Positions 1 through 64,000 of a DNA stretch of 64,000 bases are shown here, in pieces (positions within the stretch are counted from its first letter, which is position 1; each line of letters starts with the position of its first letter). Where the stretch lies: assembly GCA_022822665.1 (NCBI GenBank), contig JAJEAR010000030.1, positions 64,363 through 128,362 on the forward strand. Reading direction: 5' to 3'. Origin of the DNA: Alphaproteobacteria bacterium (GTDB lineage: Bacteria; Pseudomonadota; Alphaproteobacteria; Thalassobaculales; Thalassobaculaceae). Under the pieces are notes generated by a model that saw nothing but the letters and a program-made list of their open reading frames with translations, was not told the origin of the DNA and ran no database searches. A program made the translations under genes and the position numbers.

Positions 1-851
1 CCGGGGTCCGGGGAATGGTGATCGGCGTGCTGCGCCTGTTCCGGATCAGGACCACGGCGGAGTCCGGGCCTGACGAGCGCGAGGAGGAGTTGCGGGGCAT
101 GATCGACCTGCACCGCGGGCCCGGCCTCGACGTCGGCGAGGAACGGGCGATGCTGCGCAGCATCCTCGACCTCGACCAGGTGCTGGTCGAGGAGATCATG
201 ACCCATCGGCGCAACGTCACCATGATCGATGCGGACCTGCCGGTGGAACGCATCTACGAGGCGGCGCTCGAGAGCCCGTTTACCCGCATTCCGCTGTTCC
301 GCGGCAACCAGGACGACATCATCGGGGTGCTGCACGGCAAGGAATTGCTGCGGGCACTGCGCCAGCTGCCGGCGGGAAGCAGCGTGGAGGGAATCAGCAT
401 CTCCCGTATCGCCGGACCACCGTGGTTCATTCCCGAATCGATCAACCTGCTCGACCAGCTGCGCGCCTTCAGGGCCCGGCGGGAGCACTTCGCGGTGGTC
501 GTCGATGAGTACGGCACCTTCCAGGGTGTAGTGACGCTGGAGGACATCCTCGAGGAGATCGTCGGCGACATCGACGATGAGCACGACGTGTCCGTCGCCG
601 GCCTGCGTGTGCAGCCGGACGGTTCCTACATCGTCGACGGCGGCATGACCATCCGCGATCTCAACCGGGACCTTGACTGGAACCTGCCGGACGAGGAGGC
701 GGCGACCGTGGCGGGACTGGTCCTTCACGAGTCGCGGATCATTCCCGATGTCGGCCAGGAGTTCCTGTTCCACGGCGTCCGGTTCAGGGTGCTGCGGCGC
801 ATCCGCAACCAGGTCACCCAGCTTCGGGTCCGGAGGGTCGGGTCCGAATAG
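1..851 (+). CDS. HlyC/CorC (TlyC-like) family transporter, C-terminal part (CBS pair + CorC_HlyC domain); 5' end lies outside the window
   Basis: The frame of ORF 15..851 stays open back to base 1. The translation (VEEIMTHRRNV..., FAVVVDEYGTFQGVVTLEDILEEIVGDIDDEHD, YIVDGGMTIRDLN) is typical of this family. Confidence 0.85.
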   Translation, partial: GVRGMVIGVLRLFRIRTTAESGPDEREEELRGMIDLHRGPGLDVGEERAMLRSILDLDQVLVEEIMTHRRNVTMIDADLPVERIYEAALESPFTRIPLFRGNQDDIIGVLHGKELLRALRQLPAGSSVEGISISRIAGPPWFIPESINLLDQLRAFRARREHFAVVVDEYGTFQGVVTLEDILEEIVGDIDDEHDVSVAGLRVQPDGSYIVDGGMTIRDLNRDLDWNLPDEEAATVAGLVLHESRIIPDVGQEFLFHGVRFRVLRRIRNQVTQLRVRRVGSE

Positions 852-965
852 GGGTGCCGTGGCTCCGGGTCCGAAAGGTCGGTTTCGGGCAGGGGGTCGC
901 GGCCGGCCTTGACCCCGTTTTCCGCGGCCCTATGGTGCCTGGCGTCCAGCCGGGAGAGGCCCGAG

Positions 966-1508
966 ATGCCGCTATCACCTGCCAGCCAGCGCGAGCCCGC
1001 CCACACCCGTGTGGTGACATGCAGGGGATTTCGCCGCGCCGACGGGCTGTGGGATATCGAGGGCCACCTGTGCGACACCAAGAGCAAGGACATCGAGGAC
1101 TACGGTCGCGGCCGTCTTCCCGCTGGCGAGCCGGTTCACGAGATGTGGATCCGCATGACCGTCGACGGCTCGCTCACGATCCGGGCCATCGAGGCGGTGA
1201 CCGACGCCGGACCCTACCCGGTCTGCCCGGCCATCGCCGTGAACTTCCAGCGGCTGGTCGGACTGACCGTCGGCCCCGGCTGGCGCCGGAAGGTGCACGA
1301 GCGCGTCGGCGGGGTCCAGGGCTGCACCCACCTGGTCGAACTGCTCTCGCCGGTCGCGACCACCGCGTACCAGACCATCTATTCCGGTGAACCCTCGGAG
1401 GAGGAGCTGTCGCCCGGGCAGCGCCCGCCGTTGCTGAACAGCTGTCACGCCTTCGACGAGAAGGGAGCGTTGGCGGCCCGGTTCTGGCCCTCGTTTCACC
1501 GGCCGTGA
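966..1508 (+). CDS. DUF2889-like conserved hypothetical protein
   Basis: ORF 909..1508, with the start placed at ATG 966 (MPLSPASQ...). The GCTHLVELL segment and overall length resemble DUF2889 proteins from memory. Confidence 0.55.
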   Translation: MPLSPASQREPAHTRVVTCRGFRRADGLWDIEGHLCDTKSKDIEDYGRGRLPAGEPVHEMWIRMTVDGSLTIRAIEAVTDAGPYPVCPAIAVNFQRLVGLTVGPGWRRKVHERVGGVQGCTHLVELLSPVATTAYQTIYSGEPSEEELSPGQRPPLLNSCHAFDEKGALAARFWPSFHRP

Positions 1509-1513
1509 CCGGG

Positions 1514-1771
1514 TCAGGCCGAGGCGTCGATCGAGAGCGCGTGCACCGGTCCGGCGAGTTCCTCGGCAAGGACCCTGTGGATCCGCCTCTGCACCGCGAC
1601 GCGGGACTGGCCCGCGAGCGCGGGAGAGCGCAGGACGATGCGGAAATGCGTCTCGCCGCCCGGCCGCGCACCCACGTGCCCGGCGTGCTGGGCCGACTCG
1701 TCGATGACTTCGAGGCGAACCGGATCGAAGGCCGAGGTGAGCTTGCTGGTAATCGAGTCTCGCACGGTCAT
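1514..1771 (-). CDS. BolA family protein
   Basis: ORF 1514..1825 trimmed to the internal ATG (MTVRDSITSKL...). It has the BolA-like core GGETHFRIVLRSPALAGQSRVAVQRRIHRVL...VHALSI. Confidence 0.85.
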   Translation of the reverse strand: MTVRDSITSKLTSAFDPVRLEVIDESAQHAGHVGARPGGETHFRIVLRSPALAGQSRVAVQRRIHRVLAEELAGPVHALSIDASA

Positions 1772-1867
1772 GGCGTTCGGGCCCCGCTGCTTGCTAAGGT
1801 GCGTTTTGTCCGGTCGGGATGACACAGCCGGACGGCAGGCGCAATCGCCAGGAGGCAGGAACCCGTG

Positions 1868-2455
1868 ATGTCACGCGGCTCCGGGGCACGGGCACGGAAA
1901 CTGAGGGACGCGGTGGACCAGGTCGGCTCCGCCGCCGAGACCCGCGTGCGCCTCTGCGACGTTGCGGGCTGTGAACGCTGCGGCGAGTACAAGGCGCCCA
2001 GGTCGCCGGACCGGCTCGACGAGTACTTCTGGTTCTGCCTGGAACATGTCAGGGAGTACAATCGCGGGTGGAACTACTGCCGGGACATGTCGGAGAACGA
2101 CATCGAGCACACGATCCGGCACGCGACGACCTGGGAGCGCCCGAGCTGGCCGTTCGGAACCCGGCGCCGCCACGACGCGGGCTTCGCCGGGGCCCGGATC
2201 CGGGACGACTTCGAGGTGCTCGGCCTTGCATCGCGCGCGGCGGGCTGGAAGGCGCCCGGACTGCCGCCGGAGCAGGTCCAGGCGCTGTCCGTGTTCGGGC
2301 TCGAGCCGCCGGTGACGCTTGACGAAGTCAAGGCTCGCTACAAGCGGTTGGTCAAGATGAACCACCCCGACCGCAACGGAGGTGACCGGGCCGCCGAAGA
2401 AAGGTTGAAATCGATCAACGAGGCCTATACGACTCTCAGGCGCTTTCTGGACTAG
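1868..2455 (+). CDS. J-domain (DnaJ-like) protein with N-terminal Cys-rich segment
   Basis: The C-terminal J domain carries an HPD motif (KARYKRLVKMNHPDRNGGD...INEAYTTL). It is divergent from the BolA gene, as is common in alphaproteobacteria. Confidence 0.8.
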   Translation: MSRGSGARARKLRDAVDQVGSAAETRVRLCDVAGCERCGEYKAPRSPDRLDEYFWFCLEHVREYNRGWNYCRDMSENDIEHTIRHATTWERPSWPFGTRRRHDAGFAGARIRDDFEVLGLASRAAGWKAPGLPPEQVQALSVFGLEPPVTLDEVKARYKRLVKMNHPDRNGGDRAAEERLKSINEAYTTLRRFLD

Positions 2456-3520
2456 GTGACAGCGACCGGCTCTGCCGTGGAGCTTCCGGAGCGCCGGTTC
2501 CCTGCAATTCTGGATGAAGACATGGCGGCAGCACATATCTACGAGCGCAAGCCGGCGCATCACCTTGTTGAGCCGGACACCGAGGTCGATGTTCGAGAGG
2601 CCTTCGGGATCGATACGGACATGAAGGCCCCGGCGTTTTCCGAGGCCAGCGAGTATGTCCCCCTGCTTGACGACGCGTACCTGTTCGACCCGGACACGAC
2701 GCTGGCAATCCTCGCGGGGTTCGCCCACAACCGCCGCGTGCTCATCCAGGGCTATCACGGCACCGGGAAGTCCACCCACATCGAGCAGGTGGCGGCCCGG
2801 CTTAACTGGCCCTGCGTGCGCGTCAATCTCGACAGCCACATCAGCCGGATCGACCTCATCGGCAAGGACGCGATCGTGCTGCGCGACAGCAAGCAGGTGA
2901 CCGAGTTCCGCGAGGGCATCCTGCCGTGGTCGTTGCAGAACCCGACGGCGCTGGTCTTCGACGAGTACGACGCCGGTCGTGCCGACGTCATGTTCGTCAT
3001 CCAGCGGGTGCTCGAACAGGACGGGCGGATGACCCTGCTCGACACCAACAAGGTCATCACCCCGAACCTGCACTTCCGGCTGTTCGCGACCGCGAACACC
3101 GTCGGGCTCGGCGATACCACCGGGCTCTACCACGGTACGCAGCAGATCAACCAGGGCCAGATGGACCGCTGGAACATCGTGACCACGCTCAACTACCTGG
3201 GACACGACCAGGAGACCGGGATCGTGCTGTCGAAGTCGCCGAGCTACGACACCAAGGCGGGCCGCGAGACGATCTCCGCCATGGTTGCGCTCGCCGACCT
3301 GACCCGGAACGGCTTCATGGCCGGGGATATCTCCACCGTGATGTCACCGCGGACCGTGATTACCTGGGCCGAGAACGCGGCGATCTTCAACGACGTCGCC
3401 TTCGCGTTCAGGCTTACCTTCCTCAACAAGTGCGACGAGGTCGAACGTCCGACCGTCAGCGAGTACTACCAGCGCTGTTTCGGAACCGAGCTTGTCGAGG
3501 GAAGGGTGAAGGCAGCCTGA
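2456..3520 (+). CDS. cobS: Cobaltochelatase subunit CobS (AAA+ ATPase)
   Basis: The translation ([56 protein letters not shown]...) closely matches CobS as I recall it. A GTG at 2456 abuts the upstream stop; an alternative ATG start lies at 2522. Confidence 0.93.
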
Positions 3521-3529
3521 TCGATCGGG

Positions 3530-5410
3530 GTGAGTACCATGGCCGGGCTAACGCGCGATGACCAGCATCCGGTAGAGATCTTCAAGCGCTCGACGGAGGC
3601 GTGCGTGCGCGCGATGTCGCGCGAACGCGAACTCGAGGTCACCTTCGGCGCCGAGACACCGAGCATGTCCGGCGAGAAGGTCCGCCTTCCGATGCCGCCG
3701 CGCGATCTTGATCCCTACGAGATCTCCAGGGTACGCGGCGAGGCCGACAGCCTGTCGCTGCGCCGGCGCCACCACGACGCGGCGCTGCACGCGCGCCGCA
3801 TGCCCCACGGCCAGGCGGCGCGCGAGGTGTTCGAGGCGATCGAACAGGCCCGGTTCGAGGCAATCGGCGCACGGCGGATGGCCGGCGTGGCCCAGAACCT
3901 CGAGACTGCGCTCGACGACCGGTACCGGCGCCGCGGATTCGAGCGCATCAGCAACAAGGACGAGGCGTCGCTGAACGACGTGATCCGCCTGCTGGCGCGC
4001 GAGGCACTGACGGGACAGGCGCCGCCGCCGTGCGCGCGGCGCGTGATTGACCTGTGGCGTCCCTGGATCGAATCGAAGATCGGCGAGACCCTGCAGGATC
4101 TCGGCGAGGTGCTCGGCGACCAGGAGGCCTTCGCGGACCGGGCGCGGCAGATGATCCTCGATCTCGATCTCGAGATCGGCGAAGAGGGCATGTCGGACGA
4201 GGAGCAGAGCGACTCCGACGACGACGGCGAGGGTGATTCGGAAGAGATGAACGATTCCGGTACCCGCGGAACCAGCGAGGACGGGTCGGAATCGGAGATG
4301 CTGCCCTCGGAGATGGAGGCCGGGGAGGAGTCGGCCGAAGGCGAGGACAGCGACGACATGGACATGGAGCCGGGCGGCGGCGACGAGGAGCCAGCCAGTC
4401 CGGCGACCCCGCCCTACCTGCTCAATTCCGACGAACGCAAGGCGATCTACAAGGTATTCACCACGGAATTCGACGAGGTGATCCCGGCCGCCGATCTGTG
4501 CGATCCGGCGGAGCTGGCCAGGCTGCGCGCGCTGCTCGACCAGCAGCTGCACCACCTGCAGGGACTGATCGGCAAACTGGCCAACCGCCTGCAGCGCAAG
4601 CTGCTGGCCCAGCAGAACCGTTCATGGCTGTTCGATCTCGAAGAGGGCATCCTCGACGCCGGCCGGCTGTCGCGGGTGGTAACGGCGCCGCTCTACCCGC
4701 TGTCCTACAAGATGGAGAAGGACACCGAGTTCCGGGACACCGTGGTGTCCCTTCTGATCGACAATTCGGGATCGATGCGGGGCCGGCCGATCACCATTGC
4801 CGCCATGAGCGCCGACATCCTGGCGCGCACGCTGGAGCGGTGCGGGGTGAAGGTCGAGATCCTAGGCTTCACCACCCGGGCGTGGAAGGGCGGCAATTCC
4901 CGTGAGAAGTGGATGGGAATGGACAAGCCGGCCAACCCCGGCCGGCTCAACGACCTGCGCCATATCGTCTACAAGGCCGCCGAGGCGCCGTGGCGACACG
5001 CGCGCAAGTCGCTCGGGCTGATGCTGCGCGAGGGCATCCTGAAGGAGAACATCGACGGGGAGGCGCTGCTGTGGGCTCACCAGCGGCTCCTGGCCAGGCC
5101 CGAGGAACGCCGGATCCTGATGGTGATCTCCGACGGCGCCCCGGTCGATGACTCGACCCTGTCGGTCAACCTCGGCAACTACCTCGAGAAACACCTGCGC
5201 GAGGTCATTCGCTACATCGAGACGCGTTCACCGGTGGAACTGGTGGCGATCGGCATTGGCCACGATGTCACCCGCTACTACCAGCGCGCCGTGACGATCG
5301 TCGACGCCGAACAGCTCGGCGGGACGATGATGAACCAGCTCGCCGACCTGTTCGACGAGGACCAGGGAACCCGGCATCCGGGACGCGCGCGCGGCGCGGC
5401 GCGGGGCTGA
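3530..5410 (+). CDS. cobT: Cobaltochelatase subunit CobT (acidic linker + C-terminal vWA domain)
   Basis: The gene follows cobS. It has a long Asp/Glu-rich stretch (residues ~210-290) and a vWA-like C-terminus ([14 protein letters not shown]...[10 protein letters not shown]). Confidence 0.9.
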
Positions 5411-5414
5411 CCGG

Positions 5415-7154
5415 TCAGGACGGCTCGTCGGAACGGGTACGGGTCAGCCCGTAGTTCAGCACGATCAGCGGCAGGATACCGGCGGCAACGATGGTGAGCG
5501 CGGCCGGCGCGCTTTCCTCGAGCAGTTCGTCGGAGGCGTACTGGTAGACGAAGGTTGCCAGGGTCTCGAAGTTGAACGGCCGCATCATCAGCGTCGCTGG
5601 CAGTTCCTTCATGGTGTCGACAAAGACCAGGATGGCCGCCGCCAGCACGGCGCGGCGCATCAGCGGCAGGTGCACCCGCGCCAGGGTCTGCAGCGGCGTG
5701 TGTCCGAGCGTGCGCGCCGCCATCTCGACCGACGGCGTGATCCGTCCGAGGCCGGATTCGACGGCGCCCACCGAGATCGTGGAAAACCTGACCATGTAGG
5801 CGACCAGCAGCACCGCGATACTGCCGCTCAGCAGGAGGCCGGTTCCGTGTCCGAAAACGTCGCGCGCCAGCGCGTCCAGCGCATTGTCGAGGCCGCCGGC
5901 CGGGATCAGGATGCCGACGGCCAGCACGGTGCCGGGCACCGCGTAGCCAAAGCTCGCGATCCTGACGCCGGTGCGGACCGCGGGCCCGGGGTGCAGCCTG
6001 CGTGCATAGCCGAGGAAGATCCCGACCGCGACGGTGAGCAGTGCCGCGAGGGTCGCGAGCATGAGGCTGTTGCCGCCGCTTGAGAGATAGGCCTGCCAGG
6101 CGAAGCCGGAGGTGGCGTTGAACGAGTGGTCAACCAGCAGCAGCACCGGCAGCAGGAACCCGGCGAAGAACGGGAGCGCGCAGGCAAGCGCGGCCAGCAT
6201 CCCCGCGACCGGGCCGAGATGGACCTCGGCGACCGGTCGATGCCGGCGTGCGCCGTGATGGTGGCGCTGGCGGCGTCGCGACGCGCGCTCGAGCCAGATG
6301 ATCGCAACAACGAACACGAGCAGGACGAGCGCGATCTGGGCCGCGCCGCCGGCATTGCCCATGCCGAACCAGGTGTCGTAGACGCCGGCCGTCAGGGTCT
6401 GGACCGCGAAGTAGTCAACAGTGCCGAAATCGTTGAGAGCCTCCATCAGGGCAAGGCTGACCCCGACGGCCACCGCGGGCCGGGCGAGCGGCAGGGCCAG
6501 GTACAGGAAACCCTGCAACGGAGTGCGCCCGAGCGTGCGGCTGACCTCGAGGATGCATAGGGACTGCTCGGCGAAGGCCGAGCGCGCCATCACGTAGACA
6601 TAGGGATAGAGCACCAGGGCAAGCATGCAGGTGGCGCCGCCGAGGCTGCGGATCTCGGGGAACCAGTAGTCCCCCGGTGACGTCCAGCCGAACAGCGCCC
6701 TCAGCACGCCCTGGACCGGGCCAGCGTATTCGAGGAAGTCGGTGTAGGTGTAGGCGATGACGTAGGCGGGCATCGCCAGCGGCAGGACCAGGGCCCAGGA
6801 AAAGAACCGGCGCCCCGGAAACCGGTGAAGCGAGACCAGCCACGCGGTCCCGGCTCCCAGCACCACGACACCGGCACACACGCCCGCACCCAGCAGCACG
6901 GTGGTGAACACGTAGTGCGGCAGGACGGTGTCGGCAAGATGACCCCAGATGTTCTCTTCCGGAAACAGGGCGAGCCATGCGATCGCGAACAGCGGCGAGG
7001 CGAAGACAAGCGCGACCGTGAACGCACCGACCGACCAGACCGAGATCCGGTGCCCGACGTACCTGATCAGTGCCGTGGGTGCGACATGTGCCACTGTGCC
7101 GGTCCCGCGATCAGTCCCTGTTGCACGTGCGTTGCGACGGCCCGGAGACATCAC
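5415..7154 (-). CDS. Fe(3+)-type ABC transporter permease (fused double permease, FbpB/HitB-like)
   Basis: The 579-aa polytopic membrane protein has two permease halves and lies directly downstream of the Fe(3+)-binding protein gene. Confidence 0.85.
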   Translation of the reverse strand: MMSPGRRNARATGTDRGTGTVAHVAPTALIRYVGHRISVWSVGAFTVALVFASPLFAIAWLALFPEENIWGHLADTVLPHYVFTTVLLGAGVCAGVVVLGAGTAWLVSLHRFPGRRFFSWALVLPLAMPAYVIAYTYTDFLEYAGPVQGVLRALFGWTSPGDYWFPEIRSLGGATCMLALVLYPYVYVMARSAFAEQSLCILEVSRTLGRTPLQGFLYLALPLARPAVAVGVSLALMEALNDFGTVDYFAVQTLTAGVYDTWFGMGNAGGAAQIALVLLVFVVAIIWLERASRRRQRHHHGARRHRPVAEVHLGPVAGMLAALACALPFFAGFLLPVLLLVDHSFNATSGFAWQAYLSSGGNSLMLATLAALLTVAVGIFLGYARRLHPGPAVRTGVRIASFGYAVPGTVLAVGILIPAGGLDNALDALARDVFGHGTGLLLSGSIAVLLVAYMVRFSTISVGAVESGLGRITPSVEMAARTLGHTPLQTLARVHLPLMRRAVLAAAILVFVDTMKELPATLMMRPFNFETLATFVYQYASDELLEESAPAALTIVAAGILPLIVLNYGLTRTRSDEPS

Positions 7155-7212
7155 CCGGGCACGAAGGGAGAGACCCGTGCCCGGGTGCGCCGATGTGCGC
7201 GACGCAGCACAC

Positions 7213-8253
7213 CTACTGGTCGAACCCGACGCGATCGACCATCCTGACCGCGGCGTTCCGGTTCCGGCTCAGCGTCGCGAGGTCCAGGGCATCGACCCTG
7301 AAGGTGCCCCATGCCTCGACCTGCGGCAGCCACGGAACCCCGGGGCGGACCGGGTACTCGTAGTTCTGTTCGGCGTAGAGTGTCTGGCCCGGGCCGGCCA
7401 GGAATTCCATCAGGCGGATGGCGTTTTCCCTGTTCGGGGCCGAGCGTGTCAGGGCGACGCCGGAGATGTTGACGTGGGTCCCGCGGTCATCCTGGTTGGG
7501 AAACACCAGGTAGGCCGATTCCGCCCACGGGCGCTGTTCGTCGTTCTCCAGCATCTTGCCGTAGTAGTAGTGGTTGCCGATCGCAACGTCGCACACACCC
7601 TCGTGGATCGCCTTGACCTGGGCCCGGTCGTTGCCCTGGGGCCTGCGGGCCAGGTTGGCCTTCACCGCGCGCAACCACTCCTCGGCGCGTTCGGCGCCGT
7701 GATGCTCGATCAGCGACGAGATCAGGGCGATGTTGTATCCGTTCTTGCCGCTGCGGCTGCAGACCCGTCCGCGCCACTCGGGTCCGGCGAGGTCCTCGTA
7801 GGTCCCGATCGATCCCGCCGGCACCCGGTCCCTCGCAGCGTAGATGATGCGCGCGCGCAGCGTCATGCCCCACCAGTGCCCCTCGTCATCGCGGTACTGG
7901 GACGGGATGGCGCCTTCCAGCACGGCGCTTTGAACCGGCTGGGTGACACCGGCCTCGAAGGCCTGCTCGAGGCGGGTCGAGGTCACGGTGAAGATGAGGT
8001 CGGCCGGGCTGTTGTCGCCCTCGGACTTCAGGCGTTCGACCAGTCCCTTCTTGGCGAAGACCACGTTGACCGCGATGCCGGTCTCCGCGGTGAAGGCGTC
8101 GAACAGGGGCTTGACCAGGAACGGCTGCCGGTAGGAATAGACGTTGATCTCGCCTGCGGCGTCCGCGCGCCGCATCCCTTCGGCGGTGAGGGCCAGGATC
8201 GTGCCGAGACCCGCCGCGAAGACGGCCGCGATTCGCATGGAAGCTGCGGTCAT
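7213..8253 (-). CDS. Fe(3+) ABC transporter periplasmic substrate-binding protein (FbpA/FutA-like)
   Basis: It has a signal peptide (MRIAAVFAAGLGTILALTAEG) followed by INVYSYRQPFLVKPLFDAFTAETGIAVNVV..., typical of ferric-binding proteins. Confidence 0.85.
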   Translation of the reverse strand: MTAASMRIAAVFAAGLGTILALTAEGMRRADAAGEINVYSYRQPFLVKPLFDAFTAETGIAVNVVFAKKGLVERLKSEGDNSPADLIFTVTSTRLEQAFEAGVTQPVQSAVLEGAIPSQYRDDEGHWWGMTLRARIIYAARDRVPAGSIGTYEDLAGPEWRGRVCSRSGKNGYNIALISSLIEHHGAERAEEWLRAVKANLARRPQGNDRAQVKAIHEGVCDVAIGNHYYYGKMLENDEQRPWAESAYLVFPNQDDRGTHVNISGVALTRSAPNRENAIRLMEFLAGPGQTLYAEQNYEYPVRPGVPWLPQVEAWGTFRVDALDLATLSRNRNAAVRMVDRVGFDQ

Positions 8254-8269
8254 CGGAGATCTCCGACAT

Positions 8270-8284
8270 TGCGAATGACTTGCA
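8270..8284. promoter_or_regulatory. Candidate Fur/Mur-type operator, copy 1 (TGCGAATGACTTGCA)
   Basis: This imperfect palindrome (10/15 self-complementary) lies 17-31 nt upstream of the fbpA-like start codon. It recurs 60 bp away. Confidence 0.4.
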
Positions 8285-8329
8285 GTTGCAACGCATCCTG
8301 CCAGCGGCCGGCGGGCCAGTCAAGGAAAA

Positions 8330-8344
8330 TGCGAATGATTTGCA
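8330..8344. promoter_or_regulatory. Candidate Fur/Mur-type operator, copy 2 (TGCGAATGATTTGCA)
   Basis: This is a near-identical direct repeat of the 8270..8284 motif in the divergent fbpA-like/cobW intergenic region. Its AATGAT core resembles a Fur box. Confidence 0.4.
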
Positions 8345-8475
8345 GTCGTAAAACGACAGGCCACGGATCGTGCGCGTGCGTCCGGCCGGGGAGGGCGCAC
8401 CATCGCTTGACTCCGGCGGGTTCTGCGCCCCAAATAGCCGCTGGCGGGCCGGATTGAGCCGCGACCTGACGAGGA

Positions 8476-9534
8476 ATGCCAATGACCCGCGTCCTGCCAC
8501 CGGCATCACACCGGAAGATTCCCGCAACCGTGATCACCGGGTTCCTCGGAGCGGGCAAGACCAGCCTGATCCGCCACCTGCTCGAGACCAGCCACGGCAG
8601 TCGTCTCGCGCTCGTGATCAACGAGTTCGGCGAGGTCGGCGTCGACCGTGATGTCCTGCTCGGCTGTGGCCTCGAGTCCTGCGGGGACGAGGACGTGGTG
8701 GAACTGGCCAACGGGTGCATCTGCTGCACGGTTGCCGACGATTTCCTGCCGACCATGCGCATGCTGCTCGACCGTCCCGACCCCCCGGACCACATCGTGA
8801 TCGAGACCTCGGGCCTGGCCCTGCCCAAGCCGCTGGTAAAGGCCTTCGCCTGGCCGGAAGTCAGGACCCGCGCCACCGTCGACGGCGTCATCGCGGTGGT
8901 CGATGCCGCGGCGGTGGCCGATGGCCGCTTCGCCGCCGACCCCGGGGCGGTGCAGGCCCAGCGCCGCGCCGACGAGGCGCTCGACCATGACAGCCCGCTC
9001 GAGGAACTGTTCGAGGAACAGGTGCAGTGCGCCGACATGATCGTGCTCAACAAGGTCGACTGCGTGAGCGGACAGCAACGCGCCCGTGCCGAACGCCAGA
9101 TCGCCCGGCACGCCCGTCCGGCGGTCCGGACCGTCAGCGCCAGTCACGGGGCGGTCGACGCGTCGGTCCTGCTCGGGCTCGGAGCCGGCGCCGAAAACGA
9201 CCTGGCCTCCCGGCGCTCGCACCACGACGAGGCCGGGGAGCATGATCACCGGGACTTCGACAGTTTCGTGCTGCACCCGGGCACGATCGAGAACATCGAC
9301 CGGTTCATGGCGGGACTGCAGGACTGCATCCGTCGCCATGACATCCTGCGGGTGAAGGGTTTCCTGCATGTGTCAGGCCGGCCGATGCGGCTCGCCGTTC
9401 AGGCGGTCGGCGCCCGGCTCCAGCACTACTTCGACCGCGACTGGTCCGACGGGGAGGACCGAACTTCCAGCCTGGTCGTGATCGGACTGGACGGGATGGA
9501 TCACGCCGCGATCAGGGCCGGGATCACCGGATAG
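8476..9534 (+). CDS. cobW: Cobalamin biosynthesis GTPase CobW (COG0523)
   Basis: It has a P-loop (ITGFLGAGKTSL) and a CICC metal motif (ELANGCICCTV), and lies immediately upstream of cobN. Confidence 0.9.
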   Translation: MPMTRVLPPASHRKIPATVITGFLGAGKTSLIRHLLETSHGSRLALVINEFGEVGVDRDVLLGCGLESCGDEDVVELANGCICCTVADDFLPTMRMLLDRPDPPDHIVIETSGLALPKPLVKAFAWPEVRTRATVDGVIAVVDAAAVADGRFAADPGAVQAQRRADEALDHDSPLEELFEEQVQCADMIVLNKVDCVSGQQRARAERQIARHARPAVRTVSASHGAVDASVLLGLGAGAENDLASRRSHHDEAGEHDHRDFDSFVLHPGTIENIDRFMAGLQDCIRRHDILRVKGFLHVSGRPMRLAVQAVGARLQHYFDRDWSDGEDRTSSLVVIGLDGMDHAAIRAGITG

Positions 9535-9540
9535 CGAATC

Positions 9541-12500
9541 GTGCACCTCCTCGCCGCCACCCCGGGGCGGGCGACCAGCGCCGACGAGCCGATCGACCTG
9601 CGGCAGTCTCCCGGTGACATCGTCGTGCTGTCCGCGGCGGACACGGACCTTGCCTGTCTTGCCGCGGCCCATGCCGCCGTCCGCGCCCGGTCCGGTCCCG
9701 CGCCGAGCCTGCGGCTTGCCAACCTGATGCAGCTGACCCACAACCTGTCGGTCGATCTCCATGTCGACGCGGTGGTCGCCGAGGCGCGTCTCGTGATCGT
9801 GCGGCTGATCGGAGGGGTCGGCTACTGGCCCTACGGGATCGAGCAGATCGCGGCGGTGGCGCGCAGTCGGTCGATCCTGCTCGCCGTGGTGCCCGGTGAC
9901 GACCGGCCGGACCCGCTGCTGATGGCGCATTCGACCCTTCCGGATGCCGAGGTGGCGCGGATCTGGGCCTACCTGACCCATGGCGGTCCGGCGAACGCAG
10001 TCGCCTTGCTCGACCGTGCCGCCGCCCTGCTCGGGTACCCGACAGACTGGACCGAACCCGCACCCCTGCCGCAGGCTGGGTTGTACCTGCGCGGCGCCGG
10101 GATGACCGGACTCGACGAGGTCCGGGCCGGATGGAAACCGCATCGCCCGGTGTGCGCCATCCTGTTCTACCGGGCCCTTCTGCAGGCGGGAAACCTGCGG
10201 GCGGTCGATGCGCTGGCCGATGCCGTTGCGGCCACGGGCATGAATCCGCTCGCCATCCATGTCTCCAGTCTCAAGGATCCGGTCTCGGCGGACCTGGTGG
10301 AACGGCTGCTCGCCGAGACGGACGCGTCGATAATCCTCAATGCCACCGGGTTTGCGGTCTCGCGCCCCGGCGGCGAACGGACCGCGACCTGTTTCGACGG
10401 AGCCGACTGCCCGGTGATCCAGGTCATCTTCTCGGGCAGCGACCGTGCGTCCTGGGAAAAGTCGGCCGCCGGCCTGTCGGCGCGCGACGTCGCGATGAAC
10501 GTGGCCCTGCCCGAAGTCGACGGCCGCATTGTCTCGCGAGCGGTCTCCTTCAAGGCCGAGACCCGGTTCGATCCCGCGACCGAGTGCAGCATCGTCGGCT
10601 ACGATCCGGAACCCTGCCGGGTCGGGTTCGTCGCCGAACTTGCGGCCCGCTGGGCCCGCCTGCGCCGAGCCCCGCCGAATGATAGGCGCATTGCGCTGAT
10701 CCTGGCCAACTACCCGAACAGGGATTCGCGGATCGGCAACGGGGTCGGACTCGACACGCCGGCGAGCGTGCTGGCAATCCTCGATGCCCTGGCGGGCAAC
10801 GGGTACCGGGTCGGCACGATCCCGTCCGACACCGACGCGCTGATGCGCCGGGTCGCGTCGGGGCCGACCAATCAGTGCCCGGTGGCGCCCGGACCCGGCG
10901 AGGCGGTGACCTGGCCGCTTGCCGACTACCGGGCTTACTTCGACGGCCTGCCCGGGGCGGTGCGCGAGGAGATATCGCGGCGGTGGGGCGATCCCGCCTG
11001 CGACCCCTTCGTGGCCGGGGATGAGTTCGTTCTGCCGGCCCACCGCTTCGGAAACTGCCTGGTCGCAGTGCAGCCGGCCCGCGGCTACAACATCGATCCG
11101 GTCGCGACCTACCACGATCCGGCCCTGCCGCCGCCGCACGGCTACCTCGCATTCTACGCCTGGCTGCGGCTCGCCTTCGATGCCCATGCCGTGGTTCACG
11201 TCGGCAAGCACGGCAACCTCGAGTGGCTTCCCGGCAAGGCGGTGGCACTGTCACCCGCCTGCTACCCCGAGGTGGCACTGGGCGCGCTGCCCAACCTGTA
11301 TCCGTTCATCGTCAACGACCCCGGCGAAGGGACCCAGGCCAAGCGTCGCAGTTCGGCGGTCGTCGTCGACCACCTGACCCCTCCGCTCACCCGGGCCGAA
11401 ACCTATGGCCCGCTTCGCGAACTCGAGGCCCTGGTCGACGAGTATTACGAGGCGGCAGCACTCGATCCGAGGCGTCTGGGGCCGCTCGGCGATGCCATTC
11501 TCGATCGCTTGCAGCGGTTGCGGCTCGACATCGACTGCGGAATCGTGGCCGGTGACGGTGATGCCGAGCGGTTGCGCAAGCTTGACGCGTGGCTGTGTGA
11601 ACTGAAGGAGCTGCAGATCCGTGACGGGCTGCACGTCTTCGGCGCGGTTCCGAGCGGGCGGCAACTCGACGACCTGCTGACGGCACTGGTCCGGGTACCC
11701 CGCGGCACCGGAGACGGAGGAGATGCCTCGCTGCAGCGCTCGCTCGCCGCCGACCTCCGCCTGGGACCGTTCGACCCCCTGGACTGTGACATGGCGGAGC
11801 CCTGGACCGGGCCCAGACCGGCTGTCCTTGCCGGCCTCGATACCGCCTCGCAGTGGCGTACCGCGGGCGACACGGTGGAACGCCTGGAGTGTCTTGCGTC
11901 GAGACTGGTCTCGGGCAAAGGGAAACCAGATCCCGGCTGGACGCGGTCCCGGGCCGTCCTGCAGTGTCTGGCCACCTCCATCCGCCCGGCCGTCGATGCC
12001 AGCGGCATGGCGGAGCTCGACGGCCTCCTCGCCGGACTGGCTGGCCGGTTCGTCCCGCCCGGCCCCTCGGGTGCGCCCACGCGCGGGCGGCCGGAAGTCC
12101 TGCCGACCGGACGCAACTTCTACTCCGTCGACACCCGTGCCGTGCCGACCCCTGCGGCCTGGCAACTCGGCTGGGAGGCCGCCGGCCTGGTGCTCGAGCG
12201 CTACCGACAGGACCACGGGGCCTGGCCGCGCACCCTGGCCCTGTCGGCCTGGGGGACGGCGAACATGCGCACCGGCGGCGACGACATAGCCCAGGTGCTG
12301 GCGCTGATGGGCACGCGTCCGCGCTGGGAAACCGGGTCCGGACGCGTGACCGGGTTCGAGATCCTTCCCCTCGGGGTGCTCGACAGGCCCCGGGTCGATG
12401 TCACGCTTAGAATATCCGGCTTCTTCAGGGATGCGTTTGCGGCCCAGATCGCGCTCATCGACGGGGCGGTCCGGGCGGTGGCGGCACTCGACGAGCCCGC

Positions 12501-13290
12501 CGAACTCAATCCGCTTGCCGCGAATGTCGCCGCCCAGGCGGCACGGATGGCGTGCAACGGAGGGGAACCCGATGACGCGCGCCACCGGGCCGGGTTCCGG
12601 GTATTCGGATCCCGGCCGGGGGCCTACGGCGCCGGACTCCAGGCGCTGATCGACGAGGGGATATGGAGCGACGCCGGCGATCTTGCCTCGGCCTATCTCG
12701 AGTGGGGCGGGTATGCCTACGGCGCCGGCGGGGACGGGGAGGCGGGCCACGGACTGTTCCGCGCCCGGCTCGAGAACACCGAACTGGTCCTGCACAACCA
12801 GGACAACCGCGAGCACGACCTGCTTGATTCCGACGACTACTACCAGTTCGAGGGCGGGCTGACGGTGGCGGTGCGGCACTATTCGGGCCGGGCTCCCGCG
12901 TCCTACCACGGCGACCACTCCCGCCCCGGCGCACTGCGGATCCGCTCGCTCGAGCAGGAGGTGGCACGCGTCGTGCGCGGACGGGTGGTCAACCCGAAGT
13001 GGATCGCCGGGATCATGCGCCACGGCTACAGGGGCGGCGCCGAGCTGGCGGCGACGGTGGATTACCTGTTTGCCTTTGCGGCCACTGCGCGCTGTGTCGG
13101 CGACCATCACTTCGATGCCGTCTTCGACGCCTATCTCGAAAACGGCGACGTGCGACGGTTCCTCCGGCGGCACAATCCCCGCGCACTCGCGGACATCGCG
13201 GCCCGGTTGCTCGAGGCACGGAGTCGCGGCCTGTGGCGGCCGGCGCGGAACCGGGTTGTCGGTCGGCTCGAGCGGATCGCGGCCGGCTGA
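9541..13290 (+). CDS. cobN: Cobaltochelatase large subunit CobN
   Basis: The 1249-aa ORF starts at GTG. Its N-terminus (MHLLAATPG...IDLRQSPGDIVVLSAADTDLACLAAA), size and cobW neighbour are all typical of CobN. Confidence 0.95.
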   Translation: MHLLAATPGRATSADEPIDLRQSPGDIVVLSAADTDLACLAAAHAAVRARSGPAPSLRLANLMQLTHNLSVDLHVDAVVAEARLVIVRLIGGVGYWPYGIEQIAAVARSRSILLAVVPGDDRPDPLLMAHSTLPDAEVARIWAYLTHGGPANAVALLDRAAALLGYPTDWTEPAPLPQAGLYLRGAGMTGLDEVRAGWKPHRPVCAILFYRALLQAGNLRAVDALADAVAATGMNPLAIHVSSLKDPVSADLVERLLAETDASIILNATGFAVSRPGGERTATCFDGADCPVIQVIFSGSDRASWEKSAAGLSARDVAMNVALPEVDGRIVSRAVSFKAETRFDPATECSIVGYDPEPCRVGFVAELAARWARLRRAPPNDRRIALILANYPNRDSRIGNGVGLDTPASVLAILDALAGNGYRVGTIPSDTDALMRRVASGPTNQCPVAPGPGEAVTWPLADYRAYFDGLPGAVREEISRRWGDPACDPFVAGDEFVLPAHRFGNCLVAVQPARGYNIDPVATYHDPALPPPHGYLAFYAWLRLAFDAHAVVHVGKHGNLEWLPGKAVALSPACYPEVALGALPNLYPFIVNDPGEGTQAKRRSSAVVVDHLTPPLTRAETYGPLRELEALVDEYYEAAALDPRRLGPLGDAILDRLQRLRLDIDCGIVAGDGDAERLRKLDAWLCELKELQIRDGLHVFGAVPSGRQLDDLLTALVRVPRGTGDGGDASLQRSLAADLRLGPFDPLDCDMAEPWTGPRPAVLAGLDTASQWRTAGDTVERLECLASRLVSGKGKPDPGWTRSRAVLQCLATSIRPAVDASGMAELDGLLAGLAGRFVPPGPSGAPTRGRPEVLPTGRNFYSVDTRAVPTPAAWQLGWEAAGLVLERYRQDHGAWPRTLALSAWGTANMRTGGDDIAQVLALMGTRPRWETGSGRVTGFEILPLGVLDRPRVDVTLRISGFFRDAFAAQIALIDGAVRAVAALDEPAELNPLAANVAAQAARMACNGGEPDDARHRAGFRVFGSRPGAYGAGLQALIDEGIWSDAGDLASAYLEWGGYAYGAGGDGEAGHGLFRARLENTELVLHNQDNREHDLLDSDDYYQFEGGLTVAVRHYSGRAPASYHGDHSRPGALRIRSLEQEVARVVRGRVVNPKWIAGIMRHGYRGGAELAATVDYLFAFAATARCVGDHHFDAVFDAYLENGDVRRFLRRHNPRALADIAARLLEARSRGLWRPARNRVVGRLERIAAG

Positions 13291-13307
13291 AACCGGTCGG
13301 ACCGGTT
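13291..13307 (+). terminator. Possible stem-loop just after the cobN stop (AACCGG-tcgga-CCGGTT)
   Basis: A perfect 6-bp stem with a 5-nt loop starts 1 nt after the stop codon. The T-tract is weak (TTCCTCGTT). Confidence 0.3.
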
Positions 13308-13378
13308 CCTCGTTGCATCAATGACCGCTACACTGCAATAGTCCGGGCGGAACTCGGGCGCGACAAGAGGTGAGATGC

Positions 13379-13881
13379 ATGAGGAAACTGTTGGTGCTTC
13401 TTGGTGGCATTCTGGCATGCAGCCTGTGGCCGGTCGCCGAGGGCTTTGCCCAGACGCCGAAGAAGATTGGCGAGAACCACGCCTGGGTTGCCTACACCTA
13501 CAAGGACAATGGCAACACGGTCTGTTTCATGGCCAGCGCACCGGAAAAGATGGAGGGCAAGTATACGAGGCGTGACGATCCGTTTGCCCTCGTGACCCAC
13601 CATCCGGCGGAGGGTGTCAGCGGCGAAGCGAGCCTGGTTGCCGGCTACACCTACCGGAAGGACAGTGACGTCATTGTCACCATCGGCGAGCGGAACTTCA
13701 CTCTGGTCACCGAGGACGATCGCGCCTGGACTTCCGGGACCGAGGACGATGCGCGACTGGTCAAGGCGATGATCAGCGGCATCAGGATGACGGTGGTCGG
13801 GTATTCGAGTCGCGGCACCAAGACGACCGACACCTATTCGCTCAAGGGCTTCACGGCAACCAAGAAGCTGATCGACCAGGC

Positions 13882-13891
<10 letters not shown>
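13379..13891 (+). CDS. Invasion-associated locus B (IalB) family periplasmic protein
   Basis: It has a signal peptide ([25 protein letters not shown]). [20 protein letters not shown]... and ...[21 protein letters not shown] are typical IalB features. Confidence 0.8.
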
Positions 13892-15051
<1,160 letters not shown>

Positions 15052-15141
15052 CCGGTTGCGGCAACCGCACAGTTGAAACCCGGGGCCATTGCCCCCATCT
15101 CCAAGTGAACGACGTGTGCTCTGATCCGGAGGGAATCGAAA

Positions 15142-15873
15142 ATGGCTCTTGAACGGCGCCGCATGAACCGGGCACAGGCGGAGGCTGCGCAGATCGACGT
15201 CGGTCTGCGGCAGTATATGCTCGGTGTCTACAACCACATGACGATCGGGCTCGCGATCACGGGCCTGGTGGCGCTCGGTGCCCACTTTGCCGCGGTGCAG
15301 AACGGCGTCCTCACCCCGTTCGGGCAGGCGATCTATCTCTCGCCGCTCAAGTGGGTGATCATGCTGGCACCGATCGGCATGGTGTTCCTGTTCGCCGCCC
15401 GGCTCCATCGCATGGCGTCCTCCACCGCACAGGTCGTGTTCTGGATCTACGCCGCCCTGATGGGCCTCTCGCTGTCCAGCATCTTCCTGATCTATACCGG
15501 CGAGAGCATCACCCGCGTGTTCTTCATCGCGGCGGGCATGTTCGCCGGCATGAGCCTGTTCGGCTACACCACGAAGCGCGATCTCACCGGAATGGGATCG
15601 TTCCTGTTCATGGGACTGATCGGTATCCTGATCGCGTCGGTCGTCAACATCTTCCTGGCGTCAAGCGCGCTGCATTTCGCGATCTCGGTCATCGGCGTGC
15701 TGGTGTTCGCCGGCCTGACCGCCTACGACACCCAGAACATCAAGAACGAGTACTGGGAAGGCGACGATCGGGAAGTGCAGGCGAAGAAGTCGATCTATGG
15801 CGCGCTGCGGCTGTATCTCGATTTCATCAACCTGTTCATCATGCTGCTGAGCCTGTTCGGAAACCGCGAGTAG
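15142..15873 (+). CDS. Bax inhibitor-1/YccA family membrane protein
   Basis: The product is polytopic, with N-terminal ...DVGLRQYMLGVYNHMTIGL... and a C-terminal ALRLYLDFINLF motif. Confidence 0.88.
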   Translation: MALERRRMNRAQAEAAQIDVGLRQYMLGVYNHMTIGLAITGLVALGAHFAAVQNGVLTPFGQAIYLSPLKWVIMLAPIGMVFLFAARLHRMASSTAQVVFWIYAALMGLSLSSIFLIYTGESITRVFFIAAGMFAGMSLFGYTTKRDLTGMGSFLFMGLIGILIASVVNIFLASSALHFAISVIGVLVFAGLTAYDTQNIKNEYWEGDDREVQAKKSIYGALRLYLDFINLFIMLLSLFGNRE

Positions 15874-15993
15874 GCACTGCGTACATGCCGGCGTCATGAG
15901 TCCAGGCCGGGTCGAAGTCGTCGGGGCGCCGGCCTTGCGCGCCCCGGCCAGGCCAGGGACACGACGTGACGGTGCGGGCCGGGGACGTGTCTG

Positions 15994-17067
15994 ATGCTTG
16001 GGGCTCGAGTCGTGGCCGGTCTGCTGATGGCCGGCCTGCTTGCCGGGTGCGCCGTCACCGCCCCCCCTGCCGAGCAGGCGCGGCCGCTCCCCGCCAGGAT
16101 GGAGGCCAGCGCCGGGCAGAACGATCTGGAGCGCGGGAACAGGCGCGAACGGAGCCGGCGCGAGTACATCGTTCAACGGATCGAGCGAAGACTGCGTGAA
16201 CTGCGGAACGGCCGTGCCTCGGTTGTCCGGCGTGTCCCGGATCGGGCTGCGCGGGCGAACCGGGTCAACGCGCTGTTCAGGGCGGTGGGGATCGATGAGG
16301 AACGGGCGGACCGTGTTCTCGCCGCGACCGGAGGCGGCGAACAGGGCACGGCCCCCGGGGCAGGCGGGAAGGCAGGCGCACGGTCCCCGCCCGCGCCGCC
16401 CGCCCCCAGGGCCGAGGGGGCCGTGAGGCCGCTCGCCGAATTTCCTTCCATCCCCGCGGACGCGGCGCCACGCGGTGCGCCGGCCACCGGCGCCGTCGTG
16501 GCGGCCTCGCGTCCGCCGGTGTCCGAAACCGGTCGTGACGCGACGTCTGCCGCGGACGCCGGGACCGTCTCGCTCGTGACCACGTCGATCGCGGCCGGCT
16601 CGATCGTTCCGCGGCCGGTGGTTGCCGGTCCCGGCCCGCCCGCAGCCGGCCGGGACAGGGAACCTGATCCCGCCCTCGCGCGAACCGTGATCACCGGATC
16701 ACTGCTGGAGAAACTGCCGGCCCGCGATCTTCCCGGCGCTGGCGGTACCGCCGTCGGGTCCGGCGCGGCTGACACCGGGAAGACCCGGGGCGCTCACCTC
16801 GCTTCCTATCCGGACCGGGTGTCGGCGATGCGGGGATGGCGGATCCTGCTCGAACGCCACCCGGCGGATCTCGGCCTGCACATTCCGGTGCTCGTCGATG
16901 TGAAGGCGGGAACCGGCACCTCCGTGTGGCTGGTCACGGCTCTCGGAGAAGCGGACGATGTGCTGCGTGACCTGTGTCGTGGTATTCGTCAGGGTGGTGG
17001 GTACTGTGCGCCGATTGTCGTGGAACGTCCGGAAATCGCGGGGAACGCCCCCGTTCCCTCCGGGTGA
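15994..17067 (+). CDS. SPOR-domain lipoprotein with Pro/Ala-rich linker
   Basis: It has a lipobox (LLAGCAV), a low-complexity middle and a C-terminal ~80 aa SPOR-like segment (GAHLASYPDRVSAMRGW...YCAPIV). Confidence 0.65.
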   Translation: MLGARVVAGLLMAGLLAGCAVTAPPAEQARPLPARMEASAGQNDLERGNRRERSRREYIVQRIERRLRELRNGRASVVRRVPDRAARANRVNALFRAVGIDEERADRVLAATGGGEQGTAPGAGGKAGARSPPAPPAPRAEGAVRPLAEFPSIPADAAPRGAPATGAVVAASRPPVSETGRDATSAADAGTVSLVTTSIAAGSIVPRPVVAGPGPPAAGRDREPDPALARTVITGSLLEKLPARDLPGAGGTAVGSGAADTGKTRGAHLASYPDRVSAMRGWRILLERHPADLGLHIPVLVDVKAGTGTSVWLVTALGEADDVLRDLCRGIRQGGGYCAPIVVERPEIAGNAPVPSG

Positions 17068-17175
17068 GTCCTGCCGGTGAGTGCCTCGTACTGTATTCCA
17101 CGTGTCTGCAGCGGCGCAGGCATGCTCCGGCCCAGGGAGACAATCCTCACTGTTCTCATCGGTTGAGGAACCTCA

Positions 17176-18129
17176 ATGCGCGCATTTCTTGATTTCGAGA
17201 AGACCGTTGCCGACCTCGAAGGCAAGATTGAGGAACTGCGGCACCTGTCCGACGAAAGCGACGTCAACATCGCCGAGGAGGTGGCCCGGCTGAACGCCAA
17301 GGTCGAGCGGCAGCTGCGGAACACCTACCAGAAGCTGACGCCCTGGCAGAAGGTTCAGGTGGCGCGGCACCCGGACAGGCCGCATTTCAAGGATGTCGTC
17401 GAACACCTTGTCGAGGACTTCACGCCGCTGGCCGGCGATCGGCACTTTGCCGAGGACAGGGCGGTCGTCGGCGGTCCGGGGCGGTTCCGTGGCCGCAGTG
17501 TCATGGTCATCGGGACGGAGAAGGGCGAGTCAACCCAGCAGCGACTCGATTCGAACTTCGGAATGGCGCGTCCGGAGGGCTACCGCAAGGCCGGCAGGCT
17601 GATGCGGATGGCGGACCGATTCGCCATGCCGGTGCTGACCTTCGTCGACACGGCGGGCGCCTATCCGGGCATCGGGGCCGAGGAACGCGGCCAGGCCGAG
17701 GCGATCGCGCGTTCGATCCAGACCTCCCTGTCCCTGCGGGTACCGATCATCTCCGCCATCATCGGCGAAGGCGGGTCCGGAGGTGCGGTGGCTCTCGCCA
17801 CCGCCGACCGGGTGATCATGTTCGAACACGCGATCTACTCGGTGATCTCACCGGAGGGATGCGCCTCGATCCTGTGGCGCAGCGGCGAGCACGCGCGGGA
17901 GGCGGCCGAGGCGCTGCGGCTGACGGCACAGGACCTGCTGCGGCTGTCGATCGTCGAGCGGGTGGTGCCGGAGCCCCTCGGCGCGGCGCACCGGGAGAAG
18001 ACGGTCGCGCTGACCAGCCTCGCCGACGCGGTCGAGGAGGAACTCGCCGACATGCTGGCCCGCGACCCGGCCGAACTGCGCCGGTTGCGGCGCGAACGGT
18101 TCCTCGCAATCGGCGGGGAACTCGGCTGA
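17176..18129 (+). CDS. accA: Acetyl-CoA carboxylase carboxyltransferase subunit alpha
   Basis: The N-terminus (MRAFLDFEKTVADLEGKIEELR...) and FVDTAGAYPGIGAEERGQAEAIARS are canonical AccA features. Confidence 0.95.
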   Translation: MRAFLDFEKTVADLEGKIEELRHLSDESDVNIAEEVARLNAKVERQLRNTYQKLTPWQKVQVARHPDRPHFKDVVEHLVEDFTPLAGDRHFAEDRAVVGGPGRFRGRSVMVIGTEKGESTQQRLDSNFGMARPEGYRKAGRLMRMADRFAMPVLTFVDTAGAYPGIGAEERGQAEAIARSIQTSLSLRVPIISAIIGEGGSGGAVALATADRVIMFEHAIYSVISPEGCASILWRSGEHAREAAEALRLTAQDLLRLSIVERVVPEPLGAAHREKTVALTSLADAVEEELADMLARDPAELRRLRRERFLAIGGELG

Positions 18130-18147
18130 CCGTCCGGTTCGCGGTAC

Positions 18148-19005
18148 CTACTCGCCGGCGAGGCGCAGTTCCGGGTCGACCGGGACCGGGGCGGAGTAAG
18201 GGCGGTCGTGGGACAGCGACGGGATCCTGGCGCGGGCTGTGTCCACGGCATCGAGGTCGCAGTCCGCCATGATGATCCCGGTCTCCGTGCCCCCGTCGGC
18301 CAGGACCTCGCCCCACGGCGCCACGACAAGCGAGTGGCCGTAGGTCCGCCGCTTGCCGGCGTGGGTTCCGGTCTGGGCGGGCGCGACGATGAAACATCCG
18401 TTTTCGATCGCGCGGGCCCGCTGCAGCACGTGCCAGTGGGCCTCGCCGGTCACCTTGGTGAAGGCGGCGGGCACGAAGATCATCCTCGCGCCGGCCTGGG
18501 CAAGATCGCGGTAGAGCGCCGGGAATCGCACGTCGTAGCAGATCGTCATCCCGACCGTTCCCCACGGGGTGGCCGCGAGCACCGCCCTTTCGCCGGGCCG
18601 GTAGGTCCGCGATTCGCGGTAGGTGGCGCCGTCGCCGACCTGCACGTCGAACATGTGGATCTTGGAATAGCGCGCGACGATCCCGCCGTCCGGTGCGACC
18701 AGGAAACTGCGGTTCGACAGCATGTCGTCACCGATGCTGATCGAAAGCGAGCCGATCAGCAGCCAGATGCGCTCCCCGGCCGCGATTTCCCGGAACCGCG
18801 CCAGGACCTGGTGGCTCTCTTCGGGGCGGGCAGTGGCGAGCGCGCGTGCGCGGTCGGGCTCGAACATTCCGACGATTTCAGGCGTGGTGACCAGTTCGGC
18901 GCCCTCCGCGGCAGCCTGCCTGATCATCTCGCCCACCTCGACACTGTTGCGGTCCGGGTCCGGTCCGGAATTGGTCTGGATGCAGGCGACCCTGATCACT
19001 GTCAT
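18148..19005 (-). CDS. Carbon-nitrogen hydrolase (nitrilase superfamily) protein
   Basis: ORF 18148..19155 trimmed to ATG 19005 (MTVIRVACIQTNSG...). The catalytic-Cys context GMTICYDVRFP is present. Confidence 0.88.
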   Translation of the reverse strand: MTVIRVACIQTNSGPDPDRNSVEVGEMIRQAAAEGAELVTTPEIVGMFEPDRARALATARPEESHQVLARFREIAAGERIWLLIGSLSISIGDDMLSNRSFLVAPDGGIVARYSKIHMFDVQVGDGATYRESRTYRPGERAVLAATPWGTVGMTICYDVRFPALYRDLAQAGARMIFVPAAFTKVTGEAHWHVLQRARAIENGCFIVAPAQTGTHAGKRRTYGHSLVVAPWGEVLADGGTETGIIMADCDLDAVDTARARIPSLSHDRPYSAPVPVDPELRLAGE

Positions 19006-19039
19006 CGGTTGTCTCCCTGTCGGTCGGAGTGTGGCACTG

Positions 19040-19300
19040 TCAGTCCGCGGCCAGCATCTCGTCGAGCCGGCCGGAGGCGTCGAGCGCGTGCAGTTCGTCC
19101 GACCCGCCGATGCCGACACCGTTGATGAAGATCTGCGGTACCGTGTGCCTGTCATCCGCGCGCTTGCGCATCTCGGCGCGCCGGGTCGGGTGCATGTCGA
19201 CGCCGATCTCGGTATACGCGACGCCCTTGGCCTTCAGCAGCCGCTTGGCGCGAATGCAGAACGGGCAGAACAGGCTGGTGTAGATCTCGACCGTGGCCAT
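19040..19300 (-). CDS. grxC: Glutaredoxin 3
   Basis: ORF trimmed to MATVEIYTSLFCPFCIRAKRLL... It has the CPFC active site and TVPQIFING. Confidence 0.92.
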   Translation of the reverse strand: MATVEIYTSLFCPFCIRAKRLLKAKGVAYTEIGVDMHPTRRAEMRKRADDRHTVPQIFINGVGIGGSDELHALDASGRLDEMLAAD

Positions 19301-19358
19301 GACCGCCTCTCCGTTGCGACCCCGCGGTGACCCATCCCGGTCCGTCGTCCCGCGCCGG

Positions 19359-20522
19359 TCAATCATCCGCCGCTTGCGGGACGCCGGCAAGCCAGTCGGC
19401 GATCACCTCGTCACCGTGCTCGCCCAGCATCGGCGCCGGCCGGCGAACCGAACCGGGAGTGGCCGAGAGCTTCACCGGAAGACCGATGGTCTTCATCCTG
19501 CCGACCTTCGGGTGATCGACCTCGACCGCCATCTCGCGGGCCCTGGTCTGGGGGTCGTCGTAGACCTGCCGATGATCCATCACCGGCCCGGCCGGGATCC
19601 CGGCGGCCTCGAAGGCGCGGCACAGGGTCTCGGTGGTCTGCCTGCGGAAATACACCTCCAGTTCGGGGACCAGTTCGGCGTTGTTCGCGACCCGGTCTGC
19701 CTTGGTCGCAAAGCGCGGATCGTCGACGAGGTGGGCACACCCCAGGATGTCGCAGGCGCCGCGCCAGAAACTGTCCTGGGCGCCACCGATGGTGATGTAG
19801 CCGTCGGCTGTCGGAAACAGCTGGTAGGGCGCGCTGCCGCGATGCGCCTGGCCGAGGCGTTCGGGAACCTCGCCGGTGGCAAACAGGCCGGCCGCCTCGT
19901 AGACGCCGAGCGCGATCCCTGACTCGAACAGCGAAGTATCGACGTGCTGGCCCTGGCCGGTCCTCTCGCGGGCGGCAAGGGCGGCAAGGATACCGATAGC
20001 CCCGTTCATCCCGGCGGCAAGATCGGTGACGGGAACCGGGATCCGGTAGGGCGGTCCTTCCGGCGGTCCGTTGATTGCCATCAGGCCGGACATGCCGCAA
20101 GCAATCAGGTCGAACCCGCCGCGCGGAGCATAGGGCCCGGTCTGGCCGAAGCCGGAGATCGAGCAGTACACGAGCGCCGGATTGATCGCGGCCACCGTTT
20201 CGTAGTCGATGCCGAGACGTGCGGCCGTGCCCGGCCTGAAGTTCTCGATCATCACGTCGGCCACCCGCACCAGCTCGATCAGGCGCTGCTTTGCGACCTG
20301 ATCCTTCAGATCGAGCGCGATGGATCGCTTGTTGCGGTTCCACAGCATGAACGGGGCGCTCTCGCCTTCCTGGAACGGTGGCGTGAGCCTGAGGGAATCC
20401 CCGGCTTGCGGATGTTCAACCTTCACCACGTCGGCGCCGTGATCGGCCAGGATCATGGCACAGTACGGGCCGGAAAGGTGGCTTGTGAGGTCCAGGACCC
20501 TGATGTGCGAGAGGGACGGCAT
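19359..20522 (-). CDS. CaiB/BaiF family (class III) CoA-transferase
   Basis: The N-terminus (LSHIRVLDLTSHLSGPYCAMILADHGADVVKVE), typical of the family, continues for 387 aa. Confidence 0.88.
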   Translation of the reverse strand: MPSLSHIRVLDLTSHLSGPYCAMILADHGADVVKVEHPQAGDSLRLTPPFQEGESAPFMLWNRNKRSIALDLKDQVAKQRLIELVRVADVMIENFRPGTAARLGIDYETVAAINPALVYCSISGFGQTGPYAPRGGFDLIACGMSGLMAINGPPEGPPYRIPVPVTDLAAGMNGAIGILAALAARERTGQGQHVDTSLFESGIALGVYEAAGLFATGEVPERLGQAHRGSAPYQLFPTADGYITIGGAQDSFWRGACDILGCAHLVDDPRFATKADRVANNAELVPELEVYFRRQTTETLCRAFEAAGIPAGPVMDHRQVYDDPQTRAREMAVEVDHPKVGRMKTIGLPVKLSATPGSVRRPAPMLGEHGDEVIADWLAGVPQAADD

Positions 20523-20541
20523 TGTCTGCTCCCGGGAGACG

Positions 20542-21432
20542 TCAGCTGATCTCGGAATCGATCAGCTTGATGATGCTGGCGGTGTCCTCGTCGCCGTGGC
20601 CCATCTCGATCAGGGCCTGGAAGGCCGCGGTCGCCGCGGCTCCGAGCGGTGTCGTGGTTCCCGATGCCTGTGCGGCAGCCTGGGAGAGACGAAGGTCCTT
20701 CAGCATGAGCTTGGCCATGAAACCCGGCTTGAACCCGTTGCTCGCCGGCGCGGCCGGCAGGATGCCCGGGACCGGGTTGGACTCGTTGAAGAAGTACGAC
20801 CGTCCGGTGGAAGCCGAGATGACCTCGTAAAGCGTCCTTCCGGACACGCCGAGACGCTGGCCCATGGTCATGGTCTCGGCGACCGCGAGCGCGTTGATTC
20901 CGGCCAGCATGTTGTTGCAGATCTTGGTCACCTGGCCCAGTCCCGCCGCACCGCAGTGGACGATCTTGCCGCCCATGTCCGCGAGGATCGGGCGTGCCGC
21001 CTCGAAGACGGCGGGCGAGCCGCCGCACATGAAGGTCAGGGTAGCGTCCTCGGCTCCGACCACACCGCCCGAGACCGGGGCGTCGAGCATGCGGTAGCCG
21101 GCCGCCTCGGCCGCGGCGTGGGCGGCCTGCGCGCTCTCGACGTCGATGGTCGAGGAATCGATCATCACGGTGCCGGCGTCGGCCGCACCGATCACCTGGT
21201 CCTCGATGTAGACCTGCCTGACGTTGGCTCCGACCGGGAGCATGGTCACCACGAACTCGACACCGCTGGCCGCGTCGGTGACCGACTGCGCCGGCTCGGC
21301 ACCGGACTGGACGACGTAGTTCATCGCCTCTTCGGACAGGTCGAACACCTTGAGGCTGTGACCGGCGCGGATCAGATTGCGAGCCATGGGTGCGCCCATG
21401 TTGCCCAGTCCGATGAAGCCTACTCGCGCCAT
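20542..21432 (-). CDS. mmsB: 3-hydroxyisobutyrate dehydrogenase family NAD-binding oxidoreductase
   Basis: ORF 20542..21930 trimmed to ATG 21432 (MARVGFIGLGNMGAPMARNL...). The C-terminal half is 6-PGDH-like. Confidence 0.85.
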   Translation of the reverse strand: MARVGFIGLGNMGAPMARNLIRAGHSLKVFDLSEEAMNYVVQSGAEPAQSVTDAASGVEFVVTMLPVGANVRQVYIEDQVIGAADAGTVMIDSSTIDVESAQAAHAAAEAAGYRMLDAPVSGGVVGAEDATLTFMCGGSPAVFEAARPILADMGGKIVHCGAAGLGQVTKICNNMLAGINALAVAETMTMGQRLGVSGRTLYEVISASTGRSYFFNESNPVPGILPAAPASNGFKPGFMAKLMLKDLRLSQAAAQASGTTTPLGAAATAAFQALIEMGHGDEDTASIIKLIDSEIS

Positions 21433-21573
21433 GTCGTGTTCTCCCGCCGGTTCTGTCCCCGCCGTGGATCCGTTCAACACGGCGTCGAGCCCGACGATAG
21501 ACCGACACGCGCCGCGGCGCCAGACGGCAACCGGTCCATGCCCCGGCCGATCGGTTCGTGGCATAGTCGCACC

Positions 21574-22470
21574 ATGGAGTCCGGCCACGCACCTTTCGAC
21601 CGTCGCCTGCTGCGGGAGCGGCGTGACCGGGCTGCGCCCGGGTTCGGCGAACATGATTTCCTGCTGCGCGAGGCGGCAACGCGCCTGCTCGAACGCCTGC
21701 TCGATCTCAACCGGGAGTTTTCCACCGTCCTCGACCTCGGCGGCCGGACCGGGGTGCTGGCCGAGGTATGGCCCCGCGTCCGCCGACCGCGCATGCTGGT
21801 CCATGCAGACCTGTCGGTGGCGATGGCCGAGGCTGCGGCGCGGCAGGGACCGGCGCTCGCCTGCGACGAGGAACAGCTCCCGTTTGCCGAGGCCAGCCTG
21901 GACGCGGTGGTGAGCTGCCTGGCACTGCACTGGACCAACGATCTGCCGGGCGCACTGGTCCAGCTTCGCCGGGCGCTGCGGCCCGACGGGCTGTTGCTGG
22001 CGTCAATGCTCGGAGCAGGGACCCTGGGTGAGCTTCGTGACTGCCTTGCGGAGGCGGAACTCGAAACCATGGGCGGGTTGAGTCCGAGGATCTCGCCGAT
22101 GGCGGATGTCCGCGATCTCGGCAGCCTGCTGCAACGCGCCGGTTTCGCGTTGCCGGTGGTCGACAGCGACGAGATCACCGTCACCTATGCGACGGCTTTT
22201 GACCTGATGCGGGACCTGCGCGGCATGGCGGAGACCAACCTGGTGGTGGAGCGCCGGCGTACGCCCCCGAGGGCAGCGCTGTTCATGCGGGCCGCCGAAC
22301 TCTACAGGCAGCGCCATGCAACCGCGGACGGCCGGATCCGGGCCAGTTTCCGGATCCTGACCATGACAGGCTGGGCGCCGCACCCGGTCCAGCAGCGCCC
22401 GTTGCGCCCCGGCACCGCCCGGTTGTCGCTGGCGGATGCGGTGGGCCACAACCAGGGGGATCACGGTTGA
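21574..22470 (+). CDS. Class I SAM-dependent methyltransferase (BioC/NDUFAF5-like)
   Basis: This is the 3' part of the 671-aa ORF 20455..22470, with the start placed at ATG 21574 (MESGHAPFDRRL...). Motif I is VLDLGGRTG. The upstream part of the ORF is antisense to mmsB and the CoA-transferase. Confidence 0.8.
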   Translation: MESGHAPFDRRLLRERRDRAAPGFGEHDFLLREAATRLLERLLDLNREFSTVLDLGGRTGVLAEVWPRVRRPRMLVHADLSVAMAEAAARQGPALACDEEQLPFAEASLDAVVSCLALHWTNDLPGALVQLRRALRPDGLLLASMLGAGTLGELRDCLAEAELETMGGLSPRISPMADVRDLGSLLQRAGFALPVVDSDEITVTYATAFDLMRDLRGMAETNLVVERRRTPPRAALFMRAAELYRQRHATADGRIRASFRILTMTGWAPHPVQQRPLRPGTARLSLADAVGHNQGDHG

Positions 22471-23762
22471 TGAACAGCATGGGCGTGACCGACACCTTCC
22501 GGCCGGCACCCTACTGGTGGGACCGAACGCCGCCGGAGCCCGCTGCGGAGGTCGAACTCCCCACCCGCGCCGATGCCGTGATCGTCGGGTCGGGCTACAC
22601 CGGGCTTTCGGCGGCGCTGCAGCTGGCCCGGGCCGGTCGCGAGGTGGTCGTGCTCGAGGCCGAGACCGCCGGCTGGGGCTGCAGTTCGCGCAACGGCGGG
22701 CAGATCAGTACCAGCATCAAGCCGGAAGAGGATGATCTGGCCCGTCGTCACGGGGCCGACGTTGCGCGTGGGGTCGTGGCGGAGGGACGTGCCGCGCTGG
22801 CCTGGATCGGGGATTTCGTGCGCGAGGAGGGTATTGACTGCGACTTCCGGGTGCCCGGCCGGTTCCACGCCGCGCACAGCCGGGCCGCCTACGAAAGGCT
22901 CGCCCGTTCGATCGATGACAGCACCGGCGATGCCTGGGTGGTTCCCCGCGCGGACCAGCACCATGAAATCGGAAGCGATGCCTACTGCGGTGGTGTCGTT
23001 TACCCCTCCCACGCTTCGGTCGATCCCGCGCGCCTGCATCGCGGACTGCTGGACCGGGCCCGCGCAGCGGGCGTGATCCTGGTCACCGGTTGCCGGGCCA
23101 GCCGGCTGGCGCGCACCGGCGCGGTGACCACCGTGTCGACCTCGCGTGGCGACATCGAAGCCGGCGCGGTCATCGTGGCCACCAACGGCTATACCGACGG
23201 GCTGATGCCGTGGTTGCGCCGGCGCGTGATCCCGATCGGCAGCTACATGATCGCGACCGAGCCACTGGCGCCGGGGATGCTTGACCGCCTGCTGCCGACC
23301 GATCGGGTGATCAGCGACACCCGCGACGTCGTCTACTACTACCGGCCATCGCCGGATCGCACCCGCATCCTGTTCGGCGGACGGGTGACCACGGGCGAGG
23401 CCTCTCCGCTGAGGGCGGGCACCCTGTTGCGCCGGGACCTTGTCCGGCTGTTTCCCGAACTGTCGGGAGTGCGGGTCAGCCACTCGTGGATGGGCTTCGT
23501 CGCCTATACCTTCGACAGGCTGGCGCATGTCGGCGAGCACGATGGCGTACACTACGCCATGGGCTACTGCGGATCCGGAGTGTCGATGGCGTGCTACCTC
23601 GGCACGAGGCTGGGCCAGCGGGTGCTCGGACGCCCGCAAGGGCGTACCGGTTTCGACAGCGTGCCGTTTTCGACCCGGCCGTTGTATACCGGCCGGCCCT
23701 GGTTCCTGCCCGCGGCCGTTGCCTGGTACCGGTGGCGTGACCGGATTGGCACGCGACAGTGA
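22470..23762 (+). CDS. FAD-dependent oxidoreductase (DAO family)
   Basis: It has a dinucleotide-binding motif (DAVIVGSGYTGLSAALQLARAG). The start overlaps the upstream stop (TTGATGA). Confidence 0.85.
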   Translation: MNSMGVTDTFRPAPYWWDRTPPEPAAEVELPTRADAVIVGSGYTGLSAALQLARAGREVVVLEAETAGWGCSSRNGGQISTSIKPEEDDLARRHGADVARGVVAEGRAALAWIGDFVREEGIDCDFRVPGRFHAAHSRAAYERLARSIDDSTGDAWVVPRADQHHEIGSDAYCGGVVYPSHASVDPARLHRGLLDRARAAGVILVTGCRASRLARTGAVTTVSTSRGDIEAGAVIVATNGYTDGLMPWLRRRVIPIGSYMIATEPLAPGMLDRLLPTDRVISDTRDVVYYYRPSPDRTRILFGGRVTTGEASPLRAGTLLRRDLVRLFPELSGVRVSHSWMGFVAYTFDRLAHVGEHDGVHYAMGYCGSGVSMACYLGTRLGQRVLGRPQGRTGFDSVPFSTRPLYTGRPWFLPAAVAWYRWRDRIGTRQ

Positions 23763-23777
23763 CCGGAGGCCGCCGGG

Positions 23778-24221
23778 TCACCGCCGGTGTACCGGGTTCC
23801 GGCCCGACTGGATTTTCCGGATGTCGTCGGGCCACGTGGACCTGATCCACGCCAGGATGTCCCAGATTTCCCCGTCGTCGAGCACGTCGGCGAACCCGGG
23901 CATGCCGCTCCCGAACCCGGTGATGCCGCGTTCGCGCATCAGCGCCTCGCCACCCAGTTTCGAATAGTCGAACAGCAGCTGGTTGTCGTGGTGCCAGGTG
24001 TGGCCGCTCGCATCGTGCGGAGGGGCGGGCAGGATGCCGTCGGCTCCCGGAGTCCGCCAGTTCGCCTCTCCCTCGAGCTCGACGCCATGACAGGATGCGC
24101 AGTGCTCCTGGTACAGCACCTGTCCCCTGGCGGTGTTGCGGTTCTCCAGTTCGTGGTCGGCGTTCACGACCACGGGCCAGCCCACGAACAGAATTGCGAG
24201 GATCCGTCCGGCCGTGATCAT
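23778..24221 (-). CDS. Membrane-anchored c-type cytochrome
   Basis: ORF trimmed to ATG 24221 (MITAGRILAILFVGW...). A single CxxCH site (CASCH) is present. It is the last gene of the copper operon. Confidence 0.8.
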   Translation of the reverse strand: MITAGRILAILFVGWPVVVNADHELENRNTARGQVLYQEHCASCHGVELEGEANWRTPGADGILPAPPHDASGHTWHHDNQLLFDYSKLGGEALMRERGITGFGSGMPGFADVLDDGEIWDILAWIRSTWPDDIRKIQSGRNPVHRR

Positions 24222-24249
24222 GGTCCTTCCCTCCCGTTCGGGGCCTGTT

Positions 24250-25122
24250 TCACGTTCCGGTCCCGTGTGGCGGGCCGGCAAGCGTGGTGAGCACCGCGGT
24301 CGCCATGAGTACCAGACCGACCAGAGCCATCTCGGCGGCAATCGATCGGCGCAGTCCTCTCGCCGCAGTCCGTTCACCCGCGCGCAGGGCGGGCACGAAC
24401 CGGAACCTGTTGACCGCACCGGCCGCCAGCAGACCGGCAACCGCTCCGAGCTTGACAAGCAGGACCGCTCCGTACCCGGTCGTGACCAGTGCCGAGGGGT
24501 GACCGAGCAGGCGCCACGCCATCACCGCTCCGGCGAGGACCAGGACCGGGACGGTGACCTGCGCGATGGTACCGAACCTGGTACCCAGCCTGGCCGCAAG
24601 CGCGTGCGTGCCGGAGTCGATCAGCATGTGGCGCAGCGGAAACAGGATGCCGATCCAGAACGCGGCGGCGGCGAGGTGCAGCACCAGCAGCGCGCGCAGC
24701 CACGGTGCATCGAATTCCGCCACGTGGCCGACACCGGTGACCGACCAGAGTGCCAGCAGCCCTCCCGCGGCGGCAAGCGGAAGCGCACCGCAGAACAGCC
24801 CGGCCAGGAGCAGTACCAGGCCGGCGCACCGCATTCCCAGCGCCGTGCCGACCGGTGTGTGCCAGAGCATGCCGAGGAGTTCCGCGTTGACCATGCCGAA
24901 GACCCCGTCGACAAGTGCTCCGGCGGTGACCATGAATCCCAGCGCGGTGGCGACAAGGGCGAGTAGCGCCAGAATACCCGCCCGGGTCGCGATGTATCGG
25001 TGCAGGGCTTCGGTCTCGGAGCGAAACACCATCCGGACCAGCACCAGCCCGGCGGAGCCGAGCAACCCGAGGCTGGTCAGGAACCGGACCGCGATTGATG
25101 CCAGTTCCCAGGCGTCCGGCAT
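24250..25122 (-). CDS. copD: Copper resistance protein CopD family (inner membrane)
   Basis: The 290-aa polytopic protein lies directly downstream of copC. Confidence 0.8.
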   Translation of the reverse strand: MPDAWELASIAVRFLTSLGLLGSAGLVLVRMVFRSETEALHRYIATRAGILALLALVATALGFMVTAGALVDGVFGMVNAELLGMLWHTPVGTALGMRCAGLVLLLAGLFCGALPLAAAGGLLALWSVTGVGHVAEFDAPWLRALLVLHLAAAAFWIGILFPLRHMLIDSGTHALAARLGTRFGTIAQVTVPVLVLAGAVMAWRLLGHPSALVTTGYGAVLLVKLGAVAGLLAAGAVNRFRFVPALRAGERTAARGLRRSIAAEMALVGLVLMATAVLTTLAGPPHGTGT

Positions 25123-25125
25123 GTC

Positions 25126-25548
25126 TCAGCGCACCTGGAATTCCAGGGAGTTCCTCATCACATGTCCGTCGGCTGACAGGCCGCGCCACTCGATACGGTA
25201 CCGTCCGCTGCCCCGATCCTCGATGGCAAGCTCGAACCGGGTCGCGAATCCCGTCTGCGAGCCGGGGTCGAGTTCCACCTCCTGGCCGTCGTTGTGGCTC
25301 ATCAGGACCCGGGTCAGGCGCAGACCGTCCGCAAAGGTCAGCACCACCCGGGCGGGGGCCTGCTTCAGGACCGCGCCGTTCTCCGGCTCCGTGGTTTCGA
25401 CGCGGGAATGGGGCAGTGCCGGCGACGCCACGAGCGTGACCAGCACCGCCATTGCCATCGGCGGGAACCACCACCGTCCCGCGGTACCCGTGCGTGTCCC
25501 GCCGGTCCGGCGAGCCCGGGCTCCCGGCGCTGTCGGTCTCAGTGACAT
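25126..25548 (-). CDS. copC: Copper resistance protein CopC (periplasmic Cu chaperone)
   Basis: After a signal peptide the mature N-terminus starts at His (ALP/HSRVETTEPENGAVL...), and the C-terminus is WRGLSADGHVM. The start at ATG 25548 overlaps the DUF4396 stop by 10 nt. An alternative start lies at 25458. Confidence 0.8.
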   Translation of the reverse strand: MSLRPTAPGARARRTGGTRTGTAGRWWFPPMAMAVLVTLVASPALPHSRVETTEPENGAVLKQAPARVVLTFADGLRLTRVLMSHNDGQEVELDPGSQTGFATRFELAIEDRGSGRYRIEWRGLSADGHVMRNSLEFQVR

Positions 25549-25985
25549 GCGCGCCCGAGTGCCTTCAGCCGCCAGTAGTTGTAGGGAAGCGGGGTGACGA
25601 AACCGGCGGCGAGCATCAGCGGTACCACCCACCAGGTCAGTACGGCTCCTCCGGTCAGCGCCCAGTCCACGGCATTCATTACCGCCTCCATGGCGATCAT
25701 CGAGATGAACGACATGCCGATTGCCGTGCGGAACGCGGCTCCCGGATCCATCTGCCGGGACAGGATCACCGTCTCCAGCGCGATCGAGGTCAGCAGGCCG
25801 TTCACGATCGCGAGGGCCATGATCGCCAGCGTCGGCCAGGGAATGCCTGTCATCTGGAAAAAGGCGATTGTCCCGAGGTCACCGATCGCGCACCCGAGCA
25901 GACACCAGCCGGTGTTGCGTGACGCCCGGTTCCACGTACCCCGGCATCGCCAGTCGATCGCCATCCGGACGGTCAGGTCTGTCAT
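25539..25985 (-). CDS. DUF4396-like membrane protein
   Basis: The 148-aa product has ~4 TM segments and an N-terminal Cys pair (CLLGCAIGD). It is the first gene after the MerR-type promoter. Confidence 0.6.
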   Translation of the reverse strand: MTDLTVRMAIDWRCRGTWNRASRNTGWCLLGCAIGDLGTIAFFQMTGIPWPTLAIMALAIVNGLLTSIALETVILSRQMDPGAAFRTAIGMSFISMIAMEAVMNAVDWALTGGAVLTWWVVPLMLAAGFVTPLPYNYWRLKALGRACH

Positions 25986-26014
25986 CTCCGCGCCCCTTGT
26001 CCTCCACGCAGTCG

Positions 26015-26046
26015 TACCGTAGGGTTTCCAGCAACAGGAGAGTCAA
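26015..26046 (-). promoter_or_regulatory. MerR/CueR-type promoter for the DUF4396-copC-copD-cytochrome c operon
   Basis: The minus strand reads TTGACT-(19 nt: ctcctgttgctggaaaccc)-TACGGT. A 19-nt spacer is the hallmark of MerR-family activated promoters. The site sits in the divergent cueR intergenic region. Confidence 0.5.
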
Positions 26047-26055
26047 CGCTTGGCG

Positions 26056-26457
26056 ATGAACATTTCCGCTGCCTCGACGATGTGCGGCCTGCCGGTGAAG
26101 ACGGTCAGGTACTACGCCGACATCGGGTTGGTGGTTCCGGCCTCGCGGACCGAGGCCGGATACCGGCTCTACGATGACGAAGCCGTCCGCCGGCTCGTCT
26201 TCGTCCGTCGGGCGCGGGAGTTCGGGTTCTCGATCGGGGAATGCCGGGAGCTGCTCGGCCTGTATGCCGACCGACGCCGGTCAAGCGCGGACGTCAAGCG
26301 GATCGCGACACGGCGGCTCCGGCAGATCGCGTCCAAGCAGCGCGAGCTGCAGTCGCTGCACGACGAACTCGCCCATCTCGTCGAGGCGTGCAGCGGCGAC
26401 GACAGGCCGGACTGTCCCATCATCGACGGGCTGGGCAGGCGCCACTCCGGCGAGTGA
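26056..26457 (+). CDS. cueR: Cu(I)-responsive MerR-family regulator CueR
   Basis: It has an N-terminal HTH (MNISAASTMCGLPVKTVRYYADIGLV) and a C-terminal metal loop (CSGDDRPDCP, Cys-X7-Cys). Confidence 0.85.
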   Translation: MNISAASTMCGLPVKTVRYYADIGLVVPASRTEAGYRLYDDEAVRRLVFVRRAREFGFSIGECRELLGLYADRRRSSADVKRIATRRLRQIASKQRELQSLHDELAHLVEACSGDDRPDCPIIDGLGRRHSGE

Positions 26458-26706
26458 CCGGCAGCCCCCCGATGCCGCACACGCCATCGTCCCGATCCGG
26501 TCTGCGGGCCCCGGGACCCCCGCCTTCCGCTCAGGTGTGCCACCCCGCAGGACCGTCGCTGAGCGCGGGGCGGGAACGGGTGCCGCGCGAGAGGGCTGAC
26601 GCACGGAACAGTTTGGAGTAAGGCTCGCTTCGCGGGACGCAGTTGTCGTCAGCACGGACGCGCCACCGGGTCCCGAGTGCTGGCCGGCGGCCGAAGAAGG
26701 GCCACG

Positions 26707-27687
26707 ATGGGAAGGAAGGCGATGATCACACCGGTCGGGTTCATTCCCTGCGCGCGGGCGGTGCCGCGCTTTATCGCGCTCGCAGCCGGCCTGGTGGCGT
26801 TGCTGTCCGCGGTGGTCACGCCGCTCGGCGCGCATGACCGCCAAGATGCGACCCCGCGCATTGCCGTGGTTTCCGCCTTTGCACCCGAGATGACCATTCT
26901 CCAGGCGGAACTCGAGGGGGCGTCGGAGCATTCGCTCAACGGCGTAGCGTTTGCCACCGGCACGCTGGAAAGCCGCGACGTCGTGCTGTTCCTGAGCGGG
27001 ATCAGCGTCGTCAACGCGGCAATGACCGTGCAACTCGCCCTGGATCACTTCACAGTGGATCGCATCCTGTTCTCCGGCATCGCGGGCGGGGTGGATCCCG
27101 GACTGAACATCGGTGATGTCGTGATCGCCGACCGGTGGGCGCAGTATCTCGAGATGCTGTTCGCGCGTCAGGTGGAGGGCGGCTGGGCCACGATGCCCTT
27201 CTTCGAGTACCCCTACGCGAATTTCGGCATGATGTTCCCGCGCTCGGTTACCGTGACCAGCGAGGGTACCGGGTCACCGGAAACCCGGTTCTGGTTTCCG
27301 GTGGACGGGGAGATGCTGGCGGGCGTCCGCCGGGCGGCCCCGGCAACAGTGCTCGCTCGCTGCGTGGCAGAGGACAAGTGCCTGCGTGACACGCCGCGGG
27401 TCGTCGTGGGGGGTGCTGGCGTGTCTGGTGGAGCCTTCGTCGACAATGCCGCCTTCCGGACGTGGGTCTTCGAGACGTTCAAGGCGCGCGTCCTGGACAT
27501 GGAGAGCGCGGCCGTTGCCCATGTCGCCTACGCGAACGGTGTGCCGTTCATCGCCGTTCGCAGCCTCGCCGACCTCGCCGGAGGCGGTGAGGGCGCCAAC
27601 CAGATGGAGGTGTTCCTCGAGCTTGCGGCCGGAAACGCCGCGACGGTGGTCAGGGCACTGTTGCGGGAGATGCCGACGCCGGACTGA
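26707..27687 (+). CDS. Exported PNP_UDP_1 family nucleosidase/phosphorylase (MTA/SAH nucleosidase-like)
   Basis: A hydrophobic N-terminus is followed by RIAVVSAFAPE..., FSGIAGGVDP and LDMESAAVAHVA motifs. The start is uncertain (26677, 26707 or 26722). Confidence 0.7.
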   Translation: MGRKAMITPVGFIPCARAVPRFIALAAGLVALLSAVVTPLGAHDRQDATPRIAVVSAFAPEMTILQAELEGASEHSLNGVAFATGTLESRDVVLFLSGISVVNAAMTVQLALDHFTVDRILFSGIAGGVDPGLNIGDVVIADRWAQYLEMLFARQVEGGWATMPFFEYPYANFGMMFPRSVTVTSEGTGSPETRFWFPVDGEMLAGVRRAAPATVLARCVAEDKCLRDTPRVVVGGAGVSGGAFVDNAAFRTWVFETFKARVLDMESAAVAHVAYANGVPFIAVRSLADLAGGGEGANQMEVFLELAAGNAATVVRALLREMPTPD

Positions 27688-27940
27688 TCGCGTCCCGGCA
27701 TGATACCGACGCATCCGTCGCCCCGGCCCGCAAGATCGGGAAGCGGCTGCACCCGGCTGCCCGGGCCCGTTCCGTCTGTGGCCGCAGCCAGGGCGTGTGC
27801 AGCCGCGACGCCCGTTGCCGAATCACGACTGACCCGGCGCGGGAACAGTCCGGTCGCAAGGCAGTGGAGGCTCGTGGCCGCAGACAGGGTGCCGGGTGAG
27901 CCCGGGTAGTTCCATCGCTGTCCGGGCGGTATCATGCGGC

Positions 27941-28929
27941 TTGGATGACGAAGCCACGCTCGCGGAGATCCGGCGCGCCGCCCGGGCGGTGCTCGACGCC
28001 TGACCCGAGGCCAGGGCGGCGGTGCTGTTCGGATCACGGGCGCGGGGGACCCACGGGCCGCACAGCGACTGGGACATCGCCTTCATCACCGCCGGAGACG
28101 GCGATCGCCGCGACGTCGTCCCGGACGGCCTCCCGCTGCGGCACGAATGCCTCCGGAACGAGGTCAACGACATCGCCATTCCGGAGAAGCTCGTCGAGTG
28201 CAAGGCGCTCTGCATCGGTCACGTCGGCCGGGGGATCGCCGTCGATGGCCGGGTCCTCGCCGGGGACTGGTCCAGGCCGAAGATGGAAGGGGTGCCGGTG
28301 ATGAACCCGGAAAGGTACAAGAGATCGCTCTACGCCTCGCTTGGCAGGATCGAGGTGGCAATCGGAGCCTCGGCCGATATCGAGCGCGCGCCGGGTCGTG
28401 ACGATATCTTCGAGAGAGTCGACCGGTTCGTGGCTGCCGCCGCCGATGCGGCAGAACATCTGGCCAAGGCCGTCATGGGTCGCCACGGGATCGACGCCTG
28501 GCACACCCATGACCTGAAGAACTCGCGGGCCAGGCGCGCCAGGCCGGCCTCGGGACGCTGGCTGACGACGTCGCCCGCATGAACGGTGCTGCGAGACACG
28601 ACCACCTTGCCGGATACTACGGCGCGGACCGGGACAGCCTTGCCCACGCCATCGACCGGGTGCCGGTCATCCTGAATCTCACGCGCAGGGAACTGGCCGC
28701 ACTCGAAGCGGATTTTCTCAACCCGCAGGAGACAGCGAAGTTGCTGACCGCTGCCGCCAGACGGTTCCGAAGAGCGACCACCGCGCTTCGGGCTGCGATC
28801 GAGCGCGACGGGGCGGACATGATGCTGCCGGCGCCCGTCGACTGGGTCACGCCGCTGCTGTGCACCCGCAGGGCCCTGGCGGCGGCGCTCGACGATGCGG
28901 CCAGTGTCCTCGAGCGGGACGACCGGTAG
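27941..28929 (+). pseudogene. Nucleotidyltransferase (MNT-like)-HEPN fusion gene, disrupted (in-frame TGA at 28001-28003, frameshift near 28511-28520)
   Basis: The NTase motif is LFGSRARGTHGPHSDWDIAF. The 5' extension LDDEATLAEIRRAARAVLDA*PEARAAVLFG is in frame, and the stop aligns with Trp in the paralog at 34670..35317. The HEPN-like tail (THDL.. then ELAGQARQ...ARHDHLAGYYG) continues in another frame (ORF 28579..28929). Confidence 0.65.
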
Positions 28930-29440
28930 CCGAGCTCGACGTCGCCCTTCGCCGACCCGGACGGCCCATTTTCGACAGGGTGACGTGACGTCACTGCGCC
29001 CGACAGGTCGGTGTCTCGACGTCGCAAGACCGGTTTCAGGACCGGCCACTCCACGGAAAACTGAAAGTACCCCTGTCCTGGAGCGGTGATCTCTTCCGCA
29101 TCATGGCGTCTCCCGTGCACGAAGAGACAGGCAATCATGGTCAGCCGCCGCTCCGGACCCCCGCCGCGGGCACGCGCGCTGCGCATCGCACTTATCGCTG
29201 CCCTCACGTGCCCGGCCATGGCCGGCACCATCGCGATGAAAAGGGGAGTTTCGGTCCCATTTCGTGCATACTTCGCCTTCCTTGGGGTTCGGATCCCGCT
29301 GCCGACGTCTGCGAGGCGCTCCACGCTTTTGCAGGTGTGGCGAACACCATCGCCGCAGTGGCGCTCAACCTGTCCAATGACGGGATTCGCGACGCTCTCG
29401 ATCTGCGGCCCTGCGGCTCGACCTGGACTGGAACGGGACC

Positions 29441-30847
29441 ATGAACGAAGCCCTGCACTATCGAACAATCGTCGAGGTCTCGGAGCTGATCCGCGCGCGT
29501 GAGATCTCGCCGGTCGAACTCGCCGCGATGATGCTGGAACGCATCGAGGCACTCGATGCGTCGCTGCATTCCTACCAGACCGTCATGGCGGAGGAAGCGC
29601 TCGAAGACGCGCGGCGCGCCGAGGCCGAACTTGTCGCCGGTCACGACAGGGGACGGCTGCACGGCATCCCGGTAGCTGTAAAGGACCTGTGCGATACCGC
29701 CGGCACGGTCACGGCGGGAGGCTGCGCCGTACTGGCAGACCGGGTGCCCGAAACCGATTCGACGGTCGTTGCGCGCCTGCGCGATGCCGGAGCGGTCATG
29801 CTCGGCAAGCTGGCGCTCACCGAAGGCGCCATGGCCGGCTACAACCCGGGCTTTGCCGTACCCGAAAACCCGTGGCGCAAGGGGTTCTGGCCCGGGGCGT
29901 CATCAAGCGGGTCCGGGGCCGCCACCGCGGCGGGGCTCGCCTACGCGACACTCGGCAGCGATACGGGTGGCTCGATCCGTCATCCGGCCGCCGTCTGCGG
30001 GACGGTGGGACTCAAACCGACCTGGGGACGGGTAAGCCGATTCGGCGTCCTCGACCTGGCGCCGTCGCTCGACCACGTCGGTCCACTGGCGCGGTGCGCG
30101 GCCGATGCCGGAATCGTGCTCGAGGCAATCGCCGGGCCCGATCCACACGATCCGACCGCCGTTCCCGACCCGGTTCCCGACATGCTCGCCGGGATCTCCC
30201 GCGGTATCGAGGGAATACGGATCGGATGGGATGCAACCTATGGTCTCGCGGATCTGGCGCCGGACTTTGCGGATGCGGTGCTGGCGGGCCTCGAGGTCCT
30301 GCGCGGGCTCGGGGCCGTCATCGTCGAGGTGGCGATGCCGGAAGATCTCGAACGCTATCTCGAGGGATGGCAGGTCCTGTGCTCGGTCGAGGCTCTCCAT
30401 GCGCACCGGGATTTCTGGCCCGGACGCCGCGACGAGTATGGCGCATGGTTCGGCGAATGGCTTGACCGCGGTTCGCAATACAGCGCCGCGGACTACGCCG
30501 CAGCGCACCAACTGCGGCTCGAGTGCAACGGTGCGCTTGCCCGGACCATGGCCGATATCGACCTGCTGCTGTGTCCGTCCACGCCGCAGGCCGCGATTCC
30601 CTATCCCCCGAGTACGGCCTACGGCCCGATTTCCCCTGAGCGACGGGCGTGGGATTCGCGCTACACGGTTCCGATGGACTATGCCGGCCTGCCGACCATC
30701 GCGATGCCGTGCGGACTGGGTCGCTCGGAACTGCCGCTCTCCGTACAGTTGGTTGGCCACCGCTTGTCCGAGCCGTTGCTGGTCCGGGCTGGAGCGGCGT
30801 TCGAGTCCGCGACCGAGTGGCACCGGATGCATCCCCCGGACTGGTAA
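29441..30847 (+). CDS. Amidase (amidase-signature family, GatA-like)
   Basis: LHGIPVAVKDL and GSDTGGSIRHPAAVCGTVGLKPTWGRVSRFG are the amidase-signature motifs. Confidence 0.9.
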   Translation: MNEALHYRTIVEVSELIRAREISPVELAAMMLERIEALDASLHSYQTVMAEEALEDARRAEAELVAGHDRGRLHGIPVAVKDLCDTAGTVTAGGCAVLADRVPETDSTVVARLRDAGAVMLGKLALTEGAMAGYNPGFAVPENPWRKGFWPGASSSGSGAATAAGLAYATLGSDTGGSIRHPAAVCGTVGLKPTWGRVSRFGVLDLAPSLDHVGPLARCAADAGIVLEAIAGPDPHDPTAVPDPVPDMLAGISRGIEGIRIGWDATYGLADLAPDFADAVLAGLEVLRGLGAVIVEVAMPEDLERYLEGWQVLCSVEALHAHRDFWPGRRDEYGAWFGEWLDRGSQYSAADYAAAHQLRLECNGALARTMADIDLLLCPSTPQAAIPYPPSTAYGPISPERRAWDSRYTVPMDYAGLPTIAMPCGLGRSELPLSVQLVGHRLSEPLLVRAGAAFESATEWHRMHPPDW

Positions 30848-31678
30848 TCCGACGGCGCGTCGACGTCCCCGGAACCCGGGCCTGGCCGTCGGCGTGGCTG
30901 ATCGCGGGAGTGTACGTGAACCCGTGAGGCCCGACGGATGTCGTCCGGACCATGCCGACCGCCACCCTGCGGCCGGCGGTCCGCTTTGGGGCGACGGGTT
31001 GGCATCGGGCGCATGTGTCGGTGGGCCGTCGCCAGCAACGGAAACCTGGCTCCCGGAGGGCCTCGACAGTGGCTCACGGAACCGCGATGGCCGTGTTCGC
31101 GCAGTCGGGGATGGCTTGTGCACCGGCCCCGGTTCTGCCATACAGCGCCGCCGAACCGTCGTGACCGGGCTTGCATGCTCCGGCAGACCGGTGTGGACAG
31201 GCAGTTTGCGAGAGAGGGACGATGCACTTGTTTCAGCGTCACAACGGCACAGGGAATGCGGGGTGTCCAGCTTCGCTTGCCGGTGCCCGCGGGTCCTCTT
31301 CGGGGGCAAGGCGAAACAGCGTTTCATGACTATCGATACCGGAAAGCACCGACTCCCGACAGGGTCGCGCCTCGTTCGGAGTGAAGTGAGACCGGAAGCC
31401 GAATGCTCGTCCGGCCCTGGCGACAGGGACCTGGGGTCGCCGGCCGTGGCGGATCCCCTGGCCTGTATCTTTTCACCCTTGAGCGCCTGCGGCCGGTCCC
31501 GCGATCCCACGGGTTTTGCCGCTTCGCGCTGATTGGGTTCTTGTGGACCCTTGAGCCGCGCGTGCGCTTGAGGGGCGGCTGACCGCACCTCCCACCAAAC
31601 AAACCGCAGCGAATTTCGAACATGCGCCGGGGCGCAATGGAACCCGTGCGCGCTTGACCCGGCACAGCAGGGAACTCC

Positions 31679-33061
31679 ATGACACGATCCAGACGCCAGT
31701 TTCTTTCCGTCGCCGCCTCCACTCTCGCCTTAGCGGGATGTGTCGGTCCCCGAGTCGCGGCCCACGGGCACCGGTCCTCCTACACCAGCCAGATCCTGAA
31801 GCCCGGGAAAGACAATACCGTCTTCTGCTGGATGGACACGGCGCTCCAGCAGGTGCGTGACCAACGTGTGCTGACACCCCGTGCCGCCTACAACTACGGA
31901 CTTGCCACAGCCGCCGGATTCCTGGCGGCGAACGGCATCGTGCAGGCTTGGGAAGAGCCTTTTGGCATCGGTGAGGGTCCGCGGGACGCCGACCCCGAAG
32001 TCGCGTACGGCATCGCTTTCGCAAAGGCCGCCGCGGAAGCCTTCCAGACTCCGTTCCTGTTCGAGCGCATGTCGTTTCTCTCAGGTTTCCCTGGCAGCGA
32101 GGCGAAGTCGCTTGGCGTGACCTGGGGCGAGGCGGCCGCGCGCAGGGTGCTGGAGATGCGCACCGGCGACGGCTCGGAGCCGAGCAAGGCGAACTACTAT
32201 CTCGGCCGCTACGGGCGGCGTACCGATCCGCTTCGCTGGCGGCCGACCGGCCCGTTCTACGGTGCGAGTCCCGGTCCGGCCTTTCCCTCTTTCGACCGGG
32301 GCCTGTTTCCGGGGCACGGCATGATCATTCCCTGGACGATGAAGAGCGGAGAGCAGTTCCGCGTCGCCGCCTTCCATGACCCGGCGAGCCCGGAGTTCGC
32401 CGAGACCTTCGACACCGTTCGTCGCCTGGGCGGTGCGGACAGCACCATTCGCACGGCAGACCAGTCGGAAATCGCGCTGTTCTGGGAAGACGGTCCCTGG
32501 GGCATCACCCCGCCGGGGCACTTTCTCTACATCGCCATGCAGCTGCTGCAGGAACGGGACCTCCCCTTCATCGAACTCGCCCGCGCCTTCGCGCTGCTCG
32601 GCATGACACAGTGCGACGCCTCCATATGCGCCTGGGACAACAAGTACCACCACGACGTGCTGCGGCCGGAAAGCGCGATCCGGGCCCGCGCTCCCGCGCT
32701 GGGCAATCCGGACCCGCGGGTCGAGCGTGATCCGGGATGGCGAAGCTTCATCCCGACGCCCGAGTTTCCGGCCTACACGTCGGGGCATTCGACTTTTGGA
32801 GCCGCGGCTGCCGAGATGCTCGCGTTGATCCTGGGACGCGACGACATCGCCTTCTCGGGCCGCTCGCCCGACGAGGTGCTGTGGCCGCAGCTCAGGGGTG
32901 TCGTCCGGCACTGGACCGGGCTTGCGCACATGGCGGAAGAGAACGGCATGAGCCGCATCTACGGCGGCGTGCACTGGGACATGGACCACAGTGCCGCGAT
33001 GACGGCCGGCAGCGCGCTCGCCCGGCAGGCCTTTCACACGACCTTTCCCCGGAAGGCGTAA
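31679..33061 (+). CDS. Tat-exported PAP2 superfamily / vanadium-haloperoxidase-like protein
   Basis: It has a twin-arginine signal (MTRSRRQFLSVAASTLALAGC) and a C-terminal acid-phosphatase/haloperoxidase motif set (PEFPAYTSGHSTFGAAAAE...SRIYGGVHW). Confidence 0.75.
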   Translation: MTRSRRQFLSVAASTLALAGCVGPRVAAHGHRSSYTSQILKPGKDNTVFCWMDTALQQVRDQRVLTPRAAYNYGLATAAGFLAANGIVQAWEEPFGIGEGPRDADPEVAYGIAFAKAAAEAFQTPFLFERMSFLSGFPGSEAKSLGVTWGEAAARRVLEMRTGDGSEPSKANYYLGRYGRRTDPLRWRPTGPFYGASPGPAFPSFDRGLFPGHGMIIPWTMKSGEQFRVAAFHDPASPEFAETFDTVRRLGGADSTIRTADQSEIALFWEDGPWGITPPGHFLYIAMQLLQERDLPFIELARAFALLGMTQCDASICAWDNKYHHDVLRPESAIRARAPALGNPDPRVERDPGWRSFIPTPEFPAYTSGHSTFGAAAAEMLALILGRDDIAFSGRSPDEVLWPQLRGVVRHWTGLAHMAEENGMSRIYGGVHWDMDHSAAMTAGSALARQAFHTTFPRKA

Positions 33062-33065
33062 AGCC

Positions 33066-34094
33066 ATGCGACTCCGCAAGACCATGCTCCCTTTGCTTTC
33101 CGGTGTGGCCCTTGCCGCTCCCGTGATGATCGGCGGCACGGCCCTGGCACAGGACATTCCGCTCAGTTACGAACGCCTGTCGTCGATGGAGGAGCCATTC
33201 GTTGCCGAACTCGGCGACGTGACCCTGGTGCTGAACGGGGTGCTCGACGGCGCGTTCGTCCACGATACCGAAAGCTCCACGGATGCCAGGTTCACCGGCA
33301 ATGTCGAGATCAGCGCGCACGCCCAGCTCGCCAATCGCTGGCGCGTCGGCGCGCAGTATTTCGGACAGTATTCCACCATGGACGATTTCGATGGCCGTGT
33401 CGGGGACACCTATTCCGACAATGCGGCGCTGACCGCGGGCAGCGTCTGGGGGACCCTTGCCGCGGGCAACGTATCCGGTGTGGTCAGGGAGCAGACACGC
33501 CGCCTGCGCGGGATCGGTAACGGCGCTCTCGCCTTCGATGGCTTTCTCGGCGCGATCGGCGACGTGGGCGCCGCATACTCCGGTCGCTTCGGGCCATGGG
33601 TCATCTCCGGCGCGATCGACCCGGAAGGCCGGTTCGATCTCGGCGCCATGTCACAACGCCCGCACGGCACCAGGGACCTCCGTCTGTCGTTTCGCGCCAT
33701 CTCCGGCGACTACACCGACGCGGACGGCTCACGCGGATTTCACACCGCGGGCGCCGGTGTCGTCGGGGAGCTGATCTACGGCAGCAGCGCATTCGACCTG
33801 GGTACCGGGTACGAGCGATTCGCAACGAGCGGGCCGAATGCAGGGCGCTGGTACGTCTCGGCGGGTGCGCGCACCAAGACCGGCATGCTGAGCCTGTCTC
33901 TCGAAGGACACTACGGCCGCATCGGCGACGCAGAAGAGGTATCCGCTGCCCTTGGCGCCCGGTACGACGTGGCCCGCGGCCTGTCAGCCAATCTCGGCGT
34001 CAACCACGCAAGCGCCGAGGCCACCACCGGCGGGGTCAGGATCACGGATACCGAGGAGACCAAGACCGTCGTCTCCATGCGTTACAGCTTCTGA
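33066..34094 (+). CDS. Outer-membrane beta-barrel porin
   Basis: It has a signal peptide (MLPLLSGVALAAPVMIGGTALAQ), an alternating amphipathic pattern and a C-terminal ...VVSMRYSF ending in an aromatic residue. Confidence 0.7.
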   Translation: MRLRKTMLPLLSGVALAAPVMIGGTALAQDIPLSYERLSSMEEPFVAELGDVTLVLNGVLDGAFVHDTESSTDARFTGNVEISAHAQLANRWRVGAQYFGQYSTMDDFDGRVGDTYSDNAALTAGSVWGTLAAGNVSGVVREQTRRLRGIGNGALAFDGFLGAIGDVGAAYSGRFGPWVISGAIDPEGRFDLGAMSQRPHGTRDLRLSFRAISGDYTDADGSRGFHTAGAGVVGELIYGSSAFDLGTGYERFATSGPNAGRWYVSAGARTKTGMLSLSLEGHYGRIGDAEEVSAALGARYDVARGLSANLGVNHASAEATTGGVRITDTEETKTVVSMRYSF

Positions 34095-34104
34095 GGCGGT
34101 TCCG

Positions 34105-34443
34105 TCACGACATGTCGTCAAGTGTCGTCGGTTCCGGCGGGCCGTCCACCACCCGGCGCACCCGCTCGCGGAACGATGCGATCACCCCGGCCAACTCCGT
34201 CCGGCCCAGCAACACTGCCTTTGCCGCAGCCTGGGCCGGATGTCCTTCGTCCGCCTTGGGTTTCACCGGTGTGCTCGTGAGATCCGGCCACCCAGCCATG
34301 TCAAAGACTGCATCCCGTGCCAGACCGGGGATCTGCGCGGCCATGTCATCGTTCTTCTTTTCGATCTCGGATGCCCAGACGTTCAGGGTTCCACCCGGAC
34401 GCGCGACGGCGGCCGGAACGTCCGGTGGCCGGAACTCGTACAT
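34105..34443 (-). CDS. Hypothetical protein, or possibly the third fragment of the broken NTase-HEPN locus upstream
   Basis: ORF 34105..34485 has a protein-like composition (MYEFRPPDVPAAV...EIEKKNDDMAAQIPGL...). I recognise no motif. Confidence 0.35.
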   Translation of the reverse strand: MYEFRPPDVPAAVARPGGTLNVWASEIEKKNDDMAAQIPGLARDAVFDMAGWPDLTSTPVKPKADEGHPAQAAAKAVLLGRTELAGVIASFRERVRRVVDGPPEPTTLDDMS

Positions 34444-34669
34444 CACCACAAGCCGACAATGTTGCCAGGCAGCGCCAAGCCCCATTACGGCATCTTCTCA
34501 AGGCGTCACAATCACCCAACCCGTAACGGAAGCCGTGATGGCCCCCAGGATCTTCTGAACCAACCACGCGTGGGGGCGCCGTGCCCGCCACGGGCGCGGA
34601 GGCTCGTGGCCGACGAAGAGACCCGGGGCAACCGGCTGTGGAAAATCGCGCTTCACGGGGAACGCTCCA

Positions 34670-35317
34670 TTACGGAAGAGCACCTTCATCGGGCCGCTGC
34701 GCGGCGAAGGCTGCGACCGGTCGGGCGATGTCGTGGCTGCGGTCAGCGGGCACGCCGCGTCTCTCCTTCGCCGCCTTGACCAGCAACTCGGCGGCGTCTG
34801 CGCTGTTTCGCAACAGGTGCGAGCAATTCCTGCCGCTGCCAGCCCACAGTGGTCTCTGCGCAATCTTCCAAATCGGCGCAATGGCGGCATCGGCCGGCGT
34901 TACCACCAGCCCCATCCTGTACGTCCAGTCTTCCGGGTTCATGGCGGCATCCCTTTCCATTCGCGCCGGTTCCGGTCTGTTCCAGTCGCCCGCGAGTACC
35001 CTGCCGTCGCGGCAGATGACGTAGGGGAGGGTGCCGAGAGTACAGGCGCGCCGCCGCAGATGATTCTCGGACAGCGCCCAGACATCGACATGGGGCAGAT
35101 CGGCCAGCATCTCCTGTCGCGGAAACACCGACGTCGCCAGATCCGGATGACGGGGTGTGTCGCCCTCAAGCACGATGGCGATGTCCCTGTCGCTGTCGGG
35201 TCGCTGCGTTCCGCGCGCCCTGGAACCAAACAGCACTGCGGCCTGGGCACGTGGCCACAGACGAAGCGTCTCCCGACAGGCGGCGGCCAGGTCCCGTTCG
35301 GTAATGACAGCTGACAT
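34670..35317 (-). CDS. Nucleotidyltransferase (MNT-like)-HEPN fusion protein, paralog of 27941..28929; C-terminus probably frameshifted
   Basis: ORF trimmed to ATG 35317 (MSAVITERDLAAACRETLRLWPRAQAAVLFGSRARGTQRPDSDRDIAIV...). It shares GRVLAGDW(N/S)RP and the HEPN-like AAELLVKA...RSHDI with the paralog. The sequence after the stop continues HEPN-like in another frame (..FRNGA..). Confidence 0.7.
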   Translation of the reverse strand: MSAVITERDLAAACRETLRLWPRAQAAVLFGSRARGTQRPDSDRDIAIVLEGDTPRHPDLATSVFPRQEMLADLPHVDVWALSENHLRRRACTLGTLPYVICRDGRVLAGDWNRPEPARMERDAAMNPEDWTYRMGLVVTPADAAIAPIWKIAQRPLWAGSGRNCSHLLRNSADAAELLVKAAKERRGVPADRSHDIARPVAAFAAQRPDEGALP

Positions 35318-35937
35318 CGGTCCCCTCCCGGGCGTCCCCGCGGAAGAGTGCCAGTATAGCGCAGGGGACGGTGCACTGGCCCCGGCGGCGACCACTCGAA
35401 GGACATCGGGCCAGGAACGTCGGCGGTGCTGAACGGGCAGGGTCGTCGAGATCGGTTCAGCCAGCCAGGGCGGGACCGGAACCGCCAGGACTGCCTTGTC
35501 GATCACCCTGTACCACGCGGGCTCGCCCCTGATCCCGGTTTCCACCTGCGTCCTCTCGGTCGCGCTCCCTGACTGGCGGGGCTCATTCAATCCGGCTTGC
35601 CGACATGCCGGCTTCACGCCGTGCTTCCCGGTGTTCCGGCGGTGCCGCAACGGCAGCTGGGCGCGGTCGGTTATCCGAGCGCGGTGGTCGAAGCCATGCG
35701 GTCCGGATTGAAGCGGTGCCGACCGGCTCCTGCGACGTGGTCAGGCTGGACACGCTCCGGTTCGACGGATAGGGTATTGGCCTGCGGACCTGCTTTCGGT
35801 CCGTGCCATGTGCGGAACCCTTACCGGTTCGTGCCATGACCTGTTCCGCGGCACCCCGGCGCTCGTCGCCGGGGTGTCTGCGTTTGGGCTGCCAGATTTC
35901 CGGCCTGCTCCAGGTGTGCCACCTTGTGGAGACGAGG

Positions 35938-37311
35938 ATGAAACCCGTTGATTCGGTACTGAAACTGATCGGCAACACCCCGGTTCTCGAACTCAGCCGG
36001 CTGGATGCCGGACCCTGCCGGCTGTTCGTCAAGCTGGAGAACCAGAATCCGGGCGGATCCATCAAGGACCGGATCGGGCTGGCGATGATCGAGACCGCCG
36101 AGCGCGATGGCAGGCTTCGCGAGGGCGGGGTCATCGTCGAGGCGACCGCCGGCAACACCGGTCTCGGCCTCGCGCTGGTTGCGGCGAGGAAGGGCTACCG
36201 CCTGATCCTGGTCATTCCCGACAAGATGGGCCTCGACAAGATCCGTCACCTGAGGGCGCTTGGCGCGGAGGTGCGGCTTTCCCGCTCGGATGTCCCGAAG
36301 GGTCACCCCGAGTACTACCAGGACATGGCGGAGCGGATCGTGGCCGAGACGCCGGGCGCGTTCTGGGCCAGCCAGTTTGACAATCCGGCCAACCCGCAGG
36401 CCCACGAGACAACGACGGGCCCGGAGATCTGGGAACAGATGAACGGCGATGTCGACGCGCTGGTCGCCGGCGTCGGGTCCGGCGGCACGATTACCGGCAC
36501 CGGCCGGTTTCTGAAGCGCATGAATCCCGATCTCAAGGTGGTGGTCGCGGATCCGGTCGGGTCCGTGGTCGGCCCGGCGGTGATGACCGGCGAGGTGAAC
36601 TACGAGGGCGGGTCCTGGCTGGTTGAGGGCATCGGAGAAGACTTCATTCCCGACAACCTTGATCTCTCTCTCATCGACGACGCCGAGATCGTACCCGATT
36701 CGGAAGCCTTCGCGGCCATCAACATGTTGTTGAGCGAAGAGGGCATCCTCGCCGGCAGCTCGACCGGAACACTGCTGGCGGGGGCGCTTCGGTGGTGCCG
36801 GCGCCAGACCCGGCCGATGCGGGTGGTCACCTTCGTGTGCGACACCGGAAACAAGTACCTGGGCCGGGCCTTCGACCCGGCATGGATGGTGGAACAGGGA
36901 CTTGTCGAACGCGCCATGGCGGGAGACCTTCGCGACCTTATCGTCAACCAGGCCGATCAGGGCCGGGTGATTTCGGTGTCGCCGTCCGACACCCTGAACA
37001 CGGCCTACAGCAGGATGCGCGCCAACGAAATCAGCCAGGTGCCGGTCCTGGCAGATGACGGGTCGGTCGTCGGGGTGCTGGACGAGGAGGATATCCTGCT
37101 GGCGGTGCATGGCCAGCCGGAAGTCTTCAATGACCCGGCAAGCCGGCACATGACCGAGCGGCTCGACCTGATGCCTGTCAATGGCCGGCTGGCCGACCTG
37201 GTGGCACTGTTTCGTGCCGACAAGGTCGCGATCGTGGTAGATGGTACGCGGTTCCTCGGAATCATCACCAGGGTCGATCTCATCAACCACATGCGCCGCG
37301 CCCTGTCCTGA
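35938..37311 (+). CDS. Cystathionine beta-synthase (PLP fold-type II core + C-terminal CBS-domain pair)
   Basis: ORF 35803..37311 trimmed to ATG 35938 (MKPVDSVLKLIGNTPVL...). It has KLENQNPGGSIKDR and EATAGNTG, with a tandem CBS pair in the last ~130 aa. Confidence 0.85.
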   Translation: MKPVDSVLKLIGNTPVLELSRLDAGPCRLFVKLENQNPGGSIKDRIGLAMIETAERDGRLREGGVIVEATAGNTGLGLALVAARKGYRLILVIPDKMGLDKIRHLRALGAEVRLSRSDVPKGHPEYYQDMAERIVAETPGAFWASQFDNPANPQAHETTTGPEIWEQMNGDVDALVAGVGSGGTITGTGRFLKRMNPDLKVVVADPVGSVVGPAVMTGEVNYEGGSWLVEGIGEDFIPDNLDLSLIDDAEIVPDSEAFAAINMLLSEEGILAGSSTGTLLAGALRWCRRQTRPMRVVTFVCDTGNKYLGRAFDPAWMVEQGLVERAMAGDLRDLIVNQADQGRVISVSPSDTLNTAYSRMRANEISQVPVLADDGSVVGVLDEEDILLAVHGQPEVFNDPASRHMTERLDLMPVNGRLADLVALFRADKVAIVVDGTRFLGIITRVDLINHMRRALS

Positions 37312-37361
37312 ACCCCTCAGGGGGAATCGGACGGATGCCCGCCTCCGCACCCCGGGATGCC

Positions 37362-38528
37362 ATGACACAGAAGCCCAACCGCCCCGGTTTCGCGACCCGG
37401 GCAATCCATGCCGGTCAATCGCCCGATCCGACCACCGGGGCGATCATGACCCCGATCTACGCCACCTCGACCTATGTCCAGGAAAGCCCCGGGATCAACC
37501 GGGGCTACGAGTATTCTCGCACCGGAAATCCGACCCGGGCGGCAATGGAGGCCTGCGTTGCCGATCTCGAGAACGGGGCCAGGGGATTCGCCTTCGCCTC
37601 CGGGCAGGCGGCGATGGGAACCCTGCTGGAGTTGCTGGACACAGGCGACCACGTGATCGCGATGGACGACCTGTACGGTGGCTCGTACCGGTTGTTCGAA
37701 AACGTCCGCCGGCGCTCCTCCGGGCTTACCTTCAGTTTCGTCGACCTGTCGGACCCGGACCGCCTCAAGGCGGCCCTGACCGACAGGACCCGGATGATCT
37801 GGGTCGAGACGCCGACCAACCCCCTGCTCAAGCTGGTCGACCTCGAGGCGGTTGCGGCACTCGCGGCACGTCACGGGGTGATGACGGTGTGCGACAACAC
37901 CTTTGCCTCTCCGTGGATCCAGCGTCCGCTCGACCACGGTTTCGACATCGTGATGCACTCGACGACCAAGTACCTGAACGGCCATTCGGACATCGTCGGT
38001 GGTATTGCCGTCGTCCGGGAAGGACGCGAGGAACTGGCCGGGCGGATCGGCTACCTGCAGAACGCGATTGGCTCGGTGCCAGGGCCGTTTGACAGTTTCC
38101 TGGTCCTTCGTGCGCTCAAGACGCTGCCGATTCGCATGGAACGGCACTGCGAGAACGCGGCCCGGGTTGCCGCCTTCCTCGAGGCGCACCCGAGGGTGGA
38201 GCGGGTGTGGTACCCGGGACTGGCGAGCCACCCGCAACACGAGCTCGCGCAACGGCAGATGCACGGGTTCGGGGGCATGGTGACGGCGATCATTTCCGGA
38301 GGGCTCGAGGATGCACGCCGGTTCCTCGAGCGGTGCACGCTGTTTGCGCTGGCCGAGTCACTCGGGGGTGTCGAGAGCCTGATCGAGCACCCGGCGATCA
38401 TGACCCACGCCTCTGTGCCGCGCGAGGTGCGCGAAAGCCTCGGAATATCGGATGGACTGGTGCGCCTGTCAGTCGGGATCGAGGATGGCGACGATCTGAT
38501 CGCCGAACTGTCCCAGGCGCTGGGATGA
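37362..38528 (+). CDS. Cystathionine gamma-lyase/gamma-synthase family PLP enzyme (gamma-lyase inferred from the CBS partner)
   Basis: [10 protein letters not shown]..., YSRTGNPT and the PLP-lysine context [12 protein letters not shown] are present. It lies directly downstream of the CBS gene. Confidence 0.88.
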
Positions 38529-38554
38529 CGCGCGCGAGATCAGGGAAGAGCAGG

Positions 38555-39228
38555 ATGAAACTGTATGGGTTCGGCCCGGCGGCAAACGCGCAGCGGGTCC
38601 AGGTGTTCCTGGCGGAGAAGGGGATCGAGATGCCCTTCGCCGAGGTCAACGTGCGCGACCGCGATCAGTGCTCGAAGCCCTGGGCGAGCATGAACCCGTT
38701 CAATTGAGTGCCCTTTCTCGAGCTTGATGACGCCACCGTCATCGCCGAGTCCATGACCATATGCCGATACATCGAGGAGTTGCGCCCCGAGCCGTCGCTG
38801 TTCGGGCGCACACCGCGCGAGCGGGTGGAGATCGACATGTGGTGTCGCCGGATCGAACTCGACGGGTTCCTGCCCATGCTCCACGCAGTCCGCAACCACG
38901 TGCCCATGTTCTCGGGCAGGGTTATCCCGGGGACACGGAGTGACCGGCTCAGCTGCCGGTCATGGTTCGGCGGGGAAGCGAGACGATGGAGGTGTTCGTT
39001 GGCCGTTTCGAGCCGCACATGGCGGACCGCGGGTTCGTGGCCTGTGACCGCATTACCGCCGCCGATATCGTCGACTTCATCGCGATTCCCACCACCGGCG
39101 TGGTCGGGATGGCAATCGGGGACCGGTTTCCCGCGGTTGCACGCTGGTTTGCACCCTGTTCCAGTCGGCCCGCGTTTCAACCTGCAGGGCCCGGTTCCCC
39201 GGTCTCCCGCCTCGGTCAGCGACGTTGA
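38555..39228 (+). pseudogene. Glutathione S-transferase, disrupted (in-frame TGA at 38705-38707, frameshift near 38930-38945)
   Basis: MKLYGFGPAANAQRVQVFLAEKGI...NPFN*VPFLELDDATVIAESMTICRYI is continuous in one frame apart from the stop. The GST C-terminal domain (MEVFVGRFEPHMADRGFVACDRITAADIV...FPAVARWF) lies in a different frame (ORF 38962..39228). Confidence 0.75.
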
Positions 39229-39563
39229 TCACCTATTGACGACGACCCACGTTGCCCACACTATGTGGAAGTCTGCACAAGACGCTGTAGAGGATCAGTT
39301 CTTGTTCGCTACATAAGGGAAGCAACGCCCATGGCCTCCGCGCAGCGTGATCCGGATCTTCAATCGGCAGGAAACCATGCGGACCACCCCCCACGGGCGA
39401 TGGCGCCTGTCGGGCTTCCCAAGGAGGATACGGATGTGATCGGGGATGCGGTTGCCGCGTTTCTGGTTGGCCAGGACCTCGGGCTCTGGAGATGCTCCTG
39501 AACCCTGGTCCGGAATGCCTCAAACAGCGCCTGTGAACTGCCGGACGATCCGGGGTCGGTGGA

Positions 39564-40388
39564 TCACGCGCCGATCACGACCGGGCTCACCAGCTGGCGT
39601 ATTGTCTTCATGACTGCCATCGCAACGATCTGGCCCGTCTTGCGGTTGGTCGGCGAGACCGCGATATCCTCGCGGAAGGAAAACGACCCGAAGGCGCCGG
39701 TTGCGTGAACTTCGCAGACATGGGTGTCAATCTGCGGGTCGGCGATGATGGTCAGGTGTGTCCGGTCAAGTCCGAGCCCGGCCAGCGAAACCGCCGCGGA
39801 GATGTTTACGTTCTGCGGGTAGAGCAGGGCGCCCTCGCGCGGTGTTCCCTCGAATATGACCGTCGGCCCGGTGAGCGCGGCAAGGTCGTGCTCGCCCTCC
39901 GCCCGCGTTCCGTACCAGGCGGACGGATCCTTGCGCACGATCATGTTGACCTCGTCGAGACCGCCAACCGCTGCCGCTGACAGGGTGTCGAGGGCGCCGA
40001 TGCCGGCGGATGGAATGATCAGGCGCGCGCCCGAGCGTTCAGCGGCCCCGACGCACCGGCGGTAGAGGTCATCGTCGCAGAACGCGCCGACCGAGGTGAC
40101 GATGAGGTCGGCGCCGGATGCGAGAATGCGTTCGCCGAGATCCCGCACCGCAGCGTGGCCGGCGCCCTCAAGTACGGCGTCGAACCGGTGCGCCAGGAAC
40201 CGCGCGGGATCGTGGGTGACGGGAACATCGCCAGGCTCCGTTCTGGGAGTGCGGACGAGTACCGACTCGACGGTGATCCTGTCTGCGAGCGAGGTTCTGA
40301 TCATCCCGAGCACGTCAAGACCGATCGCTCCCATCCCGATCAGCCCGAGGGCGAGGGGCCTGCTGTCTCTCGTTGCCGACACTCCCAT
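39564..40388 (-). CDS. Aspartate dehydrogenase-like protein (NadX/DUF108 family)
   Basis: ORF trimmed to ATG 40388 (MGVSATRDSRPLALGLIGMGAIG...). SAGIGALD and ...PTNRKTGQIVAMAV are typical of the family. The length is ~274 aa. Confidence 0.75.
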   Translation of the reverse strand: MGVSATRDSRPLALGLIGMGAIGLDVLGMIRTSLADRITVESVLVRTPRTEPGDVPVTHDPARFLAHRFDAVLEGAGHAAVRDLGERILASGADLIVTSVGAFCDDDLYRRCVGAAERSGARLIIPSAGIGALDTLSAAAVGGLDEVNMIVRKDPSAWYGTRAEGEHDLAALTGPTVIFEGTPREGALLYPQNVNISAAVSLAGLGLDRTHLTIIADPQIDTHVCEVHATGAFGSFSFREDIAVSPTNRKTGQIVAMAVMKTIRQLVSPVVIGA

Positions 40389-41451
40389 CGTGTCCCTGCC
40401 TGTCTCGGTTTCCGATCCGGGACACACTATCGCGCCGGAGCGAACTGCGCCAAGCGCGAGTGGCAACCGGCATCAGGCTGGCGATGCCGCACACCAGGAC
40501 CGGCATCGCGTTGTCAAGTACAGGCAGGATGCTGAAGTGCACGGGCATGAGGTCGAGATTGCTACCGCGGGTCGACCCGACCGGCACACAGGGTGCCGGC
40601 GATGCGAGGCGGAGCGCGTCAAGGCTCTCGTCCCGCCGCGGCACCGTGACGCGCTGGACGAAACCCGGGAGCAGGGCCACGGCCATTCCGACGATGGGAC
40701 TGCCCGCCGTCAGTGCGTCAAGTGCGACAGCGGCGACGAGGCAGCCGGCGGCAGCGCCGGGCAGGCGAAGCGTCGGTAGCGGCGCGGATGGGCACGGTCA
40801 TTCAGCACCGCAAATGCCAGTGATCCGGGGTGCCGGGGCTCTCGGGAGGGCTGCGGGCAACACCTCAGGCATGGAATTGGCGGGATGCCGGCGAACCCCC
40901 GGTGTCAGGGAACCCGTGCACATGCGGATGCCTTGTGTCGGGACCCCGGGAGATCTTCGGTCTGTTCCGCCTGTCGTGGCGGGACCGTGCCGGGAAAGGA
41001 GAATGCCGAAGCCCATGATTAATGGACCGAAGAAGTCGGATGTGGCCGTATGACCTGTTTGCCCGCGGCTTCGGCGCCGACCAAATCGAGGCCGGCAACG
41101 GCACCGACACCCTGGCGGGCACCGGGCTCTGCCGGATCAACCCGCGCACGGGTAACCGGCCGCGCGGCCGGGCCCGGGGCAGACGACGGCGACGCCCGGC
41201 GTCCATGACCTCCCCTGGGCGGCGAAAGGTCCGCCTTTCGCGCCTTCCGGCCTCCTCCATCGGCTGCCTCCTCCGATGCCTGGCCTCTGGACCCGACCGG
41301 GAGTTTCACGATCCGCCCGTCATACACCCGCTCTTGAGAGCTTTGCCAACCTGGTCGGTCAGGCCGGGACCCGGTCCGTGGTCGCCACGCCGCACCAGGT
41401 CGGCGCACGCGGAGCCCTGTTCGTTCCGATCGCGCCGGTGCGGGAGATGCG

Positions 41452-41724
41452 TTACGGACCTGGCACGGTGCCCAGGATCAGTTCAGCCGGCCACGGCAGG
41501 AACAGGACCGCGGGAACTGCCGCGCCGATCAGCTTGATCCGCCTGAACTCGCCCATCTCACCCCTGAGTCCGACTGCGAAACTCGAGAGATCGGCTTTGG
41601 CCGCCACACAGCCGGTTACTCCGGCCCGCACGGTCCTGGTGATCGCTTCGGCGTGACTGGCGTTGACGCCCCTGGCTTCCAGCTTGCGGGTGATTGCAGG
41701 CGGATCGAACGGAACATCTGCCAT
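41452..41724 (-). CDS. DUF1640-like small coiled-coil/TM protein
   Basis: MADVPFDPPAITRKLEARGVNASHAEAITRTV...AKADLSSF...IKLIGAAVPAVLFL resembles DUF1640 proteins from memory. Confidence 0.45.
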   Translation of the reverse strand: MADVPFDPPAITRKLEARGVNASHAEAITRTVRAGVTGCVAAKADLSSFAVGLRGEMGEFRRIKLIGAAVPAVLFLPWPAELILGTVPGP

Positions 41725-41862
41725 CCATGGACGCCGGGCCGCACGGTCCGGTCGGTCAAGCCCCGGATCGACGGCACGGGCAGCCCCGGGCTTCGGCCTG
41801 GCGCACCCGGAGTGACCTTCATCCCGGTCGTGCAGGTACAGTTCCGCGAGCTGGTGGGCGAT

Positions 41863-42633
41863 TCAGGCCGCGGACGAGCCGCCGCCGGCGGCCGAAACGT
41901 GTCTTCCGCAATCGTGGGGCGGGCCCGAACAGGCCTCGCACATCTGACGGGCACGGAACTGGTTGGCGGCAGTAAGTACGTCTGCCGTGGGTCCGTGTGC
42001 GACCAGGTCGCGCGCCAGGATCATCGTTTGGGGAAAATGAGTGCGAACGGTCTCGACGTCGTGCAGGACGGTGAGCACCGTGCGTCCTTCTCCGTGCCAG
42101 CGCTGTATCACACCGAGCAAATCGGTCATCGTCCTGGAATCGATGGCCGTGAACGGCTCGTCGAGCAGCATGAGCCGTGCGTCCTCAAGCAGGAGGCGGG
42201 CGAACAGTGAACGCTGAAACTGCCCGCCGGACAGGGTCCTGACGGGCCGGGACTCGAACCCGGTCAGTCCGACGGCGGCTATGGCGTCGTCGATCCGGGA
42301 CCGGTGCCGGGCTTGCAGCCCCGAAAAAGCGCCGATCTCGCGCCAGAGCCCCATCGCCACGAGGTCGATGACCGTGACCGGGAATGACCTGTCGATGTCC
42401 GACTGTTGTGGCAGGTATGCGACATCGTTTCGCGCACAGGTTCCGAACTGGACGCGCCCGGCGAGTGGCCGCAACGCACCCGTCATGCCCTTGAGCAGCG
42501 TCGACTTGCCCGCACCGTTCGGCCCCACGATGGCGGTCAGGCTGCCATCGGGAACCTGGCCTGTGACGTGACGCACCGCGGGGCGCCGGTCATAACCCAG
42601 GGTCAGTTCCTGAAACGCGACCGCATAGGTCAT
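41863..42633 (-). CDS. znuC: Zinc/metal ABC transporter ATP-binding protein ZnuC
   Basis: It has Walker A (GPNGAGKSTL), the signature LSGGQFQR and Walker B (LMLLDEP). The start is at MTYAVAFQEL. It lies downstream of zur. Confidence 0.85.
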   Translation of the reverse strand: MTYAVAFQELTLGYDRRPAVRHVTGQVPDGSLTAIVGPNGAGKSTLLKGMTGALRPLAGRVQFGTCARNDVAYLPQQSDIDRSFPVTVIDLVAMGLWREIGAFSGLQARHRSRIDDAIAAVGLTGFESRPVRTLSGGQFQRSLFARLLLEDARLMLLDEPFTAIDSRTMTDLLGVIQRWHGEGRTVLTVLHDVETVRTHFPQTMILARDLVAHGPTADVLTAANQFRARQMCEACSGPPHDCGRHVSAAGGGSSAA

Positions 42634-42775
42634 GACCCTCCCGGAGTGGATGTCGCCCACAGGAAACCGAGCCAGAGCGCCAGAAGAAGCAGAAGCGCTC
42701 CGGCAATCCGCGGCGCCGCCCCGACGAGCAGCAACCCGCGTTCAGGCCTGTGCGCATTTCGCGTGCGCCGGGCCG

Positions 42776-43162
42776 CTAGGTTCTGCAGCGCGCGCACTGG
42801 CCATGGACCTCGATCACCTGGCGTGTTGGCGTGAAGTCGATCTGTTCCGCGATGCTTGACAGCTGGTCAGTGACGACCGACGAGACAGGCTCGGCAACCG
42901 AGCCGCAATCCTCGCAGATAAGGAGAATCGGTGAATCCCTGTGCCGATCGACTGAACAGGCAACAAAGGCGTTGAGGGATTCAAGACGGTGCACTCCGCC
43001 ACGCTCGATCAATGCCGCCAGCGCCCGGTAGATCGTTGGTGGAGCAAGTCGCGGTTGAACATCGCGCAATTGTCCGAGGACCTCGTATGCAGACATCGGC
43101 GTACCGTGCTTCTGAAGGACCGCGAGAACCTTTTCCTGCATGTTCCCACTGCGTTGATTCAC
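42776..43162 (-). CDS. zur: Fur-family zinc uptake regulator Zur
   Basis: It has a winged helix (SAYEVLGQL...PPTIYRALAAL) and two CxxC pairs (CEDCGS, CARC). It is adjacent to znuC. Confidence 0.85.
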   Translation of the reverse strand: MNQRSGNMQEKVLAVLQKHGTPMSAYEVLGQLRDVQPRLAPPTIYRALAALIERGGVHRLESLNAFVACSVDRHRDSPILLICEDCGSVAEPVSSVVTDQLSSIAEQIDFTPTRQVIEVHGQCARCRT

Positions 43163-43187
43163 ATCAGCCTCACAGACCGCTCACTGA

Positions 43188-43205
43188 GCGTATATTATAC
43201 CGTTA
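43188..43205 (-). promoter_or_regulatory. Candidate Zur box overlapping a TATAAT -10 element (minus strand GTAACGGTATAATATACG)
   Basis: It contains a perfect GTATA-N-TATAC palindrome 26 nt upstream of the zur start. The core matches the E. coli Zur-box core GTTATAATATAAC at 10/13 positions, as I recall that consensus. Confidence 0.5.
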
Positions 43206-43718
43206 CATGACTCCGGTGCCAACTTGTCGTGGCGCGGAGCCAACAGGTGCACCTGCGCTTGATAGTTGACCAATATCACATTTGAACCGATGTGGTCGGC
43301 TGTCTTTTCCGGAACAGTGTTCACGCGGATGTCCCCGGTGACACGTGATCGATGAAGATCGCGGCAGGATTCCGGCGGCGGCGTGGCGGTGCCGGGGCAT
43401 GCGGGGACCGGACGGTGCGCGCCGTCCATGTCCCGGCGGCGAAGTGCTGCACCGCGCGCGCGGGCACCAGCCGCCGCGGTGGCGCACAGCTCGCCGTACC
43501 GTGTCACCGCGTGTCCTGTGACTGGTCATCCACGGATCGAAGGGACGGGTGAGCGCGCCGGTGGCGCCTCGCCGCAGCGGGGCTCCGCGGGCAGGGACAC
43601 CCGCGGCATGTCCCGCCAGTCCGTGATCACGGAGGTGTTCTTTGTCGGGTGCCATGGCAGGGGCGGGGGCGGGCGTCTACAGTTGCCGGGTGTTCTGTTT
43701 CCGTGAGCGGGGTAATGC

Positions 43719-45236
43719 ATGACGGCTCGCGCCGAGGAAGCCCCGGTCAGCCGCGCCTACCGGATGCTCGTGCTCGTCATCATGGCGTTGAGCGCCATGC
43801 TGTATTCGCTCACCATCACCATGGTGAACGTTGCCCTGCCGCAGCTGCAGGGCGCGCTTGGCGCGACCCAGGAGCAGGTGGCGTGGGTGGTGACGCTCAA
43901 CGTGGTTGCCACCGCCGTGGTCACGCCGCTCACCGGGGCGATGGTCGCCATGTTCGGGCAGCGACGCCTGCTGCTCTGGTGCATCTCCGGCTTCACCCTG
44001 GCGACGCTCGCCTGCGCCTTCGCCACCAGCCTCGAATCGCTGTTGTTCTTCCGGGTGCTCCAGGGGGCGCTCGGTGCGCCGCTGGTGCCGATGGCACAGG
44101 CCATCATCCTGCAGACCTGGCCGCGGGAGGAACATGCCAAGGCCAACGGCTTCATGGGCATGTCGGTGGTGATCGGGCCCGCGATCGCTCCATCGCTCGG
44201 CGGATACCTCTCGCAGGAATACAGCTGGCGCTGGGTGTTCCTGATGATGGTCCCCCTCGGTGTCGTCACCTACCTGGGCGTCGTGCGCTGGATTCGTGAA
44301 GGAGGGCACAACACCGCGTTTCGCTTCGACTTCGCCGGGTTCGCCCTGTTCTCGATCGCGATCGTCTCGCTGCAGCTCATCCTTGACCGGGGCGAACGCC
44401 TCGACTGGATGGACTCGCCCTTCATCGTCTCGACGACGGTACTGATGGCGGTTGCGTTTCTCATGTACCTCGCGAACAGCTGCTTCACCGAACAGCCGTT
44501 CATCAACCCCCGGCTGTTCGGCGATCGCAACTACACCATCGGGCTGTTCCTCGTCTTCATCTACGGCTCGCTGAACTTCACGCCGCTGGTCCTGCTGCCG
44601 CCGCTGCTGCAGAACCTGAAGGGGTATCCGGACGGGCTGATCGGCATCCTGCTCGCGATGCGCGGTGTCGGCATGATCGTGGGTTTCATGGTAGCGGCCC
44701 GGATGGGGCGGGTGGATCCGCGGGTTGGCCTGGTGGTGGGCATGGTCTGTGTCGGCATCAGTGGCTGGGCGCTCAGCCTGCATGATCTCAATGTCGGCAT
44801 GTGGGCGCTCGCATGGCCCAGCATCCTGCAGGGGTTCGGCTGCGGCATCATGTGGGTGCCGCTGTCGATCGTGACATTCTCCACCCTGCCGCCGGCCATG
44901 CTCCCGGACGGGTCGGCGCTGTTCCATCTGCTGCGCAACCTCGGCACCAGCCTGTTCGTGGCCTTCAGCGTGTTCCTGCTGGTGCGAACCACGAAGATCC
45001 GCTACTCCGAGATGGTGGGTACGGTGACGCCGTACTCCGAGCGCCTGGACTTCGGGCATGTCGTCGGCACGGGGTCCGTGGACTGGGTCGACAGTCTCGG
45101 CAGGCTTGCGTCCGAAGCCGTCCGTCAGTCGACGATGATCGGCTACAACAACTGCTTCTACCTGTACGCCGCCACCTGCTTCGCCAGCCTGCCGATCCTG
45201 GCCCTGGTTACGCTTGACCGAAAATCCCGCCGGTGA
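43719..45236 (+). CDS. DHA2-family (EmrB/QacA-like) MFS efflux transporter
   Basis: The 505-aa protein has ~14 TM segments, and the N-terminal LTITMVNVALPQLQGALGAT...WVVTLNVVA is typical of DHA2. Confidence 0.88.
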   Translation: MTARAEEAPVSRAYRMLVLVIMALSAMLYSLTITMVNVALPQLQGALGATQEQVAWVVTLNVVATAVVTPLTGAMVAMFGQRRLLLWCISGFTLATLACAFATSLESLLFFRVLQGALGAPLVPMAQAIILQTWPREEHAKANGFMGMSVVIGPAIAPSLGGYLSQEYSWRWVFLMMVPLGVVTYLGVVRWIREGGHNTAFRFDFAGFALFSIAIVSLQLILDRGERLDWMDSPFIVSTTVLMAVAFLMYLANSCFTEQPFINPRLFGDRNYTIGLFLVFIYGSLNFTPLVLLPPLLQNLKGYPDGLIGILLAMRGVGMIVGFMVAARMGRVDPRVGLVVGMVCVGISGWALSLHDLNVGMWALAWPSILQGFGCGIMWVPLSIVTFSTLPPAMLPDGSALFHLLRNLGTSLFVAFSVFLLVRTTKIRYSEMVGTVTPYSERLDFGHVVGTGSVDWVDSLGRLASEAVRQSTMIGYNNCFYLYAATCFASLPILALVTLDRKSRR

Positions 45237-45243
45237 CGGCGGT

Positions 45244-46395
45244 TCAGGGCATCGGGGAGACGATGGAGCGGGGGACGAAGACCTCGCCCTTCATGAGGAT
45301 CCGCGCGGTTCGCCACGCCGTGACCTGCTCGACTGTGACGACTCCGTCTTCCGTGCGGACCGATGCGTCAAGCGGCAGCACTCCCGACGGTGTCGCGATG
45401 CGCAGCGCGTCCGCTCCCCGCGCCAGCACCCGTGCGCAGACCGAGCCAGGGATGCGGCAGGCAACGGCGAGACACATGGCGCCTGTCAGCGGCAGTACCC
45501 GGTGGACCCGGCCCATGGACCAGATTCGCGCCGCGATGACGGCCTCGTTGCCTGCGACCGTGGCGCCCGAAAGGGTACGATAGCTCCGCGCCGGGGCGAC
45601 CAGGCCGATCATCGGCGCGTTGGGACGGGCGGTTTCGGGCGAAGCGGCCAGCCCCATCCTGACCGCCGCCTCGCACCTGATCCGTTCGAGCCGGGCCGTG
45701 AGCCCGGTATCCGCGTCAAGCGCGTCGATCCCTTCTGTGCCTTCGAGCCCGAAACGCTCCGCTTCGAGAAACACGCAGGGATTGCTCGAATCGACCATCG
45801 AGGCCTCGACGGTCCCGTCGTCGCCGGTCGACACCGTGTCGACGGGCCGCCCGGTGGGCAGCAGCGCACCGGTTGCCGGTCCGGCCGGATCCATGAAATC
45901 GAGCCTGATCCCCGCTCCAGTCCCGGCCACGCCCGGGATGGCGAAGGATCCTTCGACCTCCGGCGCGCCGTCCGTTACCGGCACCCTGGCGCGGATCAGC
46001 TTGCGGGTGTTGGTGTTGTGGATCATGACCTCGGTCTCGGAGCTGTTCGCGTCGACCAGTCCGCTGTCGATGGCGAAGGGTCCGACCGCGGAACTCAGGT
46101 TGCCGCAGTTGGAGCCGAGGTGCACGGCCGGTACCGCGACATCAACCTGGGCAAAGGTGTAGTCGACATCGGCGTCGGGACGTGTCGACGGGCCGATGAT
46201 CACCGCCTTGGATACCGAGGACAGACCGCCGCCGAGACCGTTCAGCTGCCTCTGGTAGGGGTCGGGACTGCCGAGAACCGCGAGCAGGATCCGGTCCCGG
46301 AATGCCGGATCGCCGGGAAGATCGACGTTTCGGAAGAACACCCCTTTCGACGAGCCGCCGCGCATGAATGTCGCCGGAAACGAGACCTGTGCCAT
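45244..46395 (-). CDS. PrpF family isomerase (2-methylaconitate isomerase / 4-oxalomesaconate tautomerase-like)
   Basis: The start is at MAQVSFPATFMRGGSSKGVFF. GSPDPYQRQLNGLGGGLSSVSK and NCGNLSSAVGPFAI are present. Confidence 0.85.
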   Translation of the reverse strand: MAQVSFPATFMRGGSSKGVFFRNVDLPGDPAFRDRILLAVLGSPDPYQRQLNGLGGGLSSVSKAVIIGPSTRPDADVDYTFAQVDVAVPAVHLGSNCGNLSSAVGPFAIDSGLVDANSSETEVMIHNTNTRKLIRARVPVTDGAPEVEGSFAIPGVAGTGAGIRLDFMDPAGPATGALLPTGRPVDTVSTGDDGTVEASMVDSSNPCVFLEAERFGLEGTEGIDALDADTGLTARLERIRCEAAVRMGLAASPETARPNAPMIGLVAPARSYRTLSGATVAGNEAVIAARIWSMGRVHRVLPLTGAMCLAVACRIPGSVCARVLARGADALRIATPSGVLPLDASVRTEDGVVTVEQVTAWRTARILMKGEVFVPRSIVSPMP

Positions 46396-46634
46396 TCTCG
46401 GGGTTCCTTCACGCAGGGTTCGCACGGTGCTCCCGCGGGAGGGTCCGCCCCCGGACCGCCGCCGAGGGCAGCATGCCGGCGCCGGCGCGAACCGGTAGCC
46501 ATCTTGCCGGGCAAGTCTCTACAGGGGCAAGTGCCGTTCGGGCCCGGGCCAGGGGACCTTGCCGTGCCACGCCGGTTTCTCCATGCTGCCGCCCGGCGTC
46601 GTGGAGCCGGAGGAAGCGGGACCCCGTGGGAGCG

Positions 46635-47717
46635 ATGATCATGATCGGATGCAGGACTGGCTGTGTCATCCTGTTGGCGGGTGCGGTGCTTGCGACGTGG
46701 GCGACGGTCCCCGCTGCCCGTGCCGAGGGCGAGAAGGCGGCGTGCGTGGAGGCGCTTGAACGGGTCCGGCAGTGGATCCGTGCGACCGAACCCGGCGCGC
46801 CGCAGGAAGAACACGCGCGGGTGAAGGCTGCCGTTCAGGAGACAGGCAGCCTGTGCGACGCGGCGCGCGCGGCATTGCCGCAGGACACGGAAGTCATGGT
46901 GCACAGCGCCTACGCCGCCTTCGCCAGGGAGGATCGGAAGGCCGGCGTGGCGCTGATCGAACAGGCGGCGGATGCCGGTCATGCGTCGGCGATGGTGATG
47001 CTGGCCCGCTACCACGCGCGTGGCGAGCTGGTGGAAAAGGATGTCGAGGGAGCCTGGCTGCTGCTGATCCAGGCGCTGAAGTCGGATGATGCGGCGGCCC
47101 GGATCCAGGCCGCGCTCGAGTTCCTGCCCGGTGGCGCCGGACCCGAGAACCCGCAGCGGGCGCGCACGGTCATCATGGATCTCGCCGATCAGGGCAACAG
47201 CGAGGCGATGATCACCTACGCCATGAAGGTCCTCGGCCTGCTGAAGCGGTCGGCCGGCGACGTCGAGGCGGAGGAAGGCATGGCGTTGCTGCACCGCGCG
47301 GCCGAGGAGGCCGGCGATACCCAGGCCATGATCTATCTGAGCCTGCTCTACAACCAGGGCAAGGTGGTTCCGAAGGACGAGGCCATGGCGATCAATTTCG
47401 CCCGGAAGGCCATTGACGGCGGCCTGACCAGGGCCTACGGCACCATGGGCCAGATCTACCAGAACAAGGGCGAACTCGAGGAGGCTGTCAGCTGGTTCCG
47501 ACGCGGGGCCGAGGCCGGGGACGGGTTTTCCCAGGGCATGCTCGGCTTCATGTACATGGGCGGGTTCGGCGTCGACCGGAGCGAGGAAGAGGCGAAGCGG
47601 TGGTGGACCATGGGACGCTGGAACGGCGACCGGCTGTCGTCCGGTTACCTGCAGGTGCAGCGCGAACGCGCGATGGAGTTGCAGGGCCGTAACGGGAGTT
47701 CGGGCAGCAGCCAGTAG
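46635..47717 (+). CDS. Exported Sel1-repeat (SLR/TPR-like) protein
   Basis: ORF trimmed to ATG 46635 (MIMIGCRTGCVILLAGAVLA...). It has repeated Sel1-type units (GHASAMVMLARYHARG, GDTQAMIYLSLLYNQGKVVPKD, GFSQGMLGFMYMGGFGVDRS). Confidence 0.85.
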   Translation: MIMIGCRTGCVILLAGAVLATWATVPAARAEGEKAACVEALERVRQWIRATEPGAPQEEHARVKAAVQETGSLCDAARAALPQDTEVMVHSAYAAFAREDRKAGVALIEQAADAGHASAMVMLARYHARGELVEKDVEGAWLLLIQALKSDDAAARIQAALEFLPGGAGPENPQRARTVIMDLADQGNSEAMITYAMKVLGLLKRSAGDVEAEEGMALLHRAAEEAGDTQAMIYLSLLYNQGKVVPKDEAMAINFARKAIDGGLTRAYGTMGQIYQNKGELEEAVSWFRRGAEAGDGFSQGMLGFMYMGGFGVDRSEEEAKRWWTMGRWNGDRLSSGYLQVQRERAMELQGRNGSSGSSQ

Positions 47718-47726
47718 GTCCGCGGT

Positions 47727-48410
47727 TCAGACCAGATCCCCGTCCGACAACGTGAAGTGAAGCCGGTAGGTGCCGAGCGCGACCTCGCTCGCGCCGCGGG
47801 TTGCGAGTGCGGAGGGTGACAGTGTTCCGGCGACAAGCTCCTCGAGGGGCCCCGCGTCGACGGCCTCGACGAGGAACACGCCGTCCGCCACCGCGTCGAC
47901 GCCCTCGCGCATCGCCTTTTCCTCCGTCTGCACGTGGCTTGCCTGCAGGTCGCCCCGCAGCAGGTGGGCTGCGACGATCCCCGGGGTGCCGATCAGTGCC
48001 GGCAGTGCCTTGCGCGCGAGCCACGCCGCGGGATCCGGTTCCCCGGCCGCGGTTGCGAACCGGCCGGTGAGGATGGCTGCGCCCTGGCCGATCCCGAAGG
48101 ACGCCTCGACCCGGCAGAGCGACCGGTTGTTGTCCTTCAGCTCCGGGCCCACCCTTCGGGTCCACGGGGTCGGAGAATTCAGTCGTTCGAGGTAGGCCGG
48201 TGACGTGAGGGTCTCGAGCGACTCGGTCTCGTAGAAGTGGAAGAACTCCGGGTCGGCGTCGATCGGGCCATAGCGCCGGCCACGCAGGAAACCCGGTACA
48301 CCGACACGTTCGGGCACGTGTTCGTGGACATGCCAGTGGTTGTAGTCGGCCTGCGCCGACGGGGACACGTTGTGCCAGATGGCGGCAACGCCCTTACCCA
48401 GCAGCGGCAT
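47727..48410 (-). CDS. Conserved hypothetical protein
   Basis: The ORF starts at MPLLGKGVAAIWHNVSPS..., and its start overlaps the phyH-like stop by 17 nt. I recognise no motif confidently. Confidence 0.5.
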   Translation of the reverse strand: MPLLGKGVAAIWHNVSPSAQADYNHWHVHEHVPERVGVPGFLRGRRYGPIDADPEFFHFYETESLETLTSPAYLERLNSPTPWTRRVGPELKDNNRSLCRVEASFGIGQGAAILTGRFATAAGEPDPAAWLARKALPALIGTPGIVAAHLLRGDLQASHVQTEEKAMREGVDAVADGVFLVEAVDAGPLEELVAGTLSPSALATRGASEVALGTYRLHFTLSDGDLV

Positions 48411-49275
48411 GATCCCGGTCCCCCGTGGTGGTGGCACCCTGGTAGTAGATCTTCCGCTGTTCCTCGTCGGCGCGCTCGTGGAATGCGACCGCTACCGGGT
48501 CGAAGTCGCACGATGGTTCCGGTTCGGGTTCGAAGTGACCGAAACGGTCGGTTCCCCTGACCAGCGACGCCGAATCCCAGTCGGCCTGTACCTGGCGGGC
48601 CGAGGGCGCGATGTAGCGAATGCCGATGCCGATGCGCCGGTCATCGCTGATATTGGGGCCCGACGCGTGCGCCAGGCGATAGTCGAACAACGCAACCTCG
48701 CCAGGGGCCAGTTCGAGTTCGAGTGCCCGTGTTTCGTCGATGCCGTTGATCGACTGGCCGCGGGTGAGCATGTTGTGTTCGGCCCAGGTGTCCTCGTGCT
48801 CCATCGGCGGCTCGAGGTGCGATCCTGGCAGGACACGCAGGCAGCCGCTTGCGCGTGTCGCGGGCGAGAGCGCCAGCCACACCGAGACGAAGCGGTCACT
48901 CTCCACACCCCAGTACCGACTGTCCTGGTGCCACGACACGTACTGCGGGGAGTGGGCCTCCTTGATGAACCAGTGGGTGGTCCAGCACAGGATGTCCGGC
49001 CCGATCAGGTCCTCGACCAGATCGAGGATACGGGGGGTGCGGACCACCTCGGCCAGCCATCGGAACAGCAGGTGGCTCTTGAACCGGTAGGACCCGCGGA
49101 TCATGTCACCCGGTCGTGGCCGATTCTCGGTAAACACCGGGCCGCGCTCCGCTTCGACGGCCTCGAGCGCCCCTCGCAGCCGGGCGGCTTCCGCTTCGTC
49201 GAACACCCGGAGCGGTGACAGGGCACCGGTGCGGCGGTAGCGCTCTATGGCGCTCTGGTCGAGTTCACCTCCCAT
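48394..49275 (-). CDS. Phytanoyl-CoA dioxygenase (PhyH) family Fe(II)/2-oxoglutarate oxygenase
   Basis: ORF trimmed to ATG 49275 (MGGELDQSAIERYRRTGAL...). SWHQDSRYW (HxD) and the distal His in YRLAHASGPN are present. Confidence 0.82.
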   Translation of the reverse strand: MGGELDQSAIERYRRTGALSPLRVFDEAEAARLRGALEAVEAERGPVFTENRPRPGDMIRGSYRFKSHLLFRWLAEVVRTPRILDLVEDLIGPDILCWTTHWFIKEAHSPQYVSWHQDSRYWGVESDRFVSVWLALSPATRASGCLRVLPGSHLEPPMEHEDTWAEHNMLTRGQSINGIDETRALELELAPGEVALFDYRLAHASGPNISDDRRIGIGIRYIAPSARQVQADWDSASLVRGTDRFGHFEPEPEPSCDFDPVAVAFHERADEEQRKIYYQGATTTGDRDHAAAG

Positions 49276-49570
49276 CACGGACCTCCCTTCCTTCCGGCGA
49301 CCGGTCCTGCTCGCGTGCCCGAGGGTTCCGGCCTTGCCTGTGCCAGTGTGCGGGGATTGACGGGTCGTGTCGAGCCCGGGCCATGCCCGTCCGGGAACCC
49401 GGCTCGCGGGCTGCTTCCTCACGCGTGCGGGCAGGCCGTGTTCCGCAGCCCGTTCCGGGTGCTCAGGTTCCGCGGTCCGGCGTGGTAGGATCGTGCGGAG
49501 CGGTTCCTGCCGGTGCGGCAGGTCGGCGTGTGGAGGCATGTGGCGTGATGAGTGCCGGAACCCCTGGCGC

Positions 49571-50104
49571 ATGACCCGGGCCACGCTCATTCTCGGAGGT
49601 GCGCGGTCGGGCAAGAGCAGCTACGGCGAGACACTCGCTCTCGCCTCCGGCCTGGTCCCGGTCTACCTGGCCACCGCGCGGGCCGGCGACGGGGAGATGG
49701 GCGCGCGGATTGCGCGTCACCGTGAACGCCGGGCCGGGCAGGGATGGCGTCTGGTCGAGGAGCCGACGGAACTGGCCGCGGCTCTGCGCCGGGAGGCGAC
49801 CGCCGGAACGGTGGTCCTTGTCGACTGCCTCTCGATGTGGTTGTCCAACCTGCTGGTCGCCGGGTGTGAACCGGAACCGCCGGCAGCCGCCCTGCTCGAG
49901 GCAATCGACAGTGTCGAGGGACAGCTGCTGCTGGTCTCGAGCGAGGTCGGGCTCGGCGTGGTGCCGGCGACGTCCCTCGGGAGGCGGTTTCGTGACCGGC
50001 TTGGAGAACTGCACCAGGAGATAGCCCGCGGCGCCGGAACGGTGGTGATGATGGTGGCGGGGCTCCCGCTCCTGGTCAAACAGGACGGCGGCAGCGACGC
50101 GTGA
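49571..50104 (+). CDS. cobU: Bifunctional adenosylcobinamide kinase / adenosylcobinamide-phosphate guanylyltransferase
   Basis: ORF trimmed to ATG 49571 (MTRATLILGGARSGKSSYGE...), which has a P-loop. The C-terminus and the ~177 aa length are typical of CobU/CobP. Confidence 0.9.
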   Translation: MTRATLILGGARSGKSSYGETLALASGLVPVYLATARAGDGEMGARIARHRERRAGQGWRLVEEPTELAAALRREATAGTVVLVDCLSMWLSNLLVAGCEPEPPAAALLEAIDSVEGQLLLVSSEVGLGVVPATSLGRRFRDRLGELHQEIARGAGTVVMMVAGLPLLVKQDGGSDA

Positions 50105-51087
50105 CCGAAGCATTCACGCCCGTCGACCATGCACCGGTCCTCTTCGCAGCCCTGGTGCTGGATGCGCTGATCGGGGACCCCGACGCGGTATGGCGGCGCA
50201 TCCCGCATCCCGTGGTGCTCATGGGCCGCATGGTCGACCGCTTCGAGCGGGCATGGAACCGGTCGGCACTGGCCGAAGGCAAACGCAGGGCCCTGGGAAC
50301 TCTGGCGGTCCTGTTCCTGGTCGCGGCGGCGGCGGGCGCTGGCTGGGCTCTGGCGGGCGCCGCGGCATACCTGCCGGGAGGCGCGCTGGTCGAGGTGGTG
50401 TGTGTCGCGGCCCTGCTTGCGCAGAAGGATCTCTACCGCCACGTTGCCGAGGTTGCCCGCGCACTCGAAACGGACGGCCTCGATGCTGCCCGGGGATCGG
50501 TTGCCCATATTGTCGGACGCACACCGGCCTCGCTGGACGAGGCAGCGGTTTCCCGGGCCGCGGTCGAATCACTCGCGGAGAACTTTTCCGATGCCGTTGT
50601 AGCCCCGGTATTCTGGTACCTGGTGCTTGGCCTGCCCGGCATTGTTGCCTGCAAGATGATCAATACCGCCGACAGCATGATCGGGCACCGCTCCGACCGT
50701 TTCCGGGCCTTTGGCGGTGCCGCGGCGCGGCTCGACGACTTCGCAAACCTGGTCCCGGCGCGACTGGCCGCCGCGCTGCTCTCGCTCGCCGCCCCCGCCG
50801 TTGCCGGCGCGTCGTGGCGGTCCGGGATTCGCGCCGCGTGGCGTGACGCGGCCCGGCACCGGTCGGTCAACGCCGGTTGGCCGGAGGCGGCGATGGCGGG
50901 AGCGCTCGGGTTCAGGCTCGCCGGTCCCCGCTCCTACGACGGTGTACGCATCGACGATGCCTGGATGGGCGACGGACGTGCCGGACTCGGTGCCCCGGAC
51001 ATCAGGCGCGCGCTTGCTCTCTACGCGGTTGCCTGCGCGCTGCTCGCAGCCGGGGTAATGGTGCCCGCCGCGGTCTCGATCGTCTGA
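50101..51087 (+). CDS. cobD: Adenosylcobinamide-phosphate synthase CobD/CbiB
   Basis: LDALIGDPDAVWRRIPHPVVLMGRMV... at the N-terminus and the membrane topology fit this family. The start overlaps the cobU stop. Confidence 0.9.
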   Translation: MTEAFTPVDHAPVLFAALVLDALIGDPDAVWRRIPHPVVLMGRMVDRFERAWNRSALAEGKRRALGTLAVLFLVAAAAGAGWALAGAAAYLPGGALVEVVCVAALLAQKDLYRHVAEVARALETDGLDAARGSVAHIVGRTPASLDEAAVSRAAVESLAENFSDAVVAPVFWYLVLGLPGIVACKMINTADSMIGHRSDRFRAFGGAAARLDDFANLVPARLAAALLSLAAPAVAGASWRSGIRAAWRDAARHRSVNAGWPEAAMAGALGFRLAGPRSYDGVRIDDAWMGDGRAGLGAPDIRRALALYAVACALLAAGVMVPAAVSIV

Positions 51088-51098
51088 ACGCCCGCGCC

Positions 51099-51758
51099 TT
51101 AGAACTCCGCGTTCTCGATGACCCACGGTTCCGCGTGCGACGCCCTCACCCATTCCTGCATCGGGGGGTAGGACCAGATCGCCTCCGAATAGGCGCTCTC
51201 GATGTCGCCGAGTTCGACGGCGTAGGTGCGCATGCGGCTGACCATCGGGGCGAACATGGCGTCGGCATTGGTAAACGGGCCGAACAGGAATGGTCCGCCG
51301 CCATCGCGTCCGTAGCGTTCGCGTGCTCGGCGCCACACCGCGGTGATCCGGTTGATGTCGTCCTGGACACCCGGCTTGCGCCCCTCGTTCGGAAAGCGGC
51401 TGCGGATGTTCATCGGCATGTGCGTCTTGATGGAGTTGAACTCGGCGTGGACCTCGCAGCAGAGCGAACGGGCGATGGCGCGGGCGCGGATGTCCTGCGG
51501 CCACAGCCCGACCTCGGGAAACAGTTCGGCGGCATACTCGCAGATCGACAGGCTCTCCCAGACGACGTTGTCGCCCTGTTTCAGGATCGGGACCCGTCCG
51601 TTGCGCCAGTGCTTGAGGATTTCCTGGCGCGTGTTGGGTTGATCAAGCGGGACGAGAATCTCCTCGAAGACGGCGCCGGCAGCCGAGAGCGACAGCCATG
51701 CCCGCAACGACCATGACGAATAGTTCTTGTTGCCGATGATCAGCACAAGATCATCCAT
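51099..51758 (-). CDS. Glutathione S-transferase family protein
   Basis: MDDLVLIIGNKNYSSWSLRAWLSL...RVPILKQGDNVVWESLSICEY shows a GST N-terminal fold, followed by an alpha-helical C-domain. Confidence 0.85.
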   Translation of the reverse strand: MDDLVLIIGNKNYSSWSLRAWLSLSAAGAVFEEILVPLDQPNTRQEILKHWRNGRVPILKQGDNVVWESLSICEYAAELFPEVGLWPQDIRARAIARSLCCEVHAEFNSIKTHMPMNIRSRFPNEGRKPGVQDDINRITAVWRRARERYGRDGGGPFLFGPFTNADAMFAPMVSRMRTYAVELGDIESAYSEAIWSYPPMQEWVRASHAEPWVIENAEF

Positions 51759-51989
51759 CGCGTACTCCTTCCCCCCGGGTTCGCGCCGGCATTTGAGCCC
51801 GAGCCATGCTCGAACGCAACAGTCTTGGCACCGTGCGAGGTCCCGTGTTCGTGCCGCGCGTGCGTCGAAGGCGCGGCGCCGGCGGGGCCTTGCGACCCGC
51901 CGGAACGCTCTGGCGCGGTTCGGTGGCCAACACTATGTTGGGCGGGTCCGGAAGACGCGTTAAGCCGAGAACACAGGGGAATTCCTGAC

Positions 51990-53339
51990 ATGAACCTGGT
52001 CGAGACTGCTGCTGATGGTGCCGTTCCGATCGTCCCGGTGCTCGCGGGTGAACTGCCCGACGGGAACGGCTGGGCACGCGCAACGGGGTTCGAGGCCAGG
52101 CCGGGCGATTTCAGGTTCGTTCCCGACGAGGCCGGGAGCCTCGCCAGGGTTCTGGTCGGGCTCGACCCGTCCCGGAACATGTGGAGCCTCGCCGGGCTGC
52201 CGGCAAGCCTGCCCGAAGGCGACTACAGGGTGGACGCGCCCGGCCTCGATGCGCACCAGGCGACGCTGTGGTCGCTTGGCTGGTCGCTCGGCTGTTACGC
52301 TTTCGACCGGTATGCCGCGAAGCCCCGCCCCGGAGCGCGGCTCGTGGTGCCGGACGGCGTTGACCTTGCCGAGGTCGAGCGCTGCGCGTCAGGCATCGCG
52401 CTGGTCCGTGACCTCATCAATACACCGGCATGCGATCTCGGCCCGCGTGAACTGGCCGAAACAGCCCGGGCCGTCGCCGGGGACGCGGGCGCCTCGATCT
52501 CGGTAATCGAGGGGGCCGACCTGCTGGTTCACGACTATCCGAGCATCCACGCCGTGGGCCGGGCGGCGGCAAGGCCACCGTGCCTCATCGACATGCGGTG
52601 GGGCGAACCCGGGCATCCGGCCGTGACCCTCGTCGGCAAGGGGGTGTGCTTTGACAGCGGCGGGCTCGATATCAAGTCGGCTGCCGGCATGCTTCACATG
52701 AAGAAGGACATGGGTGGGGCCGCCCAGGTGCTCGGACTGGCACGGATGATCATGGGAGCCGGGCTGCCGGTTCGCCTCAGGGTCCTGATCCCGGCGGTGG
52801 AAAACGCGATTTCCGGAGATGCCTTCAGGCCGCGCGACGTGTTGCAGACCCGCAAGGGGCTGACCGTCGAGGTGGGCAACACCGATGCGGAGGGCCGGTT
52901 GATCCTGTCCGACGCGCTGGCGGAGGCCGCAAGCGAGCGGCCGGAGATGATTGTCGACTACGCGACCCTGACCGGAGCGGCCCGGGTCGCGCTGGGAGCG
53001 GACCTGCCGGCACTGTTCTGCAACGACGACACGCTTGCAGGAGAGATCCTGCGCAGCGGCGAGGAGCAGGAGGATCCACTGTGGCGGATGCCGCTTTGGC
53101 CCGGCTACCACAGCCACATCGACTCGAAGGTGGCGGACATCTCGAGCACCGGTACCGGCGGCCTGGGCGGCGCGATCATCGCGGCACTGTTCCTGGAGCG
53201 TTTCGTGCAGGAGGATATCGCCTGGGCCCATATCGATCTCATTGCCTACAACCAGGCCGACCGGCCGGGGCGGCCGGAAGGCGGTGAGGCTCAGGCCCTG
53301 CGAGCCGTCTACGGCATGATTCGCAGTCGGTTCGGCTGA
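51990..53339 (+). CDS. M17 leucyl aminopeptidase family protein
   Basis: ORF 51825..53339 trimmed to ATG 51990 (MNLVETAADG...). The catalytic motifs GKGVCFDSGGLDIK and NTDAEGRLILSDAL are present. Confidence 0.9.
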   Translation: MNLVETAADGAVPIVPVLAGELPDGNGWARATGFEARPGDFRFVPDEAGSLARVLVGLDPSRNMWSLAGLPASLPEGDYRVDAPGLDAHQATLWSLGWSLGCYAFDRYAAKPRPGARLVVPDGVDLAEVERCASGIALVRDLINTPACDLGPRELAETARAVAGDAGASISVIEGADLLVHDYPSIHAVGRAAARPPCLIDMRWGEPGHPAVTLVGKGVCFDSGGLDIKSAAGMLHMKKDMGGAAQVLGLARMIMGAGLPVRLRVLIPAVENAISGDAFRPRDVLQTRKGLTVEVGNTDAEGRLILSDALAEAASERPEMIVDYATLTGAARVALGADLPALFCNDDTLAGEILRSGEEQEDPLWRMPLWPGYHSHIDSKVADISSTGTGGLGGAIIAALFLERFVQEDIAWAHIDLIAYNQADRPGRPEGGEAQALRAVYGMIRSRFG

Positions 53340-53593
53340 GCCGCCCGGGTCATCAGTACCCGAGCGCGGGGTCCACCAGGTTATCCGGAAGCCGTCCGGC
53401 GGCGACCCGCCTGATCGCGGCCGCAACCTGGTCCAGCGCGGTCGCCGGGTTGGTCTGGGCGGAGACATGCGGCCAGACCCGTACCGCCGGGTGGGCCCAG
53501 TATGCGTGTTCCGGCGGCAGGGGCTCGGTGTGGAACACGTCGAGTGCCGCGCCGGCAACCTGGCCGCTGTCGAGTGCTGCGAGCAGGTCCTCG
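53154..53593. repeat. Left copy of a 440-bp direct repeat (3' end of the M17 peptidase gene + intergenic + 3' end of the ghrA-like gene)
   Basis: My base-by-base alignment to 59357..59796 found 7 mismatches in 440 nt at a constant offset of 6203 nt. Confidence 0.95.
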
Positions 53594-53650
53594 ACAATCC
53601 CGCGGTCGGGAAGCCGCGCCCAGAGATGGCGCGGGCGGCACACGGCATGT
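53353..53650 (-). pseudogene. Truncated copy of the 2-hydroxyacid dehydrogenase (ghrA-like) gene at 59556..60488
   Basis: The last 80 codons are near-identical to the full gene. Bases 53594..53650 then resemble 60001..60050 (20 identical nt, then 19/24), which implies a ~204-bp internal deletion. No N-terminal half is present. Confidence 0.85.
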
Positions 53651-53797
53651 CTGCTCTGTGCAGAAACTGGTCTGCCGGCCATTGTTGGGATCCACTCTGT
53701 CTCGGTAGCCGCGACATGTCGGAAGCATACAACTGACGGAGCCCGGTCTTGCCGGTACAACCGGTTTGATGCGGTTCTGTGCGGACGCCAACTGGGT

Positions 53798-54583
53798 CTA
53801 CTGGTACCTTTCGCCTATTGCTACGGAGCCCGCATCGCTCGCTACCAACAGTTCTCGCCAAAATCTCTCCAACTTACTGCGACGTTTAGGTCCCAGCGGC
53901 GAGCGCGCTGGATCATGTAGGCGACCTACCCCGAAAACCACCACGGGGACACCTGACACCTGAGGAACCAAGTTCAATTCTTTTACCGTTGCAATCATCG
54001 ACTTGAAGCTACCACGAGAGATCATTGGCCATGGAAAGATTAGCGAATTCTCTAGTAAATCCGAAAACACGACTACTCTGGATAGTCCACCCGAATAGTA
54101 AAGAGCTGTTACACTGGCTAGCGTCTCTACGATTGCTGATCGTGGATACTTCTCATGCTCCAATAATACGACTCGAAGCTTGCTCGCCAATCCAGACCGA
54201 AAGTCGATTCGATCAGAGCGCGCCAACCCGCCCCTACAGGTGCTAAAGAGCCACGAGGCTATTCCCTCTTCGGGGCATCCCGGGTAACAGCTATCGAAAA
54301 TCTTGTCCGACTTTGTCCTGTCATCGGTAATTGTATGAACTATGAGTCTATCGCCTATGTTGAGATCTTCATAGAGTTTCGTGAGGCCTTCCGCAAGCAT
54401 TTCGCGATCGATAGCGTCATAAAAGGTTGTCCTGTCGACTATTAATAGTGTTGTCTTGTCACTAAACTCGCAATACTGGTTGCGGGCTTCGGCATGTTCC
54501 CAAAGCAAGACCAGTAAAACAAGTGCAACAGCGGACAGCACTGTCTGAGTGCATTGTAATTTACCCACAATGTTATGTCGCAT
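53798..54583 (-). CDS. Exported/membrane-anchored vWA-like (Rossmann-type, no MIDAS motif) protein of unknown function
   Basis: This is a 261-codon ORF in AT-richer DNA. It has an N-terminal hydrophobic anchor or signal (TQTVLSAVALVLLVLLWEHAEA). The strand pattern is TLLIVDRT / DRLIVHTI / SAIVETLASV / RVVVFSDLLEN / VPVVVFGVG. Four Cys lie in the exported part. The start overlaps the upstream stop by 11 nt. Confidence 0.7.
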   Translation of the reverse strand: MRHNIVGKLQCTQTVLSAVALVLLVLLWEHAEARNQYCEFSDKTTLLIVDRTTFYDAIDREMLAEGLTKLYEDLNIGDRLIVHTITDDRTKSDKIFDSCYPGCPEEGIASWLFSTCRGGLARSDRIDFRSGLASKLRVVLLEHEKYPRSAIVETLASVTALYYSGGLSRVVVFSDLLENSLIFPWPMISRGSFKSMIATVKELNLVPQVSGVPVVVFGVGRLHDPARSPLGPKRRSKLERFWRELLVASDAGSVAIGERYQ

Positions 54584-55844
54584 GAAGTTCCTTAACGATT
54601 ATCTCGGGATTTGGCGTCACAAAGCACTCCGGTACGTCCTCACCGTTTCGAGCCGATCTGTTGCCTTTCTGGTAAGCCAAAAGCCGTAGAGCGACTATTT
54701 CTGATACCATTCCCAGAATTTCAGGCCTACGAGCTTCGATCATCTGTAACTTGTTTCTCACCCTCTCTATTTCCTCTTCCGTCTGGTCTAGTTGTCGGTC
54801 GAGGTAATTGATGCGCCGATCATGCTCCGTAGACAAGATAGTTGCTCTCTTCTGGAACGTTTCTTCAATCTTATGCATGCGCTTTTGAATTCGAGCCCGT
54901 TCTTTGGTAACCTTCTCATAATCCGGATGGGGATCATGTCTCATATACGCGGCCACCATTCCAACCAAAAATATAAGGATATTGATTACAAGCAGCATAA
55001 ATCCCGCGGTACCCAGTTCAACGGACAGAGCTTCATCCGCTAAAGTACCAAGTGCCGACACATCCCCCTGAAGCAAAGTGCTAAATTCAGTTGTTTGTTC
55101 GCGCTCCAATAGGTTGACATAGCTTTGTCTTAGTGCAGCGATAAAGTAGATTGTAGTGCCCACGACAACAAAGGTAATGGCGATGCCAACGTAGTGAAAG
55201 ATCTTGGAGGATTTGCCGGACGAATGATCAATTTGTCGTAACCACAGTCCAGAGAAATGAGCGCAAAACATAATTATGAGGCCAATCACTAAGGCAATAA
55301 ATAGACTGATCGCGGGAGTCTCCCGAAAGAAAAATTCAAAAGCAAAACGGTTAACAGGAACTTCCGCCAAGGCTAACAGTGAAAGAAGCGGGAAATAAAT
55401 CCATACTATGGAAGTTCGCAAGGGTCTTTGGACTTCTAGCTCGATGCGCTTTTCGCTTTCCTTAGCGCCACTAAGACGGTCAGACAACTGTATATACCTT
55501 GCGGAATGACGTCCAATGCGCTGATCGAGAGCGTCAAGCTTTGCTTTCTTTGCTTCTATTACGTCGTCACGTTGGCGAACATAATGTTCATCTCGATTTC
55601 GTTCTTGAGCACTAATGTCGTTTTGAAGGTTTTCACGAATCGTCCGTAAGCCGAGTTCGAAGTCCCCCATGGTCCGGCGAGCATGTGCAATCACTTCGTG
55701 CTGGAAAGGGTACTCGGAGGCGGCGCTTGTCGGGAAGCCGCGTTTGCCGTCGTTCCTGCCGACATTCTCGTCGCGGCGTGCCATTCGTTCATTGAAAGCG
55801 CGATAGAAGGCTAGGGCCTTGGCTTCATGCTCGTCGTAGTTCAT
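54573..55844 (-). CDS. Coiled-coil / four-TM membrane protein of unknown function
   Basis: ORF 54573..56015 trimmed to ATG 55844 (MNYDEHEAKALAFY...), with GAGG 8 nt upstream. The product is 423 aa. It has a charged heptad-like N-terminal ~140 aa, TM segments at ~145-161, 177-202, 215-238 and 279-301, and a charged C-terminal ~120 aa (KVTKERARIQKRMHKIEETFQKRA...EEEIERVRNKLQMIEARR). Confidence 0.75.
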   Translation of the reverse strand: MNYDEHEAKALAFYRAFNERMARRDENVGRNDGKRGFPTSAASEYPFQHEVIAHARRTMGDFELGLRTIRENLQNDISAQERNRDEHYVRQRDDVIEAKKAKLDALDQRIGRHSARYIQLSDRLSGAKESEKRIELEVQRPLRTSIVWIYFPLLSLLALAEVPVNRFAFEFFFRETPAISLFIALVIGLIIMFCAHFSGLWLRQIDHSSGKSSKIFHYVGIAITFVVVGTTIYFIAALRQSYVNLLEREQTTEFSTLLQGDVSALGTLADEALSVELGTAGFMLLVINILIFLVGMVAAYMRHDPHPDYEKVTKERARIQKRMHKIEETFQKRATILSTEHDRRINYLDRQLDQTEEEIERVRNKLQMIEARRPEILGMVSEIVALRLLAYQKGNRSARNGEDVPECFVTPNPEIIVKELHAT

Positions 55845-56147
55845 CGTTCTAGCCTCGTGGGTGTCCTGTTTGAAAATGATAGCTTGCTTGACCGAATAGA
55901 TTGAATGAGATGATGTTAGGTGTCGTATCGACTGAGGGCAATAGGGTACTGTATCTGGGGCATGCTGTGGTGGCTTATGCCTACCGAACCGGGCTTGCGT
56001 CTGTTGCGACGGCACTGATGATGCCGTCGGACGCTGCGTCCGATCGGCGTGTCGGTGTGGGTGGTGTCTTGTGGCTGGAGGGGACTGAGATGGATTGCCA
56101 TCCGTGTCCTGAGGATTCGGTTCCGGGACCTGGCCGCTAGTGTCCTG

Positions 56148-57285
56148 TCATTCGTCAAATGTTGGATAGTGGCGTTTGAGTTTCACGCAGGCATCATCGG
56201 TGGCGAACTGCCAGTCCACCTTGGCGTGGATGCGGTCTCGGGAAGCCTGCCAGGCGGCGACTTCCCGGCGTAGCTCCTCGATGCAGTTGATGCGGCGGTT
56301 CAGGCACTGGCGGATCATGACATTGATTTCCACCTCGGCCACGTTCAGCCAACTGCCGTGTTTGGGGGTGTAGACGAACTCGAAGCGGTCCCACAGGGCC
56401 TTGGCCTCGTCCGGCGGGTAGCCCTCGTAGAGGGCTCCGGGTCGATGAGTGCTGAGATTGTCCATCACCAGTGTGATGGTGGTGGCATCCCGGTAGCGCT
56501 TGGCGATGTCGGCCAGAAACTGTGCCCAGTCGATCTTGGTCTTGCGCTCGGTCACCTTGGTCATGCGCCTGCCGGCCAGGGGCTCTGTAGTCATGAAGAC
56601 GTTGCAGGTGCCGCAGCGTCGATACTTGTAGTCTTCACGCGCTGACCGTCCCGGCGCCATAGCGACCGGTTGGCGTGTCTCGCCGATCCGCTGCCGAGGT
56701 GTTTCGTCAATGCAAACCACGGGGAAGGCGGCATCATAGGGGCGTCGATAGACATCGAGCACCTTCTCCATGGCCGCGGCGAAGGAGTCGGCGTTGCCTT
56801 GAGGAGGGATCACCCACCCGATCCGCTGCCATGGCTTGAGGCGGTTTTTTTAGGACCCGCCGCACCGTCTCGTGCGACACGGCATTGATGTAGCCAAGCT
56901 CGACGACGCGGTCGGCCAGCAGCCTCAACGACCATTGCGCGTGACCCTCGGGCGGTTCGCCACAGCTCAAGGCCACCAGGCGCGCCTCGAAGGCGCCGTC
57001 GGCCTTTCGCATGTAGGTGGGACGACGTCCCTGCCGGCCACCCAGCGCCGCCTCGAGACCCTCTTCCACGAAACGCTTCTTCACCCGGTCTACCTTGCGC
57101 ATGCTGATGCGCAGAATCCCGGCAATGACTTCCCCAGTCACCTGACGTTCGTTGAATGCGCCTTCGTCGCAGTTGAGCAGGATCAGGGCGTTGATCACCT
57201 TCTGCGACAGGTGCGAACCCTTGGTCGTGATGTCCGAAAGTTCTTCCCGTTCCGCCTCGTCCAGGGTCACCACATAGCGCTTCAT
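56148..57285 (-). CDS. IS630-family DDE transposase, encoded in two overlapping frames (HTH part 56845..57285, DDE part 56148..56852)
   Basis: The N-terminal frame reads MKRYVVTLDEAEREEL...RRVLKK. The second frame continues NRLKPWQRIGWVIPPQGNADS...CIDE...VMDNLSTH...GSWLNVAEVE. The junction lies in an A8 run. Confidence 0.85.
56845..56852 (-). other. A8 homopolymer at the junction of the two transposase frames (possible programmed frameshift site or an indel)
   Basis: The plus strand reads gcgg-TTTTTTTT-agg. The frame switch needed to join the HTH and DDE parts maps exactly here. Confidence 0.6.
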
Positions 57286-57618
57286 GCTCCGACCTCCGTC
57301 CCGAAAGGACGGATAGTCTAGCATAATTCGTACGACACATCATAGTTGACATGACACTAGGGCCGACTGATGAAGGACACCGACTTGCTGAAGCGCCTTG
57401 TACCGCATTCTTGTTTGAATTGTCATGGTCCCTTTCATCGATCGCCGCCTTGGGACGGCGCCATGGCCGGAAAGTACAGCACGAGGAGTTCTGCCGCCAG
57501 AACACCGCTCAGTTGCGGTTCGCGATCATCGTGTGGTTGCTGGCATTGCTTCTGCCAAAGGGTATCCTGTGGCGGGAATCCAGACCCTGTCCGGGCAGGA
57601 TCGAACGACACCGGATGG

Positions 57619-58186
57619 CTACACATGGTGTGTCTCCGAAGCGACCGTCGAGTGCCGGTACCGCGCCGCACAGAAGGCCGATACCGGTCCCAGGGGCGTC
57701 CCGCGCCGGCGTTCGGATACCGAACATCGTCGCAGTATTAGCCCCGCGCTGCTCAAGGCTGTGCGGTAAGTCTCCGATGCCGAATGATGCGAGCCGTGGG
57801 TCAGGTTCGGGTGATCCGTCTGGCCACGAGCCAGGCACGAGAGTGCCCGGGCGCGCCACGACCGGACATCGACATGCCCGCAAGCCACACAGGTCTGGCT
57901 GGTATGGCGAGGATCGACCGCAGTCACCCAGTGTGCTCTTGTACTCTTGGTTCTGCGCGGGTTGCCTGAGTCGGTGGCAAGTGTCTCACGGTTCAGTACC
58001 GGCTCTTTGGCGTTTGTTCGCGCTTTGTGTCATGTGGAGCGGCTGCAGGTCCTCGATGACGATGGTGCTGGTCGCGTTCGCAAGTTCGCGACTGGTCCGG
58101 TGATGACAGTTGCGACGCACCATCGCGATCTGGCGCTTGGCCCTGCGCAGGTGACCGCCGTAGCGCGTCAATCTGGGTGAGACCAC
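57619..58186 (-). pseudogene. tnpB: tnpB (IS200/IS605- or IS607-family RNA-guided nuclease) remnant, N-terminally truncated and frameshifted
   Basis: ORF 57986..58186 holds ...RRNCHHRTSRELANATSTIVIEDLQ (RuvC-II-like region). ORF 57619..57927 holds VDPRHTSQTCVACGHVD (the zinc-finger context typical of TnpB). The two pieces are in different frames, and the upstream part is replaced by the IS1595 remnant. Confidence 0.7.
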
Positions 58187-58194
58187 GGAGTCTC

Positions 58195-59356
58195 AGGTTG
58201 ATTGACGCGCTGCAAGAGACCGATGAGTTGACGTGGCAGGTGCTGGAGGCCCAACTTGTTCAGGCGTATCAGCCTCTGCTGAATGTGCAACATCGCTAGT
58301 AGGCATGGTATCGTCTTCCAGCTATGTGGTTTGGGAGGTTCGCTGCCTTTCTAGCTTCGCCCCGTCTGGTTCCCGCTGCGGGGCATTGCGATTTCTACGG
58401 TTCAGCAATCCGGATGGTATCCAACATTTTGTTGCTACGGAAATTCTCGGTAATCTTCACATGCGAAGCATCAAAGAAGGCCATACATGCCGATCCGATT
58501 GAGCGCTTGGCTGCCGATCGGGAGGGATAACCCTGACTGCTGCGGGCTATAATAGCACCGTGAGGCGAGCAGCCTTACGTTGTGCCGCCCGGCGAACTCT
58601 TGCACATAGCGATCCAGATGCCTCGGCGACAGCTTGTGGAACGTGCCCGTGTGGCTGCGCTTCAACATCGACCAGAAACTCGCCATGCCGTTCGTGTGCG
58701 TCAGCTCATTCACGTAGTACCCGGCCCTGTGATTGACTGCCCAATGGGCCAAGTCGCTCTCAACGCCGCGATAGTGTCTGTCCTGGCCTCTTTGGAGGGT
58801 TGCGCCCTCTTGGGTGATCTCCAAGGCGAAGCCTTGTGATATCTCTCTGTTCGTGTTGATAATGGCTTCTGCGTGGTCTCCGTTCGTGTCGTAGTCGTTG
58901 ATGCCGATGATGGCCATTTTGCTGACACCGCCGCGCTTGGCGCTGGCCTCGTAGAGCTCCTTGCGTTGCGCGATGCTCATGGTCTGGGGATTTCCGCTCG
59001 TGTAGGTCTCGTCGACTTCGACCGGTCGGTTAAACTGTTAATCATCGGTAACCGCTTAGGCCTCGCGTGTTCGGTGCAGCACGAACGTCGCCGTCAGCTG
59101 CGAAATGGCGATCTCCCGTTGCAGTTTCTCGGACGAGATGGATTTGAAGCTCGTGACGCAGAGGTAGACGGCGATGGCCCACTTGCCGAGCGGAATCTTC
59201 GACGCTTGCAAGGCGTTGCCTGTATTCGCGCTGAAATAGGACGGACAGCGCGGTGCGCCAGTAGAGCATTTTCTTGTAGCTGGCGGGACGGGTGTGGCGG
59301 CTGCCGCAATTCAAACAGAACCGCCCGTCCGGCCAAATAGGTCTCTTGAATCAGGC
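58195..59356 (-). mobile_element. Decayed IS1595-family (ISXO2-like) element
   Basis: Transposase pieces lie in three frames with in-frame stops. These are WPDGRFCLNCGSRHTRPA..., then ..FSANTGNALQASKIPLGKWAIAVYL...FVLHRTREA*, then ORF 58471..58980 with THTNGMASFWSMLKRSHTGTFHKLSPRHLDRYVQEFAGRHNVR. The ends share CAAGAGACC / GGTCTCTTG (58216..58224 vs 59340..59348). Confidence 0.75.
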
Positions 59357-59542
59357 ACCGGCGGCCTGGGCGGCGCGATCATCGCGGCACTGTTCCTGGA
59401 GCGTTTCGTGCAGGAGGATGTCGCCTGGGCCCATATCGATCTCATTGCCTACAACCAGGCCGACCGGCCGGGGCGGCCGGAAGGCGGTGAGGCTCAGGCC
59501 CTGCGAGCCGTCTACGGCATGATTCGCAGCCGGTTCGGCTGA
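59357..59542 (+). pseudogene. 3' fragment (last ~61 codons) of the M17 aminopeptidase gene, duplicated
   Basis: The translation ...TGGLGGAIIAALFLERFVQEDVAWAHIDLIAYNQADRPGRPEGGEAQALRAVYGMIRSRFG* equals the C-terminus of 51990..53339 apart from I->V. There is no upstream coding continuation. Confidence 0.9.
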
Positions 59543-59796
59543 CCCGCCCGGGTCATCAGTACCCGAGCGCGGGGTCCACCAGGTTATCCGGAAGCCGTCC
59601 GGCGGCGACCCGCCTGATCGCGGCCGCAACCTGGTCCAGCGCGGTCGCAGGGTTGGTCTGGGCGGAGACATGCGGCCAGACCCGTACCGCCGGGTGGGCC
59701 CAGTACGCGTGTTCCGGGGGCAGGGGCTCGGTGTGGAACACGTCGAGTGCCGCGCCGGCAACCTGGCCGCTGTCGAGTGCCGCGAGCAGGTCCTCG
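59357..59796. repeat. Right copy of the 440-bp direct repeat
   Basis: See 53154..53593. It starts exactly where the IS1595 remnant ends. Confidence 0.95.
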
Positions 59797-60488
59797 TCCA
59801 CGATATGGGCACCGCGGGCGGCATTGATCACGAAGGCGCCTCGGGGCAGCCGGTTCAGCGTGTCGCGGTTGATGATGCCGCGGGTCGACGGGGTAAGCGG
59901 CAGCAGGCAGCACAGGACATCGGTCCGCGCCAGGAAGTCGGAGAGCTGGCCGCTCCCTGAATACACCTCCACGCCTTCGACCTGGCGCGCCGTCCTCGCC
60001 CATCCCGCGGTCGGGAAGCCGAGTCCCGAGATCGTGCGGGCGGCATGAAGTCCGAGTGCGCCCAGGCCCATGATGCCGACCCGGCGTTCCGAGGTCTCCG
60101 GCGGAGGCAGCACGCGCCACCGGTGCTGTCGGGCGAGCGCGTCGTACTCCGGGCCCTGACGATGGAAGTACAGCAGGTTGAGCAGGATCCACTCGGTCAT
60201 GGATTGCGACATCCACGGATCCACCAGTCGCATGATCGCGATGTCGCGTGGCAGGTCGGGATCGAGGAACAGGTGATCGACACCCTGTCCGAGCGAACAG
60301 ATGCAGCGCATGCCGGTCATCCCCGCGTAGCTGCCGGGCGGCAGGTCCCACACCATCGCAAACTCGATCTCTCCGGGATCGCCGATGTCCGGCCAGACCC
60401 GGAAGTCCAGCCCGGGTATCCGTGCCGCGAGACCGTCCCTCCAGGCATCGGGCGAGGCGAGCGCATCATGAAACATCACCACCGGCAT
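59556..60488 (-). CDS. D-isomer-specific 2-hydroxyacid dehydrogenase (glyoxylate/hydroxypyruvate reductase A-like)
   Basis: It has an NAD motif (VGIMGLGALGLHAA) and the catalytic region NAARGAHIVDEDLLAALDSGQVAGAALDVF. The start is either MPVVMFHDAL (60488) or 60518. Confidence 0.85.
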   Translation of the reverse strand: MPVVMFHDALASPDAWRDGLAARIPGLDFRVWPDIGDPGEIEFAMVWDLPPGSYAGMTGMRCICSLGQGVDHLFLDPDLPRDIAIMRLVDPWMSQSMTEWILLNLLYFHRQGPEYDALARQHRWRVLPPPETSERRVGIMGLGALGLHAARTISGLGFPTAGWARTARQVEGVEVYSGSGQLSDFLARTDVLCCLLPLTPSTRGIINRDTLNRLPRGAFVINAARGAHIVDEDLLAALDSGQVAGAALDVFHTEPLPPEHAYWAHPAVRVWPHVSAQTNPATALDQVAAAIRRVAAGRLPDNLVDPALGY

Positions 60489-60524
60489 TCTGTATCCCTT
60501 CCCGGTTGTCAGGGTCACGGGCGG

Positions 60525-62156
60525 TCAGTGGCGAACCACGTCGCCGCCATGGGCCTCGAGTTCGAAGGCAGCCGCCATCAGGGCGCGGGTGTAGGGATGG
60601 CGGGCATGCCCGAGGATCTCGTCGGTGGTGCCGTCCTCCACCACCACGCCGTCGCGCATCACCAGGATACGGTGGCTCATCGCACGCACAACCTTGAGAT
60701 CATGGCTGATGAACAGGTAGGCGAGGCGACGTCGCGCCTGCAGGGTGCGAAGCAGCTCGACAATGCGGGCCTGCACGCTGAGGTCGAGCGCCGAGGTCGG
60801 CTCGTCCAGCACGATCAGGCGCGGACGCAGCACCACCGCCCGGGCGATGGAGATCCGTTGCCTCTGTCCACCGGAAAACTCGTGCGGATATCGGTCCCGC
60901 ATCGCCGGATCAAGCCCGACCTCGGCGATGGCCTCGTCGATGCGCCGGTCGCGTTCGTCCGCCTGCAGGTCCCGGGCGTGGACCTGCAGGCCCTCGCCGA
61001 TGATTTCCGCCATCGACATGCGCGGGCTCAGGCTGCCGAACGGGTCCTGGAACACCACCTGCATCTCCCGGCGCAGCTCGCGGGTCTGGCGGAACCGCAG
61101 GCCCTGGATGTCGCTGCCGCAATAGACGATCGGCCCCGCGCTCGAGACCAGGCGCAGCAGGGCAAGTCCGAGGCTGGTCTTTCCCGATCCGCTCTCGCCC
61201 ACCACGCCGACGGTCTCGCCTTCCCGGATCGAGACCGTGACCCCGTCCACCGCCTTCACGTGTCCGACGGTGCGCTTGAGGATGCCGCGCTGGATCGGGA
61301 ACCAGACCCTGAGGTCGCGGGTTTCCATCACCGTTTCCGCATCCTCCGGCACCGGATCTGGGGACCCGGTCGGCTCTGCGGCCAGCAGTTGCCTGGTGTA
61401 GGCGTGTGACGGTCTTTCGAAGACGGTCCGGGTGGGCCCGGTCTCGACCATCTCCCCGCCTGTCATCACGCAGACCCGGTCGGCCATCTTGCGCACGATG
61501 TTGAGATCGTGGGTGATCAGCAGCATGGCCATCCCGAGGTCGCGCTGAAGCCGGGCCAGCAACTCGAGGATCTGGGCCTGGATGGTGACGTCGAGCGCGG
61601 TGGTCGGTTCGTCGGCAATCAGCAGGTCCGGTTCATTGGCAAGTGCCATCGCGATCATCACCCGCTGTCTCTGGCCGCCGGACAGCTGGTGCGGATAGGC
61701 CGGCAACCGGCTGGCGGGGTCGCGGATTCCGACGAGGTGGAGCAGTTCCAGCGTCCGGCGTCGGGCCGCGTCGGGTCCGAGCCCCCGGTGCAGGCGCAGT
61801 GTCTCCCCGATCTGCCGCTCGATCACGTGCAGCGGGTTGAGCGAGGTCATCGGTTCCTGGAAGATCATGGAGATACGGTTTCCCCGCACGCCGCGCAGGA
61901 ACGTCTCGCCGGCGCCAACCAGTTCCCGCCCCTCGAGAGTGATGCTGCTGCGCGCCGAGTGGGCCGCGGCGGGGTAGGGGAGGAGCTGCAGCACCGACAG
62001 GGCCGTGACCGACTTGCCCGACCCGCTCTCTCCGACCAGGGCCACCGTCTCGCCGCGATCGAGCGAAAGCGCGCCGCCCCTGACGGCGTGGACCGGGCCG
62101 CCTTCGGTCCGGAAGATGACGTCGAGGTCACGGATCGCGAGCAGTGGCGCGCTCAC
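60525..62156 (-). CDS. yejF: Peptide/microcin-type ABC transporter, fused double ATP-binding protein (YejF-like)
   Basis: It has two ABC cassettes (GESGSGKS twice, LSGGQRQR twice) in 543 aa, downstream of yejE/yejB-like permeases. Confidence 0.85.
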
Positions 62157-63205
62157 GCGAAGGTCTTCCTGGGATCGAAGGCGTCACGGACCGCCTCGCC
62201 GATGAAGATCAGCAGGCTCAGCATCAGCGCCAGCACGCAGAAACCGGCCATGCCGAGCCACGGGGCCTGAAGGTTCCGCTTGCCCTGGCTCAGCAGTTCG
62301 CCGAGCGACGGCGAGCCGGGTGGCAGGCCGAGACCGAGAAAGTCGAGCGAGGTCAGAGCCGTGACCGCGCCGCTGAGGATGAACGGCAACAGGGTGAGTG
62401 TGGCGACCATCGCGTTGGGCAGGACGTGGCGGAACATGATCACCGCGTCACCGACCCCGAGCGCCCGGGCGGCGCGAACGAAGTCGAGATTGCGGGCCCG
62501 CAGGAACTCGGCCCGCACCACACCCACCAGGGCGAGCCAGCTGAAGATCAGCAGGATGCACAGCAGCACCCAGAACCCGGGGACCAGCACGCTCGACATG
62601 ATGATCAGGATGTAGAGCTGGGGCATGCCGGCCCAGATTTCGATGAACCGCTGGAACAGCAGGTCGAGCCAGCCCCCGTAGTACCCCTGCACCGCTCCAG
62701 CGGCGACCCCGATCACGCTGCTGAACGCTGTCAGGATCAGCCCGAACAGCACCGAGATCCGGAAGCCGTAGAACAGCCGGGCAAGCACGTCCCGGGCCTG
62801 GTCGTCGGTCCCGAGCCAGTGCCGTGCGTCCGGTGGCGACGGGGCAGGGCGGTCGAGCTGGCGGTCGATGGTGTGGTAGCTGAACGGGACCGGCGCCCGG
62901 ATCATCCAGCCCTTCTCGTTGATCAGGTCGCTCACGAAGGGATCGGTGTAGTCCGCCTCGGTCGGAAAGATGCCGCCGAACGCCGTTTCCGGGTAGGCAA
63001 CGGCGACCGGGAAGCGGAGGGAACCGTCAAACCAGACCACCAGCGGCTTCTCGTTGGCGATCAGCTCGGAACACAGGCTCAGCGCGAACAGCGCCAGAAA
63101 GATCCAGAACGACCAGTAGCCACGCCGGTTGCGCCGGAAGTTCTCCAGTCGCCGGCGGTTGAGCGGACTGATCCTGCTGATCCGGTCCGGACGTGGTCCG
63201 GGCAC
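62153..63205 (-). CDS. yejE: ABC transporter permease (YejE-like)
   Basis: The N-terminus (SPLNRRRLENFRRNRRGYWSFWIFL) and an OppC-type permease core are present. It overlaps the yejF start by 4 nt. Confidence 0.85.
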   Translation of the reverse strand: MPGPRPDRISRISPLNRRRLENFRRNRRGYWSFWIFLALFALSLCSELIANEKPLVVWFDGSLRFPVAVAYPETAFGGIFPTEADYTDPFVSDLINEKGWMIRAPVPFSYHTIDRQLDRPAPSPPDARHWLGTDDQARDVLARLFYGFRISVLFGLILTAFSSVIGVAAGAVQGYYGGWLDLLFQRFIEIWAGMPQLYILIIMSSVLVPGFWVLLCILLIFSWLALVGVVRAEFLRARNLDFVRAARALGVGDAVIMFRHVLPNAMVATLTLLPFILSGAVTALTSLDFLGLGLPPGSPSLGELLSQGKRNLQAPWLGMAGFCVLALMLSLLIFIGEAVRDAFDPRKTFA

Positions 63206-63208
63206 CGC

Positions 63209-64000
63209 TCAGACCTCCCGCGTCTCGAAGTCGATGCGCCGGTCGATCACCACGTACATGACGTCGCCGATGATGCCCATCAGCAGTCCGAGCAGCGTGA
63301 AGAAGTAAAGCGTGGCGAACATGACCGGGTAGTCACGGTCCAGTGCCGCCTCGAACCCGAGCAATCCCAGCCCGTCGAGCGAGAAGATGATCTCGATGAT
63401 GAGCGACCCGGTAAACAGGATACCGATGAACGCGGAGGGAAACCCTGCGACCACGATCAGCATGGCGTTGCGGAACACGTGGCCATACAGGACCCGGTTT
63501 TCGCCGAGACCCTTGGCCCGGGCGGTGACGACGTACTGCTTGTTGATCTCCTCGAGAAACGAGTTCTTGGTCAGCATGGTGAGACCGGCGAACCCGCCGA
63601 TCACCATGGCGGTGATCGGCAGCACCATGTGCCAGAGATAGTCGAGCACCAGCTCCCACCACGACAGCGCTTCCCAGCCGTGCGAGAGCAGCCCGCGGTT
63701 GGGAAAGATCTTCCAGAAGCTTCCGCCGGTAAACAGCACCACCAGCAGGATGGCGAACAGGAATGCCGGGATGGCGTTGCCGACGATGACGAGACCGGAG
63801 GTCCAGACGTCGAACCGGGATCCGTCGCGCACCGCCTTGCGGATGCCGAGCGGGATCGAGATCAGGTACACCAGCAGCGTGGTCCACAGCCCGAGCGAGA
63901 TCGAGACCGGCATCTTGTCCAGCACCAGGTCAACCACCCGCCGGTCCTTGAAGTAGCTCTCGCCGAAGTCCATCACCAGGTAGTTCCGCATCATGTGCAG
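63209..64000 (-). CDS. yejB: ABC transporter permease (YejB-like), 3' part; N-terminus outside the window
   Basis: The ORF frame is open to the window end. It has an OppB-type core with ...[25 protein letters not shown].... Confidence 0.8.

Follow-up and report, generated by a model that had tools for sequence, protein, structure and literature searches.

The window, the whole 64,000-nucleotide stretch of a Thalassobaculaceae genome that was analysed, carries a gene for an M17 leucyl aminopeptidase and a gene for a GhrA-like D-2-hydroxyacid dehydrogenase (further ghrA), which face each other tail to tail across an island flanked by direct repeats of their own 3' ends. The features of the locus are, from left to right (no strand is given for repeats, junctions, the heptamer and the spacer):

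51990–53339, plus strand: intact M17 leucyl-aminopeptidase gene, 449 aa (Pfam Peptidase_M17, E 8e-100; NCBIfam leucyl aminopeptidase)
53151–53593: left repeat copy, comprising the peptidase 3' end, a 13-nt spacer and the ghrA 3' end
53353–53593, minus strand: proximal 3' fragment of ghrA with its final 80 codons, in frame and encoding the same amino acids as that end of the intact gene
53587–53593: GTCCTCG heptamer at a deletion joint; the intact gene has the heptamer at 59790 and 59992
53594–53640, minus strand: distal ghrA piece, 47 nt, matching 59999–60045
53640–53641: junction J1 between the ghrA fragment and island DNA; no IS end; reproduced in contigs L001, L002 and L033
53641–53797: spacer of 157 nt, 3' of cassette gene 2, without a counterpart in other cassette loci
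53798–54583, minus strand: cassette gene 2, 261 aa, predicted membrane helix at the N terminus, then a vWA-like fold; four invariant cysteines
54573–55844, minus strand: cassette gene 1, 423 aa, predicted long coiled coils and about four membrane helices; motif RHDPHPDYE
56140–57357, minus strand: IS630-family element (Pfam DDE_3 and HTH_32; NCBIfam transpos_IS630; inverted repeat I10)
57820–58153, minus strand: C-terminal remnant of TnpB (IS605 OrfB-type), frameshifted (Pfam Cas12f1-like_TNB)
58471–59353, minus strand: IS1595-family transposase pseudogene, lacking both ends
59353–59354: junction J2 between the truncated IS1595 and the peptidase 3' fragment; reproduced in contigs L016 and L020
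59354–59542, plus strand: non-functional peptidase 3' fragment, 61 codons and stop (in L016, an 82-aa ORF with a weak Peptidase_M17 match)
59354–59796: right repeat copy
59556–60488, minus strand: intact GhrA-like D-2-hydroxyacid dehydrogenase gene, 310 aa (Pfam 2-Hacid_dh_C)

The two repeat copies align at a constant offset of 6203 nt over 443 bp with 98.2% identity, eight substitutions and no indels, a match far above chance. Seven of the mismatches lie inside 53154–53593 (at 53217, 53327, 53340, 53446, 53503, 53515 and 53578), and these are the seven counted in a preliminary description of the locus, which had reported repeats of about 440 bp at this offset; the eighth, 53153/59356, belongs to the extension to 443 bp. 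Each copy contains the last 61 codons and the stop codon of the peptidase gene (stop at 53337–53339 in the left copy and 59540–59542 in the right one), the 13-nt spacer and the last 80 codons of ghrA, as had been described, and the coordinates agree with the claim that the intact peptidase gene is built with the left copy and the intact dehydrogenase gene with the right one. Thus, both host genes are intact because the island lies between two copies of their tail ends. The match of the dehydrogenase to the NCBIfam GhrA model is full-length but sub-threshold (237 bits vs the cut-off of 403). A protein identical to the peptidase of the window is encoded on contig L018, and one identical to the dehydrogenase on contig L017.

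The 5.8-kb interior consists of a two-gene cassette, the IS630 element and the TnpB and IS1595 remnants, an inventory from the preliminary description that domain searches confirmed. It is the sole compositional anomaly of the window (46–60% GC vs about 67%), cassette gene 1 having 46–49% GC. The product of cassette gene 2 matched no Pfam, NCBIfam or PADLOC family, and its relatives form only 13 clusters among 5.8 billion proteins; its predicted structure (AF2 pLDDT 84.7) has Foldseek matches to von Willebrand factor A, integrin I and Sec23/24 domains, while the fold search with the product of gene 1 returned no match. The PADLOC models gave no significant match that would identify the cassette as a known anti-phage defence system: there were only weak coiled-coil matches for a 480-aa ORF (best E 6e-4, 16.7 bits) and nothing for the 261-aa cassette protein. 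Of the IS sequences, only the IS630 element appears complete: it occupies a mid-island position and has terminal inverted repeats GTGTC(C/A)TGTCA, outside which TA is duplicated (56138–56139 and 57358–57359), its transposase being split over two overlapping ORFs (56148–56813 and 56734–57324). The IS1595 pseudogene begins at residue 33 of its 325–330-aa relatives, stops short of their ends by about 35 codons, and is interrupted by internal frameshifts and a stop.

The same rare cassette is also situated between host direct repeats at two unrelated loci of other genomes, of 273 bp (L035) and 290 bp (L011), in the same geometry as at the window locus. The L035 repeats are 93.8% identical and differ by substitutions only, the fragment remaining in frame. 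The target genes of the three repeat-flanked loci are all different, and no conservation of the cassette ends between cassette loci was found; two further loci, L015 and L013, look like simple insertions.

The preliminary description had proposed a search of related genomes for the empty site, that is, the peptidase gene directly convergent on ghrA with one copy of the 443-bp segment, and this arrangement was found in four related genomes or contigs: three Thalassobaculaceae MAGs 90–97% identical to the window (L003, 96.2–96.8%; L004/L021, 94–95%; L005, 90–93%) and a 99.5%-identical strain (L017). The duplication without the island was seen in none of the relatives compared. The flanks are collinear with those of the empty-site relatives, therefore the island is the only added DNA. 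The island is a real, lineage-specific insertion at the tail-to-tail junction of the two genes, and, as had been claimed, it destroyed neither of them, both being complete in the window.

The ends of the island are not those of a mobile element. J2 is an illegitimate joint with a microhomology of GG only, at which the IS1595 transposase gene is cut at codon 33. Thus, a target-site duplication of an IS or transposon, already discounted in the preliminary description, is rejected: IS ends are found at neither junction, and the duplication is 443 bp long. The island ORFs that were scanned contain no integrase domain, only DDE_3/HTH, IS1595 and TnpB domains or no domain at all, and a search for tRNA genes and Rfam families found neither at the insertion.

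Of the seven coding differences between the repeat copies, six are synonymous third-position changes and one is a conservative Ile/Val replacement; the eighth difference is intergenic. Such an excess of synonymous changes has P of about 0.003 under no selection, and therefore the differences arose in functional genes of two lineages rather than in dead fragments. The left-copy alleles 53153T, 53503T and 53515C are present on the empty-site contig L017, and 53153T, 53217A, 53327T and 53340G on L018, from a sample without a branch at the repeat entry. Judging by this pattern, the two copies are population alleles rather than decay products, which supports the earlier suggestion of a related-strain donor. 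The alleles are split coherently by one crossover at 53516–53577, and a scheme with no crossover inside the repeat fits equally well. In the centre of the right copy the window and the scaffold L016 differ at three sites, all within the repeat, which is due either to repeat collapse in short-read assembly or to gene conversion between the copies. The runs of identity between the copies are 56–109 bp long, and precise excision via the repeats is plausible.

The left ghrA fragment has a history of its own. Its proximal part differs from the right copy at four positions, all of them synonymous third positions. It ends at a 202-nt deletion between two GTCCTCG heptamers (microhomology), past which the similarity resumes: 53587–53640 aligns with ghrA 59992–60045 at 87%, hence the captured host segment once spanned at least 692 bp of the locus. 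The distal piece has seven differences in 47 nt, four of them changing amino acids, and is without 2–3 substitutions common to ghrA of this population. Both the deletion and the 47-nt continuation had been overlooked in the preliminary description. The deletion together with the diverged 47 nt indicates that the left junction either predates the remainder of the repeat or comes from a different source. To judge from the substitutions, the distal piece looks long dead, whereas the proximal 244 nt of the fragment have synonymous differences only. This contrast is not predicted by a simple one-step circle from an old pseudogene-bearing donor, to which a later homologous refreshment or a mosaic donor would have to be added.

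We are fairly confident that two events formed the locus: a single homologous exchange, located in the shared peptidase-3'/ghrA-3' segment, and a single illegitimate joint, J2. A narrower version is our main reading, with a probability of roughly 0.55: a circle bearing the island together with a host arm would have been inserted by a Campbell-type single crossover. According to it, in an earlier or donor lineage the foreign DNA (the cassette and IS debris) would already have been joined to ghrA at J1, and the crippled ghrA fragment would later have lost 202 nt via microhomology slippage. A piece of about 6.2 kb that began at 53151 in the peptidase gene, took in J1 and the island and ended within the IS1595 transposase gene would then have become a non-replicating circle, with J2 as the closure joint. 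Finally, in a related strain whose locus was intact, this circle would have recombined once with that locus by way of the host's RecA, so that the homologous arm was duplicated, the island placed between the copies and each host gene left complete. The circle, the order of events and the RecA dependence are what we infer from the arrangement; no circle, excision product or donor genome (with J1 and without J2) was seen. The reading is favoured by the experimental precedent of an E. coli conjugation screen (PMC3240628), described below, and by the like geometry of the cassette loci L035 and L011. Thus, the structural part of the preliminary description stands, the empty site having been found, while its single crossover of a circle does not stand as the sole solution, since linear homology-facilitated illegitimate recombination (HFIR) yields an identical layout and allele pattern. 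Specifically, it counts against the circle that linear one-ended integration accounts for the alleles just as well, whichever way the DNA was transferred.

Such a linear one-ended integration, HFIR without a circle, is on balance unlikely, and could have proceeded in two ways. In the first, the left side of an island-bearing fragment provides the homologous anchor, and the free end is joined illegitimately at 59354; here two sister chromosomes would be needed to obtain a duplication instead of a deletion. In the second, more canonical one, a wild-type fragment (the peptidase 3' end, ghrA and the right flank) is anchored by homology in the right flank, and its free left end joins inside the IS1595 of an island strain with a broken ghrA; as a result, ghrA is restored, and the 443-bp overlap remains as the duplication. 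The illegitimate nature of J2, inside a gene and with a 2-nt microhomology, agrees with HFIR, as do the distinct functional alleles of the copies; moreover, both J1 and the distal ghrA piece appear to predate J2, as would be expected from an earlier ghrA-disrupted island strain. Such an ancestor was not found, however, and HFIR alone leaves unexplained the repeat-flanked geometry shared by three cassette loci. HFIR is a documented process, but in an E. coli conjugation screen built to detect it, 56 of the 60 events proved to be duplications made when partly degraded DNA had re-circularised and was integrated by a single crossover, and at most four were true HFIR; in the 14 events sequenced, the insert was flanked by duplications of 109–950 bp (PMC3240628).

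If, instead, the whole structure had formed in situ on one chromosome, foreign DNA would have been captured at a broken or stalled fork with template switching, and about 690 bp of the target would have been duplicated upon insertion, in the manner of an oversized target-site duplication, and the copies would have diverged later. An insert between direct copies of its target is compatible with this scenario, and so is the illegitimate character of both J1 and J2. Nevertheless, we consider it improbable: the copies would begin identical, and six synonymous, one conservative and one intergenic difference are unlike the decay of a dead fragment; in L035 the copies are 6% different, yet the fragment is in frame. 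Direct repeats of 443 bp would also be expected to recombine away fast, which argues against a long residence, and, as several of the repeat alleles are shared with empty-site strains, additional exchanges between strains would be needed anyway.

An assembly artefact is less probable still. If the chromosome were in fact empty, and the island with one 443-bp copy belonged to a free circle or to another strain, the circle and the empty chromosome would produce the same assembly graph; the short-read contigs L026 and L001 do end 55 nt into the left copy, and the confinement of all three mismatches between the window and L016 to the repeat points the same way. However, the eight differences are spread along the repeat, hence the copies are distinguishable, and the window assembly spans both of them and an IS630. 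In sample KELL22-1, J1 and J2 were independently assembled from short reads (L001, L002, L016, L020 and L026), the metagenome scaffold L016 connecting the right flank with the island across the full repeat and J2. A second sample, SRR22586461, has the same J1 (L033; 2 mismatches in 2771 nt) and a left-flank contig (26 of 10396 positions differ) with the same break at the repeat entry, at 53183, that is, the entry plus k.

It is hardly credible that a trans-acting integrase inserted the island site-specifically (CIME-like) or that transposition left a long target duplication: elements integrating at 3' ends do bring a replacement 3' end and so leave imperfect direct repeats, but no integrase is encoded in the scanned ORFs, the flanks contain no DNA beyond that of the empty-site relatives, there is no tRNA, the cassette ends are unconserved and three different genes are targeted, J2 lies within a truncated transposase gene, and the sole complete-looking IS is in mid-island.

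The insertion mechanism is of a known kind; new relative to the preliminary description are the diverged ghrA continuation past the 202-nt deletion and the cassette between host repeats at two other loci. Some integrase-borne islands restore the 3' end of the gene they target, such as e14 and phage 21 in icd and the tRNA-targeting islands. They share with the window locus the imperfect direct repeats of a gene 3' end and the intact target gene, but here there is no integrase, conserved core site or tRNA, and the cassette targets vary by genome; an integrase-mediated genomic island was rejected for the lack of a recombinase in the scanned ORFs, the collinear flanks and the unconserved cassette ends. 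The specialised transducing genomes of lambda gal/bio type arise by aberrant excision and re-integration: the element exits with adjacent host DNA and can return to a naive chromosome via that homology, duplicating it. The same may be said of the proposed circle, with the difference that no phage, integrase or packaging function is present here, and the excision would be illegitimate, by host enzymes.

The minimal mobile elements of Neisseria are gene cassettes between conserved genes, swapped by homologous recombination (PMC3787668, PMC3082526). They resemble the island in their small cargo without mobility genes, their residence at a conserved locus of some strains and the movement of the cargo by host recombination, but they use two arms and a double crossover without duplication, whereas here there is one arm, and it is duplicated. 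Thus, with a flank segment duplicated, the window locus is not a minimal mobile element. HFIR, known from transformable bacteria and E. coli, also combines one homologous anchor with one microhomology-poor illegitimate joint and imports DNA without a homologue at the site; in contrast to the window locus, it usually removes the stretch of recipient DNA that separates anchor from joint, and forms a duplication in special geometries only.

Campbell-type insertion-duplication, exemplified by laboratory insertion-duplication mutagenesis and by the events of the E. coli conjugation screen (PMC3240628), likewise yields direct repeats, a few hundred base pairs long, of one contiguous host segment, each copy being continuous with its natural outer flank. 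At the window locus the repeats derive from one contiguous segment, and in the uninserted loci (L003, L004/L021, L005 and L017) this segment is single-copy with the outer flanks adjacent; since the arm spans the 3' ends of two genes, both genes survive. The differences are that here the event is natural and occurred in an uncultured bacterium, the proposed circle lacks both a plasmid backbone and a replication gene and would have been closed inside a dead transposase gene, and the arm carries an older deletion of its own. The layout of the insertion is consistent with homologous recombination of the ordinary kind, no dedicated integrase or transposase being involved.

The stretches 53151-53593 and 59354-59796 are direct repeats of 443 bp, standing at a constant offset of 6203 and differing by eight substitutions and no indels. 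Each copy contains the last 61 codons and the stop codon of an M17 leucyl aminopeptidase gene, a 13-nt spacer, and then, on the opposite strand, the last 80 codons of a gene for a GhrA-like 2-hydroxyacid dehydrogenase (ghrA). The preliminary description had reported this anatomy, and the feature is real: its seven mismatches were all recovered, to which we add an eighth (53153/59356), the full length of 443 bp and a deletion in ghrA. The left and the right copy enclose a foreign island, arranged as follows.

51990-53339, intact M17 leucyl aminopeptidase gene, its end inside the left copy
53151-53593, left copy
first interior segment, spacer of 157 nt
53798-55844, minus strand, overlapping gene pair (261 and 423 aa, 11-nt overlap), 46-49% GC vs 67% in the genome
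56140-57357, IS630-family element with its own inverted repeats and TA duplication
57820-58153, TnpB C-terminal remnant
58471-59353, IS1595 transposase pseudogene
59354-59796, right copy
59556-60488, minus strand, intact GhrA-like 2-hydroxyacid dehydrogenase gene, its end inside the right copy

The island is the sole compositional anomaly within the 64-kb window. As the copies share identical runs of 56-109 bp, excision by recombination between the 443-bp repeats appears plausible. At the sensitivity of the search, the only other repeat in the window was a 70-nt inverted match with 77% identity (28015-28084 and 35174-35243).

The preliminary description predicted an empty site in related genomes, with the peptidase gene directly convergent on ghrA, and such sites were found. 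With the dehydrogenase as the query, one genome per species was scanned, which yielded three Thalassobaculaceae MAGs, L003 (96.2-96.8% nucleotide identity), L004 (94-95%) and L005 (90-93%), and in each of them both window flanks align to overlapping coordinates, the 443 bp are present in a single copy, and the two genes converge directly. A scan of JGI metagenomes added only a duplicate of L004, and an exact-protein look-up led to L017 (run SRR8304786), an empty site with 99.5% identity and an identical GhrA protein. About 10 kb of the left flank and 4.6 kb of the right flank are collinear with the empty-site relatives; thus, nothing but the island has been added. The density of window-specific substitutions, scanned along both flanks for a donor tract, varies between 0 and 10 per 250 nt with no clear step. 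In the comparison of L017 with the window, the 443-bp segment differs by 1.1% (5/443) and the flanks by approximately 0.2% (2/910 and 2/1254), so that mosaic polymorphism is locally in excess at the insertion site.

The left copy had been described as ending at 53593, which is correct for the main repeat span; a deletion and a continuation beyond it had been overlooked. The segment 53587-53640 aligns with ghrA at 59992-60045 (87% identity), and the left ghrA fragment carries a 202-nt deletion with the heptamer GTCCTCG at its ends (53587; 59790 and 59992). Hence, the host segment attached to the island was once at least 692 bp long, extending to the equivalent of ghrA position 60045, and the true position of the left joint of the island, J1, is 53640|53641. 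The 47 nt past the deletion show seven differences from the intact ghrA, four of them amino-acid changing, and lack two or three substitutions that are common to the window ghrA and L017, being nearer to L003. Since this distal piece is both diverged and devoid of the ghrA substitutions of the population, J1 and the deletion are apparently older than the 443-bp repeat or derive from a more distant lineage. The distal piece looks like a fossil, either predating the remainder of the repeat or foreign to it, whereas the 443 bp look freshly derived from functional genes. In the simplest account, which we infer, the part of the ghrA fragment that has a partner would have been replaced or refreshed via homologous recombination, either by the integrating crossover or by a later exchange, and the short piece cut off behind the deletion would have been beyond the reach of such refreshment.

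The right joint of the island, J2, lies inside IS1595. When the IS1595 reading frame, after repair, is aligned with five full-length relatives (324-330 aa), the cut falls at residue 33, and therefore the 5' inverted repeat of the element is gone; about the last 35 codons are missing from the remnant as well. At most GG is shared between J2 and the peptidase sequence, and by these features J2 is an illegitimate joint. We consider it probable, at roughly 0.75-0.8, that the island was acquired by one homologous exchange in the peptidase-3'/ghrA-3' segment combined with this one illegitimate joint; the earlier reading as an insertion-duplication holds. Within this class we lean towards the Campbell model of the preliminary description, a single crossover of a circle carrying a homologous arm. 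A piece extending from 53151 across J1 and the island into IS1595 would have closed on itself, forming J2, and the closed circle would then have undergone one crossover with an intact locus. All the alleles would be split coherently by a crossover at 53516-53577, other placements also being workable. The main rival, which we regard as unlikely, is linear one-ended integration. In its neatest form, a wild-type fragment would have repaired a strain in which the island disrupted ghrA, being anchored in the right flank and joined illegitimately inside IS1595.

If the second copy had arisen in situ and then mutated, the copies would differ by decay. Of the eight differences, seven are coding, comprising six synonymous third-position changes and one Ile/Val replacement; at least six synonymous changes out of seven would be improbable for substitutions accumulated in dead fragments (P ~0.003). 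Alleles in other strains are compared below.

Alleles at haplotype sites 53153, 53217, 53327, 53340, 53446, 53503, 53515, 53518 and 53578 (outgroups, L003-L005)
Left copy: T A T G C T C C T
Right copy: C G C C A C G C C
L017, empty site: T G C C C T C T C
L018, left flank, sample without a branch at the repeat entry: T A T G C, then contig end
Outgroups, majority: C G C C C C G C C

Among the outgroups, only L003 has C at 53340, against A in L004 and L005, and L005 also departs from the majority at 53153, 53515 and 53578. Judged by these haplotypes, most left-copy alleles are in circulation among strains lacking the island, and the state of the right copy is near the ancestral one. All five substitutions separating the population from the outgroups are common to both copies. 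The copies are, on this pattern, alleles and not decay products: it is predicted by a merger of the alleles of two strains, and duplication followed by mutation predicts none of it. Duplication-insertion in situ has little probability. We also considered L017 as an excision product and rejected this, as its haplotype needs at least three switches between left and right alleles.

The duplication itself is supported by KELL22-1 short-read contigs (ENA ERZ23491076 and Logan SRR16351689), which match the window with 100% identity at 41099-53208 (L026), 53523-56980, including J1 (L001), and 57276-59386, including J2 (L020), and with three mismatches at 56926-64000 (L016). L016, a 203-kb scaffold, runs from the right flank through the entire right copy and J2 into the island, and the left-flank and J1 contigs end 55 nt inside the left copy, as expected of a k=55 graph at a repeat. 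Its three mismatches (59530, 59543, 59649), the only ones in the 7-kb overlap, all lie in the centre of the right copy, where L016 has the left-copy allele; this is equally explained by gene conversion between the copies or by repeat collapse in the short-read assembly. The contigs L001 and L016 break inside IS630 (56926-56980), away from its ends. In the second sample, SRR22586461, J1 is found on contig L033 (2 mismatches in 2771 nt), and the left-flank contig, with 26 differences from the window in 10396 nt, breaks at 53183, which corresponds to the repeat entry plus k=31; thus, a strain that differs slightly probably has the same architecture. A free circle alongside an empty chromosome would yield an identical assembly graph, but the path of L016 and the eight distinguishing sites make a free circle unlikely, and we consider such an artefact very improbable.

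The action of an integrase or transposase is hardly credible: the scanned island ORFs contain no integrase domain (Pfam, NCBIfam), no IS end was found at J1, the only apparently complete IS is the IS630 in mid-island, and the search for inverted repeats bounding the island gave only chance-level matches, so that neither junction appears to have been made by a mobile-element enzyme. No tRNA gene or Rfam family was found in the window. An 11-mer across J1 has a match inside IS1595, about four such matches being expected by chance, and the DNA of the IS1595 remnant has no match in plasmid and phage collections. The IS630 transposase is encoded by two overlapping ORFs, one for the HTH part and one for the DDE part (region 56734-56851), with an A7 run (T7 on the plus strand, 56845-56851) immediately upstream of the overlap; the split could be programmed frameshifting or a frameshift mutation.

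The gene pair of the island, hereafter the cassette, consists of gene 1 (423 aa) and gene 2 (261 aa) and also occurs elsewhere, as a low-GC two-gene islet at unrelated chromosomal sites. Long direct repeats of host DNA flank it in two further cases, at unrelated loci of other metagenome genomes. In L035 the repeats (1277-1549 and 4092-4364) are 273 bp long and 93.8% identical, with 17 substitutions and no indels; the fragment has kept its reading frame, and its counterpart is the 3' end of an intact ABC-permease gene, whose stop codon marks the boundary. In L011 the repeats (2592-2881 and 4582-4871) are 290 bp long and 99.3% identical, gene 1 is truncated at the junction, and the 3' part of a near-intact SNase-like gene forms the other copy. 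The geometry in the window, L035 and L011 is the same: one copy of the arm comes first, then an upstream end that is variable or truncated, followed by gene 1, gene 2, a stretch of 46-211 nt and finally the arm copy that is part of an intact convergent host gene. It is observed in three of approximately six examined cassette loci, with an arm divergence of 0.7-6%; no flanking repeats of this type were found at L015, L012/L013 and L034. As a background, the 404 kb of DNA examined contained, within 8 kb, only a single further direct repeat with a length of at least 200 bp and at least 90% identity, formed by tandem EamA paralogues. Comparison across loci of the DNA downstream of gene 2 and upstream of gene 1 revealed no conserved end or att-like motif beyond ~40 nt upstream of gene 1.

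Repeat-flanked recurrence argues against a one-off accident, and the three loci, few as they are, favour a scenario in which the cassette takes one host arm along when it leaves and uses this arm to re-enter, a circle being formed as in aberrant excision and then integrated by a single crossover. It is possible, though doubtful, that the cassette is a recombinase-free mobile unit travelling with captured host DNA, where recombination between the repeats frees the circle and the arm serves as a portable RecA attachment site; a RecA crossover at the arm in a related cell would then regenerate the repeat-flanked state. Such a cycle would explain the shared geometry at three of ~6 loci of a rare family.

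Some cassette loci can be compared directly. In the related genomes L011 (2400-2600) and L015 (6560-6740) the cassette is at the same place, just downstream of pheT; it is complete and has no flanking repeat in L015, and L011 has the truncated gene 1 and the 290-bp host repeat. The two may represent the simple and the derived state of one locus. L012 and L013 (~8780-10430) represent one cassette locus in two samples, only one of which has a DDE_Tnp_1 IS immediately downstream of gene 2; upstream, L012 contains dispersed repeats of 110-140 nt (5292-5427 and 5782-5922) with a GGGGGGTTGTTCCT core.

In the 261-aa protein, an N-terminal membrane helix is combined with a vWA-like fold (AF2 model, pLDDT 84.7). 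Foldseek matched it, among others, to vWF A, integrin I and Sec23/24 trunk domains (E 1e-5 to 1e-3), the single-domain matches having TM-scores of 0.35-0.55 when normalised to target length. Four cysteines are invariant in the family, which also has an FSDLLENS..PWP motif. The all-helical 423-aa protein combines long coiled coils with about four membrane helices, and its RHDPHPDYE motif is invariant; its fold search returned generic coiled coils only and no fold match. Neither protein belongs to a family in Pfam, NCBIfam or PADLOC or matches a defence system, and neither has matches in plasmid and phage collections or in IMG/VR viral contigs. Among 5.8 billion proteins, there are 13 clusters of the 261-aa family and 26 of the 423-aa family. 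The cargo is thus a very rare protein family, worth functional testing, and the repeat-flanked recurrence of this orphan cassette is the part most worth following.

A simple insertion at this site would destroy a gene; here both neighbours are intact, and the 443-bp repeats offer a built-in route for the loss or re-mobilisation of the island by recombination. If the general cycle is true, ordinary recombination may be an under-recognised vehicle of small islets in environmental Alphaproteobacteria. Gene gain in bacteria is usually accounted for by integrases, transposases and two-armed homologous replacement, and the locus is a clean natural case of foreign DNA entering by one homologous arm and one illegitimate joint. 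In an E. coli screen for homology-facilitated illegitimate recombination, single crossovers of re-circularised, partly degraded DNA accounted for 56 of the 60 events, and duplications of 109-950 bp were present in the 14 that were sequenced (PMC3240628), which lends the Campbell model experimental support. The type of event, Campbell-type or one-ended recombination, is a textbook one, and the present locus is a natural example of it.

What the first reader, a model, noticed from the sequence alone, without database searches (positions are those of the whole stretch)
53798..55844. AT-richer two-gene cassette: coiled-coil/4-TM membrane protein coupled to an exported MIDAS-less vWA-like protein (candidate undescribed system)
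Two long ORFs (423 and 261 codons) sit in DNA that is clearly AT-richer than the host. Two 60-nt lines I counted inside gene A gave 32/60 and 26/60 G+C, against 47/60 for a cobN line. Stop and start overlap by 11 nt (ATGCGACATAA), so the genes are probably co-translated. Protein A has a ~140-aa charged heptad-like N-terminus, then four TM helices with a ~40-aa external loop between TM3 and TM4, then a ~120-aa charged coiled-coil tail. Protein B has an N-terminal anchor or signal, four Cys in the exported part and a beta-alpha-beta strand pattern like a vWA/Rossmann fold, but no DxSxS MIDAS motif. I cannot assign either protein to a family by eye. The pair sits in a mobile-element-rich insertion flanked by repeats. 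A multi-TM coiled-coil protein paired with a single-pass protein carrying a periplasmic domain is reminiscent of membrane effector/sensor pairs in phage-defence islands and of stator-like A/B complexes. That comparison is inference only.
Basis: partly seen in the sequence, partly recalled or inferred. Interest (0 to 1): 0.88.

Follow-up and report, generated by a model that had tools for sequence, protein, structure and literature searches.

The report
Undescribed membrane–periplasm two-gene envelope module
Two overlapping genes in a foreign, AT-rich insert encode an inner-membrane protein with no known relatives and a secreted von Willebrand-A-like partner. The pair is always found together in about 90 bacterial genome and metagenome loci, but its function is unknown and a role in phage defence is not shown.

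Summary
On the minus strand, gene A (54573-55844, 423 aa) and gene B (53798-54583, 261 aa) overlap by 11 nt. They lie in DNA of 48% G+C against about 66% around it, inside an IS-rich insert flanked by 443-bp direct repeats.

- **A:** four transmembrane helices and long cytoplasmic helices. It has no Pfam, NCBIfam, PADLOC or PHROG family and no fold match in PDB or BFVD.
- **B:** a Sec-exported periplasmic protein with a von Willebrand A (vWA) fold, four invariant cysteines and a degenerate metal-binding (MIDAS) site.
- **Linkage:** wherever the sequence allows a test, A is followed directly by B, usually with a coupled junction. This holds in all 47 testable genome loci of 49, in all 20 testable metagenome loci of 21, and in remote plasmid relatives.
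- **Origin:** most lineages carry the pair at native G+C in housekeeping neighbourhoods. Only the window's subclade looks recently transferred.
- **Partners:** extended operons add periplasmic proteins (Sel1 repeat proteins, a trypsin-like protease, LpoB/DUF1425, OmpA).
- **Rejected or unsupported:** the stator analogy fails, because B has a cleavable signal peptide rather than a conserved anchor helix. Defence-island enrichment is weak.

Best reading: the core of an undescribed envelope complex whose function is untested.

The parts
54573..55844 (-). Gene A: 423-aa inner-membrane protein. Cytoplasmic helical N-domain (1-145), four TM helices, acidic periplasmic loop (about 240-278), and a cytoplasmic tail with a 90-residue helix.
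   Evidence: ORF. Hydropathy and charge distribution. AlphaFold2 pLDDT 82.5. Homologues start at the same Met. No family or fold match.
53798..54583 (-). Gene B: 261-aa exported periplasmic protein with a vWA-type alpha/beta fold.
   Evidence: ORF. AlphaFold2 pLDDT 84.7, pTM 0.79, with vWA strand/helix order. Foldseek top hits are all vWA-type, E = 2.6e-5 to 1e-3. No sequence-family hit.
54573..54583 (-). 11-nt overlap ATGCGACATAA: B start codon to A stop codon. Translational-coupling junction.
   Evidence: Sequence. In roughly 44 of 54 homologous loci the junction lies between -11 and +2 nt, mostly -11, -4, -1 or 0.
54485..54583 (-). B signal peptide (residues 1-33, ...EHAEA|RNQYC), predicted to be cleaved by signal peptidase I.
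   Evidence: Basic n-region, uncharged h-region and an AxA-type site just before the conserved YC motif. The same layout occurs in 52 of 52 homologues, and 46 of 52 pass a simple signal-peptide rule. No dedicated predictor was available.
54416..54436 (-). B residues D50-R-T-T-F-Y-D56: degenerate MIDAS-like loop after strand beta1.
   Evidence: D50, T52 and D56 are invariant in the close family. The loop lies at the C-terminal end of beta1. It is lost only in the Burkholderiales subgroup, whereas D175 is invariant in all 33 sequences.
54942..55409 (-). A membrane domain (residues 146-301) with conserved polar residues E161, N165, R166, H196, R239 and N288.
   Evidence: N165 and H196 are invariant across 111 members that are 19-59% identical to the window protein. 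E161, G188, A195, G199, R239, N288 and G295 are conserved in at least 90%.
54915..54941 (-). A motif R302-HDPHPDYE-310 at the cytoplasmic end of TM4.
   Evidence: Invariant in 22 homologues. D304 is invariant and H303 is conserved in at least 90% of 111 members. A recognisable HDE[DN]P.[FY] version occurs in the remote plasmid relatives.
53900..55950 (.). Low-G+C segment (0.42-0.59 in 150-nt windows, mostly below 0.52) that coincides with the two genes.
   Evidence: Pair 0.48 against flank 0.66.
53151..53593 (+). Left copy of the 443-bp direct repeat (3' end of pepA plus the 3' end of a 2-hydroxyacid dehydrogenase gene) bounding the insertion.
   Evidence: blastn, 98% identity over 443 nt. The duplicated ORF ends are visible.
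59354..59796 (+). Right copy of the 443-bp direct repeat.
56148..57324 (-). IS630-type transposase in two overlapping ORFs (HTH part and DDE_3 part), directly upstream of gene A. Context, not part of the module.
   Evidence: Pfam DDE_3 at 7.8e-31 and HTH_32 at 5.1e-16.

Best explanation
Genes A and B are the co-translated core of a previously undescribed proteobacterial cell-envelope module.

**Shown.**
- A is an inner-membrane protein with both termini in the cytoplasm. It has four TM helices carrying invariant polar residues and a long cytoplasmic helical bundle built from its N- and C-terminal parts.
- B is exported by Sec, loses its signal peptide, and folds in the periplasm into a disulfide-stapled vWA-type domain. 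The face that normally binds a metal ion and ligand is conserved.
- The two genes are inseparable across Alpha-, Beta- and Gammaproteobacteria.

**Inferred.**
- B docks, probably through its MIDAS-like face and a divalent cation, onto the conserved acidic periplasmic loops of A (NRxAFExFFxExP and the Glu-rich TM3-TM4 loop).
- B then acts as the periplasmic binding or sensing subunit.
- A relays that state across the membrane. The relay would use its conserved intramembrane E/N/H/N network and the juxtamembrane RHDPHPDYE motif to reach the cytoplasmic helical stalk.
- Lineage-specific periplasmic partners (Sel1-repeat adaptors, a trypsin-like protease, LpoB/DUF1425 lipoproteins, an OmpA-type peptidoglycan binder) plug into this core.

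The window copy belongs to a low-G+C subclade. It arrived by horizontal transfer in an IS-rich insertion.
For: **Linkage.**
- A is directly followed by B on the same strand in all 47 testable loci of the 49 species-representative genome loci. The other two contigs end just after A.
- Searching from B finds A directly upstream in all 20 testable loci of 21 metagenome loci.
- Junction overlaps of -11, -4, -1 or 0 nt predominate.
- Remote plasmid relatives (22-24% identity) also have a B-like secreted protein directly downstream: hhalign probability 95% with E = 2.8e-8, and 65% with E = 6e-5.

**Topology.**
- Four conserved hydrophobic segments, basic flanks on the N- and C-terminal sides, and an acidic TM3-TM4 loop.
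- B has signal peptides throughout the family and four invariant Cys.

**Fold.**
- B matches vWA-type structures only, with the canonical secondary-structure order.

**Conserved sites.**
- N165, H196 and D304 are invariant, and E161, R239, N288 and H303 are conserved in at least 90% of 111 diverse A proteins.
- D175 is invariant, and D50 and T52 are nearly so, in B.

**Envelope partners.**
- A Sel1+Trypsin_2 gene lies directly upstream of A in 6 marine loci. A Sel1 protein lies downstream of B in 3 of the marine loci, and a weaker Sel1-like protein does so in the Burkholderiales loci.
- DUF1425 and LpoB follow in the Burkholderiales operon. A secreted OmpA-family protein accompanies the pair on plasmids.

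**Resident status.**
- Pair G+C equals flank G+C in the Burkholderiales, Arenicellales, Niveispirillum, Geminicoccus and Acetobacteraceae clades, and synteny is clade-specific.

**Selection.**
- Purifying selection acts on both genes.
Against: - Docking of B on A is therefore inference from genetic linkage.
- No phenotype, expression data or ligand is known.
- The MIDAS-like site lacks its third serine and is absent in the Burkholderiales subgroup, so metal-dependent docking cannot be universal.
- A's conserved intramembrane polar residues would fit a channel, transporter or membrane enzyme as well as a signal relay.
- Accessory genes differ between lineages, and most loci have none.
- Some loci lie in defence-type or mobile islands.
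Confidence: 0.45

Rival explanations
1. The pair is an anti-phage or abortive-infection module. Periplasmic B senses phage attack on the envelope, and A then acts as a membrane effector or recruits cytoplasmic effectors through its long helical stalk, with a logic like that of Zorya.
For: - The window copy and its subclade are low-G+C cargo in variable regions with IS elements, toxin-antitoxin genes and transposases.
- L058 is an integrase-bounded island with a methyltransferase plus NotI-like enzyme, an AAA_15/SMC_N ATPase and HicB.
- L087 has an OLD-like AAA_21/DUF4435 ATPase upstream and an SNase downstream.
- L084 has an HTH-Peptidase_M78 regulator.
- The Burkholderiales operon ends with an HTH-WYL-WCX regulator.
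- Plasmid relatives sit near a thermonuclease and DUF6119.
Against: - No PADLOC model hits A beyond coiled-coil noise, and none hits B.
- Among 133 nearest neighbours of 36 dereplicated loci, only 14 PADLOC families match, each with 1-2 members. The commonest neighbours are IF-2/EF-Tu-type GTPases, NusA, PheT and sigma-70.
- Most clades carry the pair at native G+C in clade-conserved housekeeping synteny.
- No relative was found in 2.9 million viral contigs or 50,697 phage records.
- No effector domain (nuclease, NADase, etc.) is a constant partner.
Confidence: 0.17
2. A is an ion channel, transporter or membrane-embedded enzyme. Its conserved E161/N165/H196/N288 and HDPHPDYE residues bind a cation or substrate. 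B is a periplasmic accessory that delivers a metal or substrate or gates the pore.
For: - Polar residues inside TM helices and a His/Asp-rich juxtamembrane motif stay invariant across members that are 19-59% identical to the window protein.
- vWA domains bind divalent cations at the MIDAS face (established knowledge).
- D175 is invariant in B.
Against: - No sequence or fold similarity to any transporter, channel or enzyme.
- The large cytoplasmic helical bundle is unusual for simple transporters.
- No metal-homeostasis genes recur next to the pair.
Confidence: 0.2
3. The pair is a stator-type 5:2 motor with a periplasmic vWA force transducer, like the TolQ-associated vWA proteins proposed in PMC12204202.
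For: - The gene logic is the same: a multi-TM inner-membrane protein plus a periplasmic vWA protein.
- A TPR-like (Sel1) gene co-occurs in some lineages.
- OmpA-type peptidoglycan-binding proteins with ZorB/MotB-like C-terminal domains accompany the plasmid relatives.
Against: - A has no MotA_ExbB/TolQ match in Pfam for itself or for 111 relatives. No such fold appears among the Foldseek hits.
- A's topology places the cytoplasmic domains at the two termini, unlike MotA or ExbB.
- B's N-terminal hydrophobic segment is variable, has no conserved Asp or His, and precedes an AxA cleavage site.
- The plasmid OmpA proteins also start with signal peptides.
Confidence: 0.04

Closest known systems
TolQ-associated periplasmic vWA 'force transducers' (two families proposed in Mol Biol Evol 2025, PMC12204202)
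   Same: A periplasmic vWA-fold protein is genetically coupled to a multi-TM inner-membrane protein. It occurs in Proteobacteria, a TPR-type gene often co-occurs, and the function is unknown.
   Different: There the membrane partner is a TolQ/ExbB homologue. The vWA protein is tethered by a conserved helix, either with an SHLS motif or as a TolR-like helix with a proton-binding Asp. Here A has no TolQ/ExbB/MotA similarity, and B has a variable, cleavable signal peptide.
Canonical vWA / integrin I domains (Pfam VWA families; vWF A1/A3, integrin alpha I, Sec23/24 trunk, TFIIH p44)
   Same: B's predicted fold and secondary-structure order match. Foldseek gives E = 2.6e-5 to 1e-3, with target-normalised TM-score up to 0.55. 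Asp, Thr and Asp occupy three MIDAS positions.
   Different: No sequence-level match to any VWA model or PDB chain. The DxSxS motif is reduced to DxT[TS]x. B also has extra invariant features: four Cys, CxPGCP, SDLLENS, PWP and GR.H.
McaA/McaB of Magnetospirillum magneticum AMB-1 (PMC9512821)
   Same: A periplasmic vWA domain works with cytoplasmic and membrane components across the inner membrane, in an alphaproteobacterium. There the vWA domain and its MIDAS site determine localisation.
   Different: McaA carries the vWA domain, the TM helix and the cytoplasmic tail in one protein with an intact MIDAS. It acts in magnetosome positioning. There is no homology to A, so this is an analogy only.
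Zorya ZorA/ZorB anti-phage system
   Same: An inner-membrane protein with a long cytoplasmic helical extension is paired with a periplasm-facing partner. OmpA/MotB-type peptidoglycan-binding proteins accompany the remote plasmid relatives and hit ZorB models through that shared domain.
   Different: No ZorA or ZorB model hits A or B. B has no TM helix and no peptidoglycan-binding domain. No ZorC/D-like effectors are present, and most loci are not in defence islands.
Bat (BatA-E) aerotolerance-type operons (recalled from general knowledge, not tested)
   Same: Membrane-associated vWA proteins are encoded together with TPR-type repeat proteins in envelope-related operons.
   Different: Bat operons include a MoxR AAA+ ATPase and a DUF58 protein, and their vWA proteins carry their own TM helices and match Pfam VWA models. 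None of these features is present here.

Membership tests
vWA superfamily (protein B) | Alpha/beta Rossmann-like fold with the order beta1-alpha1-beta2-beta3(anti)-alpha2-alpha3-beta4-alpha4-beta5-alpha5-beta6 | tested here: met
   The DSSP order of the AlphaFold2 model matches. The Foldseek matches listed (50 shown; 54 have E <= 1e-3) are vWA-type folds such as Sec23/24 trunk, p44, vWF A1/A3, integrin I and ArnAB, with probability 0.96-1.0. TM-scores are moderate, 0.28-0.44 normalised to the query.
vWA superfamily (protein B) | Significant match to a VWA sequence profile | tested here: not met
   No Pfam or NCBIfam hit at E <= 1. No PDB sequence hit. hhalign against the integrin alphaM I domain gave probability 0.2%. 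No precomputed Pfam domain on any of 35 relatives.
vWA superfamily (protein B) | Complete MIDAS (DxSxS + Thr + Asp) | tested here: inconclusive
   D50, T52, S149 and D175 occupy the corresponding loops, but the third Ser position is variable (F/M/T/N/K). The D50/T52 pair is absent in the Burkholderiales subgroup.
MotAB / ExbBD / TolQR / ZorAB 5:2 motors | A subunit homologous to MotA/ExbB/TolQ (Pfam MotA_ExbB) | tested here: not met
   No such hit for A at E <= 1. None among 111 diverse relatives at E <= 1e-4. No ZorA hit in PADLOC. No motor protein among the listed Foldseek hits.
MotAB / ExbBD / TolQR / ZorAB 5:2 motors | B subunit with a conserved N-terminal TM helix carrying a protonatable Asp | tested here: not met
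   B's N-terminal segment is not conserved, has no invariant acidic residue, and is followed by an AxA-type cleavage site in all homologues.
Known anti-phage defence systems (PADLOC-DB v2) | Match of the components to a defence-system model | tested here: not met
   B has no hit. A has only coiled-coil-region hits to LmuB, JetA and similar at E >= 4e-4. Newer catalogues such as DefenseFinder were not available.
Known anti-phage defence systems (guilt by association) | Most family members lie next to known defence genes | tested here: not met
   Among 133 nearest neighbours from 36 dereplicated loci there were 14 PADLOC families, each with 1-2 members. Housekeeping families dominate. A few island contexts exist. 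This census was small and not a formal defence score.
Sec-exported periplasmic proteins (protein B) | N-terminal signal peptide with a signal peptidase I site; disulfide-forming Cys in the mature part | tested here: met
   Pattern analysis: 52 of 52 have a small-x-small site 1-7 aa before the conserved YC, and 46 of 52 pass a simple n/h-region rule. Four Cys are invariant. SignalP and DeepTMHMM were not available.

The most novel reading that the evidence does not exclude
A-B is the core of a new class of trans-envelope signalling machine. A secreted vWA-like sensor reports a periplasmic event (envelope damage, phage entry or a peptidoglycan or protein ligand) to a structurally novel four-TM protein. 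That protein's long cytoplasmic helical stalk propagates the signal. Lineage-specific output or adaptor modules (Sel1-protease, OmpA, LpoB-type lipoproteins, nearby nucleases or ATPases) attach to the core. This would be functionally parallel to Zorya or TolQ-vWA systems but evolutionarily unrelated to them.
Probability: 0.15. Interest if true: 0.85.

Novelty: categorically new. Interest (0 to 1): 0.6.

Why it matters
If the pair forms a complex, it defines a new membrane-protein fold family. The family has at least 175 sequence clusters at E <= 1e-30 and no Pfam, NCBIfam or PDB relative. It would also show a new way of coupling a periplasmic vWA domain to the cytoplasm, distinct from the 5:2 motors.

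The invariant residues are ready-made mutagenesis targets: E161, N165, H196, N288 and RHDPHPDYE in A, and D50, T52, D175 and four Cys in B. Several cultured carriers would allow genetics: Geminicoccus harenae, Roseomonas nepalensis, Dankookia sp. P2, Roseicella aquatilis and strain AAP38.

The recurring periplasmic partners (Sel1 adaptors, a trypsin-like protease, LpoB, OmpA) point to envelope biology, an area where many trans-envelope systems remain uncharacterised. If instead it is a defence module, it would add a periplasm-sensing type.

At present it remains a well-delimited 'conserved unknown' with no phenotype.

Tried and rejected
**Searches that found nothing.**
- Pfam, NCBIfam, PADLOC and PHROGs scans of A and B: nothing for B at E <= 1, only coiled-coil noise for A.
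- Pfam on 111 diverse A relatives: no family.
- PDB sequence searches with four profiles: noise only.
- Foldseek of A against PDB and BFVD: best E = 0.026-0.038, long coiled coils only.
- Viral contigs and phage records: no relative.
- tRNA and Rfam scans around the insertion: nothing.
- Promoter and terminator scan: no more hits than in shuffled sequence.
- DNA comparison of the window cassette with L004, L005 and L009: only the coding regions align, so no transposon ends or att sites were found.

**Searches that could not run.**
It was repeated with A1.

**Readings rejected.**
- Stator or 5:2 motor: rejected on the membership tests.
- CAAX/Abi-type or other intramembrane protease: the motif spacing does not fit and Pfam gives no hit.
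- Thioredoxin-like redox protein for B: CxxxC in a vWA fold is not a CxxC thioredoxin motif.

**Neighbour association judged uninformative.**
- IF-2/BipA/NusA neighbours are clade-specific synteny, not a functional link.
Full report
**1. Observation**

The two ORFs are real and lie on the minus strand. A is 54573-55844 (423 aa from the ATG) and B is 53798-54583 (261 aa). A's ORF extends upstream to a GTG at 56015, but all homologues begin at the same Met as the ATG start.

The junction reads ...CTTCATGCGACATAACATTG.

G+C is 0.47-0.49 in the 54-56 kb bins against about 0.65-0.70 in most other 1-kb bins. The trough spans about 53.9-55.95 kb, which is essentially the two genes.

The cassette lies in an insertion bounded by a 443-bp direct repeat at 98% identity (53151-53593 and 59354-59796). 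The repeat duplicates the 3' ends of pepA and of a 2-hydroxyacid dehydrogenase gene. The insertion also holds three mobile-element remnants:
- an IS630-type transposase (56148-57324);
- a TnpB fragment (57619-57927);
- an IS1595 fragment (58471-58980).

No tRNA or Rfam element is nearby.

**2. Protein A**

Hydropathy shows four segments conserved in all homologues, at about 146-164, 177-195, 219-237 and 281-299. The flanks before TM1 and after TM4 are basic, and the TM3-TM4 loop is acidic (2 K/R against 7 D/E). This indicates that both termini are cytoplasmic.

AlphaFold2 (22-sequence alignment, pLDDT 82.5) predicts helices 46-109, 115-138 and an uninterrupted 309-398, all with pLDDT above 90.

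A has no detectable relatives of known function:
- Pfam, NCBIfam, PADLOC and PHROGs give only low-scoring coiled-coil noise.
- PDB sequence profiles give nothing.
- Foldseek finds no structure with E below 0.026 in PDB or BFVD.

An exhaustive HMM search of 1.84 billion representative proteins found 175 representatives at E <= 1e-30 and 530 at E <= 1e-10. Nearly all are full length, at about 410-450 aa. None of 111 diverse members carries a Pfam family relevant to the fold.

Across those 111 members, which are 19-59% identical to the window protein, N165, H196 and D304 are invariant. E161, G188, A195, G199, R239, N288, G295 and H303 are conserved in at least 90%. In closer relatives the motifs RPLR, EVPVNRxAFExFFxExP, AHxxG and RHDPHPDYE are invariant. 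Conserved polar residues therefore lie inside the membrane and at both membrane faces.

**3. Protein B**

AlphaFold2 (pLDDT 84.7, pTM 0.79) gives an N-terminal helix followed by an alpha/beta domain whose element order is that of a vWA domain. Foldseek against PDB returns only vWA-type folds: Sec23/24 trunk, TFIIH p44, vWF A1/A3, integrin I domains and ArnAB. E-values are 2.6e-5 to 1e-3, with target-normalised TM-scores up to 0.55. At the sequence level there is no match to any family or PDB chain.

All homologues begin with a basic n-region and an uncharged stretch of 11-23 residues. A small-x-small site follows, 1-7 residues (mostly 2-3) before a conserved [DNKE][YF]C motif. All 52 sequences show the site, and 46 of 52 pass a simple signal-peptide rule.

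Four Cys (C38, C99, C103, C116) are invariant in 33 diverse sequences. I conclude that B is a cleaved, soluble periplasmic protein with structural disulfides, not a membrane-anchored one. This is inference from sequence patterns, since no dedicated predictor was available.

The MIDAS is degenerate rather than absent. D50 and T52 (after beta1), S149 (alpha2-alpha3 loop) and D175 (after beta4) occupy the canonical loops, but the third Ser is not conserved. D175 is invariant in the whole family. D50 and T52 are lost only in a Burkholderiales subgroup.

**4. The pair is an obligate unit**

A scan of one genome per GTDB species found 49 loci. They come from:
- Alphaproteobacteria: Acetobacteraceae, Geminicoccus, Niveispirillum, Roseomonas, Dankookia and Roseicella;
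- Betaproteobacteria: Limnohabitans and other Burkholderiales, and Ferrovum;
- Gammaproteobacteria: Arenicellales.

In every locus with sequence downstream of A, which is 47 of the 49, B follows directly on the same strand. The other two contigs end there.

Searching metagenomes with B instead returned 21 loci. A lies directly upstream in 20, and the last contig starts inside B.

The junctions are overwhelmingly -11, -4 (ATGA), -1 or 0 nt, which points to translational coupling.

Against the 78%-identical L004 copy, dN is 0.136 for A and 0.256 for B, with synonymous sites saturated. A few copies are decayed (L005, L007, L046).

Distant A-like proteins (22-24% identity) occur on conjugative plasmids of Rhizobium, Sinorhizobium, Novosphingobium and Agrobacterium. 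They keep the 4-TM layout and an HDE[DN]P.[FY] motif. In the two plasmids inspected (L061, L062), they too are followed by a secreted protein whose N-terminal half matches the B profile. The hhalign values are 95% probability with E = 2.8e-8, and 65% with E = 6e-5.

**5. Genomic context**

A neighbour-joining tree of A, annotated with G+C, shows that pair and flank G+C agree within about 0.05 in five clades: Burkholderiales, Arenicellales, Niveispirillum, Geminicoccus and Acetobacteraceae. The tree clades follow taxonomy, and synteny is clade-specific (nusA-infB in Acetobacteraceae; nadC and a purM-like gene in Arenicellales).

Only the window's subclade (window, L001-L004, L009, L006/7, L059) stays at 0.46-0.56 G+C whatever the host, which ranges from 0.50 to 0.74. 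Three of these cassettes (L004, L005, L009) sit directly downstream of pheT. The window copy is thus a recently transferred member of a family that is mostly resident.

I took a census of 133 nearest neighbours from 36 dereplicated loci. It is dominated by housekeeping families and gave only 14 PADLOC families, each with 1-2 members.

A minority of loci are island-like:
- L058: integrases, a methyltransferase plus NotI-like enzyme, an AAA_15 ATPase and HicB.
- L087: an OLD-like ATPase and an SNase.
- L084: an HTH-Peptidase_M78 regulator.
- L006: a PhdYeFM antitoxin and a transposase.

No relative exists in viral contigs or phage records.

**6. Recurrent accessory genes are all envelope proteins**

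- Six marine loci have a Sel1-repeat plus Trypsin_2 protease gene directly upstream of A on the same strand. Three of the marine loci have a Sel1-repeat protein directly downstream of B.
- Burkholderiales have the operon [secreted 229-269 aa]-A-B-[468-515 aa, weak Sel1]-DUF1425-LpoB-[401-475 aa]-[HTH-WYL-WCX regulator].
- The plasmid relatives add a secreted OmpA-family peptidoglycan-binding protein.

Together with B's export, this places the module's business end in the periplasm.

**7. Mechanism**

Shown:
- the topology, export and fold of the two proteins;
- their strict linkage and coupled junctions;
- the conserved sites;
- the periplasmic accessory partners.

Inferred:
- B docks on A's conserved acidic periplasmic loops through its MIDAS-like face.
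- A relays or gates through its intramembrane polar network and the RHDPHPDYE motif to the cytoplasmic helical bundle.

I give this envelope-complex reading 0.45. The rivals are a channel, transporter or enzyme role for A (0.20), an anti-phage module (0.17) and a stator-type motor (0.04).

**8. Comparison with known systems**

The closest described logic is the TolQ-associated periplasmic vWA 'force transducers', which often co-occur with a TPR gene (PMC12204202). Membership fails on both defining features. A is not TolQ/ExbB/MotA-like, and B lacks a conserved tether helix or Asp.

McaA/McaB (PMC9512821) and Zorya are analogies only. B belongs to the vWA superfamily at fold level but not by any sequence criterion.

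**9. Verdict**

The 'undescribed system' reading is supported. The vWA guess is supported at fold level, and the 'MIDAS-less' and 'anchor' details are corrected. The stator analogy is rejected, and the defence reading is possible but not supported by most contexts.

No known kind of system fits, so I rate the pair categorically new, with the caveat that its function is entirely untested. Interest is moderate to high (0.6). It is a cleanly delimited, strictly conserved two-protein module built around a membrane protein with no known relatives, but it has no phenotype yet.

Noticed in passing
window 53151-53593 and 59354-59796 (plus 53587-53640 / 59992-60045): The roughly 5.7-kb insertion is bracketed by a 443-bp direct duplication of host DNA at 98% identity. 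This leaves a truncated second copy of the 2-hydroxyacid dehydrogenase 3' end on the left and of the pepA 3' end on the right. The pattern suggests integration by single-crossover recombination of a circular element carrying that host segment, rather than transposition.
   Followed up: partly
window 56148-57324 (-), 57619-57927 (-), 58471-58980 (-): The IS630-type transposase is split into two overlapping ORFs (HTH part and DDE_3 part). There is also a short TnpB/Cas12f-like TNB-domain fragment and a truncated IS1595 (ISXO2-like) transposase. All are IS debris between the cassette and the right repeat.
   Followed up: partly
L004 10001-12047, L005 2774-4502, L009 9935-12029: In three different high-G+C alphaproteobacterial contigs (flank G+C 0.67-0.74), the low-G+C cassette (0.47-0.51) sits directly downstream of pheT. 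Its A proteins are only about 54-78% identical to the window copy. Either pheT-3' is an insertion hotspot, or the low G+C is maintained over long vertical descent.
   Followed up: partly
L045 9245-16772 (also L038, L041-L043, L048, L049, L051): In Burkholderiales (Limnohabitans-type MAGs), A and a divergent B lacking the D50/T52 loop are embedded in a tightly packed 8-gene operon. It includes DUF1425 (YcfL-like), LpoB, three unknown secreted proteins and a terminal HTH-WYL-WCX regulator.
   Followed up: partly
L075, L080, L081, L082, L085, L086 (upstream of A); L074, L079, L085 (downstream of B): Marine metagenome lineages have the arrangement [Sel1 repeat + trypsin-like serine protease]-A-B-[Sel1-repeat protein]. 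This suggests a periplasmic protease and adaptor attached to the core pair.
   Followed up: partly
L061 5668-11005 (Rhizobium etli pRetIE4771b); L062 4655-8752 (Novosphingobium resinovorum pSA2): Remote relatives on conjugative plasmids form clusters of an A-like protein, a 412-433 aa secreted protein with a B-like N-terminal half, and a secreted OmpA-family protein. Neighbours include a thermonuclease and DUF6119 in Rhizobium, and His-Xaa-Ser radical SAM maturases (hxsB/C) in Novosphingobium. All the cluster genes except the OmpA-family one are annotated 'hypothetical protein'.
   Followed up: partly
L058 1-15148: One homologue lies in an integrase-bounded island. The island holds an N6_N4 methyltransferase plus NotI-like enzyme, an SMC_N/AAA_15/AAA_23 ATPase, AlpA and a HicB antitoxin. 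This is a defence- or mobile-island context, unlike most other loci.
   Followed up: no
L046 9812-12008; L005 2774-3727; L007 8701-10011: These are decayed copies of the pair. L046 has frameshifts in both genes, L005 has an N-terminally truncated A, and L007 has an in-frame stop in A. The module is therefore sometimes lost by pseudogenisation.
   Followed up: no
window 55901-56140 (+): A 79-aa ORF lies on the opposite strand between IS630 and gene A. It is called as a gene in the identical metagenome contigs but has no Pfam hit and lies in the G+C transition zone, so it is probably spurious.
   Followed up: partly
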